This document shows positions 1-64,000 of a stretch of DNA of 64,000 nucleotides, one piece after another. Numbering within the stretch: position 1 is the first letter of the stretch; each line of letters starts with the position of its first letter. The notes below the pieces were generated by a model. The model was not told the origin of the DNA. It worked only from the letters and a program-made list of their open reading frames with translations, and ran no database searches. Location: positions 6,656,001 through 6,720,000 of the forward strand of contig CBDCXR010000004.1 in the NCBI GenBank assembly GCA_965223845.1, written 5' to 3'. This stretch comes from Planctomycetota bacterium (GTDB lineage: Bacteria; Planctomycetota; UBA8108; SXIK01). Position numbers and translations under genes: made by a program.

Positions 1-1
1 C

Positions 2-1837
2 TCCGCCGTTGCCTATTCGGATCGCCCCACTCTCCGAAGTCTCCCAAACGATCGAGCTCCCAAGCTCGACGATGCCTCTTGCGATGTGGAGACTCGCTCC
101 CGCCGGGGACCAGTTGCCGGCGATCGTGACTCGGTCGATCGTCACGACGGAATCGCCTCCGACGAAAAACGCGGCGACGCCCGAGTGCGAGCGGTTCTCG
201 GCGATCAGGCAGTCGGAGATTTCCAGCTCGGTCGAGAAGACGAAGGCTCCGCTTCCAGTTTCCGAGTTCGCGGAATTGCGAACGATCCGGCAGCTCGTCA
301 TTTCGACCCGCGCAAACTCCGCGACGAGCCCTCCGTTCCCGCGGCAACCGCGAATGTCGAGCGCTTCGAGGATCGCAGGCCCTGCGTCGGGGGAGCTGCG
401 AGACATCCAAATGCCTCCCGCCGGTCCGTCCGTCACGGTGAGGTCTTGCACCTCGGCATCCGAGCGGACACCGACGATCGTCCCGCGTACGGTCGTCTCC
501 GATGTCCCCTCGCCGATCAGGCTGACGTGCTCCGTGAGCGGAATCACGGCGAGCTCGTGCTCGCCCGTACCGAGTGCGACGCGAACAGCGTCGCGCCCGG
601 CCTCTTCGCACGAGGCGAGTCGAGCCCCGATCGCTCCGCCGTCTTCGCCCGCCGTTCGACAGGGCGACGTGGCCGCGAGACCGTACCCGAAGCGAAGCGC
701 GTCGCGGAGCGAGCCGAACGGACGATCCTCGGATCCGTCGCCGCCGGCCGGAGCACCCGCGGACACGTGGCGGGTGCTCTGCGGACCCCACGCACAGAAT
801 TCCGGGTCCGATTCGATCACCGTTTCGTGAATGACGCCGGCGATGCAGGAGTGGTGGACATCGAACTCCGGCGGAAACTCGACCGACTGGAGAAAGCCGT
901 TGTTCCAAAGGATCGAGTTCTTCAGCTCTCCGCGGCTCTGAACGACGAGGGGCGAACCCGCGAAGTCGTTCCCCGAGATGGTGATCCGGTCCATTGTTAC
1001 CGGCGCGATTCCGCCGATCCGGATTCCTTCAGAGCGGCTGAAATTGCCGGCGACGAGAACATCCGTCATCGTCGACGCCGTACCGGCGAGTTCGATCAGC
1101 GGACCGAGTCGTGAGCGATTGTGATTCGAGAGGATCCGCACGCCGCTCAAGGAGACGTCCCCGTTGTGCGCGATGATCGCCGCGCCCACGTCGCCGAAGT
1201 TCTCTCGGATCTCCGTTCCTGAGAGCTCGACGGTCGAGTCTTCGACGAACAGCCCTCCGCCCGTGTAGAGACTGCCTGTCCGAGTCTCGCTGAAGTTCCC
1301 CGCGATGACACAGTCACGGATGTGAACGGACGATCGCTGGACGACGAGAAATCCGCCACCGCGATACTCGAGCCCCGCGCAATAGAAACACAGGGTGTTC
1401 GCCAACCGAGTGCCTTGCCCTCCCGTAACGGTGAATCCCGCTACGACACTCCGGGTCGACTCTCCGCTCTCGAACACGAAGACGCTCGCGTCGCCGGAGT
1501 CGATCGGGGTTTCGCTCATCCGGATGATCGTCGCCTCGGCGCCGGCCTCCGATCGGAGCTCGAGATCCTTGAGCGGCGGCGACGAATCGTCGAAGGGATC
1601 GTGCCAGCGATTGAAATCCAGCGGGCTCGAGATCAAGTACTCGCCCGGAGCGACGAGCACGGTGTCGCCGTCGGCGGCGACATCGAGGGCTTCTTGGATC
1701 GTCGGGTGGTCCGCGGGGACGCGGAGGATGTCCGCGTGCACGTGAGGCGATTCGAGCGCGATCAGACCGAGCGCGACGATTCCTACTGCGACCCAGGAAT
1801 CGGGGTGAACGATCCGCCCCATCGGTTTCGAATCCAC
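2..1837 (-). CDS. Secreted right-handed beta-helix repeat protein; tandem paralogue of 1940-6304; runs off the left edge
   Basis: Not in the ORF track because no stop lies in the window. Manual translation from GTG 1837 (GGAGG upstream) gives a signal-like N-terminus, then DILRVPADHPTIQEALDVAADGDTVLVAPGEYLISSPLDFNRWHDPFDDSSPPLKDLELRSE, colinear with the neighbouring gene and open to the edge. Confidence 0.88.
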   Translation of the reverse strand, partial: MDSKPMGRIVHPDSWVAVGIVALGLIALESPHVHADILRVPADHPTIQEALDVAADGDTVLVAPGEYLISSPLDFNRWHDPFDDSSPPLKDLELRSEAGAEATIIRMSETPIDSGDASVFVFESGESTRSVVAGFTVTGGQGTRLANTLCFYCAGLEYRGGGFLVVQRSSVHIRDCVIAGNFSETRTGSLYTGGGLFVEDSTVELSGTEIRENFGDVGAAIIAHNGDVSLSGVRILSNHNRSRLGPLIELAGTASTMTDVLVAGNFSRSEGIRIGGIAPVTMDRITISGNDFAGSPLVVQSRGELKNSILWNNGFLQSVEFPPEFDVHHSCIAGVIHETVIESDPEFCAWGPQSTRHVSAGAPAGGDGSEDRPFGSLRDALRFGYGLAATSPCRTAGEDGGAIGARLASCEEAGRDAVRVALGTGEHELAVIPLTEHVSLIGEGTSETTVRGTIVGVRSDAEVQDLTVTDGPAGGIWMSRSSPDAGPAILEALDIRGCRGNGGLVAEFARVEMTSCRIVRNSANSETGSGAFVFSTELEISDCLIAENRSHSGVAAFFVGGDSVVTIDRVTIAGNWSPAGASLHIARGIVELGSSIVWETSESGAIRIGNGG

Positions 1838-1939
1838 GCCGTCCTCCCTCGGACTTCTCGACGGAACCAGCGGCACCTCAGCCGATGCTGCAGCACGCGT
1901 TCCGGTCCATTCTCGTCGCTTCCTTCGCCGGCGGCACGA

Positions 1940-4900
1940 TCATTCACACGCCGGAAAGATCTCACAGTCGAGCGCCGCCTCGGGAGCGGTTTCGCCGCAC
2001 TCCTCGAACGGCGGCGGTGGCGGTGCTCCATCGCCGAACAGGAAGTTCAAGTGGTAGATCGGATCAGCGATGTTGAGCGCGTCGTCGGCGTTCGTGTCCG
2101 CGGCGGCGGCGCAATCGAGCGCGAGTCCGTTTCCAAAGAGAAATCCGAGCACGAAGATCGCATCGGCGATGTTTCCTTCGCCGTCGGTGTTGGCATCACC
2201 GCGGCGAAACGGCGATGTGCAGTACTCGTACGCGCCGAGATCGACGACCGGGCCGCAGACGCGGGTCCGGCCCGCGAGATCGACCGACGTCGGCACTGGC
2301 GTCGAGCCGAAGTCGATCGCCGGCGAATCGGGCTGAAGACGGTAATCTCCCCTCTCCCAGTCGGTACCGTCCCTTTTGCCGCGGACGCGAAAGAGCGGAT
2401 CGACATCGATGACATCGGTAAGCTGCGCCTGCTCGGGAAGCTCACCTTCGACGAGCGAATTCGTGACCGTCGGGAATGCCTCCGCCATGACGCTCGTTCT
2501 GGATCCGTTTCCCCACACGATCGAATTGCGGATCGTAAGATCGGAGTTGTGGACGACGATCGGCGGGGTGCCGTCATCTCCCAGGCCGCGATTCTCGGTC
2601 ACGGTGCAGCCGATCAGCTCGACGGTGAGGTTTGCGCCCCGGAGCGCCGGTCCGTTGTAGCCGTGATTTCCTGCAATGAGCGAATCGGTGAGACTCAGCA
2701 TGCCGCTGTGCCCCTCAACTCCCGCTAGATTGTTGGCGGTCACTTCGCACGCGACGATCGACAGTTCAGTGCCGTTTCCCGCGAAGATCCCGTTCACATC
2801 GTTGCGCTCGAAGCGAGAGCGGGTGAGCTTCGCCTTCACGAATCCGGCGGCGTGGAATCCGCCGCCGAACCGTAAGCCGTGTCGCCCGGCAAACCCCGCG
2901 GACCGAGCGATCGTCGTTCGATCGACCTCGATCTGCGCCCCTTCCCAGCATGCGATCCCCGCTTCGCCGTTGTCGTCGACGATGGAGTTGTCGACGACGA
3001 CGCTCGAATCCGGCCCGCAGAGGATCCCGGATCGCGCCGCGTTCACGACGACGACTCGCTCGATGTGCGCCTCAGCTCCCGCTGAAATCAGAATTCCGTC
3101 CGCGCTGCTCCCGTCGACACGGAGACCGAAGACGATTCCGTCGACGTCTGCGAGCGCGCCGCGGATGACCGTTTCTTCGGAGCCGGCCCCGATGAGATCG
3201 ATGCCGGGGCCGAGGACGACCGATCCCGAATACTCGCCTTCGGCGAGGCGAATCGTTCTCTTGGCAGTACCGCTCGATGCACAGGTCTCGAACGGGACTC
3301 CGATATCTCCACCTTCCGTGCCAGCGCCGAGGCAGGGAGAACCCTCCGCGAGCGCGAAGCTGAACTCGGTGGCCGCATTCGGGTGAGCGAAGGGATTCTC
3401 TCGCGTCCCGTCGCCTCCTTCGTCGGCGGCCGCATCCACCCAGACTTCGTCGGCCGCGCCGAGTCCACAGAACGCGGGGTCGACGTTTAGGTTTCCTTCG
3501 CCCGTGACGAGCTCGCCTTCGATGCAGGAGTACGAAACGGTTGCGGCATCCGCGCTGAGGAGGCTCGACTCGGTGTTGCCCCAGATGATGCTGTCCCGAA
3601 TCGTCGTTTCGCCGGTGGCCGTCACCGCGCAAGGAAACGTGCCGTAGTTTCGCGCGATCGTCGATTGAGTGACCGTGAGCTTCGTCCGCTGCGAGGAGAT
3701 GGGACAGCCCGAGTTGCGCGCGATGAGGCACCGCGTCAACGTCGCGGAGCCAGCGATGAGTCTGATCCCATCGCCATTCGCGAGAACGCTCGAATCGACG
3801 AGCGCGACCTCCGCCTCTTGCGAGACGAGCGCAACTCCGGCGTTCCCCCGAATTTCGACTTCACGAAACAAGGGGCGGGAAGCGGATTCACACAAGATCG
3901 CCCGGGTCGCGCAGTCGGTGATCGTCGACTTGCCGACAATCGGCGTCGATCCGGCACGGCAGACGAGCGCGGTGCCCGATCCTCCCTTGAGGACGCAATT
4001 CTCGATCGTTGCCGTACCGGCTTTCGCTATGTAGACGGTTCCTTCGACCGCGAGGTCGCGCAGGCTGGATCCTTCGGAGAGCTCGGCGATGCCTCCGGCG
4101 ATGGTCGTTCGCTCGGCTCCCGCGCCCTCGATGCGAACTCGCCCCGGCAACGACGCGTCGAGGCGATACCGCCCCGCCGCCACGCGGATCGAGGGCTCCG
4201 CGGGTCCTGGGTTGTCGCATGACGGCGCAGGCCAGCCGCGATCGACTCCATTCTCACCCGTCCCGCGACAAGGCGACCCGTCCGTGAGCGCCCAGCTGAA
4301 GCCGAGGTTCGAATCGAACGACCGAAAAGGTCGCTCGGCGCTGCCGTCTCCGCCTTCGTCCCCGTTCGCATCGACGTAGATTTCGTCACGCGGCCAACCG
4401 CAGAACATCGGATCGGCGGCGATGTTCTGCTCTCCGCGGGCGACGAACGCCTCGGGTACGCACGAATAGTCGATCGACAGACCAGTGCCGCCGCCGTTCC
4501 CCAGCACGATCTCTTCGTCCGAAGAGTTTCCCCAAATGATGCTGTCCCGGAGCGTGACGCGTCCGCCGTTGATCAGGAGTCCTCCGCCCGCGGAGGTCCA
4601 GTTGCCTGCGATAGTCACTCCCTTCGCGTTCACGGTAGCGCCGTTCCCGACGAGGACCGCGCCGCCTCCGAGCGAGTTGGTGTTCGCCGCGATGAGGCTG
4701 TCCGTGATCTGGAGACTTGTCTGCACCGCCCAGATTCCACTCCCAAAGCCGGAGTCGATGGTGTTCGCGAGAACACGGCTCCGATGAATCTCGAGCCTCA
4801 CGAACTGCGCGAGCACACCGCCGTTCCCGCGGCAGCGACGAATGTCGACGTCTTCGATTCTGGCGATCGCCTCTGACGGGGCCGGCTGGAAGGCCCAGAT

Positions 4901-6304
4901 TCCCCCGACCGGGCCCTCCTCGATCGTGAGCTCGCGGATTTCGAACCCGGGGCGAAATCCGACGACGGTTCCGCGAATGAACGTGTTCTCGCGGCCTCCG
5001 CCCGCGAGGCTCGCGCCCTGCTGTAGAGGGATCACAGGAAATTCGTAGTGTCCCGGCGCGAGGACGATCGTCGTCCGATCCGTGCCCGTGTCGTCGCACG
5101 CCCCGGCGTTCGCTCCGATCGCCCCTCCGTCGTCCCCGGCGGTGAGGTACGGGGACGCGGCGGAGAGGCCGTAGCGGTACTGAGTCGCTTCTCGGAGCGA
5201 CGCGAACGGGCGCTCGACGGAACCGTCGCCCCCTGCGGGTGCGTTAGTGGACACGTGATGAGTGTCGGAAATCCATCCGCAGAAGAGAGGGTCGGTATCG
5301 ACAATCGTGTCGCCGCCTGGGCCGGCGTAGTTCTGCAGACAGGAGTGATGGACGTTCATGTTTTCGTTGAGGCGCCACTCACCGGGGAAAGTGTTCCCCC
5401 AAACGATCGAGTTTTTCAGCTCGCCAGGAGCACCGAGATCGAGCGGCGTGCCGAACAGCTGATTCCCGGCGACGGTCAAGCGGTCGATCGTGACGGACTC
5501 TCCGGACCAAACGTGGAGACCGCCTCCCGAACTGAAGTTGTCCGCGACGAGACAATCGTGGATCGCCACCGAACTATTCGAGAGCGTCACGATCGCTCCC
5601 CACTGGCGATTGTGATTCGCAAGGATGCGAACTCCGTCGAAAGATACGCCGGCGTTCACCGCGAAGATCGCCGCTGAGGTGTCGCCGATGTGGCCGCTCA
5701 CCTCGCTGTTGACGAGCTCTAAGGTCGAGTTTTCGACGTAGAGTCCACCGCCCGAGTGGAACGTGTTCGGCTCGAGTCGCGTCGAGCCTCCCGTGATCCG
5801 GCACGCGGCGATGCGTATCGAGGAGCGCTCTCGGATGAGGAATCCACCCCCCAGTCGCTGAGGGCCGAAGCAGAAGAAACAATCCGAGTTTGCGACGACC
5901 CGCCCTCGCCCGCCCGTCACCGTGAAGCCTTCGACGATGCTCCGGTTCGACTCACCCTTCTCGAAGAGGAAGACGCTCGCCTCGCCGGGATCGTCCGGTG
6001 TTTCGCTCATTCGGATGACGGTCGCGTCCGCGCCGTCTTCGGAGCGAAGCTCGAGATCCTTGAGCGGAGGCGACGTCACGTCCAGCGGGTCGTGGAAGCG
6101 ATTGAAGTTGAGCGGACTCGAGATGACGTACTCGCCCGGCGCGACGAGGACGGTGTCGCCGTCGGCCGCGACATCGAGCGCCTCTTGGATGGTGCCGTAG
6201 TCGGCGGGGACCTGGAGGATGTTGGCGCACGCTCGCGTCGTGCTCAGTGCGACAACGAGAAGCGCGGTAACCGTGCCGGCGATGCGGAGCGAAATCGTTC
6301 TCAC
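1940..6304 (-). CDS. Secreted multi-module right-handed beta-helix (pectin-lyase fold/DUF1565-like) protein with C-terminal dockerin-like domain
   Basis: Probable GTG start at 6304 (GAAGGA upstream), signal peptide, VPADYGTIQEALD/GDTVLVAPGEY, repeated NSIVWGN/DPxF motifs, terminal DYRLQPDSPAIDFG...DLGAYEY, then FRRGDANTDG..IADAIFVLGFLF. Confidence 0.88.
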   Translation of the reverse strand: MRTISLRIAGTVTALLVVALSTTRACANILQVPADYGTIQEALDVAADGDTVLVAPGEYVISSPLNFNRFHDPLDVTSPPLKDLELRSEDGADATVIRMSETPDDPGEASVFLFEKGESNRSIVEGFTVTGGRGRVVANSDCFFCFGPQRLGGGFLIRERSSIRIAACRITGGSTRLEPNTFHSGGGLYVENSTLELVNSEVSGHIGDTSAAIFAVNAGVSFDGVRILANHNRQWGAIVTLSNSSVAIHDCLVADNFSSGGGLHVWSGESVTIDRLTVAGNQLFGTPLDLGAPGELKNSIVWGNTFPGEWRLNENMNVHHSCLQNYAGPGGDTIVDTDPLFCGWISDTHHVSTNAPAGGDGSVERPFASLREATQYRYGLSAASPYLTAGDDGGAIGANAGACDDTGTDRTTIVLAPGHYEFPVIPLQQGASLAGGGRENTFIRGTVVGFRPGFEIRELTIEEGPVGGIWAFQPAPSEAIARIEDVDIRRCRGNGGVLAQFVRLEIHRSRVLANTIDSGFGSGIWAVQTSLQITDSLIAANTNSLGGGAVLVGNGATVNAKGVTIAGNWTSAGGGLLINGGRVTLRDSIIWGNSSDEEIVLGNGGGTGLSIDYSCVPEAFVARGEQNIAADPMFCGWPRDEIYVDANGDEGGDGSAERPFRSFDSNLGFSWALTDGSPCRGTGENGVDRGWPAPSCDNPGPAEPSIRVAAGRYRLDASLPGRVRIEGAGAERTTIAGGIAELSEGSSLRDLAVEGTVYIAKAGTATIENCVLKGGSGTALVCRAGSTPIVGKSTITDCATRAILCESASRPLFREVEIRGNAGVALVSQEAEVALVDSSVLANGDGIRLIAGSATLTRCLIARNSGCPISSQRTKLTVTQSTIARNYGTFPCAVTATGETTIRDSIIWGNTESSLLSADAATVSYSCIEGELVTGEGNLNVDPAFCGLGAADEVWVDAAADEGGDGTRENPFAHPNAATEFSFALAEGSPCLGAGTEGGDIGVPFETCASSGTAKRTIRLAEGEYSGSVVLGPGIDLIGAGSEETVIRGALADVDGIVFGLRVDGSSADGILISAGAEAHIERVVVVNAARSGILCGPDSSVVVDNSIVDDNGEAGIACWEGAQIEVDRTTIARSAGFAGRHGLRFGGGFHAAGFVKAKLTRSRFERNDVNGIFAGNGTELSIVACEVTANNLAGVEGHSGMLSLTDSLIAGNHGYNGPALRGANLTVELIGCTVTENRGLGDDGTPPIVVHNSDLTIRNSIVWGNGSRTSVMAEAFPTVTNSLVEGELPEQAQLTDVIDVDPLFRVRGKRDGTDWERGDYRLQPDSPAIDFGSTPVPTSVDLAGRTRVCGPVVDLGAYEYCTSPFRRGDANTDGEGNIADAIFVLGFLFGNGLALDCAAAADTNADDALNIADPIYHLNFLFGDGAPPPPPFEECGETAPEAALDCEIFPACE

Positions 6305-6632
6305 GGGAATTCCTTCGGGTTCGACATCGCTCGGAGCGGTCAAAAGGGAGCTGCCCCAACGGCGACAGAACGGCGATCGTTCTCTCGTCACCCGCATTCT
6401 CGAGCTCTCCCCGTCACGGAGCACAAGACTACCTCGCGTTCGCGCTCGACTCAAAAACCGTTGTGCGCCGATTCCTCGGGCCTTGCGCATTCGGCGGCTG
6501 CGCTACAATGCGCGCCGCTTTCGGCGTGGTGCACGCCGGGAGCGAGCGGAGTCGACTGCCGGCTCGCCGCGCGTCGATCGTCCGTCCCACCGCGATTTCT
6601 CTTTACTCCCCGAACACCGAGACCCGTTAGCG

Positions 6633-8228
6633 ATGGCCTACGACCCTCACCGCACGGCGCCCGATCCGAAGGAAACCGGCTGGCCGCGTGGGATCCCCTA
6701 CATCATCGGGAACGAAGCTTGCGAGCGCTTCAGCTACTACGGAATGCGCTCGATTCTTCAGGTGTATCTGACCTTTCTCTACAGCCAGGTCGCGCTCGAG
6801 GGGATCACACCCGAGCAGCAGGCGACGTCGACGGTCCATCTTTTCTACGCCGGCGTCTACGCGTTCCCGATGATCGGCGCCCTCATCGCCGATCGTTTTC
6901 TCGGGAAGTACCGCGTGATCCTCTGGCTCTCGCTCGTCTACTGCGCGGGTCACGGGTTTCTCGCGGTGTTCGAGGACTCGCTGGGCGGTGTCCTCGCCGG
7001 TCTCATGATGATTGCGATCGGTTCGGGCGGCATCAAATCCTGCGTCTCCGCGCACGTGGGCGACCAGTTCGGAGCGGGAAATTGGTCGAAGCTTCCACGC
7101 GTCTACCAGATCTTCTACTTCAGTGTGAACTTCGGATCGTTTTTCGCTTCGCTCCTGATTCCGTACACGAAAGAAACCCTGGGGGTTGAGTACGCTTTCG
7201 GGATCCCGGGCATCTTGATGTTCATCGCGACGATCTTTTTCTGGCTCGGGAGAAACACATTCGTTCATGTTCCAGCGAAGCCTGGCGGTCGCCTGGGACT
7301 GCTCGACGCAGTCAGCTCGACCTTGATCTTCATGGCGCTCGGCTGCTTCTCGTTCTTTGGCGACGACACTAGCACTTGGGTCAAGTTGATCGTGCCGATC
7401 GCGTTTCTGGGATCCGGATTGCTTCTCTTCGGGATTCGTCAGGAGATCGCTCGGGACGACGGCTTTCTCGCCGTTCTGCTGCTCGCCGTCCGGCGCGGGC
7501 TCCGCGGCGCTCGAGACACTCTCGGCAGCGAGCCGGTGGAGGGCTTCGTCGCCGTGCTGAAGATCCTGAGCGTCTTCGTCTTCATCAGCATGTTCTGGGC
7601 GCTCTTTGACCAGCACTCGACGACGTGGATCCGCCAAGCGGAACTGATGGATCGGCAGTTCTTGATCTTCGGCTGGGAATTCGAGGTTCTGCCGTCACAG
7701 ACTCTGGCCTGGAATCCCTTGTTCGTCATGATCCTGATTCCCTTTACGGGGTTCTTCCTCTACCCGCTCCTCGATCGTTGCGGATTCGCGATGACGCCGC
7801 TCCGGCGCATTTCGCTAGGGATGTACGTCGGATTCGTCTCATTCGTCGTCGTCGCGATGCTGCAGGACCGGATCGAGGACGCGGCGACTGCGGCCGCGCT
7901 CGATCCGTCGAGCCCGGCCGCGCAACCGGTGCATCTCGCCTGGCAGATCATCCCGCAGCTATTGATCACACTTTCGGAAGTGATGATTTCGATCACCGGC
8001 CTCGAGTTCGCCTACAGCCAGGCGCCGAAGCGCATGAAGTCGACGATCATGGGCTTCTGGCTCCTCACGATCGCGCTCGGGAACATCTTCGTCAGCCTCC
8101 TCACGAAGTTCCTCCCCGAGATGACCCTCGCGCGGAACTTCTGGCTGTTCACCTGGCTGATGCTCGGAGCCGCAGTCCTCGTTACGATTCGGTCGGCGTT
8201 CTATCGCTACCGGGAATACACTCAGTAG
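6633..8228 (+). CDS. POT/PTR family proton-dependent oligopeptide transporter
   Basis: EACERFSYYGMR (ExxERFxYYG), GALIADRFLGKY, FYFSVNFGS and GLEFAYSQAPKRMKS motifs; many TM segments; ATG at 6633. Confidence 0.95.
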   Translation: MAYDPHRTAPDPKETGWPRGIPYIIGNEACERFSYYGMRSILQVYLTFLYSQVALEGITPEQQATSTVHLFYAGVYAFPMIGALIADRFLGKYRVILWLSLVYCAGHGFLAVFEDSLGGVLAGLMMIAIGSGGIKSCVSAHVGDQFGAGNWSKLPRVYQIFYFSVNFGSFFASLLIPYTKETLGVEYAFGIPGILMFIATIFFWLGRNTFVHVPAKPGGRLGLLDAVSSTLIFMALGCFSFFGDDTSTWVKLIVPIAFLGSGLLLFGIRQEIARDDGFLAVLLLAVRRGLRGARDTLGSEPVEGFVAVLKILSVFVFISMFWALFDQHSTTWIRQAELMDRQFLIFGWEFEVLPSQTLAWNPLFVMILIPFTGFFLYPLLDRCGFAMTPLRRISLGMYVGFVSFVVVAMLQDRIEDAATAAALDPSSPAAQPVHLAWQIIPQLLITLSEVMISITGLEFAYSQAPKRMKSTIMGFWLLTIALGNIFVSLLTKFLPEMTLARNFWLFTWLMLGAAVLVTIRSAFYRYREYTQ

Positions 8229-8877
8229 GGGGCGATTCGGATTCGAACGGCACGCGGGAGAGTAAACCGCCCACCGACAGAACGATGGTGAGATAAAAGG
8301 GCAGCCACAAGTAGATCCAGACGTTCGCCGATCGCTCGGCTCCCTCGATGGCTGAGATCTTCTCGAAGAGCTCCTTGATCGTCTCGCTTTCGAAGAAACG
8401 TGGGATGACAACGCTCGCGAGCCAGAGCGCGACGATCGCAACGAAGTGATGGACGAGGGTGGACTCGAGGCGAGAGACGCGCGCGCCCAGAAGTCGCTCG
8501 ATCCCGGCGTCGAGGACGCCCGGCCGACCAGAGGACGAGGTCCTCGCGCGCCCACCGATCCGGCGGAGGACCACCTTCACTGTCAGAAGAACGCCGAGCA
8601 TCCAGACGAAGATGGAGACGAAGCCCGTCCACCAGTGGGCGGGAAGGACGTTCCAAAAGACGAGAATGCCCTTCGTGTACCAGCCGGGCGCGGTCGAGTA
8701 ATCCCCGGACGTGATCGCGAAAATCGCGGCGAGATTCATCGCCGCGACGAGCGTCGCCCAGCAGACGTTGGGCGCGGGGACGCCGGCGATTCGGCGAAGC
8801 CACTGAAAGATCGCCGCTTCGACGGCCGCGTGGCCGAGCAGCGCGACCGTCACGCTCACGAACAGAATGGCATCCAC
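8182..8877 (-). CDS. Hypothetical multi-pass membrane protein
   Basis: About five hydrophobic segments; fills the gap between the POT and Kazal genes; 47-bp convergent overlap with the POT gene. Confidence 0.6.
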   Translation of the reverse strand: MDAILFVSVTVALLGHAAVEAAIFQWLRRIAGVPAPNVCWATLVAAMNLAAIFAITSGDYSTAPGWYTKGILVFWNVLPAHWWTGFVSIFVWMLGVLLTVKVVLRRIGGRARTSSSGRPGVLDAGIERLLGARVSRLESTLVHHFVAIVALWLASVVIPRFFESETIKELFEKISAIEGAERSANVWIYLWLPFYLTIVLSVGGLLSRVPFESESPPTECIPGSDRTPTES

Positions 8878-9074
8878 GGTTTCCTCGCCCTCTCGCGCGA
8901 TTCTGCGCGGCGAGCGCTCCTCGCGAGTGAATCCTGATTTCGGGTCGATGTTCTACCATCTGTAGCCGCGGCCCACCAATCGCCGGATCACTCGTTGCGC
9001 CGGTGGGCAGAGCCGCGTCAAGATGGCCTCTACGGATGCGGAAGTCGACGGCACGAGACGAAAGGACGGGAACC

Positions 9075-9851
9075 ATGACGAAGATCGTCGCTCTAGTGAA
9101 TCGCGCGTCGATGTTGACCGCCGCGCTTCTCGTCTCGACCTCCGTGGTTACGGCCCAAAACCGTTCCTTCATTCGCGGCGACGCTAACGCCGACGGCGCA
9201 TTCAACATCGCGGACCCGGTCGCGACGCTGAACTACCTCTTCGACGACGGCGCAGAATTACCGTGTCTCGACGCCGCCGATGCGAGCGACGTCGGGTCGG
9301 TGACCATCAGCTCGGCGATCTACTCGCTCAATTTTCTCTTCGGGGACGGCGACACCATCCCGGCGCCCGGAAGCGAAGAGTGCGGCCTCGATCCCACCGA
9401 AGACAAGTTGTCCTGTGAGTCGTATTCGCGCTGTGACGAAGAGTGCGACTGCCTCGAGGACTTCTACTGCGCAACCGCGCCTGGTGATTGCGACGGGCAC
9501 GGCGAATGCGTCGAACGTCCGCGTGCTTGCACGCGCGAGTTCGACCCCGTCTGCGGCTGCGACGGCGTCACCTACTCGAATCCCTGCAATGCCGCCGCAG
9601 CTGGGGTGAGCGTCGCTTACGAGGGTGAGTGTGACCGAGAGCGCGGCTGCGAATCGAACGACGACTGCGCCCTTCGCCAGTACTGCGCAAAGGAAACCTG
9701 CGACGACGAGTTCGGCGAATGCGCCACGCGAGCTGAAGTGTGCCCACTCGTATTCGATCCGGTGTGCGGCTGCGACGGCAAAACCTACGGCAACGAGTGC
9801 GAAGCCGCGGCGGCCGGGGTCAACATCGTGTCGCGCGGCGAGTGTCCGTAG
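9075..9851 (+). CDS. Secreted protein with N-terminal dockerin-like domain and two Kazal-type protease inhibitor domains
   Basis: Signal peptide, then FIRGDANADGAFNIADPVATLNYLF; Kazal motifs CTREFDPVCGCDGVTYSNPC..EGEC and CPLVFDPVCGCDGKTYGNEC..RGEC. Confidence 0.9.
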   Translation: MTKIVALVNRASMLTAALLVSTSVVTAQNRSFIRGDANADGAFNIADPVATLNYLFDDGAELPCLDAADASDVGSVTISSAIYSLNFLFGDGDTIPAPGSEECGLDPTEDKLSCESYSRCDEECDCLEDFYCATAPGDCDGHGECVERPRACTREFDPVCGCDGVTYSNPCNAAAAGVSVAYEGECDRERGCESNDDCALRQYCAKETCDDEFGECATRAEVCPLVFDPVCGCDGKTYGNECEAAAAGVNIVSRGECP

Positions 9852-9895
9852 GGAGCACCGGCGCGCTATTCCAGACCCTCAAGCCGCGCCGATCC

Positions 9896-9986
9896 ACTTC
9901 CTCATTCTCATTCCTATTCCTACTCTCTTGCCCGTCTTCCTTCCTCTTCCTTCGCGATCCTTCGCGCTCTTCGTGTGAAACTCTTC
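9896..9986 (-). repeat. Dispersed intergenic element (GAAGAGtTTCACACGAAG core followed by a purine-rich tract)
   Basis: Reverse complement of 9969-9986 matches 45431-45448 at 17 of 18 positions; both copies follow a stop codon between convergent genes. Confidence 0.7.
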
Positions 9987-11738
9987 TCAAGGACTCGCCG
10001 AGCGCACTAGCCGAAGAGCCGCCCGAACCACCATCGGCCCCGCCGCCGGCCCGAGCGACATCGACTCCTCGTACGCCCCCTCGCGGAAGTCGTACCCCGG
10101 AATCAAGTACCCGAGCTGATCGTTAGCGAGACCGACGATCATGCGCGGCGAGCCCTTCATGCGCTCGAGGATCTCGAACGAGAGCTCGGGAAGAAGCTCG
10201 CCCGGGATCGTCACCATCTCCGCGCTTCCGAGCCGCAGGTGAAAGAGCTCCGACACGATGCGACCGCGGTACGTCGGCCGGCGCTTCTCATGCATCTTCA
10301 TGAAGAGGCGCATACGCGGGTTCGTCACGGGGATTTCGATGCGTTGCCGACGAATCGCGAGGGTCCGCTCGATCGGTCGTGACGTCGCGAGGATTCGCTC
10401 CGCGATCCCTGCGAGTCGGCGGCCGCATCGTTCGGCTTCTTCGTGCGTCCGCGAGTCCGTGTCGCCCGACACCATCCCGCCGACCGCACCGTTCAGAAAG
10501 AGCGCCTGCGCGCCCGTCGTCCCGCGCAGCGCGTCGCAGAGGTAACCGGGGAAGTCTGCCGTCACCTCGAGCGGTCCGCCGTCCGGGCTGTCGATCCCTT
10601 CGACGTGACAAGCGAATTGAACGATCGTCGCGATCGGGCGATCGTTCTCGCCGATCGCCTGCAGGGCGACGACGTTGGGGTCGACGATGCCGGGATTGCG
10701 CGCGTTTCGAAAGAGCCCTGCGACGCGTGCCCCCGCGAGCGACAGCTCCTCGGACCCGGCGCGAAGCTCTTTGACCGGTCTTGCGTTCGCGAGCGCCTCG
10801 AGGACCGCCGACTCGATTCCGCGCTGAATCTTCTCAACGTACTTCTCGGGATAGAATCCGTAGATACCGATCGGATCGCCCGCCGTGTGGTTGTGCGACA
10901 TCGAGATGACGAGATGCGAAACCCCGCGTTTGCGGAGTCGTTCTTCCACGGGATCGATCTCGCTTTTCAGCATCCCGAAGATATCCGCGCCGACCACGGC
11001 GACCGCGAGTTCTCCGTAAACGAACACGGCAGCTCGCGCGCGCAGCGGATCGCGGATGACGTACTTGGTGGGGCCGAGCGCATTCTCGCCTTCGGGGGAA
11101 ATGTCCGCTTCGGCCGCGCCGCAGCGAAGGCGAGGGATCGGGTCGCCGGTGGCTGGTGAACCCCGACCGCCCGCGGCCCCGTCGCGGCGAAGACTGAGCG
11201 ACGCGCGCTCCCCCGCGTGAACGCGCGGGTGACCGTGCGGGAAGTGCGCGGCGCCGATCGTGCGCCCCCGCTCGTCGATCGTGAATCGAACGCCGAGGGC
11301 GGAGTAATCGAGGAGGGCTTGGCGCTCGAACTCGAGGCGGAACTCCGGCGCGCCGAGCTTCGTGCGGATCTTCGTCTCGGTCTCACACCCCGTCGGGATC
11401 GAGAACGCCTCGATCGTTCCGATCTTTCCCGCTTGCCGGCCTTTCTGAAGATGGAACGAGTCGAACGCGCCCTCGACCGTCGAGGGATAGAGCATCTTCC
11501 AGGCGTACCACTTCGCGGCGCGATCGGGCTTGCCGCGTTTCGCGACGAGATCGTCTACGGTCGAGAGCCCGGGGAGGAGGCCGTGGTGGAGGACGGGAGG
11601 AGGAGACTCGCCCGCAGGGTCACCTTTGACGGCTTGAGCGCGCGCGGACGAACCGACCGCGAACGCAATAACGCTCGCGAGGACGAGGGTGACGGGCGGT
11701 GCGGCGGTTTCTCGCGCCGAGCAAACGTTGCAGCACAC
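9987..11738 (-). CDS. Secreted neutral/alkaline ceramidase-like amidohydrolase with an extra N-terminal domain
   Basis: DPLRARAAV, SMSHNHTAGD, QFACHVE, TADFPGYLC, FLNGAVGG, TIPGELLPE and GLANDQLGYL motifs. Start uncertain (GTG 11738 with GGAG upstream). Confidence 0.75.
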   Translation of the reverse strand: MCCNVCSARETAAPPVTLVLASVIAFAVGSSARAQAVKGDPAGESPPPVLHHGLLPGLSTVDDLVAKRGKPDRAAKWYAWKMLYPSTVEGAFDSFHLQKGRQAGKIGTIEAFSIPTGCETETKIRTKLGAPEFRLEFERQALLDYSALGVRFTIDERGRTIGAAHFPHGHPRVHAGERASLSLRRDGAAGGRGSPATGDPIPRLRCGAAEADISPEGENALGPTKYVIRDPLRARAAVFVYGELAVAVVGADIFGMLKSEIDPVEERLRKRGVSHLVISMSHNHTAGDPIGIYGFYPEKYVEKIQRGIESAVLEALANARPVKELRAGSEELSLAGARVAGLFRNARNPGIVDPNVVALQAIGENDRPIATIVQFACHVEGIDSPDGGPLEVTADFPGYLCDALRGTTGAQALFLNGAVGGMVSGDTDSRTHEEAERCGRRLAGIAERILATSRPIERTLAIRRQRIEIPVTNPRMRLFMKMHEKRRPTYRGRIVSELFHLRLGSAEMVTIPGELLPELSFEILERMKGSPRMIVGLANDQLGYLIPGYDFREGAYEESMSLGPAAGPMVVRAALRLVRSASP

Positions 11739-12256
11739 GGGGCAGACTCCATCTATGGGTTCGGGTTGTCGTGCCGCCGACCGGGGCGGCCGCCGAGGCT
11801 GGCTCTCGAGACGTTCGAGTGTGAGCTTCACATTACGGATCTTCGCTGCGGCTTCGTTGTCGAGCAAGATTCCCGTTGACTCGCTCTTCGTAGCGGCGCG
11901 ATCATGGCCGAGTCGGGGTGGAGATCGATTGATCGGGTCAACCTACTGGTAGCGGTAGAGAGAGGCGTCAATTCGGCCGGAGGGCGGTAGAGATCTGCCC
12001 TCGCGAGTCTGGCGCCAGGGCAGTGTTCTTCCGGAGACGCGTTTCCCAGCGAATCCGGAACGGTCCCAGACCGGTTGGCAACGCTGAAGATAGGTAGCGT
12101 GTCAACAGAGTCATCGCGTCGTTCTCAGGCGCGATCGAGATAGACGCGTCCAACACCGTGATTCTTCGATTCGCGGGGCATTCGGACTCGGCGCGAAGGC
12201 GGCCTCCGAGTCCGACGTCACTGTCGCCCAAATCGCGAGTACTGGAGGGTTTCGGC

Positions 12257-15200
12257 ATGTTTCGCGCGGTCTTGCTCATTTCCTCGTCGATTGTTCTCTA
12301 TGCCGAGACGTCTCTCAGCTTTCCGCTCGACCCCCAGAATAAAGTCGCGGGTATTTCGTGGGCGGTCGAACGCGGTTTTGGCGCGCTGCCGCTTCGTTTC
12401 GAGCCGAATTTCGGGCAAGTCGCTGCGGAGGCTCGGTATCTGGCCCGCGGGGCGGGGTACGCGATCTGCATCGAGCCGATCGGCGCGACGATGGTCTTTC
12501 GCCAGAACGCGGGCGATGCCGATTCCGCGCGCGGTTCGGTCGTTCGGCTTCGATTCGTCGCTGCGAATCCGCGAGCCTCGTTTTCGAGCGTGGGTCGTCT
12601 CCCAGGGGTCAGCCATTACATCACGGGTCGAGATCGATCGCGCTGGATGGCCCGGGTCCCGCACTTCTCCCGCGTCGAGGCCGCCGAGGTGTATTCCGGA
12701 ATCGATGTCGCGTACTACGGCTCCGATCGGAGGCTCGAGTACGACTTCGTTCTCTCTCCCGGTGCGGATCCGGACTCGATCTGTCTTCGTTTCGACGGCG
12801 TGACGAACATCGCGATCGATAGCGACGGAAACCTCATCCTCGACACCGCGAACGTTCCGATTCGTCAGCGAGCTCCGCTAGCGTATCAGCGCGCCTCGGA
12901 CGGGTCGCACCAGCCGGTAAGAGTTGCGTACACTCTCGACTCCGAGCAACGTGTAAAGTTCGATCTCGGACCGTACGACCCCGACCGTGAGCTCGTGATC
13001 GATCCGATCGTCGACTACGCGACGCTCCTTGGAGGAGACGCGCAGGACCTCGCGAACGATGTCGCGGTGGACGGGTCTGGCGCGATGTACTTGACCGGAC
13101 ACACGAGTTCGACCGACTTCCCAACGAAGGCCGGCGGGTTCGACGTGACGAAGGACGCGAGCGACGCGTTTGTCACCAAGATCTCGCCGGACGGTCGAAA
13201 CGTCATCTACTCGACGTACCTCGGAGGTCCGGAGAGCGAGGGCGGGACCGGTCACGCGATCGTCGTCGATGATCTCGGACGGGCCCACATCGGCGGATCC
13301 ACTCTCGCGAGCTACTACGTGACACCGAACGCGGTCCAGGAGGTCGGGGAACGACCCGCGTTCGCGATGCGCCTGAGTGCTGACGGATCGGATGTCGAGT
13401 ACGGGACGCTGTTCACCGGGGCCGTCGGCGCGACGATACGCGATATCGCCGTGAGCGACGGGTTGATGTACGTCGTCGGTGACACGGACTCGACCGACCT
13501 TCCGATCCGCGGCGGCTTCCAAACGAACGCCTTCGGCGGCAGCGAAGCCTTCGTCGCCGTCTTCGACCCTGACGCACCGGCCGTGATCGGCGGCGTCGCC
13601 GAATCGCTCGTCTATTCGACCTACCTGGGCGGATCCGGCGACGATTTCGGGCGCGGGATCGCGATGTTCGGACCGGGGAACGTGGTCGTCACGGGTGCGA
13701 CCCGATCGACATCGGTTCTCGCGCGAATGTTCCCGACTCGGAACGCGATTCAGAACGATCCGGGTGCTTCCGCGATGACGACGGCGTTCGTCACGGGGAT
13801 CGCGACGCGAGTGGCCGGACCGGGATCATTGACCTTCTCGACCTTCCTCGGCGGATCGGCGGCCGAAAATGACGGGGAAGACGACGGCGGAATCGCGACC
13901 GACGCCGCCGGCACTATCTGGGTCGTCGGGTCGACGCGTTCGCTCGACTTTCCGGTTTCCGAAGATGCGGACCAGGGAAAGAACCTCGGCGAGCGAGACG
14001 CGTTCGTCGCGCGCATTGGGGATGAGGGGACAGGACTCGAGTACGCGACGTACCTCGGCGGCCAGTCGGACGACTACGCGGTCGACGTCGAAGTCGACAC
14101 CGCAGGTGACGTGCACGTCGTCGGTGATTCCGCGTCCAGCTCCTTCCCCTTGCTTGACCCCGTCCAGTCGGCCGCAGGGAGTTTCGACGCGTTTCTCGCC
14201 CTCTACTCCGGAAACGGCTCCCGCATCCATTCGACTCTCTACGGGGGCGATGGACGCGAACGAGTCGGGGGCGTTGCTGTGCGCGCCCCGGGTGCGTCGG
14301 TTTTCGCGGGGTCTACGCGAGAGCACACCGTCTCACGGTTTCCGACGACCGAGGGCGCCATTCAGTCCACGTTTTGGGGCTCGTCGATGGCGTTTGTCGT
14401 CGCAATTGGAGGCGACTCTTCTTGTCCTGAAGACGCACGACTCGAAGGAGTGACTCCGAAACTCGTGTCGACTGCGGGTGGGGATCTCAGTTTCCTGGGC
14501 GAAGGATTCACGGACGAAGTCGACGCGTACGTCGGAGATCAGCTACTCGAGTCGCCCGAGCGATCGGACGAACGGATTGCCGGATTTCTTCCGGCGCTTC
14601 CTGCAGGCGTGTACGACGCATCGCTCCGCTGCGGTGGGGAGATCTTGTCTGTCCTCGAGGACGCGGTCGTGGTCGCGCCGCCGCCGATTCTCGAGGGCGT
14701 CGAGCCGAACACTTTTCCACTCGACGGCGGAGTCGCTGTCGAGGTCATCGGCGGGAACTTCCGCGGTGAAACCGTAGTTCGACTCGGGGACGTCCCGCTC
14801 GCCAATCCTCTTGTGGCGGCTGACGGCCGCAGCATCCGTGGCGTCGCGCCTGCGCAGGCCGCACCGGGACAATACGACGTCGTCGCGACGGACTCTCGGG
14901 GCGTGTCGCGACTGGAGGGCGCGGTGACCTACTTCGCGTTCGATCCGTGTGACGGCGAAGACGTTCGGATCGACGGCGTTTCACCGGACGTGATCGAGCC
15001 ACTGGTCGAGACTGCGATCGACGTCCGCGGCGCCGGTTTCGTCGCGGAACACTCTCTTCGCCTCGAGAGCGGCCGCGTGGTTAGTGCATCAGTCGAATCT
15101 CCCGAGTTGATTCGAGCGAACATCGATGGCGTCGAGCCAGGTCTGTGGGACGTGGAGCTACTCTGTCCGACGGGTGCGGTCGTAGCGCGTCTGCGTGACG

Positions 15201-18200
15201 CACTGGAGGCTCGCCGTGGAGCTCCGTCGCTCACTCGAGTCGAGCCGCACGAAGTTCAGATCGAAGGGGGAGATAGCGTCGACGTCTTCGGCGAGAATCT
15301 GACGGAGGACACCGTCATCTTCTTCGCCCACCGACCTTTGCGAGACGCCAGACTCGTCGAAGGGCGCGAGGAGACGTTCATCCGCGGCATCGCGCCCGTG
15401 GGCGATGTCATCGGGCCCGTCGACGTGACTGCGCGCGACCCGGCCGGCGACTTCGTGCTCGAGGGCGGAGTTCGGTACGTGCGAGAGGGCAACCACATCC
15501 TCGGACCGGAGCAGGGCGAGGCGAGCCTCGCCGAGGGAACGGCGCGGTTCTCGTGGTACAACCCGGTCGCCTTCGAACGGATCGAAGTCTTGGACGAAGG
15601 CGGCAACCTCATCGACGAGCTCGACGGCGAAGCAACGGCCTACCGTTCGGACGCCGGGGATCGAGAGTCGATCACGTATTCCTTCGTTGGTTACTCCTCG
15701 GCCGATCAAGCGTCCGCGGAGCTTTCCCTCACGGCCGTTGCCCAGGACTGTGACACTCCTCCGCCATTGAGCGCCGTCGTTCAGGCACTCGATCAACGTC
15801 TCGGGGGTCTCGAGTACGCCGACGTCGAATTCAGTCTCTACGGCGCACATTCAGAGGCTGACTCCGATCGCTGCGCCGAGCCAGGCGGCGTGCTCAAGTT
15901 GGCGGCGGCAGATCTGCCACCGAGAACGGGCGCGCTCGAACCAGGCGTGGGCAACATTTCTCGGCCGAATCTTCCCGATGCGAAGCTGCCTCAAAGCGAA
16001 GCGGTGACGGGATTCTCGCTCGAAAATCCAGCGACGAAACTCGAGTTCGCGGTCCACTATCGAAAGCTCGCGGTCGCGGCGGGCGTGCGTCTGCGCGGCC
16101 ATCTCATCCAAACTTCTCCGGATTCAGGCTTTGAGGACGAGTTCTCATTTCCGCCGGTCAACATTTCGGCGACCAACGATTGGCACGTCGTCACCTACTT
16201 CCGCGCCGATTCGGACATCGGACGTGAACTCGAGGGACCCAACGATCCCGGTCCCCGGCCTTGCGGCGGCGGCGAGTGCGCCGGGGCGGAGATACCGGCC
16301 GGCGACTACGTTCTCAAGCTGTACGCGGTGAGCGGCGACCGCCAGATCCCCTACTACGCGCTCAGTAGTAATCCCGAGCCGGACGAGCTGCTCATTCCCG
16401 GGACACCCTGTCCGCCCTATCCGCTCGTACGAGTTCGCGATGTTTCCGGCGAGGCGACGCTGCCGCTCGTGTCGGGTCTCCACTGCGGGAAGCTCGAGGG
16501 AGTGCAGTGCTCCAACGACGATGTCCGCGTTCGAGTGACGGCTTTGGGTTTTTGGCTGGACGAGTGCAATCAAACTCACTCCCTCGAGCCGGTCGATCCT
16601 CGTTTCGAGTTTCAGTGGAAGATCTATACCGGATCAGTCCCGCGGGTGATTCCCTGGAGCCACCGAAACTGGTTTGAGGCTTGCCTCGCCTGCGGCTGTT
16701 ACGAGGTCGAGATTTCCGTTCGGCAAACGGGCTGTCCGACCGTTCTCAAGTACACTCGAGAGCTCGTGGTCACGCCGCCGAACTTGGCCTGTAATCCGTC
16801 GCGTCGCTTCGAGTTCCTGTACCCTCAACCTTCGCCGGCCGGCCTCGACGGCATCATCGGACTCAATCCGCCGGATGGACGACTCGGACTCGGCTCCGCG
16901 GATGAGCGCCCCTTGGAGTTTCAGATCCTCGTTTCGCCGAACACGACTTGCGGCGGTCCAGGCACGGGAAGCGTTGACAAGGACGATATCGAATTCGACA
17001 TCGGCATCCCTGGCACCAATACCTTCCGCATGGGAATTCCGTTCGAAGTCACGGACGGCTGCCCGAACACGATCGGCGGGAGCAAATACTTTCGAGTTAG
17101 GATCGCTGACCTCGGTGCCGTTCCGTATCACCCGGCGCTCGAAAGTTTCAACGGGACGCAGCTCTGGGTAATCGGCCACGCGAAGGGGACGAACGAGCCG
17201 TGGCAATCATTCTCTGGCACTCTGCGGCTCTATAATCCGCCGGCGTGCTTGGCGACGAACTCGTGGCGCGGTACCTGGGAAGAACCCGGATGCTATCGTT
17301 TCGAAACTCGCTCCAGCGAACAGCCGGAACAGCGCTTCTCGATGGGGCCGAGTCTGCCGATTGACATCGACCTTCCGGAGCTCGGTGACGGGGGGGCGGC
17401 GTCGATCAACGTCGAGGGCCATTCGTCAAACGCGGTCCAGGGCGGCTTCACCTCCCAGTTCACTCTCGAGGGCGGTGTGTGGTCCGAAGAGTCGGGCGTC
17501 GGCGGTATGCGCGGTGGCATGATGGGAAACGACATCACCGGCGCGCCGCTCGAGGTGGAGCCGAGCAGTGGCGCCGCCAAACGGCGGTGGAAGGGGGCCG
17601 ACGGAGACGACGACGATGACAACGACGATGACAAGAAACTGCCGTCGTGGGAATGGTGTGATGGCGGCAACCTCTTTAACTACGAGTTCAAGGAGGATCT
17701 CTACTCGGGCGTTATCTATCAGGGGACGATTTGGGTTATCCCGGTCAGCATCTGGGCAAATATCGGCTTCGGCTTTTTTCTCAATATTGATTACCAGCTC
17801 ACATTCAAGCTCCATCCGTTCGCGATCATCGACGGGTTCGATGCCGTCTGCGATGCGTTCGACGTCCCTCCGTGCAATCCGCTCGAGGGCTGCAATCCGT
17901 TCGAACCCGATTCCTGCAACATCAATTTCGAGAACTGCAAGATCTCGCTCGCCGACGCGTGGATGTACCTTCTTGTGCAGGCGGGAATCAATATTCCGGC
18001 GTCGATTCGCGCCGACATCCTCTTCGGAGTAGCCTCGGTCGCGATCACGGTGAAGCCGGAGGCGTCGTTTCACATCACGCCGTGGATCGAGGCGCACGCG
18101 CAGCTCCCCGATCCCGTGTTCGCCCCGCACATGGATCTCGGCGCGAGATTCAAACTCTTCGCCTCGTTGAAAGCCTGCATCTTCTGGGGGCTACAGTGCA

Positions 18201-20875
18201 TTTCGATCCCCGACCCGGTCGACACTCCCATCATCGACGAACCGATTTTCGAGTGCCCGAACCCTCCGTTCGATTGCGTGTCACCCAACTGCATCGAAGT
18301 GTGCGAGGAAGATGAAGAAGGCGATAAATTCCGGCAACGATTCTTCGATAAGGATCGGGCCGCGAGACTTGCTGGGCGCCAGGACAAGGGTGGTGCCGGG
18401 ACGGGGATCTTCAAGATCCACGAGGTCGTCTCCATTCCCGAGACGTTCTACTCGCCGGACGGAGGGACCTACGTCGACGTCTGGATGAGTGCGGAGGAGG
18501 GAGACGGTGGTGCACTCAACGTGCGCCGCGTCGGTGACGTCTCCCGTGACTACGTCTTCACGTTGGGCGGCCCGAACCCGTTCTTCCTCGACCCGTCTGG
18601 TGCTTTCATCACCGACGATATCGCTCTGATCGCGTTCACGCAGTCGAATCCCAACTTGATGATGAATCTTCCGGCGCTCGACATCGATGATCCGGGGCCG
18701 CACGTCGACGCCTCGAACCACAACGCGGCGGTCGCCAATATTCGCGTCCACGCCCTAACCCCCACAACTTCCGGTTCGGCACAGCTCATCAGTTCGGGCG
18801 AGGACGTTTCGGAGGCGTCGGTGAACCAGGCGAGTTGGCGGGCCGATGGAATGGCGTCCATGGCCGGCATGCCGGGCGCGTCCGAGGCTTGGCTCGCGTG
18901 GGTGCGCTACAACGATGAGTTCCTCGAGGATAAGGGCACCCGCGAGATTCGAGTGTACTGCACCCCACCGGGATGCCGCTCGGGTCGCACGTTCGAGACG
19001 GAGGTCGTCCGAGATCTACAGCCGACGCTCAACCGAACGGGCGTCTACGTTCGACGCATCACCTACACCGAGCAGGACGGCGTGCACGCGGTACCTGGTT
19101 CGTCTCCGATGGAAGTCTCCACCGTCGCCGGTATCAACATCGAACCGGAAGTCGCGGCCCTTCGTGACGGGAGCGCCGCGGTTTGCGTGTGGGTTCACAA
19201 CGGCCAGCACGAAAACATGACGGACGACAATCGCGGTTGGAATTTGCATTTCTCGCGTTGGGAGCGAACCACCGGTCAGTGGAGCGCTCCCGTCGACGTC
19301 GTCGACTCCGCCATCCTTGCAGATTACCCGGGAATCCTCGAGCCGCGCGTGGTGGTGAAGCCCGGAGATGCCGGGAGATTCGAGGGCCTTCTCGCGTTCA
19401 CGGCCGTTCCCCCCGGAGCGGAGCCGAACGACACCGGGTTGGGCGGCCTTCGGTTCCTCTACACCCTTCGTTTCCGAGAAGAGGCCAACGGTACGGTCAC
19501 GTTCGATACGCCGATCCGAATTCGGGGACGGTGCGACGCCCCGATATACGTCTGGGACTACGAGTTCGGCTACGAGCTCGATGTCTTTGCCCCCAGCCCG
19601 GAGGACGACCTACTCTTCAAGTACGGCCCGGAGGCAGTGATCGTGTTCCAGTGCCGCGGCGTGCCGGGTACGAGGGCGAGCGCCGGCGATGTCATGGTCA
19701 CCGCGCTTCCGGATTCGACGGACGAGTGGTCCCCGCCCGTCTGCGTGACTGGGAGCGACCGGACCATTACGAACACGGTGGCGTCGGTCAGCCCGATTGG
19801 CGGCGTTCACGCGGTGTATCTCGACCAGGGCGCCTCGATCGAGGGGTTCGCGGCGGAGATTCAGCAGAACGGCCGCGTCGCAGCGATTCAGGGAATTCCC
19901 CCGCGCGGTTACCAAACCATCGACTGCGCGCTCGACCCCGACTTAGCGCTCGTGCGCTGCGATCTGAGTCATCAGTTCGCGGGTCCCGGTTCGACCGTCA
20001 CGGCCCGAGTACGCGTCGAGAACCGCGGACTCGCAGGGTCCGCGGTCGATTCTGGTGGGAATAGCCTCAGCGGCGTGCAGATTCTCTACTATTCGGATGA
20101 CCCGGAGTTTCGGGACGACCCAGGGCGCGTGGTCGCGGCGCTCGAGCTGCCCGAGATTCCGCCGGGCATGACGCATGACCTAACGTTCGAGATCGAGATG
20201 CCCCACGACCCCGTTCGACTCGAAGCGCGTGTGTTCCCGAATCCCATCGATCGCGACGATTCGAACAACAAGAAATCGTGCGATTTCGGCGCGCCTCGAC
20301 CGCTCGATCTCTTCTGCCAGGCGAGAATCATCGAAGACAGCGAGCGGGGCGAGAACATCGTCGCCGTGCTCGAGTGGCAGAATCCCGTTAAGTACGAGGA
20401 GATGCTCGTCTACCGCGATCAGAAACTGATCGCGTCGATCCCGGGATCCGTCGAACGTTTCGTCGACATCGAAATCGAGGAGACGGTCAACCTCGGCGTC
20501 GAACATGTCTACTCGATTCGAGGTTGCCTTGGCGTGTCGCGCTCGAGCTACGCAACGTGTGCACTGCAGCCGCCGATCGAATCTTCCGGTGACTTCCGTC
20601 GTGGCGACGCCAACGCGGACGGCGCAGTCAACATCTCCGACCCGATATTCGGCCTGAACCGGCTGTTCGGCGACGGCGAAGTCTTGCCGTGTCTTGAGAG
20701 CGGCGACGTCAACGCCGACGCGGCGTTCAACATCGCGGATCCGATTTTCCTCCTCAACAATCTGTTCGGCGACGGACCTTCGCCCGTCGAAGGCCACGGG
20801 GCGCGCGGATTCGACTGTGGTCCAGATCCCGATCCGGAGTCGTCGCTCGGTTGCGACCTCTACGACAAGTGCTGA
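12257..20875 (+). CDS. Giant (~2870 aa) secreted protein: SBBP beta-propeller repeats, IPT/TIG domains, long unknown Cys-rich core, CARDB-like domain, C-terminal dockerin-like domain
   Basis: ATG 12257 after GGAGG; PLRFEPNFGQ and LEYDFVLSPGADP; repeated YSTYLGG/DAFV; IPT repeats (xxVxP..GG..V.V.G.NF); ARVRVENRG..DRDDSNN; FRRGDANADGAVNISDPIFGLNRLF. Confidence 0.9.
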   Translation: MFRAVLLISSSIVLYAETSLSFPLDPQNKVAGISWAVERGFGALPLRFEPNFGQVAAEARYLARGAGYAICIEPIGATMVFRQNAGDADSARGSVVRLRFVAANPRASFSSVGRLPGVSHYITGRDRSRWMARVPHFSRVEAAEVYSGIDVAYYGSDRRLEYDFVLSPGADPDSICLRFDGVTNIAIDSDGNLILDTANVPIRQRAPLAYQRASDGSHQPVRVAYTLDSEQRVKFDLGPYDPDRELVIDPIVDYATLLGGDAQDLANDVAVDGSGAMYLTGHTSSTDFPTKAGGFDVTKDASDAFVTKISPDGRNVIYSTYLGGPESEGGTGHAIVVDDLGRAHIGGSTLASYYVTPNAVQEVGERPAFAMRLSADGSDVEYGTLFTGAVGATIRDIAVSDGLMYVVGDTDSTDLPIRGGFQTNAFGGSEAFVAVFDPDAPAVIGGVAESLVYSTYLGGSGDDFGRGIAMFGPGNVVVTGATRSTSVLARMFPTRNAIQNDPGASAMTTAFVTGIATRVAGPGSLTFSTFLGGSAAENDGEDDGGIATDAAGTIWVVGSTRSLDFPVSEDADQGKNLGERDAFVARIGDEGTGLEYATYLGGQSDDYAVDVEVDTAGDVHVVGDSASSSFPLLDPVQSAAGSFDAFLALYSGNGSRIHSTLYGGDGRERVGGVAVRAPGASVFAGSTREHTVSRFPTTEGAIQSTFWGSSMAFVVAIGGDSSCPEDARLEGVTPKLVSTAGGDLSFLGEGFTDEVDAYVGDQLLESPERSDERIAGFLPALPAGVYDASLRCGGEILSVLEDAVVVAPPPILEGVEPNTFPLDGGVAVEVIGGNFRGETVVRLGDVPLANPLVAADGRSIRGVAPAQAAPGQYDVVATDSRGVSRLEGAVTYFAFDPCDGEDVRIDGVSPDVIEPLVETAIDVRGAGFVAEHSLRLESGRVVSASVESPELIRANIDGVEPGLWDVELLCPTGAVVARLRDALEARRGAPSLTRVEPHEVQIEGGDSVDVFGENLTEDTVIFFAHRPLRDARLVEGREETFIRGIAPVGDVIGPVDVTARDPAGDFVLEGGVRYVREGNHILGPEQGEASLAEGTARFSWYNPVAFERIEVLDEGGNLIDELDGEATAYRSDAGDRESITYSFVGYSSADQASAELSLTAVAQDCDTPPPLSAVVQALDQRLGGLEYADVEFSLYGAHSEADSDRCAEPGGVLKLAAADLPPRTGALEPGVGNISRPNLPDAKLPQSEAVTGFSLENPATKLEFAVHYRKLAVAAGVRLRGHLIQTSPDSGFEDEFSFPPVNISATNDWHVVTYFRADSDIGRELEGPNDPGPRPCGGGECAGAEIPAGDYVLKLYAVSGDRQIPYYALSSNPEPDELLIPGTPCPPYPLVRVRDVSGEATLPLVSGLHCGKLEGVQCSNDDVRVRVTALGFWLDECNQTHSLEPVDPRFEFQWKIYTGSVPRVIPWSHRNWFEACLACGCYEVEISVRQTGCPTVLKYTRELVVTPPNLACNPSRRFEFLYPQPSPAGLDGIIGLNPPDGRLGLGSADERPLEFQILVSPNTTCGGPGTGSVDKDDIEFDIGIPGTNTFRMGIPFEVTDGCPNTIGGSKYFRVRIADLGAVPYHPALESFNGTQLWVIGHAKGTNEPWQSFSGTLRLYNPPACLATNSWRGTWEEPGCYRFETRSSEQPEQRFSMGPSLPIDIDLPELGDGGAASINVEGHSSNAVQGGFTSQFTLEGGVWSEESGVGGMRGGMMGNDITGAPLEVEPSSGAAKRRWKGADGDDDDDNDDDKKLPSWEWCDGGNLFNYEFKEDLYSGVIYQGTIWVIPVSIWANIGFGFFLNIDYQLTFKLHPFAIIDGFDAVCDAFDVPPCNPLEGCNPFEPDSCNINFENCKISLADAWMYLLVQAGINIPASIRADILFGVASVAITVKPEASFHITPWIEAHAQLPDPVFAPHMDLGARFKLFASLKACIFWGLQCISIPDPVDTPIIDEPIFECPNPPFDCVSPNCIEVCEEDEEGDKFRQRFFDKDRAARLAGRQDKGGAGTGIFKIHEVVSIPETFYSPDGGTYVDVWMSAEEGDGGALNVRRVGDVSRDYVFTLGGPNPFFLDPSGAFITDDIALIAFTQSNPNLMMNLPALDIDDPGPHVDASNHNAAVANIRVHALTPTTSGSAQLISSGEDVSEASVNQASWRADGMASMAGMPGASEAWLAWVRYNDEFLEDKGTREIRVYCTPPGCRSGRTFETEVVRDLQPTLNRTGVYVRRITYTEQDGVHAVPGSSPMEVSTVAGINIEPEVAALRDGSAAVCVWVHNGQHENMTDDNRGWNLHFSRWERTTGQWSAPVDVVDSAILADYPGILEPRVVVKPGDAGRFEGLLAFTAVPPGAEPNDTGLGGLRFLYTLRFREEANGTVTFDTPIRIRGRCDAPIYVWDYEFGYELDVFAPSPEDDLLFKYGPEAVIVFQCRGVPGTRASAGDVMVTALPDSTDEWSPPVCVTGSDRTITNTVASVSPIGGVHAVYLDQGASIEGFAAEIQQNGRVAAIQGIPPRGYQTIDCALDPDLALVRCDLSHQFAGPGSTVTARVRVENRGLAGSAVDSGGNSLSGVQILYYSDDPEFRDDPGRVVAALELPEIPPGMTHDLTFEIEMPHDPVRLEARVFPNPIDRDDSNNKKSCDFGAPRPLDLFCQARIIEDSERGENIVAVLEWQNPVKYEEMLVYRDQKLIASIPGSVERFVDIEIEETVNLGVEHVYSIRGCLGVSRSSYATCALQPPIESSGDFRRGDANADGAVNISDPIFGLNRLFGDGEVLPCLESGDVNADAAFNIADPIFLLNNLFGDGPSPVEGHGARGFDCGPDPDPESSLGCDLYDKC

Positions 20876-20893
20876 CCGGAAGAGGAACCTCGG

Positions 20894-21910
20894 TTACCGA
20901 GCGTCTTCGTGGGTTTTCGTCGAACTCGCGCCCGTCCCAGTCGAAAGCGCGGAAATCGCGTAGCGCGCGTTGATCGCGAGCGACGCGGCTTCACTCGTCG
21001 ATCCGTCGGGCCAGCTGACGCTGACCCGCACCCGCGCGGAGTCGGGAACATCTCCGAGGCCGATATGGACCCTTTGCGGACCGCCGGTTCGCCGAGCGGG
21101 GGTGCAGGTCCGACGGTCGATTCCCTCGCCGGTGATCGTCATCTGAATCACCGCCCGTGACTCGTCGTCGGTCTCGTCCGCCGCGACAAGATGGTTCTCC
21201 GGTGGCGATAGATCGAGCGTGAGGTAGGCGCGCGGCTGAAATCCGTTCCAAAGAAGAACCGTCGGCTCGGAAGGTCCGAGGAGGAGTCCGAGATCGAGTC
21301 GGCCGTCCCGGTCGAAATCCTCGCAGACGATACCGCGGACGCCGGGCGCCACGTCGAACGCGGTTCCGAGTCGCGCGCCGACTTCGCGGAATCCGGTCTC
21401 GTCGCTGAGGTAAAACCGGAGTCGACGCGGCGCACCGAGCTCGCCGACGGGCGGCGGGGCGACGACGTCGATGTCGCCGTCGTTGTCCGCGTCGAACCAG
21501 AGACCGAGGCGAACGACGTCGCCGGGAAGCTGGGTGGGCGAATCGCCGCAATCGCTCTCGATGAGCCAGGCGACGCGATGTCGCTGGTCGGCGGCGATCC
21601 ACTCCTGCGCGATCGCTTCGAACTCACGCTCCGGCTTCCACGTCGCGAATCCGAGTCGACCCGTCCGAAGATCGACATCGAGGTCGCGCTCGTCGCGGTG
21701 GTCACCGGAAGCGATCGCGGGCACGACGCGCACCGAGAGCAGAGCGGGATCCGCGACCCGAGGGAGAGGAACGCCCGGTCGAAGCCGCTCGGCGGTCCAG
21801 ACCTCAGCCACCGGGCGCGGACCGAGCCAGTAGAGGAGAGCTCCGATCGAGACGGCAGCGATGGCGAAACTCGCCGCGCGACGACCGCTTCCGCGGGGCG
21901 ATTGCGGCAT
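20894..21910 (-). CDS. Membrane-anchored FG-GAP/ASPIC-UnbV-like protein (short or degenerate CRTAC1 type)
   Basis: N-terminal TM; DADNDGDIDV and DFDRDGRLDL; C-terminal RVHIGLGD..VRVSVSWPDGS. The real start is likely ATG 21910 rather than 22447. Confidence 0.7.
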   Translation of the reverse strand: MPQSPRGSGRRAASFAIAAVSIGALLYWLGPRPVAEVWTAERLRPGVPLPRVADPALLSVRVVPAIASGDHRDERDLDVDLRTGRLGFATWKPEREFEAIAQEWIAADQRHRVAWLIESDCGDSPTQLPGDVVRLGLWFDADNDGDIDVVAPPPVGELGAPRRLRFYLSDETGFREVGARLGTAFDVAPGVRGIVCEDFDRDGRLDLGLLLGPSEPTVLLWNGFQPRAYLTLDLSPPENHLVAADETDDESRAVIQMTITGEGIDRRTCTPARRTGGPQRVHIGLGDVPDSARVRVSVSWPDGSTSEAASLAINARYAISALSTGTGASSTKTHEDAR

Positions 21911-22062
21911 GACGATCCTCCGATCGGACGCTTGCTCGAACGGACGAGCCCGGCGCGGCGGACGGCAACGATCCGCCGGACGCGCGGCATCATCCCGGAA
22001 CGATGCTCCGTTGGCCAAGGAAAACGCGATGGCGAGAGAACAGCACACACCCTCTCGATGAC

Positions 22063-22332
22063 TCAGCGCTGGACGCGTCTCCCATATCGGTAGATCGAAT
22101 AGACGTCGCGGTCGAGCTTCCGGAGCGCCCGGAGCAGTATCGCCGCGACCCGCTTTCGTGACCGTCCCGTGCGGCGGGCGATGTCGACGATGGATGTTCC
22201 TTCGACCCCGGCGAGTGCGATGACTCGCCGCTCGTCGCGGTCGAGCGTGCGGAGTGCCTCGCGGAGTCGACGGTAGTAGTAAGGGTCGCCCCGGCAGGCG
22301 CGGATCGAGCGGCGACGCAGGCGCATCCTCAT
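22063..22332 (-). CDS. Small protein containing only a sigma-70 region 4 (HTH) domain
   Basis: GAGGAGG RBS before ATG 22332; LREALRTLDRDERRVIALAGVEGTSIVDIARRTGRSRKRVAAILLRALRKL. Confidence 0.7.
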   Translation of the reverse strand: MRMRLRRRSIRACRGDPYYYRRLREALRTLDRDERRVIALAGVEGTSIVDIARRTGRSRKRVAAILLRALRKLDRDVYSIYRYGRRVQR

Positions 22333-22659
22333 CTCCGGTCCTCCTCGGCTGCAGCCTCGCGACTGAACGCGAGTGAGTGAGGGGTTCGGTTGCGGGCCGG
22401 GATCCACTGTCCCTTCCGTCGGCAATCTCGCCCGCGAAACTCTCCATCGTGATTTACCATCGAGTTCTCCCGAGGTTCGATCAGGAGAGACCGGACGAAG
22501 AGCGATCGTAACGCGTAGACCGTATTGCGGTGCCATCTCTGCTCGGATTCGCGCGGAATCAGGCTGCCGCGGAAAATGAGCGGTTACGCGCTCAGGAGTT
22601 TCGTTCTCCAAAGCACGTTGTCGGCGAGTGGATGCTCTTGGCTCGAGGGGTGTAGATCG

Positions 22660-24711
22660 ATGGAGAATCAGAAGACGGTAGTTGCCAAAGCGAGCCTGTG
22701 GGGCGTCGTGCTTGCGTCAGTGGCCGGGGTTTCGCCGGTTTCGTTCGCGCAGCTTTGCGAGCGCGAGGATCCGGTCGAGATCCGTCTCTACTTTCCCACG
22801 GCGTCTGGAACGTACGTGGGGATCAAGGCGCCGAGCTACCGCGACGAGATCGTCGGCGGGATGACCGAGCCGTTTCACGCCAGCAATCTCGATTTCGACC
22901 CCGCTCTCGTCAGCGACGACGATCTCATCCGTTCGATCTCGGATCTCATCCGCAAGGATTTCGAGGAATTCGACGTGGTCGTCACGACGTCTCGCGATCC
23001 GTTCGAGCATCCCGAGCCGCGTTCGGGGACTCGCACCGCGGTGATCTGCACGGATTCGAAAGCCGTCGAGATCACGGGGGGCGGCTGCGGTCATCTCATC
23101 GGATACGGTCACAACACGGGTCCGTCCGGGTATCTCGGTTGGCCGGACGTCGGTTACGCGCGCATCTGGGCCGCGAGTCTGACCGAGGTGCCGCCGACGA
23201 CGCCCTGTGCGGCCGGAACGCCGCCGTGCCGTTCCTGGCTGATCGGGACACACCACACGTTGGCGAACTGGACTCGCGCGATCGGCTCGACGCTCGCGCA
23301 TGAGATTGGCCACTCCTTCGAGCTGGGCCACTGCGAGGCGCGCGGCGGTCCGGGTGGAGACACCGACCACATCATGGCGCCGAGCACGTTCAAGTGCATG
23401 GGGACGACGACCGCCGGCCTCACCTGCGACGATCGCGTAGACAAGAGACGCTACTTCAGCGATACGAGCTACGGGATCATCGGATCGAAGACCGGGCTCG
23501 CCGTTCACACGATGCACAACTGGGACTTCGTCAACACGAACAGCACCGAAGCGGTGGAGTTTAGCATCGATTTCGTAAGCCCGAGCCTCTCGCTCGACAC
23601 GCTCTGGTCGTACGAAGGCGCGGACTGCCCGTGGGGTCCTCCCACGCTCACCTCGACGGGTCTGACGACCTTTCGCGGACGCAGCTATCCGTCGTACCGG
23701 GTCACCTGGCGAGATCCTCGCCCTTGGAGCGGCGGCACGAGCGGGCGCGTCCCGGGTGGGGGGAAGTTCCACGTCGGAGTGTCCTTCGTGCAGAAAGCAC
23801 CGGTCATCCCTACGCTCGTTCGCTTCTGGGAGAAAGATGCGAGCGGAGCTCTAGTCGAGTTGTCCGATCATCCTCGTTTCGTCGCCTACGACGACGCGGC
23901 CCTCACCGCGAGCGCTCCATGTCTCTTCGAGCTCACACTCTACAATCCCGGGAATTCGGTCCTTCGGATCGCTGACTTCCACGTGCGGTTCCTCCCGCGA
24001 TTGCCCTCGCTCGAGAGCCTCGTCGAGTCGCAGATTCTGTCTCCTCTAGATCGCGCGGGACGCCCCATCACGCGGCACGACCGGTTCAAGCTGCCGAACG
24101 ATATCCTGCTCGCGGGAGGATCGTCGGTGCAGGTCCCGCTGGCGGCCCTCTCCGACGACCGATTCATCGACATCGCCGCCAAGGTCGAACCGTCCGACGA
24201 CGAAGGGCACTACTTCGTCGGGAACCGTCTCCTCGGGCCCTTCCCGGCGACGGTGACGTACGTCACGGCGGAGATCCACGACATCGAAACGGAGAGCGTC
24301 TCGCGGATGTACTACACGATTTCGGGACACGTTCCGGACTGCAACTGCAACGGGCGAGACGACAAGCTCGAGATCGCCGACGGCAGCCTCGCCGACGCGA
24401 ATGCGAACGGAATGCCGGACATTTGCGAGCGAGAGTTCATCCGCGGCGATTCGAACGGCGACGGGACACCGAATCTGTCCGACGCCCTCTACACGCTCGA
24501 TTGGATGTTCGGTTTCTCGGGCGCTCCGATCTTCCCCGATTGCTTCGACGCTCTCGATAGTTCCGACCAAGGATCGATCAACATCTCCTCGCCGGTCTAT
24601 CTCCTCAACTACCTCTTTAGCTCGGGGCCCGCACCGCCCGCGCCGTTCCCGGGGTGCGGTCAGGATTTGACTCTCGACATCCTCGACTGCAATCGCCTCA
24701 GTTGTCCGTGA
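22660..24711 (+). CDS. Secreted metzincin-type zinc metallopeptidase with C-terminal dockerin-like domain
   Basis: Signal peptide; HEIGHSFELGH with downstream HIMAP Met-turn; PDCNCNGRDD..DANANGMPDICE repeat; FIRGDSNGDGTPNLSDALYTLDWMF. Confidence 0.85.
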   Translation: MENQKTVVAKASLWGVVLASVAGVSPVSFAQLCEREDPVEIRLYFPTASGTYVGIKAPSYRDEIVGGMTEPFHASNLDFDPALVSDDDLIRSISDLIRKDFEEFDVVVTTSRDPFEHPEPRSGTRTAVICTDSKAVEITGGGCGHLIGYGHNTGPSGYLGWPDVGYARIWAASLTEVPPTTPCAAGTPPCRSWLIGTHHTLANWTRAIGSTLAHEIGHSFELGHCEARGGPGGDTDHIMAPSTFKCMGTTTAGLTCDDRVDKRRYFSDTSYGIIGSKTGLAVHTMHNWDFVNTNSTEAVEFSIDFVSPSLSLDTLWSYEGADCPWGPPTLTSTGLTTFRGRSYPSYRVTWRDPRPWSGGTSGRVPGGGKFHVGVSFVQKAPVIPTLVRFWEKDASGALVELSDHPRFVAYDDAALTASAPCLFELTLYNPGNSVLRIADFHVRFLPRLPSLESLVESQILSPLDRAGRPITRHDRFKLPNDILLAGGSSVQVPLAALSDDRFIDIAAKVEPSDDEGHYFVGNRLLGPFPATVTYVTAEIHDIETESVSRMYYTISGHVPDCNCNGRDDKLEIADGSLADANANGMPDICEREFIRGDSNGDGTPNLSDALYTLDWMFGFSGAPIFPDCFDALDSSDQGSINISSPVYLLNYLFSSGPAPPAPFPGCGQDLTLDILDCNRLSCP

Positions 24712-27700
24712 CCCGGTCGAGCCGCGAGACCTCGATGCCGGACACGCAAGGGATCGACCTCTCGAGGCCCTCGGCACGGAAGAAAACAATGTCGAGAAAA
24801 CCGTCGTCGACCTCCGTGTCGATGACGCGAACGATCGGCTTTCCGAATCCGTGCGCCGCGGGCTCGAACGATTCGATCTCGCGATTGTCTTCCACCGCGA
24901 CGTCAAAGATGCGAGGCCACTTGAGCGCGCGTTCACCCGCGATGAAGTGGAGAGTCACGCGGTACTCTCCCGGCGGGACGGGGATGCCGTAGCCCGGCAG
25001 CCGGGTTCCCTCTTCGTTGAATCGTCGCTCGGTCTGATAGATCGGCCGGTGCTCGAGCTCGATCTGCGGTTCGTTGAGATCCGGAACGTAATCGAGCTCT
25101 CCGCCCCGGAAGAAGCGATCGTAGCTCCAGATCGCATCCTCGCGACGATAGTTGTCGCGCGCGCCGCAGTTGATCCGGAGTGACTTCCCGGCGGCGAGCT
25201 GCTCGAGAAGCCAGTGCGCGTCGCGGGCGGAGTGAGGGAGCTCGGTGAGGTCGACCTCGCCGCGGGGAAATTCAGCGGCGAGTCGCTCGACGTCCATCTC
25301 CGCGTTGAACGCGGCCGCGAGCCATTCGTCCCAAACCGTCTCGCGCTTCGAGTGCCCCGATTCGAGTGCACGACGGAGCTCCGCCTCAGCGCGCGCGTGA
25401 TGTCCTAGCTGGGCGAGAGCATCGGCGAGCCGGAGAAACGGTTCCACATGGGCGGTGTCGGCGGCGAGGACGTCGGCGTACGCCTCGGCGGCGGCGTCCC
25501 AGCGGCTCTCCAGCTCGGCGATGCGGCCTTCGAAGTACTGCACGCGAGGGGTGTCGTCCTCGCGGGCGGCCGCGCGGAACGCAGCGAGCTTCGCGCGAGC
25601 GTCCGCGAGACGCTCGGTGGCAGAGATCTCAACGCTGACGCGGGCGTCTAGATAGAGATCGTCGTCGTCCGGCGCGGCGTTGAGGACGCGTACGGCGATG
25701 ACGTTCTCTCCGGCGCGGAGCCAGTCCGGAGGAATCGGGAGACGGTCGCTATACCAGAGATCGTGCCGGTACTGCGCGACCGCATCCGGCGCGACCGGTG
25801 TCCCCGGTTTACTCTCCAGGCTTCGCACGATCTCCCGGCCGTTCACGCATGCGACGTAGTCGTCGTCCATGCGAAAGTGGACGGCGTATCCTTCGCGACT
25901 CGATGCGTCGTCGAGCGTGAATCGCCACCGGGCGTAGAGCGACGCGGAGTTGCCCCGCATCGCGCTCACGTCCGTTCCGCCCGTCCGGCACTGCGGGTAC
26001 GCGAGGGGCGACGATCCCGTCGCCCAATCGTCGTCGCGGTATTCCGGCTCGATCCAGTTCTCGAGATCTCGGACTGAGTCGCCGATCGCGTAGCGGCACG
26101 TGGCATGCGCGGCGACCGGAAAGCGCGGCGCGTCGATCGCTGCGTCAACGGAGGCGTAACTGACGAGTCGGGGAGCGAGGTGCTCGCGGTCTTGCTCGAT
26201 GAGGGTCGTGATCGCTCGACTATGTGTATCGGTGAGCGAAGCTTTTTCGAGGCGGCGAAGCTGCGCCGCGACGGTGTCCACCTCGCCGAAGGGCTTCCGA
26301 TCTTGAAGGTGGATCTTCGAGTAGACGTGGTAGACGCCGTCGTAGTCGGGCGCGAAGGATTGAACCTTGTGGACTCGTTCGAGCGCCTCGTCGCGACGAT
26401 CCGCTTTGTAAAGAGTCTCCGTCAAGTACTTCCAGGGCGGGCACCAGTTCTCCGTGAGCTCGATGGTTCTCTCGTACGCGGCGATCCGTTCGCTCCGAAG
26501 AGCGGGGTTTCGTTCGTAAACGTTCCCGAGGCGATACCACGCCAGCCAACTGTCCGGATAGCGTTCGAGCGCGCTCTTGTACTCGGAGATCGCCTCGTCC
26601 TTCTTTCTCGCCTTGCGAAGGCACGAACCGAGATTGCACCGAACGAGCTCTCCTTCCATTCCGGCGGCCATCGCCGCGCGGTACTCGTCCGCAGCTTCAG
26701 CGAACATTCGCCGCCGCTCGAGAAGCCACGCGAGGTTGTAATGCGCGGCGGAGAGGGGCGCCGCGCCGCTCGTCGCGCGGCGATAGAGACCTTCTGCGCG
26801 GTGCGACTCGCCTCGCTCTTCGCAGATGGTTCCGAGGTGGTTGAGGGCGACGGATTGCTCCGGCGCGATCGCGAGGCTTCGCTCGAGCTCTGCTTCCGCC
26901 GCGTCGAGGTTTCCTCGCGCTTGGAGGGTTCGCGCGAGGCTGAGGCGCGCGCCGACGAAGCTCGAGTCGAGTCGAATCGCTTCGCGGAGCGACTTCTCCC
27001 CGCTCGCGAACTGTCCTCGGCGGGTGCGAGCGATGCCGGCGCCGACGAGCGCGGTGACGTTCCGCGGATCGCGGCGAGCGACGCTTTGATAGAGTTCGGT
27101 CGCGCGCTCGAGCTCGCCGCTCGCGAGCCGGATGTGCCCTTCGATGAGACTCGCACCGACGAGTCCGGGAGAAGACATCCGAACTTCGCGACAGACGGCG
27201 AGAGCTTCCTCGACCCGGCCGGCAGCGAAGAGCGCCCGTGAACGCTCGAGCTGGGCGGACGGGTCGTCGGAGAATCGTTCGCTCCACGCGACCGCGCGAT
27301 CGACGTCGCCGAGGTTGAGCAGCATCCAGGCGACGCTCCGCACAATCTCGTCCCGGCCCTCCGGCAGCGATCCGTCCGGCGCCACACGCCGGAGCAAGGC
27401 GTCCGCCTCCGTCGGTCGATCGAGGAGAAAGAGCGCCTTCGCGCCGAGGATCACTGGCTCCGCCCAACCATCGCGCAGGTTTTCTGCGGCAGCGAATGCA
27501 CGTGAGGCGATGACCGGGTCGCCGCGCTCGAGCTGCACGCGTCCGTAGTCGACGCGGCTTTGGAGGACGAGAAGATCAAGATCACTCTTCGGCCCCGACT
27601 CAATCGATTGCGCACTCACGGCGCCGAGCGCGGACGCGGCCGCCTCCCAGCGGGAGTCGAGCATCGCCCTCTGTCCGGCGACCCAGTGGCGGAGCCATGC

Positions 27701-29533
27701 GGGACCGGCAGCGAGTGCGCGATCTAGCTCGGCCGCGGCCGCGGTCGCCGCCGACGTGCGCTGGAGCCGAACGAGTGCTTCGTGACGCAGAAACTGCGCC
27801 GGCACGAACCTCCGATCCTTGGTGAGCGCGAGCGACGCGGCGGAATTCGCCGCGGCCGCTCGACCGCTCTCGAGGTGCGTGCGTCCGAGAAAGTAGTGCC
27901 CGATCGGGCGATCCGGCGCGAGGGCGATCGCGGCGCGAAACGAGGTGACGGCGCGTTCGAGCGGATCATCGGCGCCGGGCCACTCGAGCGCTCCCGCTTC
28001 GACGATCTCGGGGTGAGAGCGCAGAATCGGGAACCGATCGCCGAACGGTAGCTCGAGACGGAGCGGGTGGCGCCGTTTCCGATCTTCGAGGATTTCGTCG
28101 ACCGCCATTCTCTCGAGAGTCGCCTCGGGTCGCATTGCGACGCGCGCGAGCTCGGTGATCCCTCGGATCACGTGTCCTTCGTGTTCCGACTGAACTCGGT
28201 CGCGGTGGAGACTCCAGAACTGATTTCCCGCCGCAGCGCCGAGAGCGGCCAGGATCACGGTGAACGCGCCGATCGCGACCCCGACTCGGTGCCGCCGCAG
28301 CCAGTAGCCGATGCGATTCGCGCGCGTGAGGCGCGGCGTCTCACCGGGATCACCGCGCGCGATGCGAACGAGTTCTTCGCGCAGCGCCGCGGCGCTGCGG
28401 AAGCGCTCCGTCGGCTTCTTCCGGAGACACTTCATCGCGACCGCTTCGAGATCCGCCGAGACGTCGGGCGCGAGGCTCCTCACCGGTACGGGATCTTCGC
28501 TCCGGATCTTTCGCAGGGTCTCGAGGTCGTGCCGGCCCTCGAGTGGAGGACGGAGCGTCAGCATCTCGTAGAGCGTCGCACCGAGGCTGTAGATGTCCGA
28601 CGCCTCCTCGGCCGGCTGCGGCGGATCGGCGGCTTGCTCGGGGCTCATATAGAGGACGGTCCCGACGCGCTCGCCCGACTCCGTGAGACCGCTCTCGCCC
28701 TTGACGCGTGCGATTCCGAAGTCGAGGACTCGAAGATCGCCATCGGGACTCACGATGAGATTCGACGGCTTGATGTCGCGGTGCACGATGTCGTGGCTGT
28801 GCGCGTGATCGAGTCCCGCCGCGGCGCCCGCGAACGCGCGCGCGAGCCAGCGGCAGTACGAGTCGTGCGGACTTCGCGCCTCTGTCGGCTCGGCCGGCGA
28901 CCAGCGGCCGCGCGAGTCGTCGGGGAAACGTTCCGTCTCATCGCCCCAAGTCGAGCCCGACGCCTCGAGCTCGGAGAGCACGTGCCGCCGGAACTCCGCG
29001 AGCGATCCTCCGCTCGACGAACCGCAGCGCTCCCCGAGCGTCTTTAGAGTCTCGCCCTCGGCGAGCTCCATCGCGTAGTAGGGAACTCCGCCCGCGACGC
29101 CCCCGGCGAGCACAGAAACCACGTTCGGATGGCGGAGCCGCGCGGCCATGAGGGATTCGCGGCGGAATCGCGCGCGCGCCTTCGGATTCGAAGCGAGCGC
29201 CGCCGGAAGAATCTTGACCGCCGCGTCGCGATCGAGCGAACGCTGTCTCGCGCGGCAGACGATGCCCATTCCGCCCGTGTCGAGGATGCCGAGAATATCG
29301 AAGTCGCCGAGGCGCTCGGGAAGTGGCGGATCTTCGGCGAGCGCGCGGAGCTCCTCGAGGACGTCGAGCTCGTCGGTGAGGTTGCGAGCGGCGTCCGGGT
29401 TCTCGCGCAGAACTCGCGCTAGCTCTCCCGAGCCGGCTCGCGCCCTCAGGTCGAGTAGCTCGGCTAGGCGCAGCGCATCGTCGCGCTTCTCGGCCTCGTC
29501 TTCGGGATCACGAGGAGGATGACGATCGGACAT
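24698..29533 (-). CDS. Hanks-type Ser/Thr kinase with TM segment, TPR repeats, beta-sandwich domain and C-terminal malectin-like domain
   Basis: GGMGIV, AAVK, HRDIKPSN, DFG, GTVLYMSPEQA, SDIYSLG; TPR helices; RINCGA..WSYDRFF..YQTER..YRVTLHF..RIFDV. Confidence 0.93.
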   Translation of the reverse strand: MSDRHPPRDPEDEAEKRDDALRLAELLDLRARAGSGELARVLRENPDAARNLTDELDVLEELRALAEDPPLPERLGDFDILGILDTGGMGIVCRARQRSLDRDAAVKILPAALASNPKARARFRRESLMAARLRHPNVVSVLAGGVAGGVPYYAMELAEGETLKTLGERCGSSSGGSLAEFRRHVLSELEASGSTWGDETERFPDDSRGRWSPAEPTEARSPHDSYCRWLARAFAGAAAGLDHAHSHDIVHRDIKPSNLIVSPDGDLRVLDFGIARVKGESGLTESGERVGTVLYMSPEQAADPPQPAEEASDIYSLGATLYEMLTLRPPLEGRHDLETLRKIRSEDPVPVRSLAPDVSADLEAVAMKCLRKKPTERFRSAAALREELVRIARGDPGETPRLTRANRIGYWLRRHRVGVAIGAFTVILAALGAAAGNQFWSLHRDRVQSEHEGHVIRGITELARVAMRPEATLERMAVDEILEDRKRRHPLRLELPFGDRFPILRSHPEIVEAGALEWPGADDPLERAVTSFRAAIALAPDRPIGHYFLGRTHLESGRAAAANSAASLALTKDRRFVPAQFLRHEALVRLQRTSAATAAAAELDRALAAGPAWLRHWVAGQRAMLDSRWEAAASALGAVSAQSIESGPKSDLDLLVLQSRVDYGRVQLERGDPVIASRAFAAAENLRDGWAEPVILGAKALFLLDRPTEADALLRRVAPDGSLPEGRDEIVRSVAWMLLNLGDVDRAVAWSERFSDDPSAQLERSRALFAAGRVEEALAVCREVRMSSPGLVGASLIEGHIRLASGELERATELYQSVARRDPRNVTALVGAGIARTRRGQFASGEKSLREAIRLDSSFVGARLSLARTLQARGNLDAAEAELERSLAIAPEQSVALNHLGTICEERGESHRAEGLYRRATSGAAPLSAAHYNLAWLLERRRMFAEAADEYRAAMAAGMEGELVRCNLGSCLRKARKKDEAISEYKSALERYPDSWLAWYRLGNVYERNPALRSERIAAYERTIELTENWCPPWKYLTETLYKADRRDEALERVHKVQSFAPDYDGVYHVYSKIHLQDRKPFGEVDTVAAQLRRLEKASLTDTHSRAITTLIEQDREHLAPRLVSYASVDAAIDAPRFPVAAHATCRYAIGDSVRDLENWIEPEYRDDDWATGSSPLAYPQCRTGGTDVSAMRGNSASLYARWRFTLDDASSREGYAVHFRMDDDYVACVNGREIVRSLESKPGTPVAPDAVAQYRHDLWYSDRLPIPPDWLRAGENVIAVRVLNAAPDDDDLYLDARVSVEISATERLADARAKLAAFRAAAREDDTPRVQYFEGRIAELESRWDAAAEAYADVLAADTAHVEPFLRLADALAQLGHHARAEAELRRALESGHSKRETVWDEWLAAAFNAEMDVERLAAEFPRGEVDLTELPHSARDAHWLLEQLAAGKSLRINCGARDNYRREDAIWSYDRFFRGGELDYVPDLNEPQIELEHRPIYQTERRFNEEGTRLPGYGIPVPPGEYRVTLHFIAGERALKWPRIFDVAVEDNREIESFEPAAHGFGKPIVRVIDTEVDDGFLDIVFFRAEGLERSIPCVSGIEVSRLDRVTDN

Positions 29534-30230
29534 CGCGGTTCCGCCCCGTCCAGCTCGACTTAGCGCTCAGTGAGCGATCGCGCGGAAGGCTGAAGCTGTC
29601 AGTCGGGCCGAATCTCCGCCGCAGCTTCTGAAGGGCTCTTTTGAGGCGCATGGAAGTCGCCTCGCGAGTGAGACCGAGGCGCCGAGCCATCTCATTGACG
29701 GGCAGGTTCTCGATCTGAGTCATCAGGATGAGAGTTCGGTCGGCCTGCGGCAAACCGGCGAGCGCGCGCTCGAGGCGTTCGAATCGCTCCGTCTGCCGGA
29801 TGCGCGTTCCCTCCGTACTCCCTTTACGACGAGTTGGGTAGACCGAATCGTCGAGTTTTTTCGGGTTACCAGGCGCTCGCTTTCCGGTCTTGAAGTAGTG
29901 GCGGTCGTGATTGCGGATGACGTTCTCCGCCACACTCGCCAGCCAGCGGCGGAAGGTCGCGTGGGCCTTCGTTCGCGAGCTGTCGCCTTGCCACTTGAAC
30001 GAATCGATCGCCTTGATGGCCTGAAGGAGCGCATCCTGGACGACGTCCTCGACGGTTTCTCGCGTGCGGAGGCGCGGACCGAGTCGCGCGCGCACGAAGG
30101 CTTCGAGGTGAGGTCTCTGCGCAACGAGGAGTTGCTGCGACGCCGCGCGGTCGCCGTCGACCGCGGCGAGAACGAGTTTTTCTTCGCCGCGATCGTCGTG
30201 TCGCGGAGAAGAACGTGACGACCGTTGCAT
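29508..30230 (-). CDS. ECF RNA polymerase sigma factor coupled to the kinase gene
   Basis: EDVVQDALLQA..FRRWL (region 2) and LERALAGLPQADR..MARRLGLTREATSMRLKRAL (region 4); overlaps the kinase start. Confidence 0.92.
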   Translation of the reverse strand: MQRSSRSSPRHDDRGEEKLVLAAVDGDRAASQQLLVAQRPHLEAFVRARLGPRLRTRETVEDVVQDALLQAIKAIDSFKWQGDSSRTKAHATFRRWLASVAENVIRNHDRHYFKTGKRAPGNPKKLDDSVYPTRRKGSTEGTRIRQTERFERLERALAGLPQADRTLILMTQIENLPVNEMARRLGLTREATSMRLKRALQKLRRRFGPTDSFSLPRDRSLSAKSSWTGRNRDVRSSSSS

Positions 30231-30638
30231 AGTGGCGTTCTCCTATTCTTGTCGCCCCGATCGATGCGGCAGCGTGCGCGGAGGAGGCGATCCACCGCGA
30301 ACCCAGCCGTTCCCACACTGGGAGAACGGAAGTGCCGGCGCCGTAACGAAAAAACCGCGAGTGACGTCGGCGTGCCCGAGGACGAGATGATAGCCTGGAC
30401 CTCTCACCGGATTCCACTGCGTCACCCTAGCTCGAGGACCGAACATCGGATGCGTCGACGCGCGGATCGCGATGGGGTCTGAGCGCAGCTTCGGTCCGCG
30501 CGGCGCCACTTCCTTGTCAGTTCAGGACTTACAGCCGCTGCGCTCACCGAATCCGATCCGTGGGAGCGGGGCTGCGACAAAGGCGAACCTCGCCCGCGGC
30601 CAACCGGGCAAACCGGAGAGGTCTCCGGAGGCGCGACG

Positions 30639-31571
30639 ATGAGATCGAGCATCATCATTCCGGCGCACAACGAGGGCGAGCTTCTCGCGAAGACGATCGC
30701 GAGCTGTCTCGAGACGACCGCTGATCTCAGCACGGAGATCATCGTGGTCGACGATGCTTCGACGGACGGATGCCTCGACGATGTTCGCGTGCGATTTCCC
30801 TCGATCCGCGTCTACCGTTCGCGGCGGCGACTCGGACCCGGCCCCACTCGCCACCTCGGAGCTCGCAAGGCTCGCGGACGCGTTCTCGTCTTTCTCGACG
30901 GCCACTGTAAGCCGGCGCCGTGCGCGATCGAGCGCCTCGTGACGGACGTCGAGCTCTCGGACGGGGAAACCCTCTTTACTCCGCGCGTGGCCGATCTCGA
31001 TACCGCGAGCTGGGAGGAAGACCTGAGCAGCGTCGGCCACGGGTACGAGATCCAGCTCAAGGATTACTTCGCGCGTTGGGCTCGACGCCGCACCCTCGAG
31101 CGCCGCGGATCGTACTACGTCTCGCCGGCACTCACGAGTTGCGTGCTCGCGATGAGTCGGCGGCTCTACCGACGGGTGCGCGGTTTTGATCGCCACATGC
31201 GCGAGTGGGGCGTCGAAGATCTGGATCTCGGGCTGAAGACTTGGCTCATGGGCTCCGCCATCCTCAACAATCCGATCGCCACCGTGGGCCATCGCTTTCG
31301 GAAAGAAGGCGAGGCGGTCTACCCCGTCGCTCAAGACGCGATCGTGTGCAACCAGATGATCTCGGCGCGAAAGAACCTTACGGACGCGAGTTGGGAGCAC
31401 TGGCAGGCGCGTCTCCGCCGGCACCGCAGCGCAGAGGTCGTCGAAGCGGCGCAGTCTCGGTTCGACCGGGTTCGAGCCGGTGTCGAGCGCGAGCGTCGCT
31501 ACTTGATGCGGAACCGGGCGCGCGACGAGTTCTGGTTCGCGCGCCGGTTTGGGCTCGATTGGCCGGCTTGA
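30639..31571 (+). CDS. GT-A fold glycosyltransferase, polypeptide GalNAc-transferase (GT27)-like
   Basis: SIIIPAHNE, EIIVVDDAS, FLDGHC (DxH), GFDRHMREWGVEDLDLGLKTWLMG, VGHRFRK. Confidence 0.85.
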   Translation: MRSSIIIPAHNEGELLAKTIASCLETTADLSTEIIVVDDASTDGCLDDVRVRFPSIRVYRSRRRLGPGPTRHLGARKARGRVLVFLDGHCKPAPCAIERLVTDVELSDGETLFTPRVADLDTASWEEDLSSVGHGYEIQLKDYFARWARRRTLERRGSYYVSPALTSCVLAMSRRLYRRVRGFDRHMREWGVEDLDLGLKTWLMGSAILNNPIATVGHRFRKEGEAVYPVAQDAIVCNQMISARKNLTDASWEHWQARLRRHRSAEVVEAAQSRFDRVRAGVERERRYLMRNRARDEFWFARRFGLDWPA

Positions 31572-31592
31572 CCGATCGTCGACATCGTCCGA

Positions 31593-31880
31593 TCAGGTTC
31601 CGAGCGCGTAACCGACGAGCAACCCGAGTGCGAGTCCGACGACGAGTCCGACGAGGCCGCCGATGATCGCCCCCTGCAGGAAGGCGCATTTGCACTTCTC
31701 GGCGCACTCGGCGAGGCCGCACTTTTTCCCGCGCTCGAACTCCTCGTCCGATGCAGTCGTCGAATCGCCGCCGCCGTCGTCGGAACCGGCCGAGCTCGTC
31801 GACGTCGTATGATCGCCGCCGCCCGATCGTCCGCTGCCGTGTTCCCCGTGTCCCTCTGATCGTTCCGCGCTGTGCGCCAT
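31593..31880 (-). CDS. Small protein (95 aa): Gly/Ser/Thr/His-rich N-terminus, Cys cluster, C-terminal glycine-zipper TM helix
   Basis: AAGGAG RBS before ATG 31880; MAHSAERSEGHGEHGSG..TTSTSS..CGLAECAEKCKC..GAIIGGLVGLVVGLALGLLVG. Confidence 0.7.
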   Translation of the reverse strand: MAHSAERSEGHGEHGSGRSGGGDHTTSTSSAGSDDGGGDSTTASDEEFERGKKCGLAECAEKCKCAFLQGAIIGGLVGLVVGLALGLLVGYALGT

Positions 31881-32377
31881 GGTGTTCTCCTTCTCTGCCT
31901 CGTACGCGCCGAGAGCCCGCGCAAGATTTGAATTCGGCCGGAGATCGGGTCCGCTCGAACGCCCGTTCGATCGCGAGTCCTCGACCATTCGTTCCGAATC
32001 GCCTGCGGATCGCTTCTCGATGCCGCCCGAGATGCCTCGTTCTCCGGCTCTCAAGCATGTCTTGCGCAGACTCTTAGCCGCGCGTCTTTGCTCCCGTCCG
32101 ACCCCGCATCGACGTCTCGTGCTCGAGTTGAACCACACACCCGAGGAGCTCCAGACCGGTGTAGTCGCCGCCGTAACTCGGAGTCGAGAAAAAAATACGC
32201 GCTGCTGATCGTCGCCGCCGAATTCCCCGCACCACGACGCCTGCGCGTCCCGCTTCGCCGATCGAACTGCTCCCTTCTCGCGCTTGATCTTTCCCCGTTA
32301 CGGCCCCCGAGAATCCGGGCTGGTCTGATCGGGGTAGCGAGGGCCTACCCCGCGGACACCAGCACGAAGGGAGCAGC

Positions 32378-33367
32378 ATGAAAGCGAACTTGACGGCACC
32401 TGCTATCGGCGCGACTCCGTACTCGAGAGGACTCGACGGCATCCTCGAGCGCATGCGCGGAGGAGATGTGGACGGCGGCATGGGCGAGCTCTTTCGCTCG
32501 CTCAAGTCGTGGCGCGCGAACGCCGCCGGAGACTGGGAAGACGTGATCGAGCGCCAGTGTCTCGCGCATCCGGTCGCCGACGCGATCTTTCAGGATCCGA
32601 TGGCGTTTCATTCCTACACTCGGCCCCGGGGATATCCCGGCGACGCTGAGCTCCTCGACTACATCTACGGACTCAAGGCGAGCGAGGTCGCGACGAACGC
32701 ATCGCCTCTCGGTCGCGCCGTGCACGAGTTTCTGTACGACGCGCCGGCGGCCCGAGCGGTGAGAGCGCGTCGCGAGGTGCTCGCGCGGCTCGTCGATGAA
32801 ACCGCCGCACGGGTAAAGAACGCTCGTGTCCTGTCGATCGCCGCCGGACACCTTCGCGAAGCGGCTCTCTCGAGCGCCGTGCGTGAAGGAAGGCTCGGCG
32901 AGTACGTCGCGCTCGACCAGGACGAGCGCAGTCTCGAGGAGATCGAGGCGAGCTACGGCTCTCTCGGCGTGCGAACGGTTCCGGGCTCCGTACGCGATCT
33001 CCTCGCTGGACGCGTCGAGTTCGCGGGCTTCGATCTCGTCTACGCGGCCGGGCTCTACGACTACCTCCAGCAGCGCACGGCGCGCCGGTTGACTCGCATC
33101 ATGTTCGACGCGCTTCGGCCGGGCGGGAGACTCCTCGTCGCCAATTTTTTGCCGGACATCGGCGACGTCGGCTTCATGGAGAGCTACATGAGCTGGCAGC
33201 TGATCTACCGGTCGCGCCCTGAGCTCCTCGACGTCGCCGAGGAGATCCCCATCGCGAGTCACGATCGGCTCCGGCTGTACACCGAGCGAAGTCGCTCGAT
33301 CCTCTTCCTCGATGTCGAGCGGAACGAAGAGAGGAGGGCGAACGATGCTTGCGAAGGAGATCTTTAA
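32378..33367 (+). CDS. Class I SAM-dependent methyltransferase, PhcB-like (3-hydroxy fatty acid methyl ester synthase-like)
   Basis: SYTRPRGYPGDAELLDYIY, VLSIAAGHLRE, ALDQD, FDLVYAAGLYDYL, LRPGGRLLVANF, MESYMSWQLIYRS. Confidence 0.8.
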   Translation: MKANLTAPAIGATPYSRGLDGILERMRGGDVDGGMGELFRSLKSWRANAAGDWEDVIERQCLAHPVADAIFQDPMAFHSYTRPRGYPGDAELLDYIYGLKASEVATNASPLGRAVHEFLYDAPAARAVRARREVLARLVDETAARVKNARVLSIAAGHLREAALSSAVREGRLGEYVALDQDERSLEEIEASYGSLGVRTVPGSVRDLLAGRVEFAGFDLVYAAGLYDYLQQRTARRLTRIMFDALRPGGRLLVANFLPDIGDVGFMESYMSWQLIYRSRPELLDVAEEIPIASHDRLRLYTERSRSILFLDVERNEERRANDACEGDL

Positions 33368-34412
33368 TCTCGGCGGGCGCTCGACGCCGCGCGGGCTCGC
33401 GATCTTCGCCTTCGATGCGGCGCTCTACCTCGCCATCACTGCGGCCATCGTCCGGGTCGACTCGCTCTGGCTGAAGCTCGCGCTCGGCGTCGCCGGAGGC
33501 TTCGCGATCGGGTTTCTCTTCCTTCTCGGGCACGACGCCTGCCACCAGAGCCTCACGCCGCGGAAGCGGCTCAATCACGTCCTCGGTCGCCTTGCGTTTC
33601 TGCCGAGTCTCCATCCCTTCAGCCTTTGGGATCTCGGGCACAACCGCGTCCATCACCGCTTCACGAACCTGCGCGAGAAGGACTACGTCTGGGCGCCGCT
33701 CACGCTCGAAGAGTACGAGCGAGCGAGCCGCTGGCAACGTTTAGTCTATCGCTTCTACCGCACGCCGATCGGTTGTCTCTGCTACTTCCTCGTCGACATC
33801 TGGTGGCGGCGCATGTTCGCGTACGAACTGACGGTGAAGAGTCGCACGTGGACGTATCAACTCGATCGCGCCCTCGTCGCGGTGTTCATCGTCGCGCAAG
33901 TCGCGGGGATCTGGACCCTCGATCGCTGGTTCCATCCCGGTGCGGCGACCGGCGCGGGGCACACCGTGATCCTCTTCGGCAGCGCTCTCGTCCTTCCCTT
34001 CCTCGTCTGGAACGCCCTCGCGTCGTTTCTCATCTACCTCCACCACACGCATCCGACAGTGCGGTGGTACCGCGAAAAGAGCGACTGGGCGCGCGCGAGC
34101 GTGCAGCTCGAGAGCACGGTCCACACGGTGTTTCCCGGTCCGATCAATTGGCTCCTCCACCGGATCATGGAGCACACCGCCCACCATGTGAATCCGGCCA
34201 TTCCCTGCTACCACCTGAAAAAGGCGCAGGATTACATCGTCCGCCATCATCCCGACCAGGTCGTCGTCGAGCGGTGGTCGCTCCGGAAGTTCCTCGACTC
34301 CGTCCGACGCTGCAAGCTCTACGACTTCGATCGCGGCGTGTGGACGGACTACGAGGGGCGAGTGACGTCGGTATCCGCGGCGGCACCGGCCGAGACCGCA
34401 GCGAGTGCTTGA
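33345..34412 (+). CDS. Membrane fatty acid desaturase (DesA/omega-6-like)
   Basis: Three His boxes HDACH, HNRVHH and HTAHH; TM segments; GAGGAGG RBS; overlaps the methyltransferase 3' end. Confidence 0.93.
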   Translation: MLAKEIFNLGGRSTPRGLAIFAFDAALYLAITAAIVRVDSLWLKLALGVAGGFAIGFLFLLGHDACHQSLTPRKRLNHVLGRLAFLPSLHPFSLWDLGHNRVHHRFTNLREKDYVWAPLTLEEYERASRWQRLVYRFYRTPIGCLCYFLVDIWWRRMFAYELTVKSRTWTYQLDRALVAVFIVAQVAGIWTLDRWFHPGAATGAGHTVILFGSALVLPFLVWNALASFLIYLHHTHPTVRWYREKSDWARASVQLESTVHTVFPGPINWLLHRIMEHTAHHVNPAIPCYHLKKAQDYIVRHHPDQVVVERWSLRKFLDSVRRCKLYDFDRGVWTDYEGRVTSVSAAAPAETAASA

Positions 34413-34414
34413 TC

Positions 34415-37400
34415 ATGGTCTACCCGACGCTGAACGGATCCTCCGCGCGGTTGATCGCACCGCGCGACCTAGACGAGTACCTCGAGCTCTACCGGGCGAT
34501 GGTGATGGCGCGCGCGCTCGACGAAGTGGAACGCGCGCTCGTCGAACGCGGCGAGGCGCACTTCCACGTGAGCGGCGCTGGACACGAGGGCATCGCCGTC
34601 GCGAACCGTCACCTCGAACCGGAGGATTGGCTGCATCCCCACTACCGTGACAAGGCGCTTCTGCTCGCGCGGGGCGTTCCAGTCGTCCGGTTTCTCGACG
34701 CGCTCGTCTCGAACGCGCGATCGCATTCCCGGGGACGCCAGATGAGCGCTCACATGAGCGCGCCCGAGCTCCGCGTCCTGAGCACGGTCGGTCCGGTCGG
34801 AAACAACGCGCTGCAAGCGGTCGGAGTCGCCGCCGAGGTCGCGCGCGGGCCCGGGTCGCCGATCGTTTTCTGCAGCCTCGGCGACGGAACGACGCAAGAA
34901 GGCGAGGTTCTCGAGGCTGTCGCCGAGGCGGCGCGCTCGGAGCTCCCCGTTCTCTTCGTCGTCGAGGAGAATCGCTACGCGATTTCGACCGAAACCGCGG
35001 GCCGGACGTTCTACGATCTGCCGCGCGGACCCGCGTCGGAGCTCTTCGGCGTGCCGATTCTTCGCGTCGACGGCGCCGACGTCTCGGCGGCGGACCGCGT
35101 CCTCGGAGCCGCCATCGGTCGCATGCGCAGCCAGCGCTCGCCGGCGATCGTGATCTTCGAGGTCGAGCGACTCTGTAGCCACACGAATGCCGACGATGAG
35201 CGCGTCTACCGCTCGGAGAAGGAGCGGCTCGAGGCGAGGGAGTCGCGCGATCCGATTCCGGTTCTCGAGGAGCAGCTTCGGCGCTCGGGCGTCACGGAAG
35301 ACGCGCTCGGGCGCTTGCGCGACGAGGTCACAGAGTCGCTCAGCGAGGCGACGGCGTCCGCGCTCGCGGTGGGGGATCCCGAGCCCGCGCTCGACGCTCG
35401 TCCCGCCGCCTTGGCGTCGATGGGTCACGAGTACCGAGGGCGAGAGAGCGGTGAGCAACGGACGATGCTCGAAGCGATGCGTTCCGTGCTCGAAGCCTGG
35501 CTCGAGTGCGATCCTCGCGTGTCGATCTTCGGAGAGGACATCGAAGATCCGAAGGGAGATGTCTTCGGACTGACGCGCGGGCTCAGCACGCGATTCGGCG
35601 ATCGCGTCCGCAATTCGCCCCTCAGCGAATCGACGATTGTCGGGGTCGCCATCGGACGCGCCCTCGCCGGCGGACGACCTGTCGCGTGCATTCAATTCGC
35701 GGACTTCCTTCCCCTCGCGTGGAACCAGATCGCCGCCGAGCTCGGCACCATGGCGTGGCGAACGGACGGCGGCTGGGAAAGTCCGGTGCTCGTCCTCGCG
35801 CCCTGCGGCGGCTACCGGCCCGGGCTCGGACCGTTTCATGCGCAGACCTTCGAGTCGAGCCTCGCGCACGTTCCGGGCATCGACGTCGTCGTTCCGTCGA
35901 CCGCCGGCGACGCGGCGGGACTCCTGAACGCCGTGCTCGCGTCGAAGCGACCCACGGTGTTCCTCTACCCGAAGATCTGCCTCAACGATCCGTCGCGTTC
36001 GACGTCGAATGACATCGGCGCGCATTTCGTTCCGGTCGGCGTCGCTCGCCGCCTGCGTTCGGGCGACGATCTCACGCTCGTCAGTTGGGGGAGTACGATC
36101 CCTCTTTGTGAGCGGGCCGCACAGACGCTCTCGGAGGCCGGCGCGCGAGTCGATCTCTTCGATCTCCGCTCGATCGCGCCCTGGGACCGCGATGCCGTGC
36201 TCGAGTCGGCGCGGCGGACGCGCCGGCTTCTCGTCGTTCACGAGGACAACGCGACGTGCGGATTCGGCGCGGAGATCGTCGCGACCATCGCGGAGGCTTG
36301 CCCCGCGGTCGAATGCCGTCGGGTGACTCGTCCCGATACTTACGTTCCGTGCAACTTCACGAACCAGATCACGGTCCTTCCGTCGTACCGCTCGATCGTC
36401 TCGGCAGCGGCGGAGCTGGTCGATTTCGAGCTCGAGTGGCGGGATCGCGAGGTCGACGCGAGCGACGAGGTGATCGTTCCGGCGCATGGATCGAGTCCGG
36501 CGGATCAGTCGGTGAGCGTCGTCGAGTGGCTAGCCGCGCCCGGCGACGAAGTCGAAGCGGGAGCGACGATCGCCGAGGCCGAGGCGGACAAGGCGGTCTT
36601 CGAGATCAAAGCCCCGCGTCCCGGAACGATCCGGCGGCTCTGCGTCGGGCCGGGCGAGACGGTGCGCGTCGGAGAACCTCTCTACGCCCTCGAGGCCGTC
36701 GGCCGCGAGCTCGCCGGTCGACGGGCCGGGCGGGCGAGGGCGCGTCGTGAGCGGCGCGGGAACGAATCCCCGCACCTACGCCGACGTCCGCGTCGGGGCG
36801 ATGCGCCGCGACCCGGGACTCTCGCTGAACCGGCAGCGGAGCGGACCGGCGTCGTTCGGCTGGCGCCTCCGTGCTGCGCGCTCGGTTCCCGCATCGTGAC
36901 GAACGAAGAGATCGCGGCTCGGTTTCCCGATCGGAGCGCCGAGGACATCCGAACTCGAACCGGTATCGAGCGCAGGCGGCGCGTGAACGCTGACGAAGAC
37001 GCGTTCGCGCTCGCCGTCCGCGCGAGCTCTGCTGCGCTCGAGCGCGCCGGGCTCGCCGCGTCCGATCTCGATCTAGTCGTCTGCAGCACGACGACTCCGC
37101 CGCTCGCGAGCCCGACGCTCGCGTGTCGAGTGCTCGATGCGCTGTCGGAGTCGGGTCGCGCCTACGCGGAGGCGTACGACCTCAACGCCGCCTGTTCGGG
37201 GTATCTCTACGCGCTCGCGAGCGCATACGACTTTCTCTCTGCGCGTCGCGCGGGGATCGCGCTCGTTCTCACGGCCGAGGTACTCTCACCGGTCCTCGAC
37301 GAGGCAGATTTTGCTACGAGCATCCTCTTCGGCGACGCAGCATCGGCGACGATCCTTCGCGCGGGTCTCGAAGCGGGCGATGCGCGCAGCGCGGTCGGCT

Positions 37401-37843
37401 GGACCGTGAGCGGACGGCCGTTCGTGACGGCGCGCGGCGAACGTGGGTCGCTCCTCCGTGTTCCGCACGCTGGGGCCGGCTTCGCGAGCATGCAGGGTCG
37501 ACGCGTCTTCGGCGAGGCGGTGCGCGCGATGAGCGATGCCCTTCACCGGGCCGCGAGCGCTGCGGGCAGCTCGGTCGGTGATCTCGACTGGATCGTGCCG
37601 CACCAGGCGAACTCTCGGATCATCGAGGCGGTGACGCATCGCCTCGGGGGCGATCCGGTACGCGTCGTCGACTGGATCCGCGACTGGGGGAACACCTCTT
37701 CGACGAGTATCCCCCTCTGCCTCGAGAGGCTCGCGCTCGAGCTCGGCGGCGGCGAGAGACTGGGGCTCTGCGCCTTTGGTGGCGGGCGGACCGCGGGGGC
37801 GGCGGTGCTCGAAACGAGACGGACTGGCCCTCCGGGTGCGTGA
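34415..37843 (+). CDS. Fused 2-oxoacid dehydrogenase E1alpha-E1beta, lipoyl domain and FabH-type ketosynthase (KAS III)
   Basis: ATG 34415, just after the desaturase stop; ThDP motif GDGTTQEG..EENRYAIST; E1beta FGEDI..NSPLSESTIVG..QFADF; lipoyl EADKAVFEI; KAS III DLNAACSG, HQAN and GNTSS. Confidence 0.92.
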   Translation: MVYPTLNGSSARLIAPRDLDEYLELYRAMVMARALDEVERALVERGEAHFHVSGAGHEGIAVANRHLEPEDWLHPHYRDKALLLARGVPVVRFLDALVSNARSHSRGRQMSAHMSAPELRVLSTVGPVGNNALQAVGVAAEVARGPGSPIVFCSLGDGTTQEGEVLEAVAEAARSELPVLFVVEENRYAISTETAGRTFYDLPRGPASELFGVPILRVDGADVSAADRVLGAAIGRMRSQRSPAIVIFEVERLCSHTNADDERVYRSEKERLEARESRDPIPVLEEQLRRSGVTEDALGRLRDEVTESLSEATASALAVGDPEPALDARPAALASMGHEYRGRESGEQRTMLEAMRSVLEAWLECDPRVSIFGEDIEDPKGDVFGLTRGLSTRFGDRVRNSPLSESTIVGVAIGRALAGGRPVACIQFADFLPLAWNQIAAELGTMAWRTDGGWESPVLVLAPCGGYRPGLGPFHAQTFESSLAHVPGIDVVVPSTAGDAAGLLNAVLASKRPTVFLYPKICLNDPSRSTSNDIGAHFVPVGVARRLRSGDDLTLVSWGSTIPLCERAAQTLSEAGARVDLFDLRSIAPWDRDAVLESARRTRRLLVVHEDNATCGFGAEIVATIAEACPAVECRRVTRPDTYVPCNFTNQITVLPSYRSIVSAAAELVDFELEWRDREVDASDEVIVPAHGSSPADQSVSVVEWLAAPGDEVEAGATIAEAEADKAVFEIKAPRPGTIRRLCVGPGETVRVGEPLYALEAVGRELAGRRAGRARARRERRGNESPHLRRRPRRGDAPRPGTLAEPAAERTGVVRLAPPCCALGSRIVTNEEIAARFPDRSAEDIRTRTGIERRRRVNADEDAFALAVRASSAALERAGLAASDLDLVVCSTTTPPLASPTLACRVLDALSESGRAYAEAYDLNAACSGYLYALASAYDFLSARRAGIALVLTAEVLSPVLDEADFATSILFGDAASATILRAGLEAGDARSAVGWTVSGRPFVTARGERGSLLRVPHAGAGFASMQGRRVFGEAVRAMSDALHRAASAAGSSVGDLDWIVPHQANSRIIEAVTHRLGGDPVRVVDWIRDWGNTSSTSIPLCLERLALELGGGERLGLCAFGGGRTAGAAVLETRRTGPPGA

Positions 37844-38013
37844 TGCGAGCGCGCTTCGCGCGGAGGTCTGCGGGGGCGTCGCGATCGCGATTGACTTCCG
37901 TTCGGGCGAGGAAATAATCGCATCCTTCGTGCCGGGGCCGCCGCGACGGATCGGGGTCCGATCCGCGGGCCGCCGGCATCGCTCGCCCCCGCTCTCTCCC
38001 GAGGCCACCCGCG

Positions 38014-39660
38014 ATGAGTCAGGAACCGTCTTCGGACCTCATGAAGGAGGTCGTCTCCCTCTGTAAGCAGCGGGGCTTCGTGTTTCAGTCGTCGGAGATC
38101 TACGGCGGGCTGAAGAGCTGCTACGACTACGGGCCGCTCGGCGTCGAACTGAAGCGGAACATCATGAACGAGTGGTGGCGCACGATGGTCCACGAGCGCG
38201 AGGACATCGTCGGCCTCGACGCGTCGATCATCATGCACCCGCGCGTCTGGGAGGCGTCGGGGCACCTCGCCGGCTTCTCCGACCCTCTCGTCGATTGTCT
38301 GATCAGCAAGGAGCGCTTTCGCGCCGACCACGCACCGCGCCCGAGCGTCGGCGACGAGCTGCCGCTCGCATGCGCGGACAAGGGACAAGCGAAAGCCTAC
38401 GGCGAGGCGATCGAAAAGCGCTTCGGCGTCGCGCTCAAGCGCGCAGGAAAAACCCTCCACGGACTGAAGGTCGTCGACGACAACACGATCGGATTCTTCC
38501 CCGATGGCGACGGCGAGTCGACGTCGACGTTTCCATTCCCGGGCTACGTCAGTCCCGAGCTCGGATCCCCGTTTCTCAGCGACGAGCGACAGTTCAATCT
38601 GATGTTTCGCTCGAGTCTCGGGTCGGTCGATCCGTTCGAAGAAACGGCGAAGGCACTCGAGGGGAAGAGCCTGAGCGCGGCCGAGATTCGTGCAGTTCTC
38701 GACGAGAAGATGAAGGAGAGCGCCGTCTATCTCCGTCCCGAGACGGCGCAGGCGATGTTCGTTCAGTTCGCGAACATCCAGAAGGCGCTCTCGCTCAAGG
38801 TGCCGTTCGGCATCGCGCAGATGGGAAAGTCGTTCCGGAACGAGGTCACGGTCGAGCACTTTATCTTCCGCTCCTGCGAGTTCGAGCAGATGGAGATGGA
38901 GTACTTCGTCGAGCCCGGGAAGCAGGCCGAGGCGCTCGAGTACTGGAAGAACGAGCGACTCGCCTGGTACCAGCGCTACGCGAACGATCCGAGCAAGTTC
39001 CGTCTGCGAAAGCACGATCCCGACGAGCTCGCGCATTACGCCGACGACTGCTACGACGTCGAGTACGAGTATCCGTGGGGTTGGGGCGAGCTCGAGGGAA
39101 TCGCGAGCCGGACGGACTACGACCTGAAGAAGCACTCGCAGCACTCGGGCGCTTCGCTCACGTACTTCGATCAGGAGGCGACCGACCCCGAGTCGGGGAA
39201 GAAGGGCTGGCGCTACACGCCCTACGTCATCGAGCCGGCCGCCGGCGCGACGCGGACGACTCTTCTTTACCTCCTCGACGCGTTTGCATACGACTCGCCG
39301 CGCCCGGACGCGAGCGGAAAGACGAAGACGCGGCGTGTTCTCAAGCTCCACCCGCGGTTCTCGCCGTACAAGGCAGCGGTCTTGCCGCTCGTCAAGAAGG
39401 ACGGGATGCCCGAGCTCGCGCGCGAGATCGTGCAGCAGTTCTTCGCGAGCGGCGTCAACGCGAAGTACGACGAGCAACACGCGATCGGGAAGCGCTACGC
39501 GCGGCACGATGAGGTCGGAACACCGTACTGTCTCACCATCGACGGCGATTCGCTGAAGGATGGCACCGTGACGATCCGCGAGCGCGACTCGACCGATCAA
39601 GATCGCATCAAGATCGAGGAGGCGCTCGCCATCGTCGAGAAACGGCTGGAGACCGCCTGA
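38014..39660 (+). CDS. glyQS: Glycine--tRNA ligase, homodimeric type
   Basis: SSEIYGG..YDYGPLG, FNLMF, YLRPETAQ, GKSFRNE, EFEQMEME, ELEGIASR, VIEPAAG, anticodon domain IGKRYARHDEVGTPYC. Confidence 0.97.
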   Translation: MSQEPSSDLMKEVVSLCKQRGFVFQSSEIYGGLKSCYDYGPLGVELKRNIMNEWWRTMVHEREDIVGLDASIIMHPRVWEASGHLAGFSDPLVDCLISKERFRADHAPRPSVGDELPLACADKGQAKAYGEAIEKRFGVALKRAGKTLHGLKVVDDNTIGFFPDGDGESTSTFPFPGYVSPELGSPFLSDERQFNLMFRSSLGSVDPFEETAKALEGKSLSAAEIRAVLDEKMKESAVYLRPETAQAMFVQFANIQKALSLKVPFGIAQMGKSFRNEVTVEHFIFRSCEFEQMEMEYFVEPGKQAEALEYWKNERLAWYQRYANDPSKFRLRKHDPDELAHYADDCYDVEYEYPWGWGELEGIASRTDYDLKKHSQHSGASLTYFDQEATDPESGKKGWRYTPYVIEPAAGATRTTLLYLLDAFAYDSPRPDASGKTKTRRVLKLHPRFSPYKAAVLPLVKKDGMPELAREIVQQFFASGVNAKYDEQHAIGKRYARHDEVGTPYCLTIDGDSLKDGTVTIRERDSTDQDRIKIEEALAIVEKRLETA

Positions 39661-39819
39661 GGCGCGTGCTATATCCTAAGCTTGCCATGAAACGGCGAGC
39701 AAAACGGCGCAGAGAGGAAAGCGTCGTTTGCCGCCCGGCAGTGGCAACGTCGGGGTTTTGAGGAAGCGATGGTTCGGCGACGGTCTCGCCGAATGACGCG
39801 CGCGTCCGGAGGTTCGTGC

Positions 39820-40938
39820 ATGGCGGTGACCGACGCCGAATTCCGCCCTCAGATCGATTCCTACAGCGGCCCGCTCGACCTGCTGCTGTTCCTCGTGAAG
39901 AAGGACGAGGTCGACGTCTTCGACATTCCGATCGCCCGCGTGATCGAGCAGTACCGTGGATTCCTCACGCTGCTGCAGGAAATCGATCCCAACGCCTGCG
40001 GTGAATTTCTCGTTCTCCTCGCGCAGCTCATCGAAATCAAGTCGAAGCTGCTTCTTCCCCGGGAGATCGTCGAGGGCGAGGACGAGGAGTACGAAGACCC
40101 CCGGCTCGAGCTCGTCCAGCAGCTCCTCGAGTTCAAGAAGTACAAAGAGCGCGCGCTGCTTCTCGAGTCGCGCTACGAGGAGTTCAGCCGGCGCTACCGG
40201 CGTCCCGCGGTGGCGCTTCCCGAGTTCGATGAGACCGCGACCGGACCCGTGTTCGTCGGGAAGGTCACGGTGTGGGATCTCCTCACGGTCTTTCAGCGCA
40301 TCCAGCTTTCGCTCGGGGAGCGCGGACCCCACCGCGTCGTCCTCCACGAGCGCTCGATCGAAGAATACACCGCCGACGTCGAGCTCGTTCTCTGCGAAGC
40401 GCCGAGCGGACGACTCCTTTTCTCCGCTCTCTTCGCGAACGTCACCTCGCGCGACGATGCGATCGGTCTTCTCCTCGCCGTGCTCGAGATGGCGAAGACC
40501 TACCGCGTCGCCATCGAGAGAGACGACGGCGCGGTAGTCGAGGAAGGGGACGAGCCGATCTACCTCCGGCTGCGGAGCCCGGAGGAAACCGAAGCGATCA
40601 TGGAGCAGCACCGCGCGGACGAAGCCGAAAACGCCGATCCCGCCGAGACGGCGCTCCTGCGCGGGGAGGGGGACGAGGCGCGGAAGGAACCGATCCGCTC
40701 GACCGAGGAGCGCGAGATCGACGACACCGTGCCGGATGGCGTCAACGAGAGCGATGACGCCGAGGTGCCGCCGGGCGCCAACCGCATCGATCGGTCTCTC
40801 CGCGGACCGAGTGCGAGCGAGCTCGCCGAGGAGCTCGAAGGAACGAAACGCCAAGCGGAAGACCGACACGGCGAAGCGCCCGATCCGGGTGGCGTGGAGC
40901 CCGACCCGGACGGGACGGAGCCCGAGCCGCGCTCGTGA
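39820..40938 (+). CDS. scpA: Segregation and condensation protein A with long acidic C-terminal tail
   Basis: YSGPLDLLLFLV..DIPIARVIEQY..EFLV..IKSKLLLP..DPRLELVQQLLEFKKYKE..LLAVLEM. Confidence 0.92.
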   Translation: MAVTDAEFRPQIDSYSGPLDLLLFLVKKDEVDVFDIPIARVIEQYRGFLTLLQEIDPNACGEFLVLLAQLIEIKSKLLLPREIVEGEDEEYEDPRLELVQQLLEFKKYKERALLLESRYEEFSRRYRRPAVALPEFDETATGPVFVGKVTVWDLLTVFQRIQLSLGERGPHRVVLHERSIEEYTADVELVLCEAPSGRLLFSALFANVTSRDDAIGLLLAVLEMAKTYRVAIERDDGAVVEEGDEPIYLRLRSPEETEAIMEQHRADEAENADPAETALLRGEGDEARKEPIRSTEEREIDDTVPDGVNESDDAEVPPGANRIDRSLRGPSASELAEELEGTKRQAEDRHGEAPDPGGVEPDPDGTEPEPRS

Positions 40939-41933
40939 AGCTCGTCTTCTTCGGATCGGGCGAGTTCGCAAAGCCCGTGCTCGAGCGTCTCGCCTCGCTT
41001 CGCGATGCGCATCCTCTGCTTCTCGTCGTCACGCGTCCGGCGCGTCCCGCCGGCCGAGGAAATCGTCTCCGCGAGACTCCGGTCGCCGAGCTCTGCCCGA
41101 AACTCGGCCTCGAATGCGTCGCGCCGGAGACGACGAAGGCGCCGGAATTCCTCGCGCGCATGGAGAAGCTCGACGCCGATCTCTACGTCGTCGCGGACTT
41201 CGGGGAGATTCTTCGCCCCGATCTCCTCGCGCTGCCGGCGATCGGAGTCTACAACCTTCACGGTTCGATCCTTCCGCGCTACCGCGGGGCGGCACCCGTC
41301 GCGCACGCGCTTCTCGCGGGGGAAGAGGAGACGGGAGTGACGCTCTTTCGGATCGAGCGCGGGCTCGATTCGGGGCCCGTTGTCGACACCGCGCGCCTTC
41401 CGATCGAACCGGAGGAGAACGCCGCCGAGCTCGAAGCTCGGCTCGCGCACCTCGCGGCGGATCTCATCGAGCGGAGCCTGCCGCGATTCGCCGGCGGTGA
41501 CGTCGAGGAAACTCCGCAGCGACACTCGGACGCGACCTTCGCACCGAAGCTCGAGAAGCGCGACGCCGAGATCGACTGGCGCCGGAGTGGGGTGGAGGTC
41601 TTGCGTCACGTGCGCGCGTACAACCCGGAGCCCGGCGCGTTCACCTTCCTCGAGCGCGAGGGTCGTTCTCGAGAGCGCACGGTCGTCCGCCGGGCGGGGA
41701 AGGCGCCGATCGAGGCGGTGCCTGCCGAAGCGACCGGCTCGCATTCGGGACCCGGCGCGATTCGCGCGACGAAGCGGCGACTCTTCGTCCTCTGCGGCGA
41801 GGAGGCGATCGAGATTCTCGAGCTCCAGCGTCCCGGAAAGGGTGCTGTCTCGGCGTCGGCCTACCTTCAGGGGCAGCGACTGGACGGTGCAGAGCGATTC
41901 GGAGTTTCGCCCGAGCGCGAAGGTTCGAGTTGA
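40935..41933 (+). CDS. fmt: Methionyl-tRNA formyltransferase
   Basis: MKLVFFGSGEFA, NLHGSILPRYRGAAP, GLDSGP, ATFAPKLEK, VRAYNPEPGA. Confidence 0.96.
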   Translation: MKLVFFGSGEFAKPVLERLASLRDAHPLLLVVTRPARPAGRGNRLRETPVAELCPKLGLECVAPETTKAPEFLARMEKLDADLYVVADFGEILRPDLLALPAIGVYNLHGSILPRYRGAAPVAHALLAGEEETGVTLFRIERGLDSGPVVDTARLPIEPEENAAELEARLAHLAADLIERSLPRFAGGDVEETPQRHSDATFAPKLEKRDAEIDWRRSGVEVLRHVRAYNPEPGAFTFLEREGRSRERTVVRRAGKAPIEAVPAEATGSHSGPGAIRATKRRLFVLCGEEAIEILELQRPGKGAVSASAYLQGQRLDGAERFGVSPEREGSS

Positions 41934-42037
41934 CAGTCGCGGTCCTCGCGACTGGGATGCGCGTCCCGAACTCAGAGGTCGACGAGAGAAAACCCCAAAC
42001 CCTTCGTGGTAAAACTCCTCAAGGCTCAAGCTAAGCG

Positions 42038-43441
42038 ATGGATCCACACCACAGCCCGGCAAACCCGCCGCCCGTTCACGCCGAGAACCGGCAGGCCGCG
42101 CTTGAGCTCCTGATTGCCGCCGACAAGGGCGGGGAGTTCATCGATGCACTTCTCGCTCGCGCGTACGATCAGGTGACGAAGCGGAATCGCCCGCTCCTTC
42201 AAGAACTCACGTACGGCGTGATCCGGCATCGCGGCACGCTCGACGTGCTCCTCGACTTCCACCTCCGCGCACCGCTCAGGCGACAAGAGCCCGCCATGGC
42301 TTGGGCGCTTCGACTCGGCGCCTACCAGCTCGTCTACTTGACGAAGATTCCGGCGCACGCCGCGGTCTACAACACGCTCGAAGCGCTCAAGCGGATCGGG
42401 AACTTCAACCGCAAGGCGATCGGCTTCGCGAACGCGGTCCTGCACAAAATCAGCGCGGAGGTGCGCTACAAGACTCCGGAGCCCGCGGACGATCCGGACG
42501 ATCCCACCGTGCTTCCGATCCGCGCGGGGTACTGCCATCTCACCCGACCGGTGCTTCCGCTTGTCCGCCTCGATCTCGCCGGGCACATCGCGCTCAAGTA
42601 CTCGCATCCGAAGTGGCTCGTCGAGCGCTGGCTCGCTCGCTTCGGCGACGACGAGGCACGGAGACTCTGCGCTTCGAACAACGAGACGCCGGTCGTCACG
42701 GCGCGCGTGACGGCGCTCGCTCCCTCCGAGGAAGAGGTTCTCGCGTCGCTCGCCGAGGAGGAGTTCGAGGTCGAGCGAACCGATTGTCGCGGCGTGTTTC
42801 GACTCCGTCGCGGTGATCTCCATAGCGCTCGAGCCCGTCGAGAGCGCTGGATCCAGATTCAGGACGAAACCGCGGTCCGCATCGGACGCGAGCTCGCGCC
42901 GCCGGCCGGAGCACGCGTCGCCGACCTTTGCGCCGCACCAGGCGGAAAAGCGGTGCAGCTCCTCGAGTGCGTGGAGGGATCCGGCCAGCTCGTCGCACTC
43001 GACGCGAACGACGAGCGTCTCGCGACTCTCGAAGAAACGCTCCGGGGCTACGGATCGTCGTACCGGGTCGAGCGTGCGCCGTCCGATCCCGACGATCTCA
43101 CCCTCGAAGATCGATTCACGCACATCCTCGTCGATGCGCCGTGCTCGAACACGGGCGTTCTCGGTCGGCGGCCGGAGGCGCGGTGGCGGATTCGCGAGCG
43201 CGATCTCGAAACGCTTCCGGAGCTCCAGGGAAAGCTCCTCGAGGCGGCCTATCGTCACCTCGAACCAGGCGGGCGACTCCTCTATTCGACCTGCTCGATC
43301 GAGCCCGAAGAGAACGAAGGCGCAATCGCGAGGTTCACCGCGGCGCACGACGATCTCACCGAGCTGAAGACCGAGTACTATCTCCCGCACCGCGCCGCGG
43401 GCGACGGAGGGTTCTTCAGCTTGCTGCTTCGCAGCCGCTGA
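42038..43441 (+). CDS. rsmB: 16S rRNA m5C967 methyltransferase (NusB-like plus RsmB domains)
   Basis: ELTYGVIR..LRLGAYQL, YSHPKWLVERW, DLCAAPGGK, LVDAPCSNTG, YSTCS; directly after fmt. Confidence 0.92.
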   Translation: MDPHHSPANPPPVHAENRQAALELLIAADKGGEFIDALLARAYDQVTKRNRPLLQELTYGVIRHRGTLDVLLDFHLRAPLRRQEPAMAWALRLGAYQLVYLTKIPAHAAVYNTLEALKRIGNFNRKAIGFANAVLHKISAEVRYKTPEPADDPDDPTVLPIRAGYCHLTRPVLPLVRLDLAGHIALKYSHPKWLVERWLARFGDDEARRLCASNNETPVVTARVTALAPSEEEVLASLAEEEFEVERTDCRGVFRLRRGDLHSARARRERWIQIQDETAVRIGRELAPPAGARVADLCAAPGGKAVQLLECVEGSGQLVALDANDERLATLEETLRGYGSSYRVERAPSDPDDLTLEDRFTHILVDAPCSNTGVLGRRPEARWRIRERDLETLPELQGKLLEAAYRHLEPGGRLLYSTCSIEPEENEGAIARFTAAHDDLTELKTEYYLPHRAAGDGGFFSLLLRSR

Positions 43442-43451
43442 GGCGCGAGAG

Positions 43452-43739
43452 TCATCCGATGCGATCCGCCGGATGCGGCACGCGGTCGACGAGCGGCAGG
43501 ACCTGCGGCTGGTAGATCTCGGTGTACGCCTTCGCCGTGCGGTGGACGTCGAGCGCGTCCTGGTCGCTCCACCACTCGTTGAGGAGAAACACCCGGCGAT
43601 CGCTCTGCGAGTGGTAGACCTCGAAGCGCTCGCAGCCCGGTTCTTCCTGCGAGAGGCGAGCTTGCTCGCCGAGGAGGCCTTTGACGCGGTCGATGTCTGA
43701 TTCATCGCGGACGGTGAGAATGACGTTGACGTGGATCAT
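43452..43739 (-). CDS. ABM-family (putative quinol monooxygenase) protein
   Basis: SQEEPGCERFEVY..FLLNEWWSDQDALDVHRTA. Confidence 0.85.
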   Translation of the reverse strand: MIHVNVILTVRDESDIDRVKGLLGEQARLSQEEPGCERFEVYHSQSDRRVFLLNEWWSDQDALDVHRTAKAYTEIYQPQVLPLVDRVPHPADRIG

Positions 43740-43976
43740 GTTTGGTCTCGGTGCCTTATCCGTTCCCGACAAACTTCATCTTCCCTCTTCCCTTTTCCTC
43801 TTCTCGCCTGTTTCTCCGTGCGAACGTTGTTCCGGGCGCAAGCTGAATCCTAAGCGCATGGACTCCTCTTCGGGAACGGGAACGGGAACCGGAGAGCAAA
43901 ACCCATCCGACATTGCGCCGCACCGCCGACGCAGCGACAATCGGTGCTGGATCGGGGTCATTCAAGGAGTCCGCCA

Positions 43977-45419
43977 GTGTATTCGAAATCGCCCACTCTC
44001 GGTGCCATCGCTCTCATCGCCGGCTTTCTCGCGGCCGCATCCACTCGCGCCGAGGAGCCGGCCGTTCGCATCGGTACGAACGCGGGAGAGCTTCACCCCG
44101 ACGTTCTTCTTCCCACGATCGACGGCGGAACGCTCCGTCTCTCCGATTATCGCGGGAAGAAGATCTTCCTCTTTCACTTCGCCTCGTGGTGAGCGGGCTG
44201 CCGACGCATTCTGCCCGTGTGGCAGAAAACGCTCGCGCCTCTCGTAACGGCGGGGAAGATCGTCGCCATCGGGGTCGTTCAAGAGCAGCACGCCGATCGC
44301 GCGCGACTCTACCGTCAGTGGCGAGAGCTCGATTGGCCGATTGCGATCGACTCGCTCAATCTCCTGGGTCACCGTGCGGTTCCCATCCCGATGGGGATCG
44401 ACGAGCACGGCGTCGTTCGCACGCCGAAGCTGAAACCGAACGAGATCGAAGAGTTTGTCGCGCTCGAGTTCGCGGCCCCGGGTCCGCTCCCGAAGGAGTT
44501 CCGCGCAACGCTGCCAGACCCCATCGCGCTCGCGGCTCGCGCTCGTTTCGCGCTGACGGCGGAGTCGTGGTTCGATCTCGGCGATGCGCTCTTTCTCTTT
44601 GGCGGTGAGTCGCGTCTCGGTGCAGCGATCGACGCGTACCGCCGGGGTCTCGAACGAGAGCCGAACGCCGCCCGGGGGCAGTTCCGTCTCGGCGTCGCGC
44701 TGCGGCGTCGGCACGATTCCTACGGGAGGACGAAGGGTGACGCCCAGGCCGCGGTCGACGCGTGGGGACGCGCGCTCGCGCTCGATCCGGGACAGTACAT
44801 CTGGCGCCGGCGGATTCAGCAGTACGGACCGCGTCTCGACAAGCCCTACAACTTCTACTTTTGGGTCGAAGAAGCGCGAAAGGAGATCCGCGCGCGGGGC
44901 GGAGCGCCGATCTCGCTCTCCGCCGAGCCGCGTGGCTCGGAGATCGCACCGCCGCGGAGCTCGAGCGACGCCGAGGATCGCCTCGCTCCGAAGGATGTCG
45001 ATCCGAAGCGCGGCCTTCCCGTCGACCGGAAGCGCCTCGTCGGCATCGACACGATCGTCACCCCGGCGCGCATTCGACCCGGTGAACGCGTTCGCGTCCG
45101 CGTGATCCTCCGGCTAGATGCGAAGCAACGCCCGTACTGGAACAACGAGAGCGCGGGGCTCTCCGTTTGGGCGAAGGAGTCGGGCGAATTTCGCATCGAG
45201 GAGGGCGAGTTTCGCTACGCGCCGCCCAAGTCCCCCGAGACCCGCGAGGAACGGGTGCTCGAGTTCGAGGCGGCCGTCGGCGCGGAGGCGTCGGGTCGAC
45301 TGAGCATCCCCGCGTACGCCGCATACGATGTGTGTCTCGACGCCGAGGGAGTTTGCTACCGCTACCGGCAGGACTTCGAGATCTCGGTCGAGGTCGATCC
45401 GGCGGCGGCGAAGATCTGA
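43977..45419 (+). CDS. Predicted exported selenoprotein: TlpA/AhpC-TSA thioredoxin domain (UxxC), TPR and DsbD-alpha-like domain
   Basis: Track ORFs 43944-44192 and 44217-45419 are in the same frame, separated only by TGA 44190-44192. They read LSDYRGKKIFLFHFASW-U-AGC-RRILPVWQ. GTG 43977 has an AAGGAG RBS and signal peptide; C-terminal YDVCLDAEGVCY. Confidence 0.85.
44193..44236 (+). promoter_or_regulatory. Putative bacterial SECIS element
   Basis: TTCTGCC-CGTGT-GGCAGAA 7-bp hairpin (44209-44227); loop begins 23 nt past the UGA with G at loop position 2; lower stem GCGGGC/GCTCGC. Confidence 0.7.
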
Positions 45420-45430
45420 GGGACCAGGAG

Positions 45431-45561
45431 GAAGAGGTTCACACGAAGGACCGCGAAGAAAGACGAAGGGAGAGGTAAGAGTAGGGGGTGGGAGTAGGAA
45501 GGATGGAGAAAAGAGAAAGAGGTTCACACGAAGTCTGCGCGCTTCGTGTGAACCTCTTTCT
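45431..45561. repeat. REP-like palindromic element, possible bidirectional terminator
   Basis: Perfect 20-bp inverted repeat AGAAAGAGGTTCACACGAAG (45514-45533)/CTTCGTGTGAACCTCTTTCT (45542-45561) with 8-nt loop; near-identical direct copy at 45431-45448; lies between convergent genes. Confidence 0.8.
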
Positions 45562-45591
45562 GCTTCGACTCCGGGCGCGGGACGCGCCGGT

Positions 45592-46725
45592 TCAGTCGCT
45601 CGCGGTCGGTGCCGATTCCGGCGCCCCTGCCGGCTCGCGCTTTGGGGCGGGTGCCTTCTCCCGGATGAGCGGTTCGACTTTCGACTTGAGCTGCTCGTAG
45701 TTGTGGTATCCGCTCACGCGATGGCGCACGGCCCCGTCGCGTCCGATGAAGAACGTCGTCGGGAAGCCGCGGAGATTCGGGACGGCCCCCAGTCTCTCGG
45801 CGGTGATCATCGTGAGCGGGTAATTGATCTTGTTGTCCTTTGCGAACTGCTCGACGCGCTTCGTCAAGAAGTCGTTCGGAGGCTGTCGCTCCCACGTAAG
45901 CCCAATCACGGCGAAGCCTTTGTCTTTGTACTCGTTTTGAAGCTGGACGAAGTGCGGGATCTCCATCTTGCACGGCGGGCACCACGTTCCCCAGATATCG
46001 AGGATGATCACCTTGCCGGCGAAGTCTTTCTCCTTGAGCTCCTTGCCGGCGAGATCCGGAAGCCCGTACGCGAGACGAGAGATGCCGCGGAGGCTCTTCT
46101 TCACGATCGCCTCGAACGTCTTGTCGCTCTTGAGAGAGGCGAACGCCGGTTCGCGTCGGATCTGATCACCGTTCCAGTAGCCCGCAGCCACCGCGTTGTC
46201 GAGGGTCGCTAGCGCGGCTTTCGAATCTTTTAGATGCGCGAAATTGACCGACCGCCGGAAGAGCACGCCGGCGAGATCGGAGGAAAAGCCTCCCGGCTGG
46301 AGCTTCGGCAGCGCGTCGATCGCTTTCTGAAGCACTTCGTTCGACTTCTTGAACTCGCCCGCCGTCGTGTGGTGCTCGGCGATGAATCCGTAGACCGCGG
46401 TCTTGTTCGCGTCCGCGGCCTTCTCGAGCTCGCCGTTGAGAAATGCGATCGCGGCGGCGTGGTCGCCGCTGGCGGCGAAATTGTTGTGCGCGCGCTCGAC
46501 GATGAACGGGCGGTTTGCGTTGCCGGCGGGGAGGATCTTGAGGATCTCTTCGTAACTTTTGTGCGCCCCGGGCCGGTCGCCGGCCTCCTCCTTCTGCCGG
46601 GCAGTTCCGAAGAGCTGCTGCAGCTTCTGAATGTCTTCTTGGCTGAGCGGGTTTTCTTGGGCGGAGACCGCCGCGGGCGCCACGCTCGCGCAGACGAGGA
46701 GAAACCAAGCTCGGAAAAGTTTCAT
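45592..46725 (-). CDS. Exported TPR plus TlpA-family thiol-disulfide oxidoreductase
   Basis: Signal peptide; TPR-like helices; DFAGKVIILDIWGTWCPPCKMEIP; RGFPTTFFIGRDG. Confidence 0.92.
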   Translation of the reverse strand: MKLFRAWFLLVCASVAPAAVSAQENPLSQEDIQKLQQLFGTARQKEEAGDRPGAHKSYEEILKILPAGNANRPFIVERAHNNFAASGDHAAAIAFLNGELEKAADANKTAVYGFIAEHHTTAGEFKKSNEVLQKAIDALPKLQPGGFSSDLAGVLFRRSVNFAHLKDSKAALATLDNAVAAGYWNGDQIRREPAFASLKSDKTFEAIVKKSLRGISRLAYGLPDLAGKELKEKDFAGKVIILDIWGTWCPPCKMEIPHFVQLQNEYKDKGFAVIGLTWERQPPNDFLTKRVEQFAKDNKINYPLTMITAERLGAVPNLRGFPTTFFIGRDGAVRHRVSGYHNYEQLKSKVEPLIREKAPAPKREPAGAPESAPTASD

Positions 46726-46913
46726 GAAAGACTCCGTCGGGGGGCGGTTCAGGGGAAATCGCCGGGGCGGGTGGTGATCGCGCCCGGTCCTTGTTTATAA
46801 CGGTTGCGCGCGTCGCGAAGTTCGGCTTTTTTCGCGGAACTCGGCTTCTCTCGAGCCGAATCTTGGGACTGTGGCCGAGGATCCCGAAGAACGGACAGGG
46901 GGTCGAACCCGAA

Positions 46914-47663
46914 ATGGCGGAGCAGAGAACGATCGTCGGTCCCACCCCTCGCGCCGCCGCTCTCCAGGCGGGGCGGATGCTCCGCCGCGCGTGCGACGAG
47001 GCGACCGGTGCGCGCGTTCGTGTCGTCTTCGCCGGCGGGACGACCCCGCGCGTCGTCTATGAGCTCCTCGTCGAGAAGTACCGCCGCGCGATTCCGTGGG
47101 AGCGCCTCGAGGTGTTCTTCGGTGACGAGCGCTCCGTCGGTCCGGAGGACCCCGAGTCGAACTTCGGTCTCGCCGAGCGCCACCTCTTTCCCGCCGTCCC
47201 GATTCCGCGCGAGCAGATTCACCGCATGCGCGGCGAGGCGGAAGATCTCGACCGCGCCGCCTCCGAATACGAAGAGAGGGTGCGGACGCTCGTTCCCCCC
47301 GGGAGCGCGGGCGTGCCGATGTTCGATCTCGTCTGGCTCGGCTTCGGCGCCGATGGCCATGTCGCGTCGCTCTTTCCGGGCACGCGCGCGTGCGACGAGC
47401 GCGAGAAGCTCGTCGTCGCGAATCCCGTCCCCGCGCTCGAGACGACGCGGCTCACGATGACGCTTCCCCTCCTCAGCGCCGCGCGCCGAGTACAGCTCCT
47501 CGTGACGGGCGAAGAGAAGGCGACCGCGATCGGCGACTACTTCGTACGTCGATCGAGCGAGTCACCCGCGCGTGCGATCGCGCCGGCCGACGAACTCGAG
47601 TGGGTTCTCGATCGGGCCGCGGCGACTGAGCTCACGCGGGACCTCTACGCCGATATGGAGTGA
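46914..47663 (+). CDS. pgl: 6-phosphogluconolactonase
   Basis: AGGTTP, FFGDERSV..SNF, FDLVWLGFGADGHVASLFPG, RLTMTLP, TGEEKA. Confidence 0.93.
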   Translation: MAEQRTIVGPTPRAAALQAGRMLRRACDEATGARVRVVFAGGTTPRVVYELLVEKYRRAIPWERLEVFFGDERSVGPEDPESNFGLAERHLFPAVPIPREQIHRMRGEAEDLDRAASEYEERVRTLVPPGSAGVPMFDLVWLGFGADGHVASLFPGTRACDEREKLVVANPVPALETTRLTMTLPLLSAARRVQLLVTGEEKATAIGDYFVRRSSESPARAIAPADELEWVLDRAAATELTRDLYADME

Positions 47664-47750
47664 TCTCGCGCGCCCGGTGACCGATCGGATCTCGCCGCGG
47701 AGCTGCGACGCCCGCGGCGCGCTCCCCGGCCCGAATCCGCGGCGCTCGGA

Positions 47751-48626
47751 CTAGCTGCTCTTCGCGGTCGGAACCGGTCGCGGCACTGCGTAGCTCTCAC
47801 TCTCGGCGGGGAACGAGCGCTCGCGGACGTCCTCGCGATACGCCGCGATCGCCTCGAGCCCGAGCGAGTAGCCGTCGAGATAGCGCCGGACGAACTTCGG
47901 TGCACGTCCGGGGATGAGGCCGAGGAGATCGGAGAACACGAGGATCTGACCGTCGCAGGCCGCGCCCGCGCCGATGCCGATCGTCGGGATGCGAAGGCGG
48001 CGAGTGATCGTCTCGGCCAGACTCACCGGGATCCCCTCGAGCACGATCGCGAACGCTCCCGCTTCCTCAAGGGCAATTGCATCATCCTCGAGGCGCGCGG
48101 CTTCGGCGGGCTGGCGTCCCTGAACCTTGTATCCACCCATCGCGTGGAGCGACTGCGGCGTGAGTCCGATGTGCCCCATCACCGGGATTTCGTTCTCGAC
48201 GAGCGCGCGGACGAGCTCGCCGCGCGCTGCGCCGCCCTCGAGCTTCACCGCCTCCGCGCCGCTCTTCACGAACCGAACGGCCGCGTCGAGCGTCGACGGG
48301 AGATCGACGTGGTACGAACCGAAGGGCATGTCCGCGACGAGGAGCGCGCGCTCGACTCCGCGCCTCACCGCGCGCACGGCGACGAGCATCTCGTCGAGCG
48401 TGACGGGGAGAGTGTTCGGATAGCCGAGCGCGGTATTCGCGAGACTGTCGCCGACGAGGATGATCTCCATCCCGCCCCGGTCGGCGAGCAAAGCCGACGG
48501 ATAGTCGTACGCCGTGAGCGCGCTGATCGGCCGACCGTCGCGCTTCCAATCGGCGAGACTCGGTACGGTGACCTTCTTTTCATCCGGGTCCCGACTCGGC
48601 GGGGGCGCGTTTTTTGGGCGCGTCAT
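47751..48626 (-). CDS. panB: 3-methyl-2-oxobutanoate hydroxymethyltransferase
   Basis: [51 protein letters not shown]. Confidence 0.97.
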
Positions 48627-49018
48627 CGCGAGCCTCCGTATACGGCTCCAGCGCGGATCGAGTCGCTCTTTTCGACGACCCGGTTGTCCTCGCCCAAGAG
48701 GAGGACGCGCGGGCGGTGCCGCCGCACTTCGGCCTCGTCGAACTGCGCGTAGCTGCAAACGATGATCTTGTCGCCCGGGTGGACAAGATGTGCGGCCGCT
48801 CCGTTCACGCAGAACTCACCGCTTCCGGGCTCACCCTCGATCGCGTAGGTCGTGAGGCGCGCACCCGACGTGACGTCGTAGATCGACACTTGCTCGTAGG
48901 GCCGGATGTCGGCCTCGGCGAGGAGGTCGGCGTCGATCGTGATGCTCCCCTCGTAGTCGAGGTTCGCTTCGGTGACCGTGGCTCGATGGAGCTTCGATTT
49001 GAGCAGGGTGCGGATCAC
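48623..49018 (-). CDS. panD: Aspartate 1-decarboxylase
   Basis: [23 protein letters not shown] (Gly-Ser self-cleavage site), RLTTYAI, NGAAAH; 4-bp overlap with panB. Confidence 0.97.
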
Positions 49019-49116
49019 GGCGTCTCTCTCCCGGGCTGGGATGATCGCTCCGACGGGTGGCGCACGAGCCCTCCCGTTGATGAAAGCCTACTCCGTCCGG
49101 CAACTATCCCTCCAAT

Positions 49117-49141
49117 AAATACTGGATATGAATCAGTATTA
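49117..49141. promoter_or_regulatory. Inverted repeat, putative LysR-type operator between panD and the LysR gene
   Basis: TAATACTG-N9-CAGTATTA in an AT-rich patch; contains T-N11-A (49123-49135). Confidence 0.6.
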
Positions 49142-49241
49142 GTCGTAGGAATATCGGGGCTTCCCCTACAACGTTCGAACGTCGGCCCGAGGGCAGGCCG
49201 CGGACCGGACGCATCCGGCGAAGACGCGAGGGACTTCCGTC

Positions 49242-50108
49242 GTGGATCTCCACAAGCTCCGAGGATTCTATTCCGTCGCGCGGTTCGGCGGGTTTACCGC
49301 CGCGTCGAAGCGACTCCAGCTCGCGCAGCCGACTCTCAGCCTGCAGGTGAAGTCGCTCGAGACGGAGCTCGGGCGAAAGCTCCTCGAGCGCAACCCGCGC
49401 GGCGTCAAGCTCACCGCCGAAGGCGAGGTCCTCTTCGGCCTCGCCGAGAAGATCTTCGAGACCGAAGCCGAGATCGACGCCCTCTTCCGCGACCGCGACC
49501 GCTTCGAGCCGGCCCGACTGGGAATCGCGACGAACCAGTCGATCGCCGCGCACATCCTTCCCCCGCGGCTCGAGGAGTTTACGACCCGCTTCCCGAAGGT
49601 CGAGATCAACATCCACAACCTCCGGACGGCCGACATCCTCGCCGCGGTGAAGGACGGATCGATCGACTTCGGTCTGATCCTCATCGACCCGCAGGACAAG
49701 GACCTCGCCGCTCGAAGTGTGCTTCCCTACGAGATGGTTCTCGTCGCGCCGCGCGACCATCCCTTGAGCCGCAAGCGCGGTGTCGCGCTCAAGGACATCG
49801 CGAAGTACCCGTTCATCTCCTACACCCGCGATACGGAGACGCGTCAGCTGATCGACCAGCCGTTCGACGCGATCGGGCAGAAGGTCTCCGTGCGCATGGC
49901 GCTCGGAAGCACGGATCTCATCATCACGTACGTCGGACTCGGCTACGGGATCTCGATCATCCACGATCTCAACATCGACGAGGCGAACCGCGTGCATCTC
50001 CACGTGCGGCCGCTGAAGCGCGTGTACCGGCGGCAGTACATCCATCTCATCTTTCGAAAGGATGCAGAGCTGAGCGGGGTGGCTCGGGCGTTCGTGGATC
50101 TCTTCTAG
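49242..50108 (+). CDS. LysR-family transcriptional regulator
   Basis: GGFTAASKRLQLAQPTLSLQVKSLETELGRKLLER..LTAEG HTH plus substrate-binding domain. Confidence 0.95.
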   Translation: MDLHKLRGFYSVARFGGFTAASKRLQLAQPTLSLQVKSLETELGRKLLERNPRGVKLTAEGEVLFGLAEKIFETEAEIDALFRDRDRFEPARLGIATNQSIAAHILPPRLEEFTTRFPKVEINIHNLRTADILAAVKDGSIDFGLILIDPQDKDLAARSVLPYEMVLVAPRDHPLSRKRGVALKDIAKYPFISYTRDTETRQLIDQPFDAIGQKVSVRMALGSTDLIITYVGLGYGISIIHDLNIDEANRVHLHVRPLKRVYRRQYIHLIFRKDAELSGVARAFVDLF

Positions 50109-50497
50109 TGGCGTTTGCTTTCTTGAGTTCTCACGGGAAGAGATTCATGCGGATGACGCGGCGGCCGTGCGGTGCACATCGCTCCTGGTCGTCGGAGGCG
50201 CGGACCGGTTGTTCCCGCCCGGCGTACCCAGAGGCGCGCGTAGGAAGGCCGATGCAGCCGAGGGGCGACGAATCGACAACGTCGGCGGGCACGTCGAATC
50301 GACAGACGGTGCTCGCCACGGGTCTTTCTCACGACCGGTGAGCTCTCTCGAGCTGAGATCGTGTCTGCGCCCGAGAGATTCGCACTGGCGTCAGCGATTC
50401 GCGATAAGACTCTCGAGACCCGCGCCTGCTGACGCCGTCATAGCTCCGAATCGTGACCCCCTCGGTGCTCGCCGCGCGTCAAGCCGGCAGTTTTTTC

Positions 50498-50542
50498 TTG
50501 CGCCACCTACACATCGTAGGCATCATGCCTACAGATAGTAGG
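50498..50542 (+). promoter_or_regulatory. Sigma70-like promoter with two tandem BlaI/CopY-type operator palindromes
   Basis: TTGCGC-N17-CATCAT; CCTAC-acatc-GTAGG (50506-50520) and CCTAC-agata-GTAGG (50528-50542); AAGGAGGT RBS follows. Confidence 0.75.
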
Positions 50543-50558
50543 TAAAGGAGGTGCGAGC

Positions 50559-50963
50559 ATGGTGGATTCCTCTCCGCCGCCGCTGTCGGACGCGCAGCGC
50601 GAGATCATGGAGATCGTCTGGGACCGCGGCGAGGTGACCGTTGCCGACGTCTGGGAGGCACTCGAGGAGCGGCGAGGGGTGGCCCGGAACACAGTGCAGA
50701 CACTCATGGCCAGACTCGAGGAGAAGGGCTGGATCGAGCATCGCACCGTAGGCCGCACGTTCGTCTACTCGGCGGTTCTTTCCCGCGATGCTTCCCGCGG
50801 GCGTTCGCTCCGAACGCTCCTCGAGACGCTCTTCCAGGGTTCGACGACCGACCTGGTGACCGCCCTCCTCGAAGACCGTTCCCTGAGCGCCGACGAAGCG
50901 GATCGCATTCGCGCGATGATCGACGACGCCGAGCGACGCAGAAAGAAGCAGAGGCGACGATGA
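50559..50963 (+). CDS. BlaI/MecI/CopY family repressor
   Basis: LSDAQREIMEIVW..TVADVWEAL..ARNTVQTLMARLEEKGWI..GRTFVYSA. Confidence 0.93.
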   Translation: MVDSSPPPLSDAQREIMEIVWDRGEVTVADVWEALEERRGVARNTVQTLMARLEEKGWIEHRTVGRTFVYSAVLSRDASRGRSLRTLLETLFQGSTTDLVTALLEDRSLSADEADRIRAMIDDAERRRKKQRRR

Positions 50964-53518
50964 GTGCTTGGAACGATCGCGACACGCTGCTTCTCGGGTT
51001 GACGATTGCGGCACAGCTTGCCGTGATCGCTCTCGTCGCATTTGCTGCGGGTCGATTGACGCGGCGAAACGGAGTGCTTCGCTATTCGTTCTACGTGGGG
51101 GCTCTTCTTCTCATGCTGCTCTCGCCTGCTCTCGCGATCATCGGCCAGCGCTGTGAGATCGCCTTCTTCGCCGTTCCGGTCGAGGCGGATGATCCGCTCG
51201 GCCGTGCCGCCAGTTCGCCGCGCGATCCCGGCGATGCGTCCGGCGGGACGATCGAGTTCGTTTCTCTTCCCGCGTCGACGAACCGCCCGTGGTCCGGGGA
51301 GACGACGTTCACGTTCGCGGCGGGATTCCCCGCAGCGGGTCGACCGTCGGAGGCGGGTGCTTCGTCGGTGGCGCTCCCCCCGACGTCACTCCCGCCGGAG
51401 GAGAGCGATTCCCACGTGTTCGTGCTCCACTTCGCGCTCGCCGTCTGGGGCGCCGGGGTGGTGTTCCTTCTCGCTCGACTTCTCGCGGCGTACCGGTCCC
51501 TTCGACGGATTCGTCGTGACGCCGTCCCGCTCGCTTCGCGCCATTTGGAGCCGCTGCGCGACTGGCTGAAGTCCGCTTTCGCCGATCGTCCAATCCCTCC
51601 GATCGTCACCTCGAACCTAGCGCCGACTCCGATCTCCTTCGGTTTCGTGCGTCCGCTCGTCGTTCTCCCTCACGGCCTCATCGATTGTCTCGAGCGCGAG
51701 CAACTGCGACAGATCATCGCGCACGAGGTCGCCCACGTCGTGCGTCGCGATCAGTGGATGCTCTTTCTCGAACGCATCGTCGGTGCACTCTTCTGGCCGC
51801 ACGTGGTCGTGCACGCGCTCCAGCGCGCGATCGATCGAGCGCGGGAGGAGATCTGCGACAACTTCGTGCTGAGGTTTTTCGACGCGGCTTCCTACAGCCG
51901 CACTTTGCTCTTTGTCACCGAGTGGAGCGCCCGCCGCCCGCAGCCGAGCCTCGCTGCGGGACTTCTCAAGCGGCGGAAGCTCGAGACCCGCATCGCCGGA
52001 CTTTTGGATGGAAGGAGAGTCCTCATGACGCGTCCGTACCGTTCCACCGTGTTTTCTCTCGTTCTCGGATTGACACTACTCTCGACACTGCTCCTCGGAG
52101 CCGGAGTGCGTACGGAGAGCGACCCACCGGAGCCGGCCGATCCGTCGGGTGAGGGCGCCGCGAACGCGGAGCCACCGAACGATCCGAGTGCGCTCCCAGC
52201 CGAGTCCGTGCGCGACGAGATCTTGCTCGCCGCCGGGGTTCTCTCCGAAACCCTTCTCGGCGGTGGAGAGTCTCAGACGAACGAAGCGCCGGAGGAGGGC
52301 GTCGAGGGTCCCTCGGCGAAGAAGAAGACAGCGACCTCGCCGGAGGACAGCGAACCGAAGGAAGGCGCTCCCGATCAGCCTGGGAAGGCGAACGACTCCG
52401 CGGAAGAAGAGCTGAATGCCGAGATCGAACGCTACTTTTGGCGGGTGCTCGATTCCAGTGGAGACGCCGACGAGAACTCGAACAAGCTTACTCTCCAGCG
52501 GTTCGCCCTCGATTTGACCGGTCTCCCGGGCACCGCCGACGACTTCCAGACGTTCCCCGTTCCCGAGGGAGCGAAGTCACTGAAGGACTGGCTCTACCGA
52601 GATGTCGACGGCGACGGCAAGCTCGACTTGATCCTCTCCCATGGAAGCCCGGACGGCACGGCCTTTGGCTCCGATCCCGAACGCATGTATCGCGATTGGA
52701 TCATCCGGTCGAACACGCAAGGCTGGCAGCAGGTGTTCGGCCGGCCGAACGAGTACGGTTGGACGACCAAACTCGTGTATGAACCGAGACTCCTTTCGGG
52801 GACTTCCGTTTCTGGCGAGTGGATCCAGGTTTCCGATCCTGCTCTGGTCTCCGCCTTGGGTGGAGCCCAGCTCCGGCCGCTCGATGCGCTCCTTCGATCG
52901 CAACTCGAGTTGCCGGAAGGACAGGGACTCAGTGTTGCTGCGCTCACCGAAGACGGCGCCGCCGCGAACTCTGGATTCCGTGCGAACGACATCCTCGTCT
53001 CCGTCGACGGCCGTCCGCTTCGGCGGCCGGCGGAACTGCTCGAAGCGTCGCGATCGGGGCAAACGCCGACGATCCATGTGGTACGAGATGGCGCTCGACT
53101 CGAGCTTCTCTGGCGTGTCCCTCCGGTCGAGCCACCCAAGATGGAGGATCACGTCGAACAGCCGTACTGGATCGGCGTTCGCGTCGAGCGCGTGCACGCG
53201 ACCACACGGAGGCAACTCGGTCTCGAGGAACGCGAGTACTGCTATTTGAGCGCCGTGGTCTCGAACGGCCCGGCGGAGCGAGCGGGACTCAAGGTCCACG
53301 ATATCGTCGTGAGCGGCGACGGAACGTCGATCACGAACCTGAAGGAGCTTCGCGACTATGTCGTCGCGTCCGAAGGCAAGGCGATCCTGCTCAAGATTCG
53401 CCGCGGCGGTCGGTTGCTCTTTGTGTCGGTGGTTCCGGAGAAGCCGGCGGCGACGAGGCCGTCCACGGATACGGAACCAGAGAGCGCCGGAGTGGAAGGC
53501 GCTGCGGCGACGAACTGA
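50960..53518 (+). CDS. BlaR1-like M56 metallopeptidase sensor with two C-terminal PDZ domains
   Basis: TM segments; PISFGFVRPLVVLP; IIAHEVAHVVRRD; REEICD; LETRI; PDZ motifs AANSGFRANDILVSVDG and GPAERAGLKVHDIVVSGDG; ATGA overlap with the repressor gene. Confidence 0.9.
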   Translation: MSAWNDRDTLLLGLTIAAQLAVIALVAFAAGRLTRRNGVLRYSFYVGALLLMLLSPALAIIGQRCEIAFFAVPVEADDPLGRAASSPRDPGDASGGTIEFVSLPASTNRPWSGETTFTFAAGFPAAGRPSEAGASSVALPPTSLPPEESDSHVFVLHFALAVWGAGVVFLLARLLAAYRSLRRIRRDAVPLASRHLEPLRDWLKSAFADRPIPPIVTSNLAPTPISFGFVRPLVVLPHGLIDCLEREQLRQIIAHEVAHVVRRDQWMLFLERIVGALFWPHVVVHALQRAIDRAREEICDNFVLRFFDAASYSRTLLFVTEWSARRPQPSLAAGLLKRRKLETRIAGLLDGRRVLMTRPYRSTVFSLVLGLTLLSTLLLGAGVRTESDPPEPADPSGEGAANAEPPNDPSALPAESVRDEILLAAGVLSETLLGGGESQTNEAPEEGVEGPSAKKKTATSPEDSEPKEGAPDQPGKANDSAEEELNAEIERYFWRVLDSSGDADENSNKLTLQRFALDLTGLPGTADDFQTFPVPEGAKSLKDWLYRDVDGDGKLDLILSHGSPDGTAFGSDPERMYRDWIIRSNTQGWQQVFGRPNEYGWTTKLVYEPRLLSGTSVSGEWIQVSDPALVSALGGAQLRPLDALLRSQLELPEGQGLSVAALTEDGAAANSGFRANDILVSVDGRPLRRPAELLEASRSGQTPTIHVVRDGARLELLWRVPPVEPPKMEDHVEQPYWIGVRVERVHATTRRQLGLEEREYCYLSAVVSNGPAERAGLKVHDIVVSGDGTSITNLKELRDYVVASEGKAILLKIRRGGRLLFVSVVPEKPAATRPSTDTEPESAGVEGAAATN

Positions 53519-53528
53519 GAATCGTAGC

Positions 53529-54191
53529 TTAACGCGGCTCAGTCGGAGCTTGCGTCCCGGGCGATCGCGGTGGCGGCGGCCACGGTGCGTCGACGCCGTA
53601 GCCCTCGCGGTTGCCCGGATCCGCCATTACACGATCCGTCGTGATGGTGAAAACTCCGAGCGTCCCCCCTCCGGGAAACTCCACCTGCCATTCGACGGGT
53701 CCGAATTCGTAGAAGAGGAGGATCTCGTCCTCGTCTTCATCGCGCCAGTACGGTGCGCCGAACCGCGCGACGAATTCCGCTTCCGTCGTGGAACCTCCGA
53801 TCGGGATCTCCTCGCCGTCGAGCTCGATCCTCCCGTCGAAGGTCGAATGCCCGAGCCCTTTCGCGAGGGGGTTGTTGCGAGCGATGGACGGGTCGTTCCA
53901 GCGGACCAGGATCCAATCGACGGTGTCGGAGCACCCGATCTCGAACGCGTTCGCGATGTGGGCGTAGGCGTAAGGCGGCTCCTCGGGCCCTTCGCTTCGG
54001 GTGATCAATCCGAGATCCGACATTGTCTGTGGGGACATGGGCTCCACTCTCTTTCCGACAACCAAGCCGGCGAGCGAGGGAGCACCGAGGTCGAGAACGA
54101 GAGATTCGCGCTGCGGCGAACGCGAGCAACCGGTCCCGCTGGCGAGAGTCACGATAGCAAACGCAATCCAAGAGGCGGTGCGAGTCACCAT
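53529..54191 (-). CDS. Hypothetical lipoprotein
   Basis: MVTRTASWIAFAIVTLASGTGC lipobox-like N-terminus; globular acidic sequence with RFGAPYWRDED. Confidence 0.65.
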   Translation of the reverse strand: MVTRTASWIAFAIVTLASGTGCSRSPQRESLVLDLGAPSLAGLVVGKRVEPMSPQTMSDLGLITRSEGPEEPPYAYAHIANAFEIGCSDTVDWILVRWNDPSIARNNPLAKGLGHSTFDGRIELDGEEIPIGGSTTEAEFVARFGAPYWRDEDEDEILLFYEFGPVEWQVEFPGGGTLGVFTITTDRVMADPGNREGYGVDAPWPPPPRSPGTQAPTEPR

Positions 54192-54297
54192 AGGATGCTC
54201 CGGCCGAATTCACTCGATTCGAGAAACTCGCGATCTTGCGTACGTACGTCGCGCCGCGTTCAAGGGCGCCGTACGCTGGAGACGCGACTCGAACGGT

Positions 54298-54561
54298 TCA
54301 ACCGTCCGTACGTTCGCGCGGTCCATGTCGAACGCGGGCCCAAAGAAGGCAAGTGAGCACCGCGAGCGGCGTCGCCTGCAGTAGTGTAGGAACGAACCAA
54401 CTGATCGCGGTGTCGTAGACGAATCTCCAGTTCGTTCCCTCTTCGTCGCGAAAAATGCCGCCGGGGTTCTCGAGCCACTCCCAAATCGTCACGAACGAGG
54501 TGACGGCGATCGCGATGGTGATCCCGCACGCGATTCCGATCAGCGTTCTCTTGAACAACAC
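54298..54561 (-). CDS. Small hypothetical membrane protein
   Basis: Two hydrophobic segments flanking WEWLENPGGIFRDEEGTNWRFVYDTAISWF. Confidence 0.7.
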   Translation of the reverse strand: MLFKRTLIGIACGITIAIAVTSFVTIWEWLENPGGIFRDEEGTNWRFVYDTAISWFVPTLLQATPLAVLTCLLWARVRHGPRERTDG

Positions 54562-54724
54562 GGTTTCGTCGACGCGTCCTCTCGTCCGCGGTCGCCTACT
54601 CCTTGCCGCGGTAGACGGCGAGTCGCCGAATCGACCTCGTACCCGTCGGCCGACTCGGGTTCATGGCTAGATCAGAGTCTACCCGGGCGCATGTTCGAGA
54701 CGGACGAGACAGCGGGAGTGGACT

Positions 54725-56050
54725 CTAGATCCGATACCCATCCGGAACGCGCGCCGCGCGCGGTACGACGACGATCCCGTCGCGGATCGTGACGGTCCCG
54801 TCCTCGTAGTCCTCGCGCCCTTCGAGATTCTGAATGCGGACGTCACGACCGATGTGGACGTTCTTGTCGATGATCGCGTTCTCGACGATCGAACCTTCGC
54901 CGATCCCCGCGCGCGGGACGTGCTCGCGTGCGTCGCGCTCGATCTCCTCGGGGGTTTCGTACGAGTCGGCGCCCATCATGAACGAGTTTCGGAGGACGCA
55001 GTCCTTCCCGACGACCGAGCGAATCCCGATGACGGAGTTTTCGATCCGAGCGTCCTCGATGAGACAGCCCTCGGAGATCAGCGAGTTCGTCACGCTCGCC
55101 GCTTGAATCTTGGTGGCCGGGAGAAGCCGCGCGCGCGTGTAGACCGGATTCTCCTGGAGGTAGAAGTTGAATTGCGGCAGGGCCTGCGCGAGGTCGAGAT
55201 TCGCTTTGTGGAACGTGCGAATCGTTCCGACGTCCTCCCAGTATCCGTGAAAGAGGTGCGCTCGCACTTCGCAGCGATCGAGCAGAGACGGGAGCACTTG
55301 CTTTCCGAAATCGGAGTATTCGTTGTCGAGCGCCTTTTCGAGGCGGTCCTGGTCGAACACGTAGATCCCCATGTTCGCGAGGAAGTACGGCCCGTGTGCC
55401 GGGTCGAGGCCGAACTGCGCGAGCATGTCCGGCGTCGCCTCGAGTCCTTCGAAGAGAGCGTCGTTGTCGCCGGGCTTCTCGATGAACTCGAGCACGCGCC
55501 CCGTTTCGGGGTCGATCCTCATGATCCCGAGGCTCCGCGCTTGCTCTCGCGGTACGAGGAGCCCGGCGATCGTGACTTCGGCCGCACCCACTGTTTCGCC
55601 TCCGCGATGCGTCCGAAGCACGTCGCGAAAATCCATCTGATAGATCTGGTCACCAGAAAGGATCAGCGCGTAGCGCCCGCCGACGTCGTGGAGTCGCTTG
55701 AGGTTCTTGCGCACCGCGTCCGCCGTCCCCTCGTACCACGCGTGATCGAGCGAGTAATTCGGCGACTGCTGGGCGGCGAGGATTTCGACGAACGAAGGGG
55801 TGAAGCGATCGAAGTGGTAGCTGCGAGAAATGTGACGGTGGAGCGACGTCGAGTTGTACTGCGTGAGGATATAGATGCGGCGAAGACCGGAGTTGATGCA
55901 ATTCGAGATCGGGATATCGATGAGACGGTATTTACCGCCGAGTGGTACGGCCGGCTTCGATCTCTGGTGGGTGAGCGGGTAGAGACGTGTTCCCTGACCG
56001 CCGCCCATGATGATGCAGGTTACGCTGTGGTCGTAGGTGTCGGCACGCAC
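54725..56050 (-). CDS. glgC: Glucose-1-phosphate adenylyltransferase (ADP-glucose pyrophosphorylase)
   Basis: GGGQGTRLYPLT..RSKPAVPLGGKYRLIDIPISNCINSG, WYEGTADAVR, LILSGDQIYQMD, FIEKP, GYWEDVGT. Confidence 0.97.
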   Translation of the reverse strand: MRADTYDHSVTCIIMGGGQGTRLYPLTHQRSKPAVPLGGKYRLIDIPISNCINSGLRRIYILTQYNSTSLHRHISRSYHFDRFTPSFVEILAAQQSPNYSLDHAWYEGTADAVRKNLKRLHDVGGRYALILSGDQIYQMDFRDVLRTHRGGETVGAAEVTIAGLLVPREQARSLGIMRIDPETGRVLEFIEKPGDNDALFEGLEATPDMLAQFGLDPAHGPYFLANMGIYVFDQDRLEKALDNEYSDFGKQVLPSLLDRCEVRAHLFHGYWEDVGTIRTFHKANLDLAQALPQFNFYLQENPVYTRARLLPATKIQAASVTNSLISEGCLIEDARIENSVIGIRSVVGKDCVLRNSFMMGADSYETPEEIERDAREHVPRAGIGEGSIVENAIIDKNVHIGRDVRIQNLEGREDYEDGTVTIRDGIVVVPRAARVPDGYRI

Positions 56051-56195
56051 CGGCGGCGCCTCGCAGTGAAGAGTGTTTCGGTTTCAGCGGGGCGCCGCGC
56101 TCGGGCGAGTGAATCGCGCCGCTGTTGCTGTTCGCCATACTACCAGGGCGAACGGGATCGGCGAGGCCGCAGTTCGAAACTCTCGCGCGGGCGGC

Positions 56196-57176
56196 TCAGC
56201 GGGCCGGCGTCGACGTCCGGAGCTCCGCGACCGAGGTCCGGGATCCGTCCGCTTCGTCGGTGCCGCGGTCGAGTTCGTCCGCCGCGCCGCGAAGGGGATC
56301 ACCCTCTTCGTTCGTCATCGACTGAAGGCTCGTCTGGAGGCGTGAGAGGCGATCCTCCTGCAGTGCGACCGCGGCCGCGAGCTCGCTCCTTGCGCTCTCG
56401 AACCGCCGTCGTTCTTCGCGACGCCTCGCGCGGCTGTGGAACCAGCGGAAACCGGAGCGAGAGCCGCCGCCGGACACCGAGAGCGCGGTCGCGCGCTCGA
56501 CTCTCGGTCGCGCTTTCGCGAGCGTACCTTCGACGTCTACGGCGAGCTCGACGAGGCGATCGACCAGCCGATCGCGGGAGCGTCGAGCCTCCTCCGCGCT
56601 TCCGCGAGCGTTCGCGATCTGCTCGGCGCCCCGCCGGCGCAGCGCCTCGAGCGCCGCTTCCGTCGAGGCGAGCTGCTGCGCGAACGAAGCGGCGAGCTCC
56701 TCGCAGCGTCCTTCGAGGCTCTCGACTTCGGCGCGGAGCGAACGCAGCGCTCCGTCCTTCAGCTCGAGCGCGTCACGGAGCTCGTCGACCCGTGTTTTGA
56801 GGTGAGCACCGACCTGCCCCATCTGCTCGCCGAGCGAGCGGACTTCGCCCGCGATGTCAGCCTCGGCGAGCGACTGCTCCTCGAGCTCTCGCCGATCGCG
56901 TTCCCACTGTTCGGTGAGAGCGCGGGTCCTTTCCGTGACGAGCCGATCGATGTGCCGCTGAATGTGGCGCCACAGCCGCCGCGCCCCCTCCTCGTCGGGA
57001 AGGGAGATCTCGCGCGCACCGCGTTCCTCGTCCTCGAGCGACGCCGAGGCCTCGGCCGCGGGCGCCGTCGCCCGAGGCTCCTCGGTCTGCGTCTCGACGG
57101 ACTCTCCGTTCGCCTCGGGCGCATCGTGACGAGGCTCGACCCGTCGACGCCAGCGATCGAATAGCGCGGCTCTCAT
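56196..57176 (-). CDS. Hypothetical coiled-coil protein
   Basis: Long E/R/A/L heptad-like stretch; co-oriented between the galT-like gene and glgC; start uncertain (57176 or 57194). Confidence 0.65.
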   Translation of the reverse strand: MRAALFDRWRRRVEPRHDAPEANGESVETQTEEPRATAPAAEASASLEDEERGAREISLPDEEGARRLWRHIQRHIDRLVTERTRALTEQWERDRRELEEQSLAEADIAGEVRSLGEQMGQVGAHLKTRVDELRDALELKDGALRSLRAEVESLEGRCEELAASFAQQLASTEAALEALRRRGAEQIANARGSAEEARRSRDRLVDRLVELAVDVEGTLAKARPRVERATALSVSGGGSRSGFRWFHSRARRREERRRFESARSELAAAVALQEDRLSRLQTSLQSMTNEEGDPLRGAADELDRGTDEADGSRTSVAELRTSTPAR

Positions 57177-57240
57177 CGCCCTCACTTCCTCCACTTCTCC
57201 GCTGTCCCCGAAAATCCGCGCTGACGATCGAGAGTATAGC

Positions 57241-58365
57241 TCAGCCTGAGGGATCCGAGCTACCGTCTGCCGCGCCGCCGATCACGGAGGGACGACTCAC
57301 CGCCGAGTGGCGGCGCTCGATCGCCCCGCGGAGCTCTCGAGCGGCGATCTCCGCCGGCGTGTCGTTGATGTGGGATCCGCTCGCCCACTCGAACCCAGCG
57401 AGTTGGCTCGAGCGCGGAAGAAGTTCGATAAACCAGTGAAAAGGCGCCGTGTCGTCCGCTTCCGCTCGCTCCGCGTGGACGTCCCCGCGACGAATCGGTG
57501 CCGACTGAAGAATGAGATTGAACGCGACCGGGCCCGCCGTAACCGCGAGAGCTCGCGCTACCTTGCCGAGCAGATCCGCAAGATCGACGAGAGCGGAATC
57601 CTCGGCCGCGCGGTAGTCGGCGGCGTGATCGCGCGGGGTGACGCAGATCTCGTACGGAACCCGACTCGCGTGCGGGCAGAACGCGACGTGACGAACGCTC
57701 GCAGCGACGACGCGGTCGCCGACGTCGATCTCGTGAGCGATCCGCGAACAGAGGAGACAGTCCCCGCGGCTGGAACGACGCGTCTGAAACGCCCGCTCCG
57801 CCGTGACGAGAACTCGCGGGACGATCGGCGTCGCGAGAATCTGAGAATGCGGATGGTCGATCGTCGCGCCGGCGGAGCGGCCTTCGTTTCGAAAGACGTG
57901 CACACAAGCGATGCCGGGACGCGCGGCGATGGCGCGCATGCGATCTCGCCAGCAGATGAGAACGCGCGCGAGCTGCGCGGCCGGGAGCGTCGCGAGCGTC
58001 GCCGAGTGGGTCTCGGTTTCGATCACGACTTCGTGGACACCCGTCCCCGGCCGTGGTGGATCACAAGCCTCACCCGGAGGGAATTCGCGCTCGACCCGCG
58101 CCGTGTCGGGAGCGATCGCCGGATACTTGTTCGGGACGACGCGAAGCGTCCAGCCGGAGGCATCTCGAGGCGTATCTTCCGATCGCTCGGCCGCGACCTC
58201 CGGCGGCGTCTCGGCTTCGTTACCCGGGCAGAACGGACAATTCCTTTGCGAGGGAGTCTCCGCAGCCGTCGCCGCCGGCCGCGGCCGGCGCGCCCGAGCC
58301 GGCGCGACGAGGGTCCATTCGTCGCGAAGTGGTTCGTAGCGAAACTCGGGCTGCGTCGGGGGCAC
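57241..58365 (-). CDS. galT: GalT-family (HIT-like) hexose-1-phosphate nucleotidylyltransferase
   Basis: EWTLVAPARARRP, CPFCPGNEAETP, RVVPNKYP, HEVVIE, RNEGRSAGATIDHPHSQ, FHWFIE, AGFEWASG. Confidence 0.85.
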   Translation of the reverse strand: MPPTQPEFRYEPLRDEWTLVAPARARRPRPAATAAETPSQRNCPFCPGNEAETPPEVAAERSEDTPRDASGWTLRVVPNKYPAIAPDTARVEREFPPGEACDPPRPGTGVHEVVIETETHSATLATLPAAQLARVLICWRDRMRAIAARPGIACVHVFRNEGRSAGATIDHPHSQILATPIVPRVLVTAERAFQTRRSSRGDCLLCSRIAHEIDVGDRVVAASVRHVAFCPHASRVPYEICVTPRDHAADYRAAEDSALVDLADLLGKVARALAVTAGPVAFNLILQSAPIRRGDVHAERAEADDTAPFHWFIELLPRSSQLAGFEWASGSHINDTPAEIAARELRGAIERRHSAVSRPSVIGGAADGSSDPSG

Positions 58366-58686
58366 GGCGGATCAGATCCGTTCTCGGGGTGGGAGACTGT
58401 CGCGCATCCCCTCGGTCCGTCGGCCGCACCGGGCTGCGCCACACCGGCCCTGCGCGGGGATTGTCTCGCCGCGGGATTGTGGTTGCTTCGGCGGAGACTA
58501 TACTAACAGCGTGCCCGTAAGGTGAATTTCCTTCCGGCCGCTCGAGGTTCTCTCCGTGGGCGTCCAGTGCGGAGCGGACCGCCGGCGGAATGGACCGTAG
58601 GTCTCGACGACCGAATGGGATCTAAGGTTGAACTCGGTCGTCGAGCGGCGGTGGGACCGGTGAAACGCGAACGCAGTTCTCACGCG

Positions 58687-59187
58687 ATGATCTCTGAACT
58701 CGATCTTCCGCAAAAGCTGTTCACCCTCGAGGAGGCGAGCCGCACTCTGCCTCTCGTTTCGCGCATCCTGCGGGATATCGTGAACGCGTACTCGGAAATC
58801 GAGCGACGACAGCGGCGTATGCTCGAAGCGAGCACGAGCGGGATTGGCGAACCGGCGGTCGCGGGCGACGATGCACCGGGTCTCTCTCCGAGCGGCGCGG
58901 TCGTTCGCGCGGGGGACGAGCCCGTACTCGCCACCGTCGATCTCGACGCGCTCGCGAGGGAGGTCGAGGAGCTTCAGGAGGAGCTCCGCAGCTACGAAGC
59001 CGAGCTGCGGCAGCTGGGCTGCGTGTGCAAGGACCCGCGGGAGGGCTTAGTCGACTTCCCGGCGGAGCTCGACGGGCGCGTCGTCTTCCTTTGCTGGAAG
59101 CTCGGGGAGGACGAGATCGGGCACTGGCACGAAGTCGACGCTGGATTCGCCGGCCGTCAGACCGTCGGCGGCGTCTTTACGAGTTGA
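58687..59187 (+). CDS. DUF2203 family protein
   Basis: FTLEEASRTLP..CKDPREGLVDFPAELDGRVVFLCWKLGEDEIGHWHEVDAGFAGRQ. Confidence 0.9.
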   Translation: MISELDLPQKLFTLEEASRTLPLVSRILRDIVNAYSEIERRQRRMLEASTSGIGEPAVAGDDAPGLSPSGAVVRAGDEPVLATVDLDALAREVEELQEELRSYEAELRQLGCVCKDPREGLVDFPAELDGRVVFLCWKLGEDEIGHWHEVDAGFAGRQTVGGVFTS

Positions 59188-60276
59188 GACGCTCGTAGGC
59201 GGACTCGTCTCGAGGTGCTCGGTTCGCGCCGCCCGCCCGTGCGCTCGCGCGTCGACGTCCCAGCCGAGTTCTGCCGCGCGGATCTCCGCGCGTTCTCGTG
59301 ACGCTTCTCCGCCGCGCTTCGGCGCGATCCCATTGGCGCGAGCGAGAAGAATCTCTGCCCGCCTCGCGACCGGAGAGTTCGGAGCGGCGCTCAGGCAGCG
59401 CTCGAGGTACGTGCGCGCTCGATGGGCTCGACCCTGATCGAGATGGAGATATCCGAGCGAGAAGAGGATCCGCGTCCGCACCGCGGCCGGACCGGCGATC
59501 TCGACCCGAAGCGAGTCGGAGAGAACCTCGATCGCCCGCCCGACCTCGCCGAGTCGGCGCAGGCACCGAGCCCGCGCGAGGGCGAGCGTCGCGATGTGCC
59601 GAGCGGTCGGACCGTACCGAGTGGCCTCCTCGAGCAGCGCGTTTGCGCGCGTGAGCTTCCCCGTGTCGAGCAGGTACTCACCGCGGAGAAGGAGCGAACG
59701 GCCGTAGAGCGCCTTCGCGTCCTCGGCCGGATCCGGCCGTTCCTCGACACCGCGAGAAAGTCGATCGAAATGTGCCCGCGCGGCCGATCGCTCTCCGCGA
59801 ATCCAGTGGTAGTAGCCGAGCCAAAAGGCGGTGGTGGGGTCTCTGGGCGGCGATGCGCCGATCGAGCGGTGGATTCGCGCGGAGTGGAGGGCGTCGCGGA
59901 GGAGGTCGATCGTCTCTTCTCGGGTCTCGGCACGCTCCACTCGCACGAGCTCTTCTCCGCGCGGATCGAGGACGACGCCGATCGCTCGGTTTCCGACGCC
60001 GAAGCGCTCGCCGACCGACGGCTCGCGGGCCGAGTCGACGACGAGCGTCACCTCCGCGCCGACGCTCGACCATCTCTCGTCTCGGAGAACCGTCTCGACG
60101 AGCACGGCTTCGCCTTCACCCGGTGCGATCCACGCGACCGCGAGCGATCGAGGGGAGAGTGAACCGAGAACGTCATCGACCGAATCGCCGCGCACGAGCG
60201 CCGGGAGGCCGAGACCCGTGGCGATGATCGAAAACGCGAGTGTGGCTCGAAGCCTCTGGTCGTGTTGTCGCAGCAT
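59047..60276 (-). CDS. Exported TPR-repeat protein with possible Cys-less thioredoxin-like N-domain
   Basis: Signal-like segment; ERFGV...VVLDPRGEELVRV; TPR motifs; 141-bp convergent overlap with the DUF2203 gene; ends uncertain. Confidence 0.6.
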   Translation of the reverse strand: MLRQHDQRLRATLAFSIIATGLGLPALVRGDSVDDVLGSLSPRSLAVAWIAPGEGEAVLVETVLRDERWSSVGAEVTLVVDSAREPSVGERFGVGNRAIGVVLDPRGEELVRVERAETREETIDLLRDALHSARIHRSIGASPPRDPTTAFWLGYYHWIRGERSAARAHFDRLSRGVEERPDPAEDAKALYGRSLLLRGEYLLDTGKLTRANALLEEATRYGPTARHIATLALARARCLRRLGEVGRAIEVLSDSLRVEIAGPAAVRTRILFSLGYLHLDQGRAHRARTYLERCLSAAPNSPVARRAEILLARANGIAPKRGGEASRERAEIRAAELGWDVDARAHGRAARTEHLETSPPTSVSTRKDAADGLTAGESSVDFVPVPDLVLPELPAKEDDAPVELRREVD

Positions 60277-60896
60277 CCCGTTGTGTCGCGGAGTCGGTGT
60301 TCGGCGGTCGGTGATGCAGCGCGCTCCCGCGGGGGGGTGAACGCGCTCGCGACGTACCTCGTCCACGCTTGCCGGACGGGACATCGGAAGAGAATACCCG
60401 GCGGTTCCCAGAACGTCGAATCGGCGCCACGGAGCGCGGATGGCACCCGCGTCCGTCGGCACGAGGCTTGCCGTGCACGCGGACGCCTCGCGGATTCCGC
60501 GTGCACGGCATGGGGCTGCGTTGTTGTCGCTCCGCAGCATCTCTGGTCGCGGCGCGTCGGGAGAAACCCGGTGCCATCGCGACCGGGTCGAGCTAAAATG
60601 ACGATGTCAGACGACTGACCCACGCCGCGAATCGTCTTCGCGCGAGCCGCCGCGGAGCACGATCTTCACCAGTGGTTTTCGACCTTGCATCGGCCCTTCG
60701 TTTCGCGCGTGTCCGCCGTCCGTCCTCGACGCGGACGTGTGCGCGACGGCTCGGTCTCGGCTCGAGTTCTGCCGGATTCGGCGCGGTTTCCGATAAGCAC
60801 TCAAGCTTTCGGTCACGTTCGGACGAAAGAGCAAATGCGTAGCGTAACCGAGGGCCGACGAATCGTAGAGTAGAGCCCGTAGAGTTTCCGAGCGGC

Positions 60897-61436
60897 GTGA
60901 CGTCGCTCGACTTCGCGGTGAGCGAAGGAACCGAATCGCCCGAAGAGAATCCGCTTTCGACGGACCCGAAGCCGTTCGGCTCGGGAGATGTCCGCTCGCG
61001 GTTCTTCGGCGCGGCGGTGACGAGCTCACCTTCCGTGCCCGACACGCGGTCGACAACATTGGGATCACCCGCCGCCGAACACGATCACTCCGCCCAGGAG
61101 TCGTTCCTGAAGGACGACCGCATCGCCGGGTACTGGCCGTCGGAACGGAGAGCGATGCTCGTTCATCGCTTTTACCTCGTGAGCAAGTTTCGCCGCGAGG
61201 TCAGCGTCGAGGAGACGTTGACGAGTTGGGAGTCCGGCGGCGCCAAGGATTGGCGCAAGAAGAAGATGCGCCGCGACACGCAGCGGCAGATGCGCGAGAT
61301 CGAGCGGCACAAGTACTTCCTCAGTCAGCACGAAGGGGCGGATGTCGGATGGGAAGCGGCCGCCTCGGATTGGGTCGCCCGCCACAGCGCCGATTGGCGC
61401 GACTGGTGGGAACAGCAGCCCGATTCTTGCCCGTAG
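60897..61436 (+). CDS. Hypothetical protein with two DUF4032-like helical repeats
   Basis: MLVHRFYLVSKFRREVSVEETLTSW and IERHKYFLSQHEGADVGWEAAASDW; start uncertain. Confidence 0.7.
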   Translation: MTSLDFAVSEGTESPEENPLSTDPKPFGSGDVRSRFFGAAVTSSPSVPDTRSTTLGSPAAEHDHSAQESFLKDDRIAGYWPSERRAMLVHRFYLVSKFRREVSVEETLTSWESGGAKDWRKKKMRRDTQRQMREIERHKYFLSQHEGADVGWEAAASDWVARHSADWRDWWEQQPDSCP

Positions 61437-63025
61437 CGAGCGCGCGAGCCCTCGCGATCGTGTTCGGGCTCGTCGCCCTCGACCTAGCGTCGACGGCGAC
61501 CGCGGGAGAGGACGACGCCGCATCGCGCCTCGTCCCACCGCGACTCTCGGTTGTCGCGCCGGCCGGCGTCACTCTCGACGAGGATCTAGCCGCCGCACTC
61601 CGTGCCGTTCGGATCGACGTCCGGTCGCTCGCGAGCGAGAGCTGGGCGAAGCTCGACCGGGGCGCGGTGGATGCGATCCTTCTTCCCGATGATCCCGCGG
61701 TCGATGACTACGCGGCTCGAGCGGCCGAGGCACTCGCCGCCCGCGGGACGCCCCTTGTCGTCGTGGGGCGCGCGGCGCGCGCGGCAGCGGACGATCCCGC
61801 TTATTCCCGCCGCATCGGTCGCGTCGGCATCCGGAGGCCCGCACCGCCGGGCGCGCTGGCGGTCGCGGTCGTCGATCAGCGCCATCCGGTGACGCAGTGC
61901 GTACCGCACCTCCTCCTCCCGGAGGCGCGAGTCGCGGTGGAGGCGGGTGGCGCCGTGCGCGTCGTTGCGCGGGCGATATCAGCGTCGCCCCTCGACCGCG
62001 GCGCAGCGTCCGAGGCCCCGGTTCGCGCTGCGATGGTCCCCGCGATGTGGACGGTCCGCACGGCGCGCGTCGCGGTGGGAGTCATCGCGATCGAACTTCC
62101 CCGCGTCGCTTCCACCGAGCGCGCTCGTGCGGACGAACCGAAAGAGTCGATCGAGAGCGAACCCGCGGTCCCGTCGGAGCGCGCCGATCTCTCGCGCCGC
62201 GATGCGGCCGCAGCCACCCGTGCGCTCGTCGCTGCGCTCACGGCTCGCTTCCTCGAGCTCGTCTGCGAGCGCTATCCGACCGCGCATCTTCCGGCGGATC
62301 TCCCCCTCGCCGCATGGCGACTCGGGCCGAACGACGTCGGAATCCTGCCCGGCGTTCCCGCGGCGCGCGGGTTCTACCGCGGCCGGCAAATCGCGCCCTA
62401 TATGACGTTTCACGGTGCGGACTGGCTCGAGCGCGCCGAACGAAGTCGAGAAGAGCGTCCGGACGAGGTCGTCCGTCGGCTGCGAATCGCCCCGGGGTCG
62501 GTGGTCGTCGATCTCGGCGCCGGGACCGGATACTTCTCTCGCCGACTCGCGCGCGCGGTCGGGCCGACCGGACGCGTTCTCGCCGTCGAGATTCAGCGCG
62601 AGATGCTCGAGCGACTCGTCGCCCGACTCGCCGCCGAGGGGATCACGAACGTCGAACCGATCCTCGCCACCGCGAAGGATCCTCGCCTCCCGGTCGACGC
62701 GATCGACCTCGTCCTTCTAGTCGACGTCTACCACGAACTCTCTGACCCCGCGCCCGTACTGGCCGGAGTGCGTCGCGCTCTCCGCCGCGGTGATGCGAAC
62801 CGCCCGCCGGGCCGTCTCGTTCTAGTCGAGTACCGCGGGGAGGATCCGTCGGTGGCGATCAAGCCGCTTCACCGCATGACGGAAGCGCAGGCGCGCGCCG
62901 AGCTCGAGGCGGTGGGGTATCGCTGGGTCGAGACGCTCGACTTCTTGCCGCTCCAGCACGTCCTTGTTTTCGAGCGAAGCGACGCAGCGGAAAGAGAGCG
63001 AAAAGGCGCCGATCGCGGCCGCTGA
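61427..63025 (+). CDS. Class I SAM-dependent methyltransferase with signal-like and ThuA-like N-terminal extension
   Basis: YRGRQIAPYMTFHGADWLERAERSREERPD, VVDLGAGTGYFS, LLVDVYHE, LVLVEYRGED. The start (TTG 61427) is a guess. Confidence 0.75.
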   Translation: MPVASARALAIVFGLVALDLASTATAGEDDAASRLVPPRLSVVAPAGVTLDEDLAAALRAVRIDVRSLASESWAKLDRGAVDAILLPDDPAVDDYAARAAEALAARGTPLVVVGRAARAAADDPAYSRRIGRVGIRRPAPPGALAVAVVDQRHPVTQCVPHLLLPEARVAVEAGGAVRVVARAISASPLDRGAASEAPVRAAMVPAMWTVRTARVAVGVIAIELPRVASTERARADEPKESIESEPAVPSERADLSRRDAAAATRALVAALTARFLELVCERYPTAHLPADLPLAAWRLGPNDVGILPGVPAARGFYRGRQIAPYMTFHGADWLERAERSREERPDEVVRRLRIAPGSVVVDLGAGTGYFSRRLARAVGPTGRVLAVEIQREMLERLVARLAAEGITNVEPILATAKDPRLPVDAIDLVLLVDVYHELSDPAPVLAGVRRALRRGDANRPPGRLVLVEYRGEDPSVAIKPLHRMTEAQARAELEAVGYRWVETLDFLPLQHVLVFERSDAAERERKGADRGR

Positions 63026-63171
63026 TCTCTCCGCCGCCATGGTGAGGCGTCCTCGCCCTTCCGGACGGCGGTCGGATCTGGCTTTCGGAATCGGCCACGG
63101 CCGGCAATCGCCGGCGCACGCCGGAACCGAGCGCCGTGAGATAACCGGGACCGGAGCGTTTCTGAGCGCGG

Positions 63172-63999
63172 CTACAAGTACTTCTCGAAGAAGCGGATGA
63201 TCTCCTCTCGACCTTCCGCGGTCTCCTCGTGGCCGACGTCGTAGCGGAGGAGACGCCAGTGTTCGGGCACGCCCGCGCGCGAATAGGTGGCACGCAGGTG
63301 GGAGTCGATGATGTCGAGTCCTTCGACGGGGGTGAGCTTGTCCTTCAGTCCGGCGAGTGCGAGATGCGGGCGCGGGCAGATCAGCTCGTTGATTTCGGCC
63401 GTCGTGAAGTGCTTGAGGAGACTCGGGACGTAGTAGTAGATGCCGTGGTAGCGGAGTCCGCGCTTTTTGAGGAGGGTGTGAAACTCGGTGAGGCAGCAGA
63501 TGTCCACGGTCGCGCGAATGCGCTTGTCGAGGGCGGCGAGCCACCACGCCATCGTGCTTCCCATCGAGATTCCGAGCGTCCCGATGCGGTCGGCCGCCAC
63601 ATCCGGACGCGAGCTTACGTAATCGACGGCGCGGAGACTGTCGTACACCATCATTCCCCAGAGGACGCGACCTTCCCACAGCATCGCCTTGAACGTATCC
63701 GATTCCGAGGTGTGACTCCGCTCGCCGAAGACCCAGTGGTCGATGGCGAGTCCGGCCCAGCCGTTCTCCGTGAGTGCGCGCGCGTAGGGCACGTCGTGGA
63801 GGTAGGAGCGGCCGTCGACGAATTCGCGTTTCCCAATCTTGTAGCCGCCACCGTGAGAGTGGTTGAAGACGATCGTCGGGAGTCGTCCGTTCGCGTTCTT
63901 CGGTCGCGCGAAGTACGCGGGGACGGGCTCGATGCCGTTGAGATCGAGCTCCAGGGTCTCGAGCACGTAGCCGTCGCGGTCTTCCTCCCCGAGTTTCCG
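63172..63999 (-). CDS. Alpha/beta hydrolase (dienelactone hydrolase/acetyl xylan esterase-like); 5' end beyond the window
   Basis: HSHGG, nucleophile motif [24 protein letters not shown]; frame open to the right edge. Confidence 0.88.
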
Positions 64000-64000
64000 C

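Follow-up and report, generated by a model that had tools for sequence, protein, structure and literature searches.

A methyltransferase-desaturase pair and an E1-lipoyl-KASIII fusion packed as one gene unit in a planctomycete: a possible lipid methyl ester signal beside a possible CoA-free entry into fatty acid synthesis

In Ralstonia and Cupriavidus, 3-OH-PAME or 3-OH-MAME is made by the SAM methyltransferase PhcB, which is accompanied by the sensor kinase PhcS and by PhcR, a response regulator with kinase output. Xanthomonas uses an unsaturated fatty acid as its signal in the DSF system (RpfF/RpfC/RpfG), where a hybrid kinase with Hpt and an HD-GYP response regulator do the sensing. FadL-type proteins are outer-membrane channels for hydrophobic molecules, and the membrane acyl-lipid desaturases include Bacillus Des/DesA (delta-5) and cyanobacterial DesA (delta-12). 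In Bacillus, Listeria and Staphylococcus, branched-chain 2-oxoacid dehydrogenase (E1alpha/beta, E2, E3) and FabH prime the synthesis of branched-chain fatty acids. As described in excerpts of the papers concerned, phcBSRQ is chromosomal (PMC2864759, PMC2842291), and the phc operon is built from a methyltransferase, a membrane histidine kinase and a response regulator with HATPase (PMC2842291, PMC6989110); an excerpt of the last of these also mentions RpfC.

The window, which is the whole stretch of 64,000 nucleotides analysed here, comes from a Planctomycetota bacterium. Translation of its open reading frames revealed three co-oriented genes on the + strand at 32378-37843, packed as one unit and with catalytic motifs intact in all three. 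They encode a SAM methyltransferase (MT), a membrane fatty acid desaturase and an E1alpha-E1beta-lipoyl-KASIII fusion, with the following features:

32378..33367, + strand: MT, 329 aa, a class I SAM-dependent methyltransferase from the family with the PRGYxGDA motif, assigned from weak Pfam matches and fold
32624..32668, + strand: N-terminal family-defining motif of MT, PRGYPGDAELLDYIY, residues 83-97, with residues invariant among 24 sequences
33345..34412, + strand: membrane fatty acid desaturase (PF00487), 355 aa, the length that this protein has in the database
34415..37843, + strand: E1alpha-E1beta-lipoyl-KASIII single polypeptide, 1142 aa, six Pfam domains
34490..35383, + strand: E1 alpha (TPP-binding) domain of the fusion, E1_dh, E 1.4e-43, with GDG at 34880-34888 and N186 at 34970-34972
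35459..36358, + strand: E1 beta domains of the fusion, Transket_pyr and Transketolase_C, from Pfam and the solved chain 1um9_B
36467..36688, + strand: lipoyl domain of the fusion, Biotin_lipoyl, E 2.9e-14, with K726 at 36590-36592 in an ADKA context
36881..37813, + strand: KASIII (FabH) domain of the fusion, with Cys927 at 37193-37195, His1063 at 37601-37603 and Asn1093 at 37691-37693

The MT gene starts with ATG and is preceded by a GGGAG Shine-Dalgarno-like site and a spacer of ~320 nt. The MT and desaturase genes share 23 nt, or 56 nt if the desaturase starts at an alternative ATG at 33312, giving 366 aa, and the ATG of the fusion lies 2 nt past the desaturase stop. Downstream, 170 nt with a promoter-like site at 37891-37918 lie between the unit and the next gene. 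The one terminator-like site in the whole unit is a weak one at 33122, inside the MT gene; across the region 3 such sites were counted, and shuffled sequence would give 3.9. The genes, domains and intact motifs described in the sequence-only reading were confirmed at these coordinates by translation, Pfam and alignments of relatives. By Pfam, the genes flanking the unit in the window are an unrelated mix, the downstream ones being housekeeping genes. Here the trio makes up a single compact transcription unit that looks like two separable modules, the MT-desaturase pair and the fusion.

MT matches no curated family: its Pfam matches were all sub-threshold (Methyltransf_25, 24.6 bits; Methyltransf_12, 23.4; Methyltransf_20, 20.2), and an NCBIfam search returned 0 families. 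Its AlphaFold model (pLDDT 90.7, pTM 0.87) has the class I methyltransferase fold, and every one of the top PDB fold matches is a SAM methyltransferase, led by 3ocj, an uncharacterised Bordetella protein (TM 0.58/0.63), with generic methyltransferases after that and no function assigned by the fold search. In an alignment of 24 sequences, the motif PRGYxGDA..D..Y (invariant P83, R84, G85, Y86, G88, D89, A90, D94 and Y97) and five further motifs were invariant. The homologue search gave 1086 matches, and the family comprises 4306 representative clusters. Like PhcB, MT is a soluble SAM methyltransferase, and 27 of 119 listed homologues bear the JGI product name "3-OH-PAME biosynthesis protein"; a likeness to PhcB is suggested by these third-party labels and by the gene context of the family. 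When MT was compared with a plasmid collection by tblastn, 144 records matched, of which 127 were Rhizobium; Ralstonia and Cupriavidus, in which phcBSRQ is itself chromosomal, contributed no record. Two fused forms, P0447 (AMP-binding, carrier domain and MT) and P0497 (PKS dehydratase domain and MT), point to acyl chemistry for this family, probably at the carboxyl or thioester end.

The surroundings of MT were compared across 80 loci carrying relatives of 38-52% identity, with flanks of up to 8 kb a side, crudely called ORFs (longest ORF, greedy) and neighbour classes assigned by phmmer from few seeds. Within three genes of MT, a signalling gene was found at 34 of the 80 loci, a Ser/Thr kinase at 30, a FadL at 22 and a desaturase at 12, counted as the main tally plus locus L005. 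Signalling genes made up 17.3% of near-MT genes against 1.8% of far genes in the same loci (p 1e-13), FadL 5.3% against 0.3%, and desaturases 2.9% against 0.3% (p 0.009), the loci being related lineages rather than independent samples. The enriched neighbours are histidine kinases, response regulators of the HD-GYP and kinase-output types, Hpt proteins and FadL channels; such neighbourhoods span at least seven phyla, and gene order is kept within lineages. A crude hydropathy scan found 2-6 TM-like segments in the kinases adjoining MT. From these neighbourhoods, MT looks like a member of a signal-synthase family.

Individual loci resemble both of the described signalling systems in part. Two Tepidisphaeraceae loci (L012, L078) carry FadL, MT, a multi-TM histidine kinase and a response regulator with kinase output, so that the order of methyltransferase, membrane histidine kinase and regulator with HATPase matches the phc arrangement outlined in excerpts of PMC2842291 and PMC6989110. 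Many other relatives differ from phcBSRQ in their transducers, which are HD-GYP regulators, Hpt proteins and giant Ser/Thr-kinase hybrids, in the additional FadL channel, and in hosts that belong to phyla other than Pseudomonadota. Several Pirellulales-type loci carry a giant protein joining kinase, histidine kinase and response regulator, followed by MT, FadL (at some loci only), an HD-GYP regulator and Hpt. A hybrid kinase, an Hpt protein and an HD-GYP regulator thus adjoin these relatives as they make up the Xanthomonas system, and the product proposed here would likewise be an unsaturated fatty acid derivative; the synthase, however, would be a methyltransferase, alone or together with a desaturase, rather than a crotonase. 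The window contains none of those transducer genes. Since no histidine kinase, response regulator or FadL was found by Pfam among the 42 window ORFs scanned, the window copy of MT is without signalling-type context, and it differs from phcBSRQ in having no adjoining kinase or regulator. Two other candidates in the window were rejected: an upstream Ser/Thr kinase as kin of the MT-adjacent kinases, the matches covering the kinase-domain region only (residues ~67-477), and an ECF sigma factor as a relative of the P0401 sigma region, the match being insignificant (E 0.048).

The pairing of MT with a desaturase is a further difference from the phcBSRQ operon, in which no desaturase appears as described in excerpts of PMC2864759, PMC2842291 and PMC6989110. 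A quick tree with SH-aLRT support placed the window MT in a small desaturase-paired clade beside a large signalling-linked clade of Pirellulales and Gemmatales. The MT-desaturase adjacency recurs at no fewer than four separate positions of the MT tree, in several phyla; the pair stands alone at L005, with no fusion within 8 kb, and at L003 MT, desaturase, FadL and histidine kinase all occur at one locus. The desaturase itself matches FA_desaturase (PF00487) at 102.7 bits against a cut-off of 29.7, has the His boxes HDACH, HNxxHH and HTAHH invariant in 14 sequences, and shows three TM-like segments in a hydropathy scan. These features it shares with Bacillus Des/DesA and cyanobacterial DesA, from which it differs by its methyltransferase partner and by its DesA score: the nearest NCBIfam model, delta-5 desaturase DesA, gave 93.5 bits against a cut-off of 500, and the protein is therefore not a DesA equivalog. 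The JGI name on its homologues is delta-12/omega-6 desaturase, and the four best homologues have MT homologues on the same contigs.

The fusion combines E1_dh (residues 26-323), Transket_pyr (349-522), Transketolase_C (542-648), Biotin_lipoyl (685-758), ACP_syn_III (921-987) and ACP_syn_III_C (1049-1133). Among 26 aligned sequences the mean column identity is 60%, and G156-D157-G158...N186 (TPP), lipoyl K726 and the KASIII residues C927, H1063 and N1093 are invariant. The closest solved chains to the E1 part are 1um9_A, the alpha subunit of a Thermus 2-oxo acid dehydrogenase (E 4e-41), and 1um9_B for E1 beta (E 3e-55). This part is nearer to the E1 of branched-chain 2-oxoacid dehydrogenase than to that of pyruvate dehydrogenase, which upholds, on the E1 side, the earlier proposal of branched starters from 2-oxoacids. 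NCBIfam assigns no substrate class to the E1, because all of its E1 equivalog models scored below their cut-offs; its match to the fusion is beta-ketoacyl-ACP synthase 3 (PRK09352), at 250.2 bits against a cut-off of 249. The KASIII domain aligns at full length with solved FabH chains (E 1.6e-44, residues 14-321 of the 331 searched).

With the described pairing of branched-chain 2-oxoacid dehydrogenase and FabH, the fusion shares the E1 alpha/beta type, a lipoyl domain, a full FabH with its Cys-His-Asn triad, and a common logic leading from 2-oxoacid through primer to 3-ketoacyl-ACP. It differs in being one polypeptide in which Pfam detects neither an E2 acyltransferase core nor an E3-binding (peripheral-subunit-binding) domain, with nothing E2-like between the lipoyl domain and KASIII. 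Because both are lacking, an acyl-CoA intermediate is not obviously made by the fusion. No separate E2 or E3 was found by Pfam among the scanned window ORFs. Relatives of fused length number at least 2066, the named ones mostly from Planctomycetota, and the fusion is, judged by these relatives, a widespread family of its own that also occurs without the MT-desaturase pair. Split forms keep the lipoyl domain joined to KASIII, in E1beta-lipoyl-KASIII and lipoyl-KASIII clusters (Atlas 0.91 and 0.87), which is a lead only.

The sequence-only reading had joined all three genes in one dedicated pathway, in which a special (branched) starter comes from the fusion, a double bond is put into the chain and MT methylates the product to a volatile methyl ester or specialised lipid. 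Of that reading the genes, domains, motifs and E1 type stood, whereas co-conservation of the trio did not hold at broad scale. An E1 or lipoyl match was found at 0 of the 80 MT loci (38-52% identity, flanks up to 8 kb a side), and a stand-alone KASIII-like gene at one, L014. The fusion family is large, and its member P0125 lies on a 7.8-Mb contig, with no MT or desaturase match listed on a contig of that size. The pair without the fusion at L005, and the housekeeping nature of the genes downstream in the window, also speak against one pathway. In its favour are the tight packing, with the 23-nt overlap and 2-nt gap inside the unit and spacers of ~320 nt and 170 nt at its ends; the nearest relative, whose homologues of MT, desaturase and fusion have 59% identity each and each lie on a 266,593-nt contig, so that the trio may persist there; and the positions of the KASIII-like gene at L014, directly downstream of MT, and of a KS gene after the desaturase at L044. 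On balance a single dedicated pathway appears unlikely. The three-gene arrangement, which is not a conserved cluster, looks like a local juxtaposition of two independent modules, and what ties the modules to each other is only the operon packing in this genome. The 2-nt gap, the 23-nt overlap and, in the nearest relative, a contig shared by all three homologues would also fit a real link between the modules, through which the fusion might feed the pair, although this is less likely.

A second alternative is that MT and the desaturase modify bulk membrane lipids without making a signal, for example by introducing a double bond and then adding a methyl group to the acyl chain or the head group, as happens when methyl-branched or cyclopropane fatty acids are made. 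The desaturase is an acyl-lipid-type membrane enzyme, with delta-12/omega-6 names from JGI and DesA as its nearest NCBIfam model, sensor genes are missing near the window copy, and cyclopropane fatty acid synthases rank 12 and 23 among the MT fold matches. These fold matches, however, are no better than those of generic methyltransferases (TM 0.40-0.43, 11-12% identity), the family is tied to kinases, response regulators and FadL rather than to lipid synthesis genes, and the fused MT forms point to chemistry at the carboxyl or thioester end; we consider bulk-lipid modification improbable. That the three genes are functionally unrelated and merely packed by a compact genome would agree with the poorly conserved gene order here and the mixed flanking genes, but it is hard to reconcile with an MT-desaturase adjacency found at four or more MT tree positions in several phyla, or with the MT linkage of the desaturase's best homologues, and is very improbable. 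It is scarcely credible that MT C-methylates 2-oxoacids in the way of SgvM, an alpha-keto acid C-methyltransferase, and supplies an unusual 2-oxoacid as primer for the E1-lipoyl-KASIII protein. Fold matches two to seven are indeed to SgvM (E about 1e-9), and a 2-oxoacid decarboxylating enzyme is encoded in the same operon as MT, but TM-scores of only 0.47-0.48 at 13-14% identity are generic for the fold, no other MT locus has an adjoining E1 (0/80), and the desaturase pairing and signalling context are left unexplained.

The explanation that we prefer, at about even chances, is that MT and the desaturase make an unsaturated lipid methyl ester signal, and that the fusion, as a separate module, primes fatty acid synthesis by transfer from its lipoyl arm to KASIII. 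By analogy with Ralstonia PhcB, MT would methylate a fatty-acid-derived carboxylate to a lipophilic, diffusible methyl ester, and the paired desaturase would add a double bond to the acyl chain before or after methylation, so that the product may be a signal of the unsaturated fatty acid methyl ester type. In the fusion, the TPP-dependent E1 would decarboxylate a 2-oxoacid, probably branched-chain, and reductively acylate its own lipoyl-lysine K726. As there is no E2 core, the acyl-dihydrolipoyl arm would hand the acyl group directly to C927 of KASIII, which would condense it with malonyl-ACP and so prime fatty acid synthesis without acyl-CoA, and a separate E3 would be needed to re-oxidise the lipoyl arm.

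A wider model can be proposed tentatively. Phc-like lipid methyl ester signalling may exist in Planctomycetota, Acidobacteriota, Myxococcota and other non-proteobacterial phyla, with the PRGYxGDA-motif methyltransferase as synthase, here joined by a desaturase to yield an unsaturated signal. Transduction would fall to HD-GYP and kinase-output regulators and to giant Ser/Thr-His kinase hybrids, possibly also to ECF sigma/kinase pairs, FadL would take the signal through the outer membrane, and CoA-free priming from lipoyl arm to FabH would be encoded in the same operon; this joint reading is possible, though doubtful.

A literature search turned up no account of an E1-lipoyl-KASIII fusion and none of planctomycete homologues of PhcB, and the search gave no description of CoA-free initiation in which the lipoyl arm passes straight into FabH. 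If the MT family truly consists of signal synthases, it would provide a testable handle on cell-to-cell signalling in planctomycetes, acidobacteria and myxobacteria, groups in which no signal synthase of this kind surfaced in the literature search, and the candidates for synthase, channel and sensor are already set out by gene order in the MT loci. If the fusion works as proposed, it would represent a further route into bacterial fatty acid synthesis, in which the lipoyl arm replaces CoA as the acyl carrier into FabH.

Three open reading frames are present on the + strand at 32378-37843, as the sequence-only reading had stated:

32378-33367, + strand, SAM methyltransferase gene, 329 aa (ORF and predicted methyltransferase fold)
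33345-34412, + strand, membrane fatty acid desaturase gene (PF00487)
34415-37843, + strand, E1alpha-E1beta-lipoyl-KASIII fusion gene, 1142 aa (Pfam domains)

The methyltransferase and desaturase genes share 23 nt and 2 nt separate the desaturase gene from the fusion gene, with a spacer of ~320 nt 5' of the methyltransferase gene and, 3' of the fusion gene, one of 170 nt that contains a promoter-like site. In this genome the packing of the trio suggests an operon. The desaturase matches PF00487 at 102.7 bits, and its three histidine boxes are invariant. The reading favored here, at about an even chance, is that two modules are joined: a PhcB-like methyltransferase and the desaturase would produce an unsaturated lipid methyl ester, while the fusion would be a generally used primer-forming enzyme co-transcribed with them by chance.

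A species-representative genome collection was scanned with the methyltransferase family as query, and the best 80 loci of 440 relatives were kept; being the best-scoring ones, with 38-52% identity to the window methyltransferase, they are not independent samples. When these loci were searched by tblastn with the window proteins, no E1alpha, E1beta or lipoyl match was obtained in any of the 80 and a KASIII-like gene, standing alone, in one (L014), while a close desaturase relative adjoined the methyltransferase in nine, or 12 of 80 with more divergent desaturases included. The lack of co-conservation that the sequence-only reading named as refuting it therefore applies at broad scale to the trio, though not to the methyltransferase-desaturase pair. 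Each of the four best desaturase homologues is found on a contig equal in size to that of a methyltransferase homologue (P0244 and methyltransferase P0005, 2783 nt; P0245 and P0006, 266,593 nt; P0247 and P0056, 4752 nt) or at the same locus (P0246, 33,403-nt contig, L005), and the pair is likewise apparent in these nearest relatives. Among the four contigs, a fusion homologue (P0124) was found only on the 266,593-nt one. This contig of the nearest relative, carrying homologues of all three genes, and the operon packing fit a dedicated three-gene pathway; set beside the 80 loci lacking E1 and lipoyl matches, such a pathway is considered unlikely. On a quick tree, the closest relatives of the window methyltransferase, which are paired with desaturases, group with it (SH-aLRT 92); a large signaling-linked planctomycete clade is adjacent, and desaturase pairing requires at least four origins. 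That methyltransferase and desaturase modify membrane lipids is somewhat less probable than the three-gene pathway, and that the packing of the trio is pure coincidence is highly improbable.

The methyltransferase gave only sub-threshold methyltransferase matches in Pfam, matched no family in NCBIfam, and found no relative better than E 0.005 among the sequences of solved structures. Its predicted model, built from a 24-homologue alignment (pLDDT 90.7), has the Rossmann-type fold of SAM methyltransferases and a helical cap at its N-terminus; the top fold matches in the PDB are all SAM methyltransferases, the best being 3ocj, an uncharacterized Bordetella protein. The family comprises 4306 representative clusters at E <=0.001 and 798 at <=1e-30, and 27 of 119 listed homologues bear the JGI product name 'extracellular factor (EF) 3-hydroxypalmitic acid methyl ester biosynthesis protein'. 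In some longer members acyl-handling domains are fused to the methyltransferase, as in P0447 (1076 aa; AMP-binding and carrier domains) and P0497 (702 aa; PKS dehydratase N-terminal domain), and P0363 (704 aa) is a tandem double methyltransferase. Among the plasmid records matched, 127 of 144 are from Rhizobium, with copies on plasmids and chromids 40-44% identical; at L081 (4593-7807), from Rhizobium ruizarguesonis plasmid CP140816.1, the gene is divergent from an adjoining EAL-domain protein.

The surroundings of the relatives were surveyed by calling ORFs in the 80 loci, annotating representatives by Pfam and extending the labels with phmmer seeds, ORF calling being crude in GC-rich DNA, where the L005 desaturase was overlooked. 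Up to three genes away from the methyltransferase, a two-component or c-di-GMP signaling gene occurs in 34 of 80 loci, a Ser/Thr kinase in 30, often as one giant kinase-AAA-TPR-HisKA-HATPase-receiver protein, a FadL/TodX outer-membrane channel in 22 and a desaturase in 12. Neighbor classes are far commoner by the methyltransferase than farther out in the same loci (signaling genes 17.3% of near genes vs 1.8% of far ones; FadL 5.3% vs 0.3%). Gene orders recur within lineages. The Pirellulales-type order runs giant hybrid kinase, methyltransferase, FadL (not in every locus), RR-HD-GYP and Hpt; in Pirellulaceae (L037, L069, L072, L074, L048 and L032; example L069, 1169-12109) a first protein of ~2000 aa with kinase, AAA_16, TPR, HisKA, HATPase and receiver domains is followed by the methyltransferase, a FadL/TodX channel, a receiver-HD-GYP and an Hpt protein, a candidate complete signaling system. 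The Tepidisphaeraceae loci L012 and L078 carry FadL, methyltransferase, a multi-TM histidine kinase and a receiver fused to a kinase ATPase domain; this module (5603-13296 in L012, which additionally has a receiver-GGDEF-EAL) is also seen in L026 and L004. L003 holds methyltransferase, desaturase, FadL and kinase within one locus.

An unusual PhcS/PhcR architecture has been described for the phc system (PMC2842291, PMC6989110), and the Tepidisphaeraceae order of methyltransferase, histidine kinase and receiver-kinase ATPase shows that same arrangement. The L012-type order resembles phcB-phcS-phcR. Among the 42 window ORFs scanned by Pfam, no two-component kinase or regulator and no FadL was found.

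In three loci (L053, L071 and L077) the pair has a gene for a FeeM-like N-acyl amino acid synthase no more than three genes away, a hint that N-acyl amino acids may be methylated by some members of the family. The L014 KASIII-like gene (9025-9897) is directly 3' of an acidobacterial methyltransferase, and a FabB/F-type ketosynthase follows the pair in a Caldilineaceae genome (L044, 10041-11318). Acidobacteriota loci L008, L018 and L033 share the order patatin-like phospholipase, Ser/Thr kinase (~900 aa with TPR), small ORF, methyltransferase.

Within the window, an ECF-type sigma factor gene (29508-30230, - strand) overlaps by 26 nt a Ser/Thr kinase gene (24698-29533, - strand; 1611 aa, TPR repeats, C-terminal malectin domain), the two being divergent from the methyltransferase gene and 2.1 kb upstream of it. 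In the methyltransferase homologue P0401 (53% identity) an ECF sigma and part of a kinase are attached, either as a true fusion or as genes run together; the kinase part shares 48% identity with the window kinase across 94 residues, and the sigma part gave no match to the window sigma factor. The link is a possible lead. Elsewhere lie giant ORFs of 2905 aa (12158-20875, + strand; DUF7948, SBBP beta-propeller and TIG domains) and 1516 aa (1940-6490, - strand; right-handed beta-helix repeats), and a 282-aa ORF (9003-9851, + strand) whose Kazal-type serine protease inhibitor domains are uncommon in bacteria.

Pfam resolves the fusion into E1alpha, a two-domain E1beta, a single lipoyl domain and an entire KASIII, and finds neither an E2 catalytic core nor an E3-binding domain. 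Across 26 homologues of 50-59% identity there is no variation in the TPP motif, in lipoyl K726 or in the KASIII triad C927/H1063/N1093. A length-restricted search (628-1999 aa) gave 2066 fused-length relatives, and among the 119 listed ones query coverage is 89-99%, with the same domain set as far as tabulated; most of those that are named belong to Pirellulales, Gemmataceae and Phycisphaeraceae, and a few to Verrucomicrobiales and others. Branched-chain 2-oxoacid dehydrogenase E1, from Thermus and elsewhere, resembles the E1 part more closely than pyruvate dehydrogenase E1 does (E1 alpha, 144 vs 88 bits), and the KASIII part corresponds to an ordinary FabH of full length. That the methyltransferase is an SgvM-like 2-oxoacid C-methyltransferase feeding E1 is the least credible reading of all. 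As a lead, Atlas clusters of E1beta-lipoyl-KASIII (score 0.91) and lipoyl-KASIII alone (0.87) keep the lipoyl-KASIII junction, which suggests that it is a conserved feature. Since a lipoyl arm is present and the E2 core is absent, the simplest mechanism would be direct delivery: E1 would load the acyl group onto K726, the lipoyl arm would hand it to C927, skipping the CoA thioester on this route, and a separate E3 would recycle the arm.

Full-text literature searches turned up no account of an E1-lipoyl-KASIII fusion, nor of planctomycete homologues of PhcB; both modules are assembled from well-known domains. In conclusion, the surroundings, domain fusions and product names of the methyltransferase family fit a lipophilic-signal synthase, its putative likeness to PhcB lying in gene context and JGI product names.

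Follow-up and report, generated by a model that had tools for sequence, protein, structure and literature searches.

The window, the whole stretch of 64,000 nucleotides that was analysed (C4:6656001-6720000), holds on its forward strand an uninterrupted ORF at 34415..37843 that encodes a protein of 1142 aa. Pfam places in it, all above cut-offs, the domains E1_dh (residues 26-323), Transket_pyr (349-522), Transketolase_C (542-648), Biotin_lipoyl (685-758), ACP_syn_III (921-987) and ACP_syn_III_C (1049-1133), and an AlphaFold2 model of the whole chain reaches a mean pLDDT of 90.2 and a pTM of 0.73. Directly upstream on the same strand lies a membrane fatty-acid desaturase gene (33312..34412; PF00487, 102.7 bits), with three His boxes in its translation and a weak DesA-like match (93.5 bits, below the cut-off of 500). 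Its start is overlapped by a class I SAM-dependent methyltransferase-like gene (32378..33367, forward strand), which was placed through its nearest Atlas clusters (score 0.99) and has weak Pfam methyltransferase matches below cut-off. Since the desaturase stop lies 2 nt before the ATG of the fusion, co-transcription of the two is likely, and the fusion is likely the last gene of a methyltransferase-desaturase-fusion operon. Such an operon suggests a role in membrane-lipid tailoring, in a context that is not conserved elsewhere: neither the desaturase gene (0/80 loci) nor the methyltransferase-like gene (0/80 loci) was found beside the fusion at other loci, and the fusion has no conserved neighbourhood, its commonest neighbour occurring in 12 of 50 loci.

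The order E1alpha-E1beta-lipoyl-linker-KAS III, read from the sequence in the initial annotation, is borne out by Pfam and NCBIfam matches along this one ORF, and the finer features claimed there hold as well: a lipoyl lysine (K726 within E-A-D-K-A), an Arg-rich linker (18 Arg in the 70 residues 760-829), a KAS III Cys/His/Asn triad (C927/H1063/N1093) and the absence of an E2 catalytic domain, as neither a 2-oxoacid_dh nor an E3_binding domain was detected in the protein by Pfam at E <= 0.01. The annotation had also named an assembly or frameshift artefact, which here would have joined separate E1, E2-lipoyl and fabH genes, and we give this reading practically no credence. We found no support for it, and three observations refute it. 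All 120 best database homologues (1014-1399 aa; 50-59% identical to the query, the query itself aside) contain E1, lipoyl and KAS III Pfam domains, and the architecture recurs in many independent assemblies. In each of 4 Logan runs, which together represent one sample, possibly the source sample, a single 14.4-kb contig spans positions 33300-38000, and thus the whole gene, without a gap or a differing letter. The AlphaFold2 model is of high confidence throughout. The fusion is real, and both of its ends are present at 50 of 80 genome loci.

The N-terminal half comprises an E1alpha, ThDP-binding part (residues 26-323, 34490..35383; PF00676) with G156-D157-G158...N186 and H256, followed by an E1beta part (residues 349-648, 35459..36358; PF02779 and PF02780) with pyrimidine-binding and C-terminal domains, E405 and H475. 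The Pfam scores are far above the cut-offs (E1_dh 149.4, Transket_pyr 85.6 and Transketolase_C 101.5 bits against 22, 27 and 25.9). Among 119 aligned family members, on which all conservation counts are based, G156, G158, N186, H256, E405 and H475 are invariant (119/119 each) and D157 is found in 117. In alignments, H256 corresponds to His291 of human BCKDH E1alpha (1dtw_A), and the counterparts of E405 and H475 in G. stearothermophilus E1p are E59beta and H128beta. These E1 Glu and His residues act in cofactor activation and lipoate acylation, according to the part of PMC2663715 drawn on here. By its domains, ThDP/Mg motif, Glu and both His, the E1 part classes with the heterotetramer (alpha/beta) type of 2-oxoacid dehydrogenase E1 and is predicted to be competent for reductive acylation. 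Among solved E1s it scores highest with those of T. thermophilus and human BCKDH and next with G. stearothermophilus PDH; among NCBIfam models, by contrast, PDH E1 comes first, and the cut-offs of the substrate-specific models are not reached (TIGR03181, 185.9 against 411; PRK11892, 188.5 against 454). Branched-chain 2-oxoacids and pyruvate are candidate substrates.

The lipoyl domain (residues 685-758, 36467..36688; PF00364, 53.1 bits) carries K726 (codon 36590-36592), which is conserved in 119/119 members, with E723 in 117/119. Lipoyl domains are told from biotinyl domains by the turn E-x-(D/T)-K-(A/S) as opposed to A-M-K-M. The family consensus around K726 is E-A-(D/T)-K-(S/A), position 725 being D in 56, T in 48 and M in 0 of 119. 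With this fold and Lys turn and no A-M-K-M, residues 685-758 group with lipoyl domains, and Lys726 is predicted to be lipoylated; the genome encodes a LipA (355 bits). The domain follows E1beta closely, at a median of 16 residues (range 16-25) from W675 in E1beta to G692 in the lipoyl domain. Behind it runs a basic linker (residues 759-822, 36689..36880) with the motif E-x-P-G-x-P-x-L-x-R-R (residues 781-791, 36755-36787), in which P786 is conserved in 113, L788 in 93 and R790 in 96 of 119 members. For the linker measured over residues 760-829, slightly beyond these limits, the median values are 60 aa for length (55-84) and +6 for net charge. AlphaFold2 models a strand at 784-790 (block pLDDT 82) with low-confidence stretches on either side.

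The C-terminal part is a FabH-like KAS III (residues 823-1133, 36881..37813) whose closest solved structures are the FabHs 2ebd and 4ryb. It passes the NCBIfam FabH model NF006829 by about 1 bit (250.2 against 249, over residues 823-1133) and stays below the cut-off of TIGR00747 (216.6 against 292.1). In FabH, the His and Asn of the catalytic triad serve malonyl decarboxylation and Arg249 docks the ACP. Mapped on E. coli FabH, the triad residues C927 (37193-37195), H1063 (37601-37603) and N1093 (37691-37693) are each invariant (119/119), the Arg249 equivalent R1068 is an Arg in 108/119 members, and position 257 is an Arg in 111/119. A different picture emerges at the CoA-adenine site, where, as far as the consulted part of PMC4606726 goes, Trp32 and Arg151 of FabH sandwich the adenine and Thr28 contributes a hydrogen bond. 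D844 and F966 replace Trp32 and Arg151 here. Among the 119 fused domains, the Trp32 position is D in 93, E in 20 and W in none, the Arg151 position is F in 96 and R in none, and the Thr28 position is mostly R (51) or M (45). By comparison, 15 stand-alone FabHs drawn from this genome, from the same phylum and from 4 fusion-bearing genomes retain W32 in 14, R151 in 15 and T28 in 13 cases. Positions 26-32 and 151-154 hold 6 of the 17 sites that discriminate fused from stand-alone KAS domains, and both W32 and R151 occur in 0 of 67 cluster representatives with lipoyl plus KAS parts compared with 51 of 83 lacking the lipoyl part. On these alignments, the fused KAS III has lost the CoA-adenine clamp and does not match the acyl-CoA primer site of FabH. 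The clamp is not universal in KAS III enzymes, since a divergent stand-alone FabH-like control (L106) also lacks Trp32. The residues that contact pantetheine are largely retained (R36 in 86/119, N247 in 108/119), so a pantetheine-borne primer, either acyl-ACP or CoA held without the adenine clamp, could be accommodated.

Of 251 genomes sampled from the phylum of G322, a genome labelled Verrucomicrobiales, 24 gave a fused lipoyl-plus-KAS match, so that about one in ten of those sampled has the fusion; it also occurs in other PVC bacteria. In a quick E1 tree, the E1 regions of 24 fusions sampled from the 119 form one group (SH-aLRT 100) that is sister to four E1-lipoyl-E2 single chains of Planctomycetota (SH-aLRT 98). 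The KAS tree, with 20 sampled fused domains and 16 stand-alone FabHs, sets the fused ones apart on a long stem (1.6 changes per column). The fusion appears to have originated when a KAS III took the place of the E2 core in a single-chain dehydrogenase. Two variants depart from the common layout: P0260 (1942 aa) continues as E1-lipoyl-KAS III-KR-ACP, and P0314 is a lipoyl-KAS protein of 442 aa, with 442-aa cluster members on 8 and 7 contigs.

Several known systems resemble parts of this protein. It shares with BCKDH and PDH complexes the E1alpha/E1beta folds, the ThDP/Mg motif, the Glu and His residues, the lipoyl Lys and an expected need for E3; unlike these complexes, it is one chain with no E2 core and no peripheral-subunit-binding domain, its lipoyl domain is joined to E1beta through 16 residues, and the proposed acyl acceptor is a ketosynthase Cys instead of CoA. 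Lacking E2 catalytic and peripheral-subunit-binding domains, the protein does not amount to a complete E1-E2-E3 complex. The single-chain E1alpha-beta-lipoyl-E2 proteins of Planctomycetota and Verrucomicrobiota (L062-L065, L069-L088) have the same front half, and all 14 of the ORFs checked contain E1_dh, Transket_pyr, Transketolase_C, Biotin_lipoyl and 2-oxoacid_dh; the C-terminal part of these proteins is an E2 catalytic domain instead of the KAS III of the fusion, and their spacer between E1 and the lipoyl domain is longer (~68 residues in L062). Compared with FabH of FAS II, the fold, the Cys-His-Asn triad and the ACP-docking Arg are alike, whereas the Trp32/Arg151/Thr28 clamp is replaced, the branch is long and separate, and a lipoyl domain stands in front. 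Glycolicacyl-ACP systems of the QncN/QncL/QncM type in Streptomyces and the Photorhabdus locus L067 (order E1alpha-beta, lipoyl-E2-ACP, PKS-type KS) also pair a ThDP-dependent E1-like enzyme with a lipoyl domain and, in a manner resembling that proposed for the fusion, deliver the acyl unit to an assembly-line carrier protein without freeing it as acyl-CoA. However, they retain an E2-type acyltransferase between lipoyl and ACP, and their ketosynthase, where present, is a separate FabF/PKS-type KS, while the fusion has no E2 domain and its KAS III is attached directly. The section of PMC6335953 used here assigns to QncL a pyrimidine-binding, a transketolase-C, a lipoyl and an acyltransferase domain, and calls QncM an ACP. 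Actinobacterial OdhA, a two-in-one E2-E1 2-oxoglutarate dehydrogenase, is likewise a 2-oxoacid dehydrogenase fusion in a single polypeptide; as portrayed in the part of PMC10415282 available, it differs in having E2 catalytic and E1o domains, in making succinyl-CoA and in lacking a ketosynthase. By its domain matches, the protein has a KAS III fused directly behind an E1-lipoyl front with no E2 domain between them, and we found no publication on such a fusion in the literature searched.

The remaining components of a dehydrogenase complex are encoded elsewhere. A single lipoamide dehydrogenase match in the genome exceeds the cut-off (C4:1741462-1742841, 566 bits); it lies far outside the window, in agreement with the earlier statement that the window has no E3 gene, and E3-like genes are present in all 5 fusion-bearing genomes tested, 4 of them above cut-off. 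Since the genes for E3 and LipA lie at other places in this genome, we expect E3 to act in trans. The genome also has a separate FabH and 3 E2 catalytic domains, none of which is in the window; five other genomes have 1-3 such domains, with a single one each in G320 and G323. FabH-family matches above cut-off were found in all genomes checked, in pieces in G320 and as a divergent copy in G319 (27% identity to E. coli FabH, without Trp32).

We think it somewhat better than an even bet that the acyl group of a decarboxylated 2-oxoacid passes from the lipoyl arm to the KAS cysteine and condenses there with malonyl-ACP, with E3 supplied in trans. The fusion would then be a self-contained starter-unit module that leads from 2-oxoacid decarboxylation to Claisen condensation on ACP with no intermediate CoA thioester. 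The fused E1alpha-beta, presumably as a dimer mimicking an alpha2beta2 assembly, would decarboxylate the 2-oxoacid with ThDP/Mg, and the acyl group would be transferred reductively to lipoyl-Lys726 on the domain tethered 16 residues behind E1beta. The S-acyl-dihydrolipoyl arm would enter the KAS III tunnel and acylate Cys927, a step that would stand in for the acyl-CoA half-reaction of FabH as well as for the transfer to CoA by E2. His1063 and Asn1093 would decarboxylate malonyl-ACP docked at Arg1068, yielding 3-oxoacyl-ACP for FAS II or a related ACP-dependent pathway, and the dihydrolipoyl group would be re-oxidised by the lipoamide dehydrogenase encoded elsewhere. We infer the steps beyond decarboxylation from the domain order, the conservation of the catalytic residues and the loss of the CoA-adenine site. 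Within the limits of sequence comparison, the earlier proposal that a ketosynthase stands in for E2 and takes its acyl group from the lipoyl arm is therefore supported: the E1 part groups with the E1alpha-beta-lipoyl-E2 proteins of Planctomycetota, the lipoyl Lys, the E1 His residues and the KAS triad are all invariant (119/119), the ACP-docking Arg is kept in 108/119 members, and the Trp32/Arg151 clamp is lost in 119/119. The short tether, 16 residues compared with ~68 in the E2-bearing single chain L062, counts against this reading.

Because E2 domains and FabH are encoded in all genomes checked, a route through CoA is conceivable, in which the fused E1-lipoyl part works with a separate E2 core to make acyl-CoA, the fused KAS III uses this product as FabH does, and the fusion merely raises local concentrations. 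The E2 catalytic domains, E3 and CoA-dependent FabH of the genomes examined fit this arrangement, as do the mostly retained pantetheine contacts R36 and N247, but we regard it as unlikely. W32 and R151 are missing from 119/119 fused domains although present in 14/15 and 15/15 stand-alone FabHs, no peripheral-subunit-binding domain was detected through which the protein could attach to an E2 core, and G320 and G323 each have just one E2 catalytic domain. The invariant fused lipoyl domain would also be redundant, since an E2 brings its own. Improbable, too, is a KAS III that replaces E2 as a non-condensing acyltransferase, passing the acyl group from lipoyl through Cys927 to holo-ACP or CoA and yielding acyl-ACP or acyl-CoA. 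Acyltransferases with the KAS III fold exist, and Cys927 and the ACP-docking Arg would serve such a transfer equally well; the invariance of His1063 and Asn1093 (119/119) argues against it, and so does P0260, where KR and ACP directly follow the KAS, as expected if its product is 3-oxoacyl-ACP.

The initial annotation had also raised ThDP/KAS III carboligation of the carbazole type, in which the ThDP part would form an acyloin that KAS III condenses further, with no acylation of lipoate. A ThDP enzyme and a KAS III do co-occur in bacterial carbazole pathways, as outlined in the part of PMC7466098 consulted. The fusion nonetheless differs from such a pair, which has an acyloin-forming ThDP enzyme, not known to use a lipoyl carrier, encoded in a biosynthetic cluster. 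Carboligation is a poor fit, since it would leave both the invariant lipoyl Lys726 and the lipoate-acylating E1 histidines without a function. The E1 part, moreover, belongs to the alpha/beta type of 2-oxoacid dehydrogenases and has E1-lipoyl-E2 enzymes as its sister group, and no conserved biosynthetic neighbourhood surrounds the gene (commonest neighbour, 12/50 loci). We consider this alternative very improbable.

Members of this family now carry automatic names such as 'transketolase', 'thiamine pyrophosphate-dependent enzyme', 'beta-ketoacyl-ACP synthase 3' and '2-oxoisovalerate dehydrogenase E1 component', which would need correcting. We know of no precedent for acyl transfer from a lipoyl group to a ketosynthase cysteine. 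At roughly even chances, the fusion may be the first ketosynthase to receive its primer from an S-acyl-dihydrolipoyl arm and not from acyl-CoA or acyl-ACP, that is, a CoA-independent 2-oxoacid:malonyl-ACP oxidative-decarboxylating condensing enzyme. With the same even odds, lipoyl priming may directly commit branched-chain 2-oxoacids or pyruvate to the synthesis of lipids or polyketides on ACP. If so, the catalytic cysteine of a ketosynthase would be a third acyl acceptor for the lipoyl arm, in addition to CoA, reached through E2, and ACP, reached through E2-like domains, and fatty-acid and polyketide chains would have a new start that bypasses the acyl-CoA pool. Such an enzyme would offer engineered FAS or PKS systems a compact single-protein entry point for chosen 2-oxoacids, and would explain how lipid priming can be kept separate from 2-oxoacid catabolism in some PVC bacteria.

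We examined the architecture of the fusion and found that window positions 34415-37843 on the plus strand form a single open frame of 1142 residues, whose ATG lies two bases past the stop codon of the upstream gene. Pfam reports six domains, every one far over its cut-off: E1_dh (residues 26-323), Transket_pyr (349-522), Transketolase_C (542-648), Biotin_lipoyl (685-758), ACP_syn_III (921-987) and ACP_syn_III_C (1049-1133). Residues 823-1133 also match the NCBIfam FabH model NF006829, scoring 250.2 bits where the cut-off is 249. Together, the open frame and the Pfam and NCBIfam matches confirm the order E1alpha-E1beta-lipoyl-linker-KAS III proposed in the initial annotation. The lipoyl lysine it placed in a D-K-A motif is K726, within E-A-D-K-A; the ketosynthase Cys/His/Asn triad is C927/H1063/N1093; and the linker described as Arg-rich has 18 Arg in the 70 residues between the lipoyl and KAS domains. 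Neither an E2 catalytic domain nor an E3-binding domain is reported by Pfam in the protein, and the sole lipoamide dehydrogenase match over cut-off in the genome is on the same contig, ~4.9 Mb from the fusion, as expected from the earlier statements that the protein has no E2 catalytic domain and the window no E3 gene. Because the open frame, the domains, the key residues and the E2/E3 absence all agree, every element of that first observation is correct.

An assembly or frameshift artefact is ruled out by homologues of the same architecture, gap-free Logan contigs and a confident structural model. E1, lipoyl and KAS III domains are all present in each of the 120 best matches from a collection of 5.8 billion proteins; leaving aside the query, these matches show 50-59% identity and lengths of 1014-1399 aa, one being a truncated form of 1014 aa. 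Window 33300-38000 is spanned by one 14.4-kb Logan contig in each of four runs, with 0 differing letters and 0 gaps, the four runs representing one sample that is possibly the source of this DNA. Among the sequencing runs, none is listed as holding RNA. The AlphaFold2 model, built with 119 homologues, has a mean pLDDT of 90.2 and a pTM of 0.73, with low confidence limited to residues 1-7, 768-775 and 794-810 and the last three residues.

Using an alignment of 119 full-length fusion members, we found that G156, G158, N186, H256, E405, H475 and K726 are invariant and that D157 is kept in 117/119. Geobacillus stearothermophilus E1p has E59beta and H128beta at the positions aligned with E405 and H475, and human BCKDH E1alpha has His291 at the one aligned with H256. 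The lysine turn reads E (117/119), A, D or T (56 and 48 members), K (119/119) and S or A, and none of the members has a Met before the lipoyl Lys. By the usual rule, a lysine turn without a preceding Met belongs to a lipoyl rather than a biotinyl domain, which marks the fused carrier as a putative lipoyl domain. In one report on E1p (PMC2663715), E59beta is the cofactor activator, H128beta and H271alpha serve the reductive acetylation of lipoate, and all known E1s are said to have a conserved histidine at the 128beta position. Judged by the residues they carry, the E1 and lipoyl parts of the fusion are CATALYTICALLY complete. Assignment of the substrate by similarity was dropped as ambiguous: the top-scoring solved E1s are the Thermus thermophilus and human branched-chain enzymes, with PDH E1s only slightly lower, whereas the best NCBIfam E1 models are PDH E1 models, all under their cut-offs.

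E1beta is joined to the lipoyl domain by a tether of 16 residues, which raises a geometric question. Beyond the lipoyl domain, the otherwise variable basic linker contains a conserved motif, E-x-P-G-x-P-x-L-x-R-R, at residues 781-791 (window 36755-36787), with P786 present in 113/119 members. Residues 784-790 are predicted by AlphaFold2 as a confident beta-strand, a candidate docking element that could contact E3 or ACP or mediate an inter-domain contact.

We mapped the KAS domain on E. coli FabH (K-12 record) and compared it with 15 stand-alone FabH controls, comprising the window genome's own, ten from its phylum and four from fusion-bearing genomes. The Cys112/His244/Asn274 triad is present in 119/119 fused and 15/15 stand-alone proteins. 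Arg249, which we take to be the ACP-docking residue of E. coli FabH, is Arg in 108/119 and 14/15, respectively, and position 257 is Arg in 111/119 fused domains and either Arg (13/15) or Lys (2/15) in the controls. Trp32 is present in 14/15 controls, one divergent control likewise being without it, and in 0/119 fused domains (D 93, E 20); Arg151 is present in 15/15 and 0/119 (F 96, L 9, Y 7), and Thr28 in 13/15 controls, its position being R in 51 and M in 45 of the 119 fused domains. According to a paper on E. coli FabH (PMC4606726), the CoA adenine is sandwiched by Trp32 and Arg151 and hydrogen-bonded to Thr28. Of 317 positions, 17 are conserved in stand-alone FabH but different in fused KAS, and six of these lie at 26-32 and 151-154. 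For 67 of the best 150 cluster representatives (50% identity), the alignment spans the lipoyl part as well as the KAS part (36 of them are 1087-1207 aa long), and 0/67 have both W32 and R151, compared with 51/83 representatives without the lipoyl part. In a tree with 20 of the 119 fused KAS domains sampled, a long stem (1.6 changes per column; SH-aLRT 100) separates these from 16 stand-alone FabHs. In short, the fused KAS appears to retain the capacity for acyl-cysteine formation, malonate decarboxylation and ACP docking, with a systematic loss of the CoA-recognition residues of FabH.

To approach the origin of the fusion, we built a quick maximum-likelihood tree from the E1alpha-beta region (42 rows, 24 fusions sampled; root not established). 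In it the fusions form one group (SH-aLRT 100), with four Planctomycetota proteins as sister (SH-aLRT 98); next outward are ten proteins from Verrucomicrobiota and two of the E1alpha-beta type from Photorhabdus. Each of the 14 planctomycetal and verrucomicrobial open frames (1008-1160 aa) encodes E1alpha-beta, lipoyl and E2 catalytic parts in one chain of five domains. Such loci (L062-L065 and L069-L088, for example L063:7950-11204) are found in Planctomycetota and Verrucomicrobiota. The simplest reading is that KAS III took the place of the E2 core in a single-chain E1-lipoyl-E2 enzyme, a direction of change that we infer, and the KAS fusion apparently descends from all-in-one E1-E2 dehydrogenases of this kind. 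The two forms can co-exist, since in one fusion-bearing genome (G321) the KAS fusion shares contig C14 with a single-chain E1-lipoyl-E2 protein (open frame of 1166 aa), ~110 kb apart (285298-286215 and 396311-396982).

Variant architectures were also found. The database protein P0260 (1942 aa, on a 63.6-kb contig) combines E1alpha-beta, lipoyl, KAS III, KR and ACP domains, with ~260 unassigned residues past the ACP. KR and ACP right after KAS are what would be expected for a 3-oxoacyl-ACP product, a strong hint only, from a single sequence. Shorter proteins include P0314, a 442-aa lipoyl-KAS protein (its 442-aa cluster members occur on 8 and 7 contigs of up to 28.9 kb), and E1beta-lipoyl-KAS forms of 769-852 aa, with one such cluster in Atlas. 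At least one E1beta-lipoyl-KAS form may be a truncated gene call; P0254 (769 aa) is in the same 90% cluster as a 1134-aa member. The short 'split' forms were not counted as split genes, as most begin within E1beta and are probably truncated gene calls.

Judging by source names, fusion carriers fall within Planctomycetota (Pirellulales, Gemmataceae, Phycisphaeraceae, Lignipirellula cremea) and Verrucomicrobiota. When a single genome was scanned for each species, 80 loci came up, 50 of them with both fusion ends, from Verrucomicrobiota, Kiritimatiellales/Pontiellaceae, Phycisphaerae, other Planctomycetota and one MAG labelled Deltaproteobacteria. A match over lipoyl and KAS was present in 24/251 sampled genomes from the phylum of a genome titled Verrucomicrobiales (G322), nearly all within open frames of at least 1100 aa. 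Within the window's own phylum, a fused match was found in 2/301 sampled genomes, the only other carrier (G287) having unrelated neighbours, and in 0/30 genomes of the nearest relatives (same family, order and class) at E <= 1e-150. Close relatives are therefore not usable for synteny, and the fusion in this genome is patchy and possibly acquired. The G+C content of window 36001-38000, the 3' half of the fusion gene, is 0.70 versus ~0.65 for the whole window; this and the patchy distribution would fit acquisition by transfer.

Two genes precede the fusion on the same strand: one resembles class I SAM methyltransferases (32378-33367), and the other encodes a membrane fatty-acid desaturase with intact His boxes (33312-34412, its stop 2 nt before the fusion). 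Downstream of the fusion is a promoter-like site (37891-37918) ahead of proS. Methyltransferase, desaturase and fusion look like a three-gene lipid-tailoring operon. With the desaturase's first ATG, the two upstream frames overlap by 56 nt (33312-33367); an alternative Met 11 codons further down would give a smaller overlap. The window neighbours (GT2, methyltransferase, desaturase, ProRS, ScpA) were found by tblastn at 0/80 related loci, and the commonest shared neighbour cluster occurs at 12/50 full loci. Function was not assigned from gene neighbourhood, as the arrangement is not conserved; the fusion is usually a lone gene, matching the expectation for a self-contained function. Elsewhere in the window, the ~800 bases between the GT2 and methyltransferase genes (31571-32378) contain only Arg-rich ORFs, none with a Pfam match on one strand or the other, and no gene was assigned to them. 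At 12158-20875 (plus strand) lies the gene for a protein of 2905 aa that combines DUF7948, SBBP beta-propeller and TIG domains. At 24698-29533 (minus strand), adjoined by an ECF-type sigma factor gene (29508-30230), lies the gene for a Ser/Thr kinase of 1611 aa that has TPR repeats as well as a malectin domain.

The conserved residues are consistent with ThDP-dependent decarboxylation of a 2-oxoacid by the E1 part, and the invariant Lys and His residues suggest that the lipoate on Lys726 would then be reductively acylated. The absence of E2, together with the loss of the CoA site, suggests that the acyl group on the S-acyl-dihydrolipoyl arm would move straight to Cys927 by thioester exchange, which would bypass CoA. 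Decarboxylative condensation with malonyl-ACP would follow, as suggested by the triad, the ACP-docking Arg and the KR-ACP relative, and the dihydrolipoyl group would be re-oxidised by E3 in trans. The window genome encodes an E3, LipA, three E2s and a separate FabH elsewhere, and the five fusion-bearing genomes encode E3-like genes (5/5, over cut-off in 4/5), 1-3 E2 domains each and a separate FabH-family match each, fragmented in one and a divergent copy in another.

This gene content also permits a route in which the acyl group may be transferred through a trans E2 instead of directly to KAS. Transfer of lipoyl-borne acyl groups to carrier-protein assembly lines has parallels, but always via an E2-type domain. 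Photorhabdus caribbeanensis (L067:7923-13329) has consecutive genes for E1alpha-beta (670 aa), lipoyl-E2 catalytic-ACP (514 aa) and a PKS-type ketosynthase (615 aa), which look like a system that would put a 2-oxoacid-derived starter on ACP for a polyketide synthase; in Streptomyces QncN/L/M, as outlined in one report (PMC6335953), a ThDP-derived C2 unit passes to a lipoyl-E2 protein and then to ACP. A weakness of the CoA-independent reading is that the pantetheine-contacting residues R36 (86/119) and N247 (108/119) are mostly retained in fused KAS. Another is that Trp32 is also missing from one divergent stand-alone control. Complex prediction of the lipoyl domain (680-765) with a KAS dimer (815-1142, two copies) scored 0.00 against a mark of 0.32 and is neutral on docking.

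Searching the literature outside subscription journals and supplementary files, we did not come across any account of an E1-lipoyl-KAS III fusion; the architecture is common in sequence databases, where it goes by generic names, and is, as far as we have seen, uncharacterised. Compared with a 2-oxoacid dehydrogenase, the protein has the E1 and lipoyl-domain features but not the complete complex, as E2 is missing, and compared with FabH it lacks one defining functional feature, the acyl-CoA site. From its sequence, it would work like a 2-oxoacid dehydrogenase E1 and lipoyl carrier coupled to FabH. The presence of a FabH-like gene alongside it makes it probable that the fusion is a dedicated second initiator, and we would guess that its role may be the supply of branched or otherwise special starter units.

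Follow-up and report, generated by a model that had tools for sequence, protein, structure and literature searches.

An in-frame TGA probably encodes selenocysteine in an exported thioredoxin-fold protein with a TPR region and a Cys-pair β-sandwich

The locus at positions 43,977 to 45,419 raises the question of whether a TGA codon inside a long reading frame separates two genes or encodes selenocysteine (Sec) in a single redox protein. We analyzed the whole 64,000-nucleotide stretch of DNA that contains the locus (the window). From GTG 43977 to TGA 45417–45419, the frame holds a single internal stop, TGA 44190–44192, in the context F-A-S-W-[TGA]-A-G-C-R. The original prediction had placed an in-frame TGA at the first Cys of a thioredoxin-type W-C-x-x-C motif, which is where the codon was located (FASW-U-AGC), and had described a frame that stays open for about 400 codons past it. 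Under translation table 11, the frame is indeed cut into an 82-aa ORF (43944..44192) and, in the same frame, a 400-aa ORF (44217..45419). A Shine-Dalgarno-like AAGGAG lies at a position that favours GTG 43977, rather than the upstream GTG 43944, as the putative start. The basic elements of the gene are as follows.

43964..43969, plus strand: Shine-Dalgarno-like AAGGAG, 7 nt upstream of the GTG start (direct sequence reading)
43977..45419, plus strand: whole predicted selenoprotein gene, 480 codons and a TGA stop, with Sec as codon 72 (translated with TGA as U)
44190..44192, plus strand: in-frame TGA, read as Sec (U72) at the attacking position of W-U-A-G-C
44199..44201, plus strand: TGC, the putative resolving Cys75 of U-x-x-C, invariant in 24/24 aligned full-length proteins
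45417..45419, plus strand: terminal TGA stop of the selenoprotein gene (from the translation)

We compared 81 sequences, consisting of the window and 80 related genomic loci from Planctomycetota (66), Verrucomicrobiota (3), Hydrogenedentota (2), Sumerlaeota (1), Acidobacteriota (1), and unassigned sources (7). A tBLASTn search for homologues with TGA or Cys at the site had been proposed as a check on the original prediction. The tblastn matches in the 80 loci crossed the TGA in one frame, and TGA occupied the Sec site in 81/81 sequences; TAA or TAG never occurred there, and TGC or TGT was found in 0/81. The refuting condition set for the prediction, an absence of both TGA and Cys from the site in homologues, was therefore not borne out. 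The Pfam AhpC-TSA match (residues 37–126) also spans Sec residue 72. The first in-frame start past the TGA fell at 10 different offsets in the 80 loci, ranging from 1 to 39 codons, and no in-frame start was found within 60 codons of the TGA in 2 of them. These scattered offsets indicate that an independent gene is apparently not present downstream of the TGA.

A true stop at this position would leave two genes or a pseudogene, with a 71-residue exported peptide and a 400-residue TPR protein, and the public gene calls that we examined all read the locus in this way. However, such a stop would sever the thioredoxin fold inside its active site, the two halves are both conserved in one frame in 81/81 sequences from five phyla, and the downstream start is not conserved. 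Moreover, the downstream piece carries no signal peptide, whereas the partner half has one. The consistent use of TGA, never TAA or TAG, and a co-varying hairpin (see below) argue against a pseudogene. We consider a true stop extremely improbable, and on comparative grounds we have shown that UGA 44190 is not a stop in the selenoprotein gene. In the public databases, the homologues among the matches listed were roughly 400-aa ORFs that begin just after the TGA and are usually named 'hypothetical protein'. All of the 22 aligned matches begin at, or within 3 residues of, the post-TGA P-V-W-Q, or later, and the Sec site was covered by 0 of the 67 database matches to residues 30–160.

The second line of evidence is a hairpin directly downstream of the TGA.

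44209..44227, plus strand: SECIS-like hairpin with a core stem (44211–44215 / 44221–44225), two weaker outer pairs, and a loop (44216–44220)

The hairpin begins 16 nt past the TGA, and its full stem (44209–44215 / 44221–44227) comprises 5–7 bp. The 5-nt loop, CGUGU in the window, has an invariant G at the second position and an invariant last U; the loop sequences among the 80 loci included CGUGU (47), GGUCU (18), and CGGGU (11). Across the 81 sequences, the stem was paired in 88.2% of cells in comparison with 75.1% in shuffles (0/500 shuffles as high), and double-sided stem changes numbered 63 against an expected 20.3. The stem covariation was 0.343, in comparison with 0.107 for shuffled sequences (0/500 as high) and 0.019–0.120 for slid controls. 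RNAalifold independently gave the identical 5-bp core. Two alignment pairs illustrate the exchange: pair 31–45 was GC in 33 of the 81 sequences, CG in 26, AU in 10, GU in 5, UG in 2, UA in 1, and unpaired in 4, and pair 33–43 was GC in 61, UA in 9, GU in 5, AU in 3, CG in 2, and UG in 1, with none unpaired (0/81). Column 33 is the synonymous third position of an L/V/I codon and column 43 the first position of a Q/H/N/D/Y codon, a covariation that, as judged from the alignment, protein constraints do not explain.

In regards to the window sequence alone, the hairpin folded no better than chance (z = −0.72, equalled by 40/200 shuffles; z = −0.86 in a second run); its excess over chance comes from the comparison among the 81 sequences, not from a single fold. 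In the single-sequence minimum-energy fold, GGCAG instead pairs with CUGCC, which lies upstream in the Gly-Cys codons; this alternative stem was rejected, with a covariation of 0.134 against 0.145 in shuffles (81 sequences). The hairpin is also short, and no Rfam match was obtained for the whole window at gathering thresholds or for 44150–44300 at E values up to 10. The distance from the UGA to the hairpin appears compatible with the range that the published bSECIS model allows. The SECIS-like hairpin that had been proposed after the TGA was therefore borne out by the covariation of its stem and the RNAalifold core, and the UGA together with the covarying hairpin has, on comparative evidence, the arrangement of a bacterial SECIS.

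A hairpin 3′ of a stop codon can also promote readthrough. The UGA might accordingly be read without Sec, either because the code is reassigned to Trp or Gly or because the hairpin stimulates near-cognate insertion of Trp or Cys, and the sel genes were not seen in the 64-kb window: selA, selB, selD, and tRNA-Sec were all absent from it. The 60 loci that were scanned for tRNAs likewise contained no tRNA-Sec. Against reassignment, TGA terminates the window gene and 28 of the 73 complete orthologues (TAG, 29; TAA, 16), which indicates that TGA serves as an ordinary stop in the orthologue genomes, as far as their gene ends reveal. The site is, furthermore, the catalytic Cys of CxxC, where Trp or Gly would kill the site. 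Insertion of Cys is opposed by the codon itself, since TGC and TGT are one mutation away and neither occurs in any of the 81 sequences. We therefore regard readthrough without Sec as very improbable and genuine Sec decoding at UGA 44190 as very likely. Sec is a known substitute at a catalytic Cys, and many thioredoxin-fold UxxC families are tabulated in PMC13188914 (Table 1); for four planctomycetes, complete selA/selB/selD sets are given in PMC4807772.

The genomic surroundings were also examined. An all-against-all BLAST of 1471 flanking ORFs gave a most widespread cluster that was present in 9/81 loci, with no operon partner, and no conserved neighbour that might act as an electron source, such as ccdA or dsbD, was found among the 81 loci. 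Separately, a crude GC3 filter for other in-frame TGA genes in the window returned 27 candidates, all of which looked like off-frame Arg/Ser/Ala-rich noise; the filter missed the true site too, and its result carries little weight. Downstream of the gene, a terminator-like hairpin separates two convergent genes.

45514..45561, either strand: long perfect hairpin with T-runs (20-pair stem, 8-nt loop; terminator scan), likely a bidirectional terminator

The region 43977–45419 very probably encodes one 480-residue exported Sec-containing redox protein. Its N-terminal part consists of two features.

43977..44051, plus strand: predicted Sec-type signal peptide, residues 1–25, with K4, a hydrophobic LGAIALIAGFLAAA, and T-R-A followed by EE (sequence inspection)
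44064..44471, plus strand: TlpA/ResA/CcmG-like thioredoxin-fold domain, residues about 30–165 (Pfam, PDB profile, and Foldseek)

The signal-peptide region formed a low-confidence helix (residues 7–20) in the AlphaFold2 model, and the homologues likewise have hydrophobic N-termini. Export, which formed part of the original prediction, is thus suggested by the predicted signal peptide at residues 1–25 and its counterparts in the homologues, and we infer that the protein is exported.

In regards to the redox domain, Pfam AhpC-TSA matched residues 37–126 with an E value of 4.6e-09 (36.7 bits, above the cut-off of 26) and Pfam Redoxin with an E value of 3.7e-06. The PDB profile matches were the pneumococcal Etrx proteins, ResA, TlpA, and CcmG, and for residues 30–165 the best Foldseek matches were ResA structures from Bacillus (E = 1.3e-08; target-normalised TM, 0.75–0.78). 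The full-length AlphaFold2 model had a mean pLDDT of 90.0 and a pTM of 0.88; in this model, the active-site helix (H73–91) begins directly after U72, and the domain has a predicted ResA-type thioredoxin fold with the CxxC site at the N-terminus of helix 1. The description of this part as a TlpA-like UxxC domain with Sec at the attacking position is strongly supported by the AhpC-TSA match, the PDB profile, and TGA in 81/81 sequences. The peroxiredoxin motif is P-x-x-x-T-x-x-C, with Thr or Ser at position −3. Assignment as a peroxiredoxin was rejected despite the top Pfam name, AhpC-TSA; the protein has W-U-x-x-C at the helix N-terminus, Ala at U−3, and ResA-type structural neighbours. Thiol-disulfide oxidoreductase function is likely.

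The central part of the protein contains a TPR region and the segment that is most conserved in the family.

44520..44825, plus strand: TPR region, residues about 182–283, six helices (PDB profile; modelled helices H182–283)
44796..44864, plus strand: the family's most conserved segment, residues 274–296, Y-I-W-R-R-R-I-Q-Q-Y-G-P-R-L-D-K-P-Y-N-F-Y-F-W (alignment A3)

Consensus TPR proteins were among the PDB matches of the family profile (E = 2.4e-34 and 3.8e-20), in agreement with the TPR region that had been predicted. The Pfam TPR match in the window protein was under the gathering score (TPR_11, 23.2 against 26.8); Pfam TPR families were found in up to 19/24 members. Within the conserved segment, Y274, R277, R278, R279, Q282, G284, K289, P290, Y291, F293, Y294, and W296 are invariant in alignment A3, and the segment is recognisable in relatives that lack Sec too.

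The C-terminal part carries the second putative redox site.

45024..45395, plus strand: predicted C-terminal β-sandwich domain, residues about 350–473 (AlphaFold2 model)
45333..45356, plus strand: invariant Cys pair C453...C460 (C-x6-C) in the turn that joins the last two strands (alignments A3 and A4)

The AlphaFold2 model of residues 335–480 had a pLDDT of 95.6 and eight strands. The C-terminal YDVCLDAEGVCY lies at residues 450–461, with C453 at the end of one modelled strand (E440–453) and C460 at the start of the next (E460–473). The Cys pair was present in 72 of the 75 translations, with C-x6-C spacing in 53 and C-x5-C spacing in 19; the three exceptions were two truncated copies and one sequence with a long tail. 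The residues between C453 and C460 vary freely, and the pair is invariant over orthologues of 35–60% identity.

The original prediction had described this domain as DsbD-alpha-like. Homology to DsbD was not supported by the searches: Pfam DsbD_N (PF11412) was significant in 0/24 members and weakly matched in 2/24 (best E = 0.062), the PDB profile search with the C-terminal domain gave no DsbD chain and one unrelated match (E = 1.4), and Foldseek placed no DsbD among the best 50 of at least 500 matches. The Foldseek matches listed were generic Ig-like, macroglobulin, and cohesin folds with TM values of 0.3–0.5. The ESM Atlas gave unnamed clusters, and DsbD_N appeared only in the cluster ranked 30 (score 0.84), on 11% of the members, and a search for stand-alone relatives of the domain gave 3 matches, all fragments of its own family. 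The domain is modelled as a β-sandwich whose invariant cysteines span a hairpin, and functional analogy to DsbD alpha is possible on the basis of the model.

We compared these features with those of 10 non-Sec relatives. The residue at the Sec site was Ser in 8, Cys in 1 (P0247, distant), and neither redox residue in 1; in the general ResA/TlpA family, Cys occupies the Sec-equivalent position. The Sec/Cys pairing that is usual for selenoprotein calls is thus nearly missing here, with Ser in its place. Both C-terminal cysteines were kept in 0 of the 9 full-length non-Sec relatives, in comparison with 72/75 Sec forms, and the β-sandwich itself is retained. The non-Sec relatives formed two groups in a quick midpoint-rooted tree (SH-aLRT 93 and 89), and Sec and the Cys pair could have been lost together in fewer than two independent events. 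The joint loss is in keeping with a functional connection of the U-x-x-C site to the C-terminal Cys pair, and it lends indirect support to the self-contained relay of the original prediction.

The best explanation as a whole is probably an exported selenoprotein whose redox mechanism would run as follows. SelB and Sec-tRNA(Sec) would bind the hairpin during translation to insert selenocysteine, and the signal peptide would export the protein to the periplasm, where Sec72 would attack and Cys75 resolve in a cycle between the selenolate/thiol and selenenylsulfide forms. More tentatively, the TPR region may, together with the RRR-QQYGPRLDKPY segment, hold a partner or substrate, and C453/C460 of the β-sandwich may exchange a disulfide with the U-x-x-C site. 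The β-sandwich might then be a built-in relay or acceptor, by analogy with the Ig-like alpha domain of DsbD and its thioredoxin-fold partners, although without demonstrable homology. We regard redox coupling of the U-x-x-C site with the C-terminal Cys pair as possible, while leaning slightly against it.

The protein may instead be a genuine selenoprotein oxidoreductase in which the C-terminal Cys pair forms a structural disulfide or a metal (e.g., copper) site, and the β-sandwich and TPR region only bind a substrate or partner. Structural disulfides are common in exported Ig-like domains, and the targets of TlpA-type proteins include copper-site proteins, among them Sco and CoxB; the generic β-sandwich matches, with DsbD missing from the best 50 of Foldseek and from the PDB profile, also speak for this explanation. 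However, the pair is invariant where the intervening residues are free to vary, and the full-length non-Sec relatives never keep both cysteines, yet keep the β-sandwich. Nothing would tie a purely structural disulfide to the active site, and the joint loss therefore counts against it. We judge a structural or metal-binding pair to be rather unlikely.

Returning to the relay, a stronger form of the proposal is a Sec-obligate periplasmic module, in which the U72 selenolate and the β-sandwich dithiol would form a self-contained selenenylsulfide/disulfide relay on a TPR scaffold. We consider this form doubtful. If true, the relay would carry out chemistry beyond the reach of a Cys version in an oxidising envelope. 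It would also explain the absence of Cys orthologues: lineages that lose Sec would turn to Ser, drop the acceptor cysteines, and retain a non-redox binder. The family would then rank among the most widespread selenoproteins of Planctomycetota while being invisible in current annotation.

An exhaustive search gave 316 representative clusters at E values up to 1e-30, which points to a large uncurated family, mainly of Planctomycetota. The public records examined contain a systematic annotation error, with the family halved and called hypothetical, and automatic pipelines keep splitting the gene because the family has no NCBIfam model. The 316 clusters point to an under-count of selenium use, both in Planctomycetota and in their neighbours. 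The family also offers a natural experiment on selenium use, with Sec universal in the orthologues examined, Cys in 1/10 non-Sec relatives, and Ser variants without the second Cys pair. Furthermore, the combination, in one exported protein, of a redox domain with a TPR scaffold and a Cys-pair β-sandwich suggests a testable relay.

Finally, we compared the window protein with known systems. The ResA/TlpA/CcmG (DsbE) family (CDD cd02966) has the same fold and active-site geometry, carries W-C-x-x-C where helix 1 begins, and is likewise exported; the profile of the window protein also matches StoA, beside ResA, TlpA, CcmG, and the pneumococcal Etrx proteins. In contrast to this family, the window protein has Sec for the attacking Cys and fuses about 310 more residues (the TPR region, the RRR-QQYGPRLDKPY segment, and the Cys-pair β-sandwich), and its gene has no adjoining cytochrome-maturation or ccdA genes. 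In E. coli DsbD alpha, two cysteines sit on neighbouring strands, separated by a few residues, and the partners are of thioredoxin fold. The DsbD alpha domain (PF11412) is likewise a β-sandwich with a Cys pair on adjacent strands, as in the modelled domain, whose redox activity is putative, whereas the transmembrane and gamma domains of DsbD are missing from the window protein.

The best NCBIfam match was NF041054 (WAxxUGC_long; E = 1e-18), which also describes a Sec-containing TlpA-like protein; residues 40–280 align to positions 84–316 of its 354, from the thioredoxin domain into the TPR. The score of 67.7 bits is below the cut-off of 300, which places the window protein outside NF041054 by this comparison. 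The window motif is W-U-A-G-C (UxxC) rather than U-G-C, and the 354-position model leaves no space for the C-terminal β-sandwich. The name 'WAxxUGC' was not found in the literature search, and no paper combined three of the four topics selenocysteine, tetratricopeptide, thiol-disulfide oxidoreductase, and Planctomycetota. The texts searched also gave no description of a selenoprotein with a thioredoxin-TPR-β-sandwich architecture.

The thioredoxin-fold UxxC selenoproteins tabulated in PMC13188914 (Table 1), PMC1088965 (Table 1), and PMC2398784 (Table 2) have Pfam/CDD domains and the UxxC motif in common with the window protein. The entries in these tables are defined by the redox domain and Sec/Cys pairs, with no TPR plus Cys-pair β-sandwich described there; the window family was set apart from them by these descriptions, and an overlap through short reads is possible. 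The window protein has, in order, a predicted signal peptide, a ResA/TlpA-like domain, a TPR region, RRR-QQYGPRLDKPY, and a C-terminal β-sandwich with C-x5/6-C. Thioredoxin-fold UxxC selenoproteins are already known, and the fused TPR/Cys-pair architecture and the family appear to be new.

The interval 43977–45419 was read as one frame of 480 codons interrupted by a single stop; the elements read from the sequence were as follows.

43977–45419 (+), whole frame, from GTG at 43977 to TGA at 45417–45419, with one internal stop
44190–44192 (+), internal TGA, in the context F-A-S-W-[TGA]-A-G-C-R
AAGGAG (+), 7 nt upstream of the GTG at 43977

Translation table 11 calls two same-frame ORFs here, of 82 aa (43944..44192) and 400 aa (44217..45419). 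The N-terminus (K4, LGAIALIAGFLAAA, T-R-A/EE) appears to resemble a Sec-type signal peptide, and YDVCLDAEGVCY was found at the C-terminal end of the translation. The original prediction, a hidden exported selenoprotein, was correct in all its sequence-level statements (in-frame TGA, continuation of the frame, and C-terminal YDVCLDAEGVCY).

We investigated the conservation of the TGA in proteins and genomes. Among 5.8 billion proteins searched through a word index, 8000 candidates were scored and 2012 of these matched at E up to 1e-3, the best 120 of which were approximately 370–470 aa long with approximately 76–84% query coverage. The 21 database proteins aligned with the query all started ≤3 residues from the post-TGA P-V-W-Q, or later; gene callers evidently halted at the same point everywhere. 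A scan of 185,579 species genomes confirmed 87 relatives, and 80 loci were kept (Planctomycetota, 66; Verrucomicrobiota, 3; Hydrogenedentota, 2; Sumerlaeota, 1; Acidobacteriota, 1; unassigned, 7). The codon between W and x-x-C was TGA in 81/81 sequences (80 loci and the window) and TAA, TAG, TGC, or TGT in 0/81. Because 28 of the 73 complete family copies also end in TGA (TAG, 29; TAA, 16), these genomes use TGA as a normal stop codon and recode it only at specific sites. The nearest in-frame start codon (ATG, GTG, or TTG) past the TGA lay at 10 different offsets (1–39 codons) among the 80 loci, 2 of which had no in-frame start within 60 codons, and the downstream piece lacks a conserved start. 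An extra in-frame stop after the Sec site shortens the family gene in two loci, L022 (1095–2231) and L052 (4001–4618), of the 80; tblastn similarity runs on past it in both, an indication of frameshifts, errors in assembly, or gene decay.

The fold after the TGA was unremarkable in the window sequence alone (z −0.72; z −0.86 in a second test). A gap-free nucleotide alignment of the 80 loci and the window (n = 81) revealed a local stem, which begins 16 nt past the UGA.

44211–44215 / 44221–44225 (+), local stem, alignment columns 31–35 / 41–45, plus two weaker outer pairs
Pair 31–45: GC 33, CG 26, AU 10, UA 1, GU 5, UG 2, unpaired 4
Pair 33–43: GC 61, CG 2, AU 3, UA 9, GU 5, UG 1, unpaired 0

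With the outer pairs included, 88.2% of cells were paired versus 75.1% in shuffles, and 63 double-sided changes were observed versus 20.3 expected. The covariation was 0.343 versus 0.107 in shuffles, a value reached by 0/500 of them, and slid controls gave 0.019–0.120. RNAalifold, unprompted, yielded the identical five pairs. Column 33 falls on the third, synonymous base of a codon for L/V/I, and column 43 on the first base of a Q/H/N/D/Y codon that lies four codons further on. Protein constraints do not explain the coupling of these columns, which therefore indicates selection on RNA structure. The pairing chosen by the single-sequence fold (columns 18–22 / 41–45) was rejected; its covariation was 0.134 versus 0.145 shuffled, and pair 18–45 was unpaired in 53/81 sequences. 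The 5-nt loop was CGUGU in 47 of the 80 loci, as in the window, GGUCU in 18, CGGGU in 11, and a one-off variant in 4; its second position was always G and its last always U. The available part of one report describes bacterial SECIS elements as lying immediately 3' of the UGA and having a small apical loop that holds a conserved G (PMC1088965), and the present hairpin resembles that description in loop size, conserved G, and placement. An Rfam search gave no match to the hairpin region or the window.

The immediate neighbours of the gene were as follows.

42038–43438 (+), rsmB, upstream
43452–43769 (−), small ABM-domain gene, upstream
45514–45561, hairpin with a 20-bp stem and T-runs, a likely terminator between, and common to, the convergent pair
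45595–46725 (−), convergent Cys-type TlpA-like/Redoxin gene with W-C-P-P-C and a long N-terminal helical part
46791–47660 (+), 6-phosphogluconolactonase

A 15-mer of the terminator stem recurs as a direct repeat approximately 70 nt upstream (region 45434–45561). No neighbour was conserved among 1471 flanking ORFs (widest cluster, 9/81 loci). Elsewhere in the window, a single 1405-aa frame (33626–37840 (+)) carries E1 dehydrogenase, transketolase-like, lipoyl, and FabH (KAS III) domains and adjoins a fatty-acid desaturase (33312–34409 (+)); this may be an unusual fusion, or else mechanical ORF listing may have joined separate genes. Other genes encode a giant protein of 2905 aa that carries DUF7948, TIG domains, and SBBP beta-propeller repeats (12158–20872 (+)), a protein with Kazal-type serine protease inhibitor domains (9003–9848 (+)), and a 1611-aa Ser/Thr protein kinase fused to numerous TPR repeats and, at its C-terminus, a malectin domain (24701–29533 (−)), followed by an ECF-type sigma factor (29511–30230 (−)). 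A scan of 49 ORFs in the window gave no selA, selB, or selD domain; its 64 kb contain no tRNA gene, and no tRNA-Sec was found in 60 loci scanned. Near the family gene of L016, ARAGORN reported a tRNA of undetermined type with a four-base anticodon (gtta; 6840–6913 (−)). The Sec trait exists in the phylum, since the consulted portion of one publication lists four planctomycetes with full Sec-insertion gene sets (PMC4807772).

Pfam matched AhpC-TSA (E 4.6e-09) at residues 37–126, spanning the Sec site, and also Redoxin, with sub-threshold TPR families at residues 196–273. A profile of 24 full-length orthologues matched pneumococcal Etrx proteins, ResA, TlpA, StoA, and CcmG in the PDB, as well as consensus TPR proteins (E 2.4e-34). 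The full-length AlphaFold2 model built from these orthologues was confident (mean pLDDT 90.0, pTM 0.88) and contained the following parts.

N-terminal: signal helix
Thioredoxin fold, first long helix 73–91, starting directly after U72
Residues 182–283: six TPR-type helices
Between TPR and beta-sandwich: two more helices and an ordered linker
Residues 355–473: eight-strand beta-sandwich

Foldseek aligned the model with ResA structures (E 1.3e-08, TM normalised to target 0.75–0.78). Invariant positions among the 24 orthologues include F68, A69, S70, W71, U72, C75, and R76 at the active site, the block Y274, R277, R278, R279, Q282, G284, K289, P290, Y291, F293, Y294, and W296, and C453 and C460.

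The C-terminal domain, modelled separately from 41 sequences, was very confident (pLDDT 95.6). The 50 Foldseek PDB matches listed for it were generic beta-sandwiches (complement macroglobulin domains, cohesins, pilins, and TRAP) at TM 0.3–0.5, with no DsbD entry among them, and its profile gave a single, unrelated match against all PDB sequences (E 1.4). Pfam DsbD_N matched 2/24 members (best E 0.062), and in an ESM Atlas search the cluster at rank 30 (score 0.84) had 11% of its members labelled DsbD_N. Because these four tests were negative or weak, homology of the domain to DsbD alpha is not supported, and the DsbD label of the original prediction should be replaced by "Cys-pair beta-sandwich". 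The analogy that remains is a beta-sandwich with two cysteines at a turn between neighbouring strands: C453 closes strand 440–453 and C460 opens strand 460–473 in the model. Of 75 translations, 53 have the spacing C-x6-C and 19 have C-x5-C; the remaining 3 are two truncated copies and one long-tailed copy.

HMMER, run exhaustively against 1.84 billion representatives, gave 316 proteins at E up to 1e-30. The Sec-site region was covered by 10 of the 150 matches listed (P0136, P0156, P0184, P0214, P0219, P0221, P0224, P0247, P0250, and P0254), all non-Sec: W-S-x-x-C in 8, S-S-A-S-S in 1, and C-x-x-S in P0247. None of the 9 full-length non-Sec relatives kept both C-terminal cysteines (P0247 retains the first only), and all non-Sec relatives kept a recognisable RRR-QQYGP segment; they are possibly redox-dead binders descended from the selenoprotein. 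A search with residues 30–160 gave 67 proteins, 0/67 of which reach the Sec site, and the protein searches yielded no Cys-type orthologue or correctly annotated Sec form. A quick tree, rooted at its midpoint, was built from 73 Sec and 9 non-Sec forms (truncated L022 and L052 and incomplete P0250 left out); in it the non-Sec forms made two groups inside the family (SH-aLRT 93 and 89), and the Sec label needed two changes. Loss of Sec coincided with loss of the C-terminal Cys pair, possibly twice, and this joint loss, although indirect, is the best support here that the two sites may cooperate.

The family combines a UGA that is conserved, a SECIS-like hairpin with covariation, a W-U-x-x-C site set in a ResA-type fold, and an invariant distal Cys pair lost with Sec. 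The feature is real, and the selenoprotein call is strong by sequence comparison. We propose that SelB-dependent Sec insertion at the UGA would be followed by export, that Sec72 would attack substrate disulfides with Cys75 resolving, that the TPR and the invariant basic segment would bind a partner, and that the beta-sandwich dithiol, exchanging with the active site, would serve as an internal relay or acceptor. Such a self-contained redox relay is a reasonable, testable hypothesis. TPR_CcmH_CycH (Pfam) matched 5/24 members (best E 1.5e-4); combined with the ResA/CcmG-like fold, these matches would be consistent with apocytochrome handling, a reading given low weight.

The literature search gave no description of the TPR and Cys-pair beta-sandwich architecture, and short reads of this family may have been counted within the broad marine categories given in the accessible portion of one study (PMC2398784). 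Earlier pipelines demanded Sec/Cys pairs, according to the available part of their description (PMC1088965); such pairing is nearly absent from this family. A 2026 inventory lists 119 prokaryotic selenoprotein families, several of them thioredoxin-fold UxxC families defined by the redox domain, including Prx-like thiol:disulfide oxidoreductase, thiol-disulfide isomerase-like, and Redoxin families, and also a UGC-containing TlpA family (PMC13188914). The latter corresponds to NCBIfam NF041054, the best NCBIfam match of the feature, but the feature scores 67.7 bits against a cut-off of 300 and differs in its motif.
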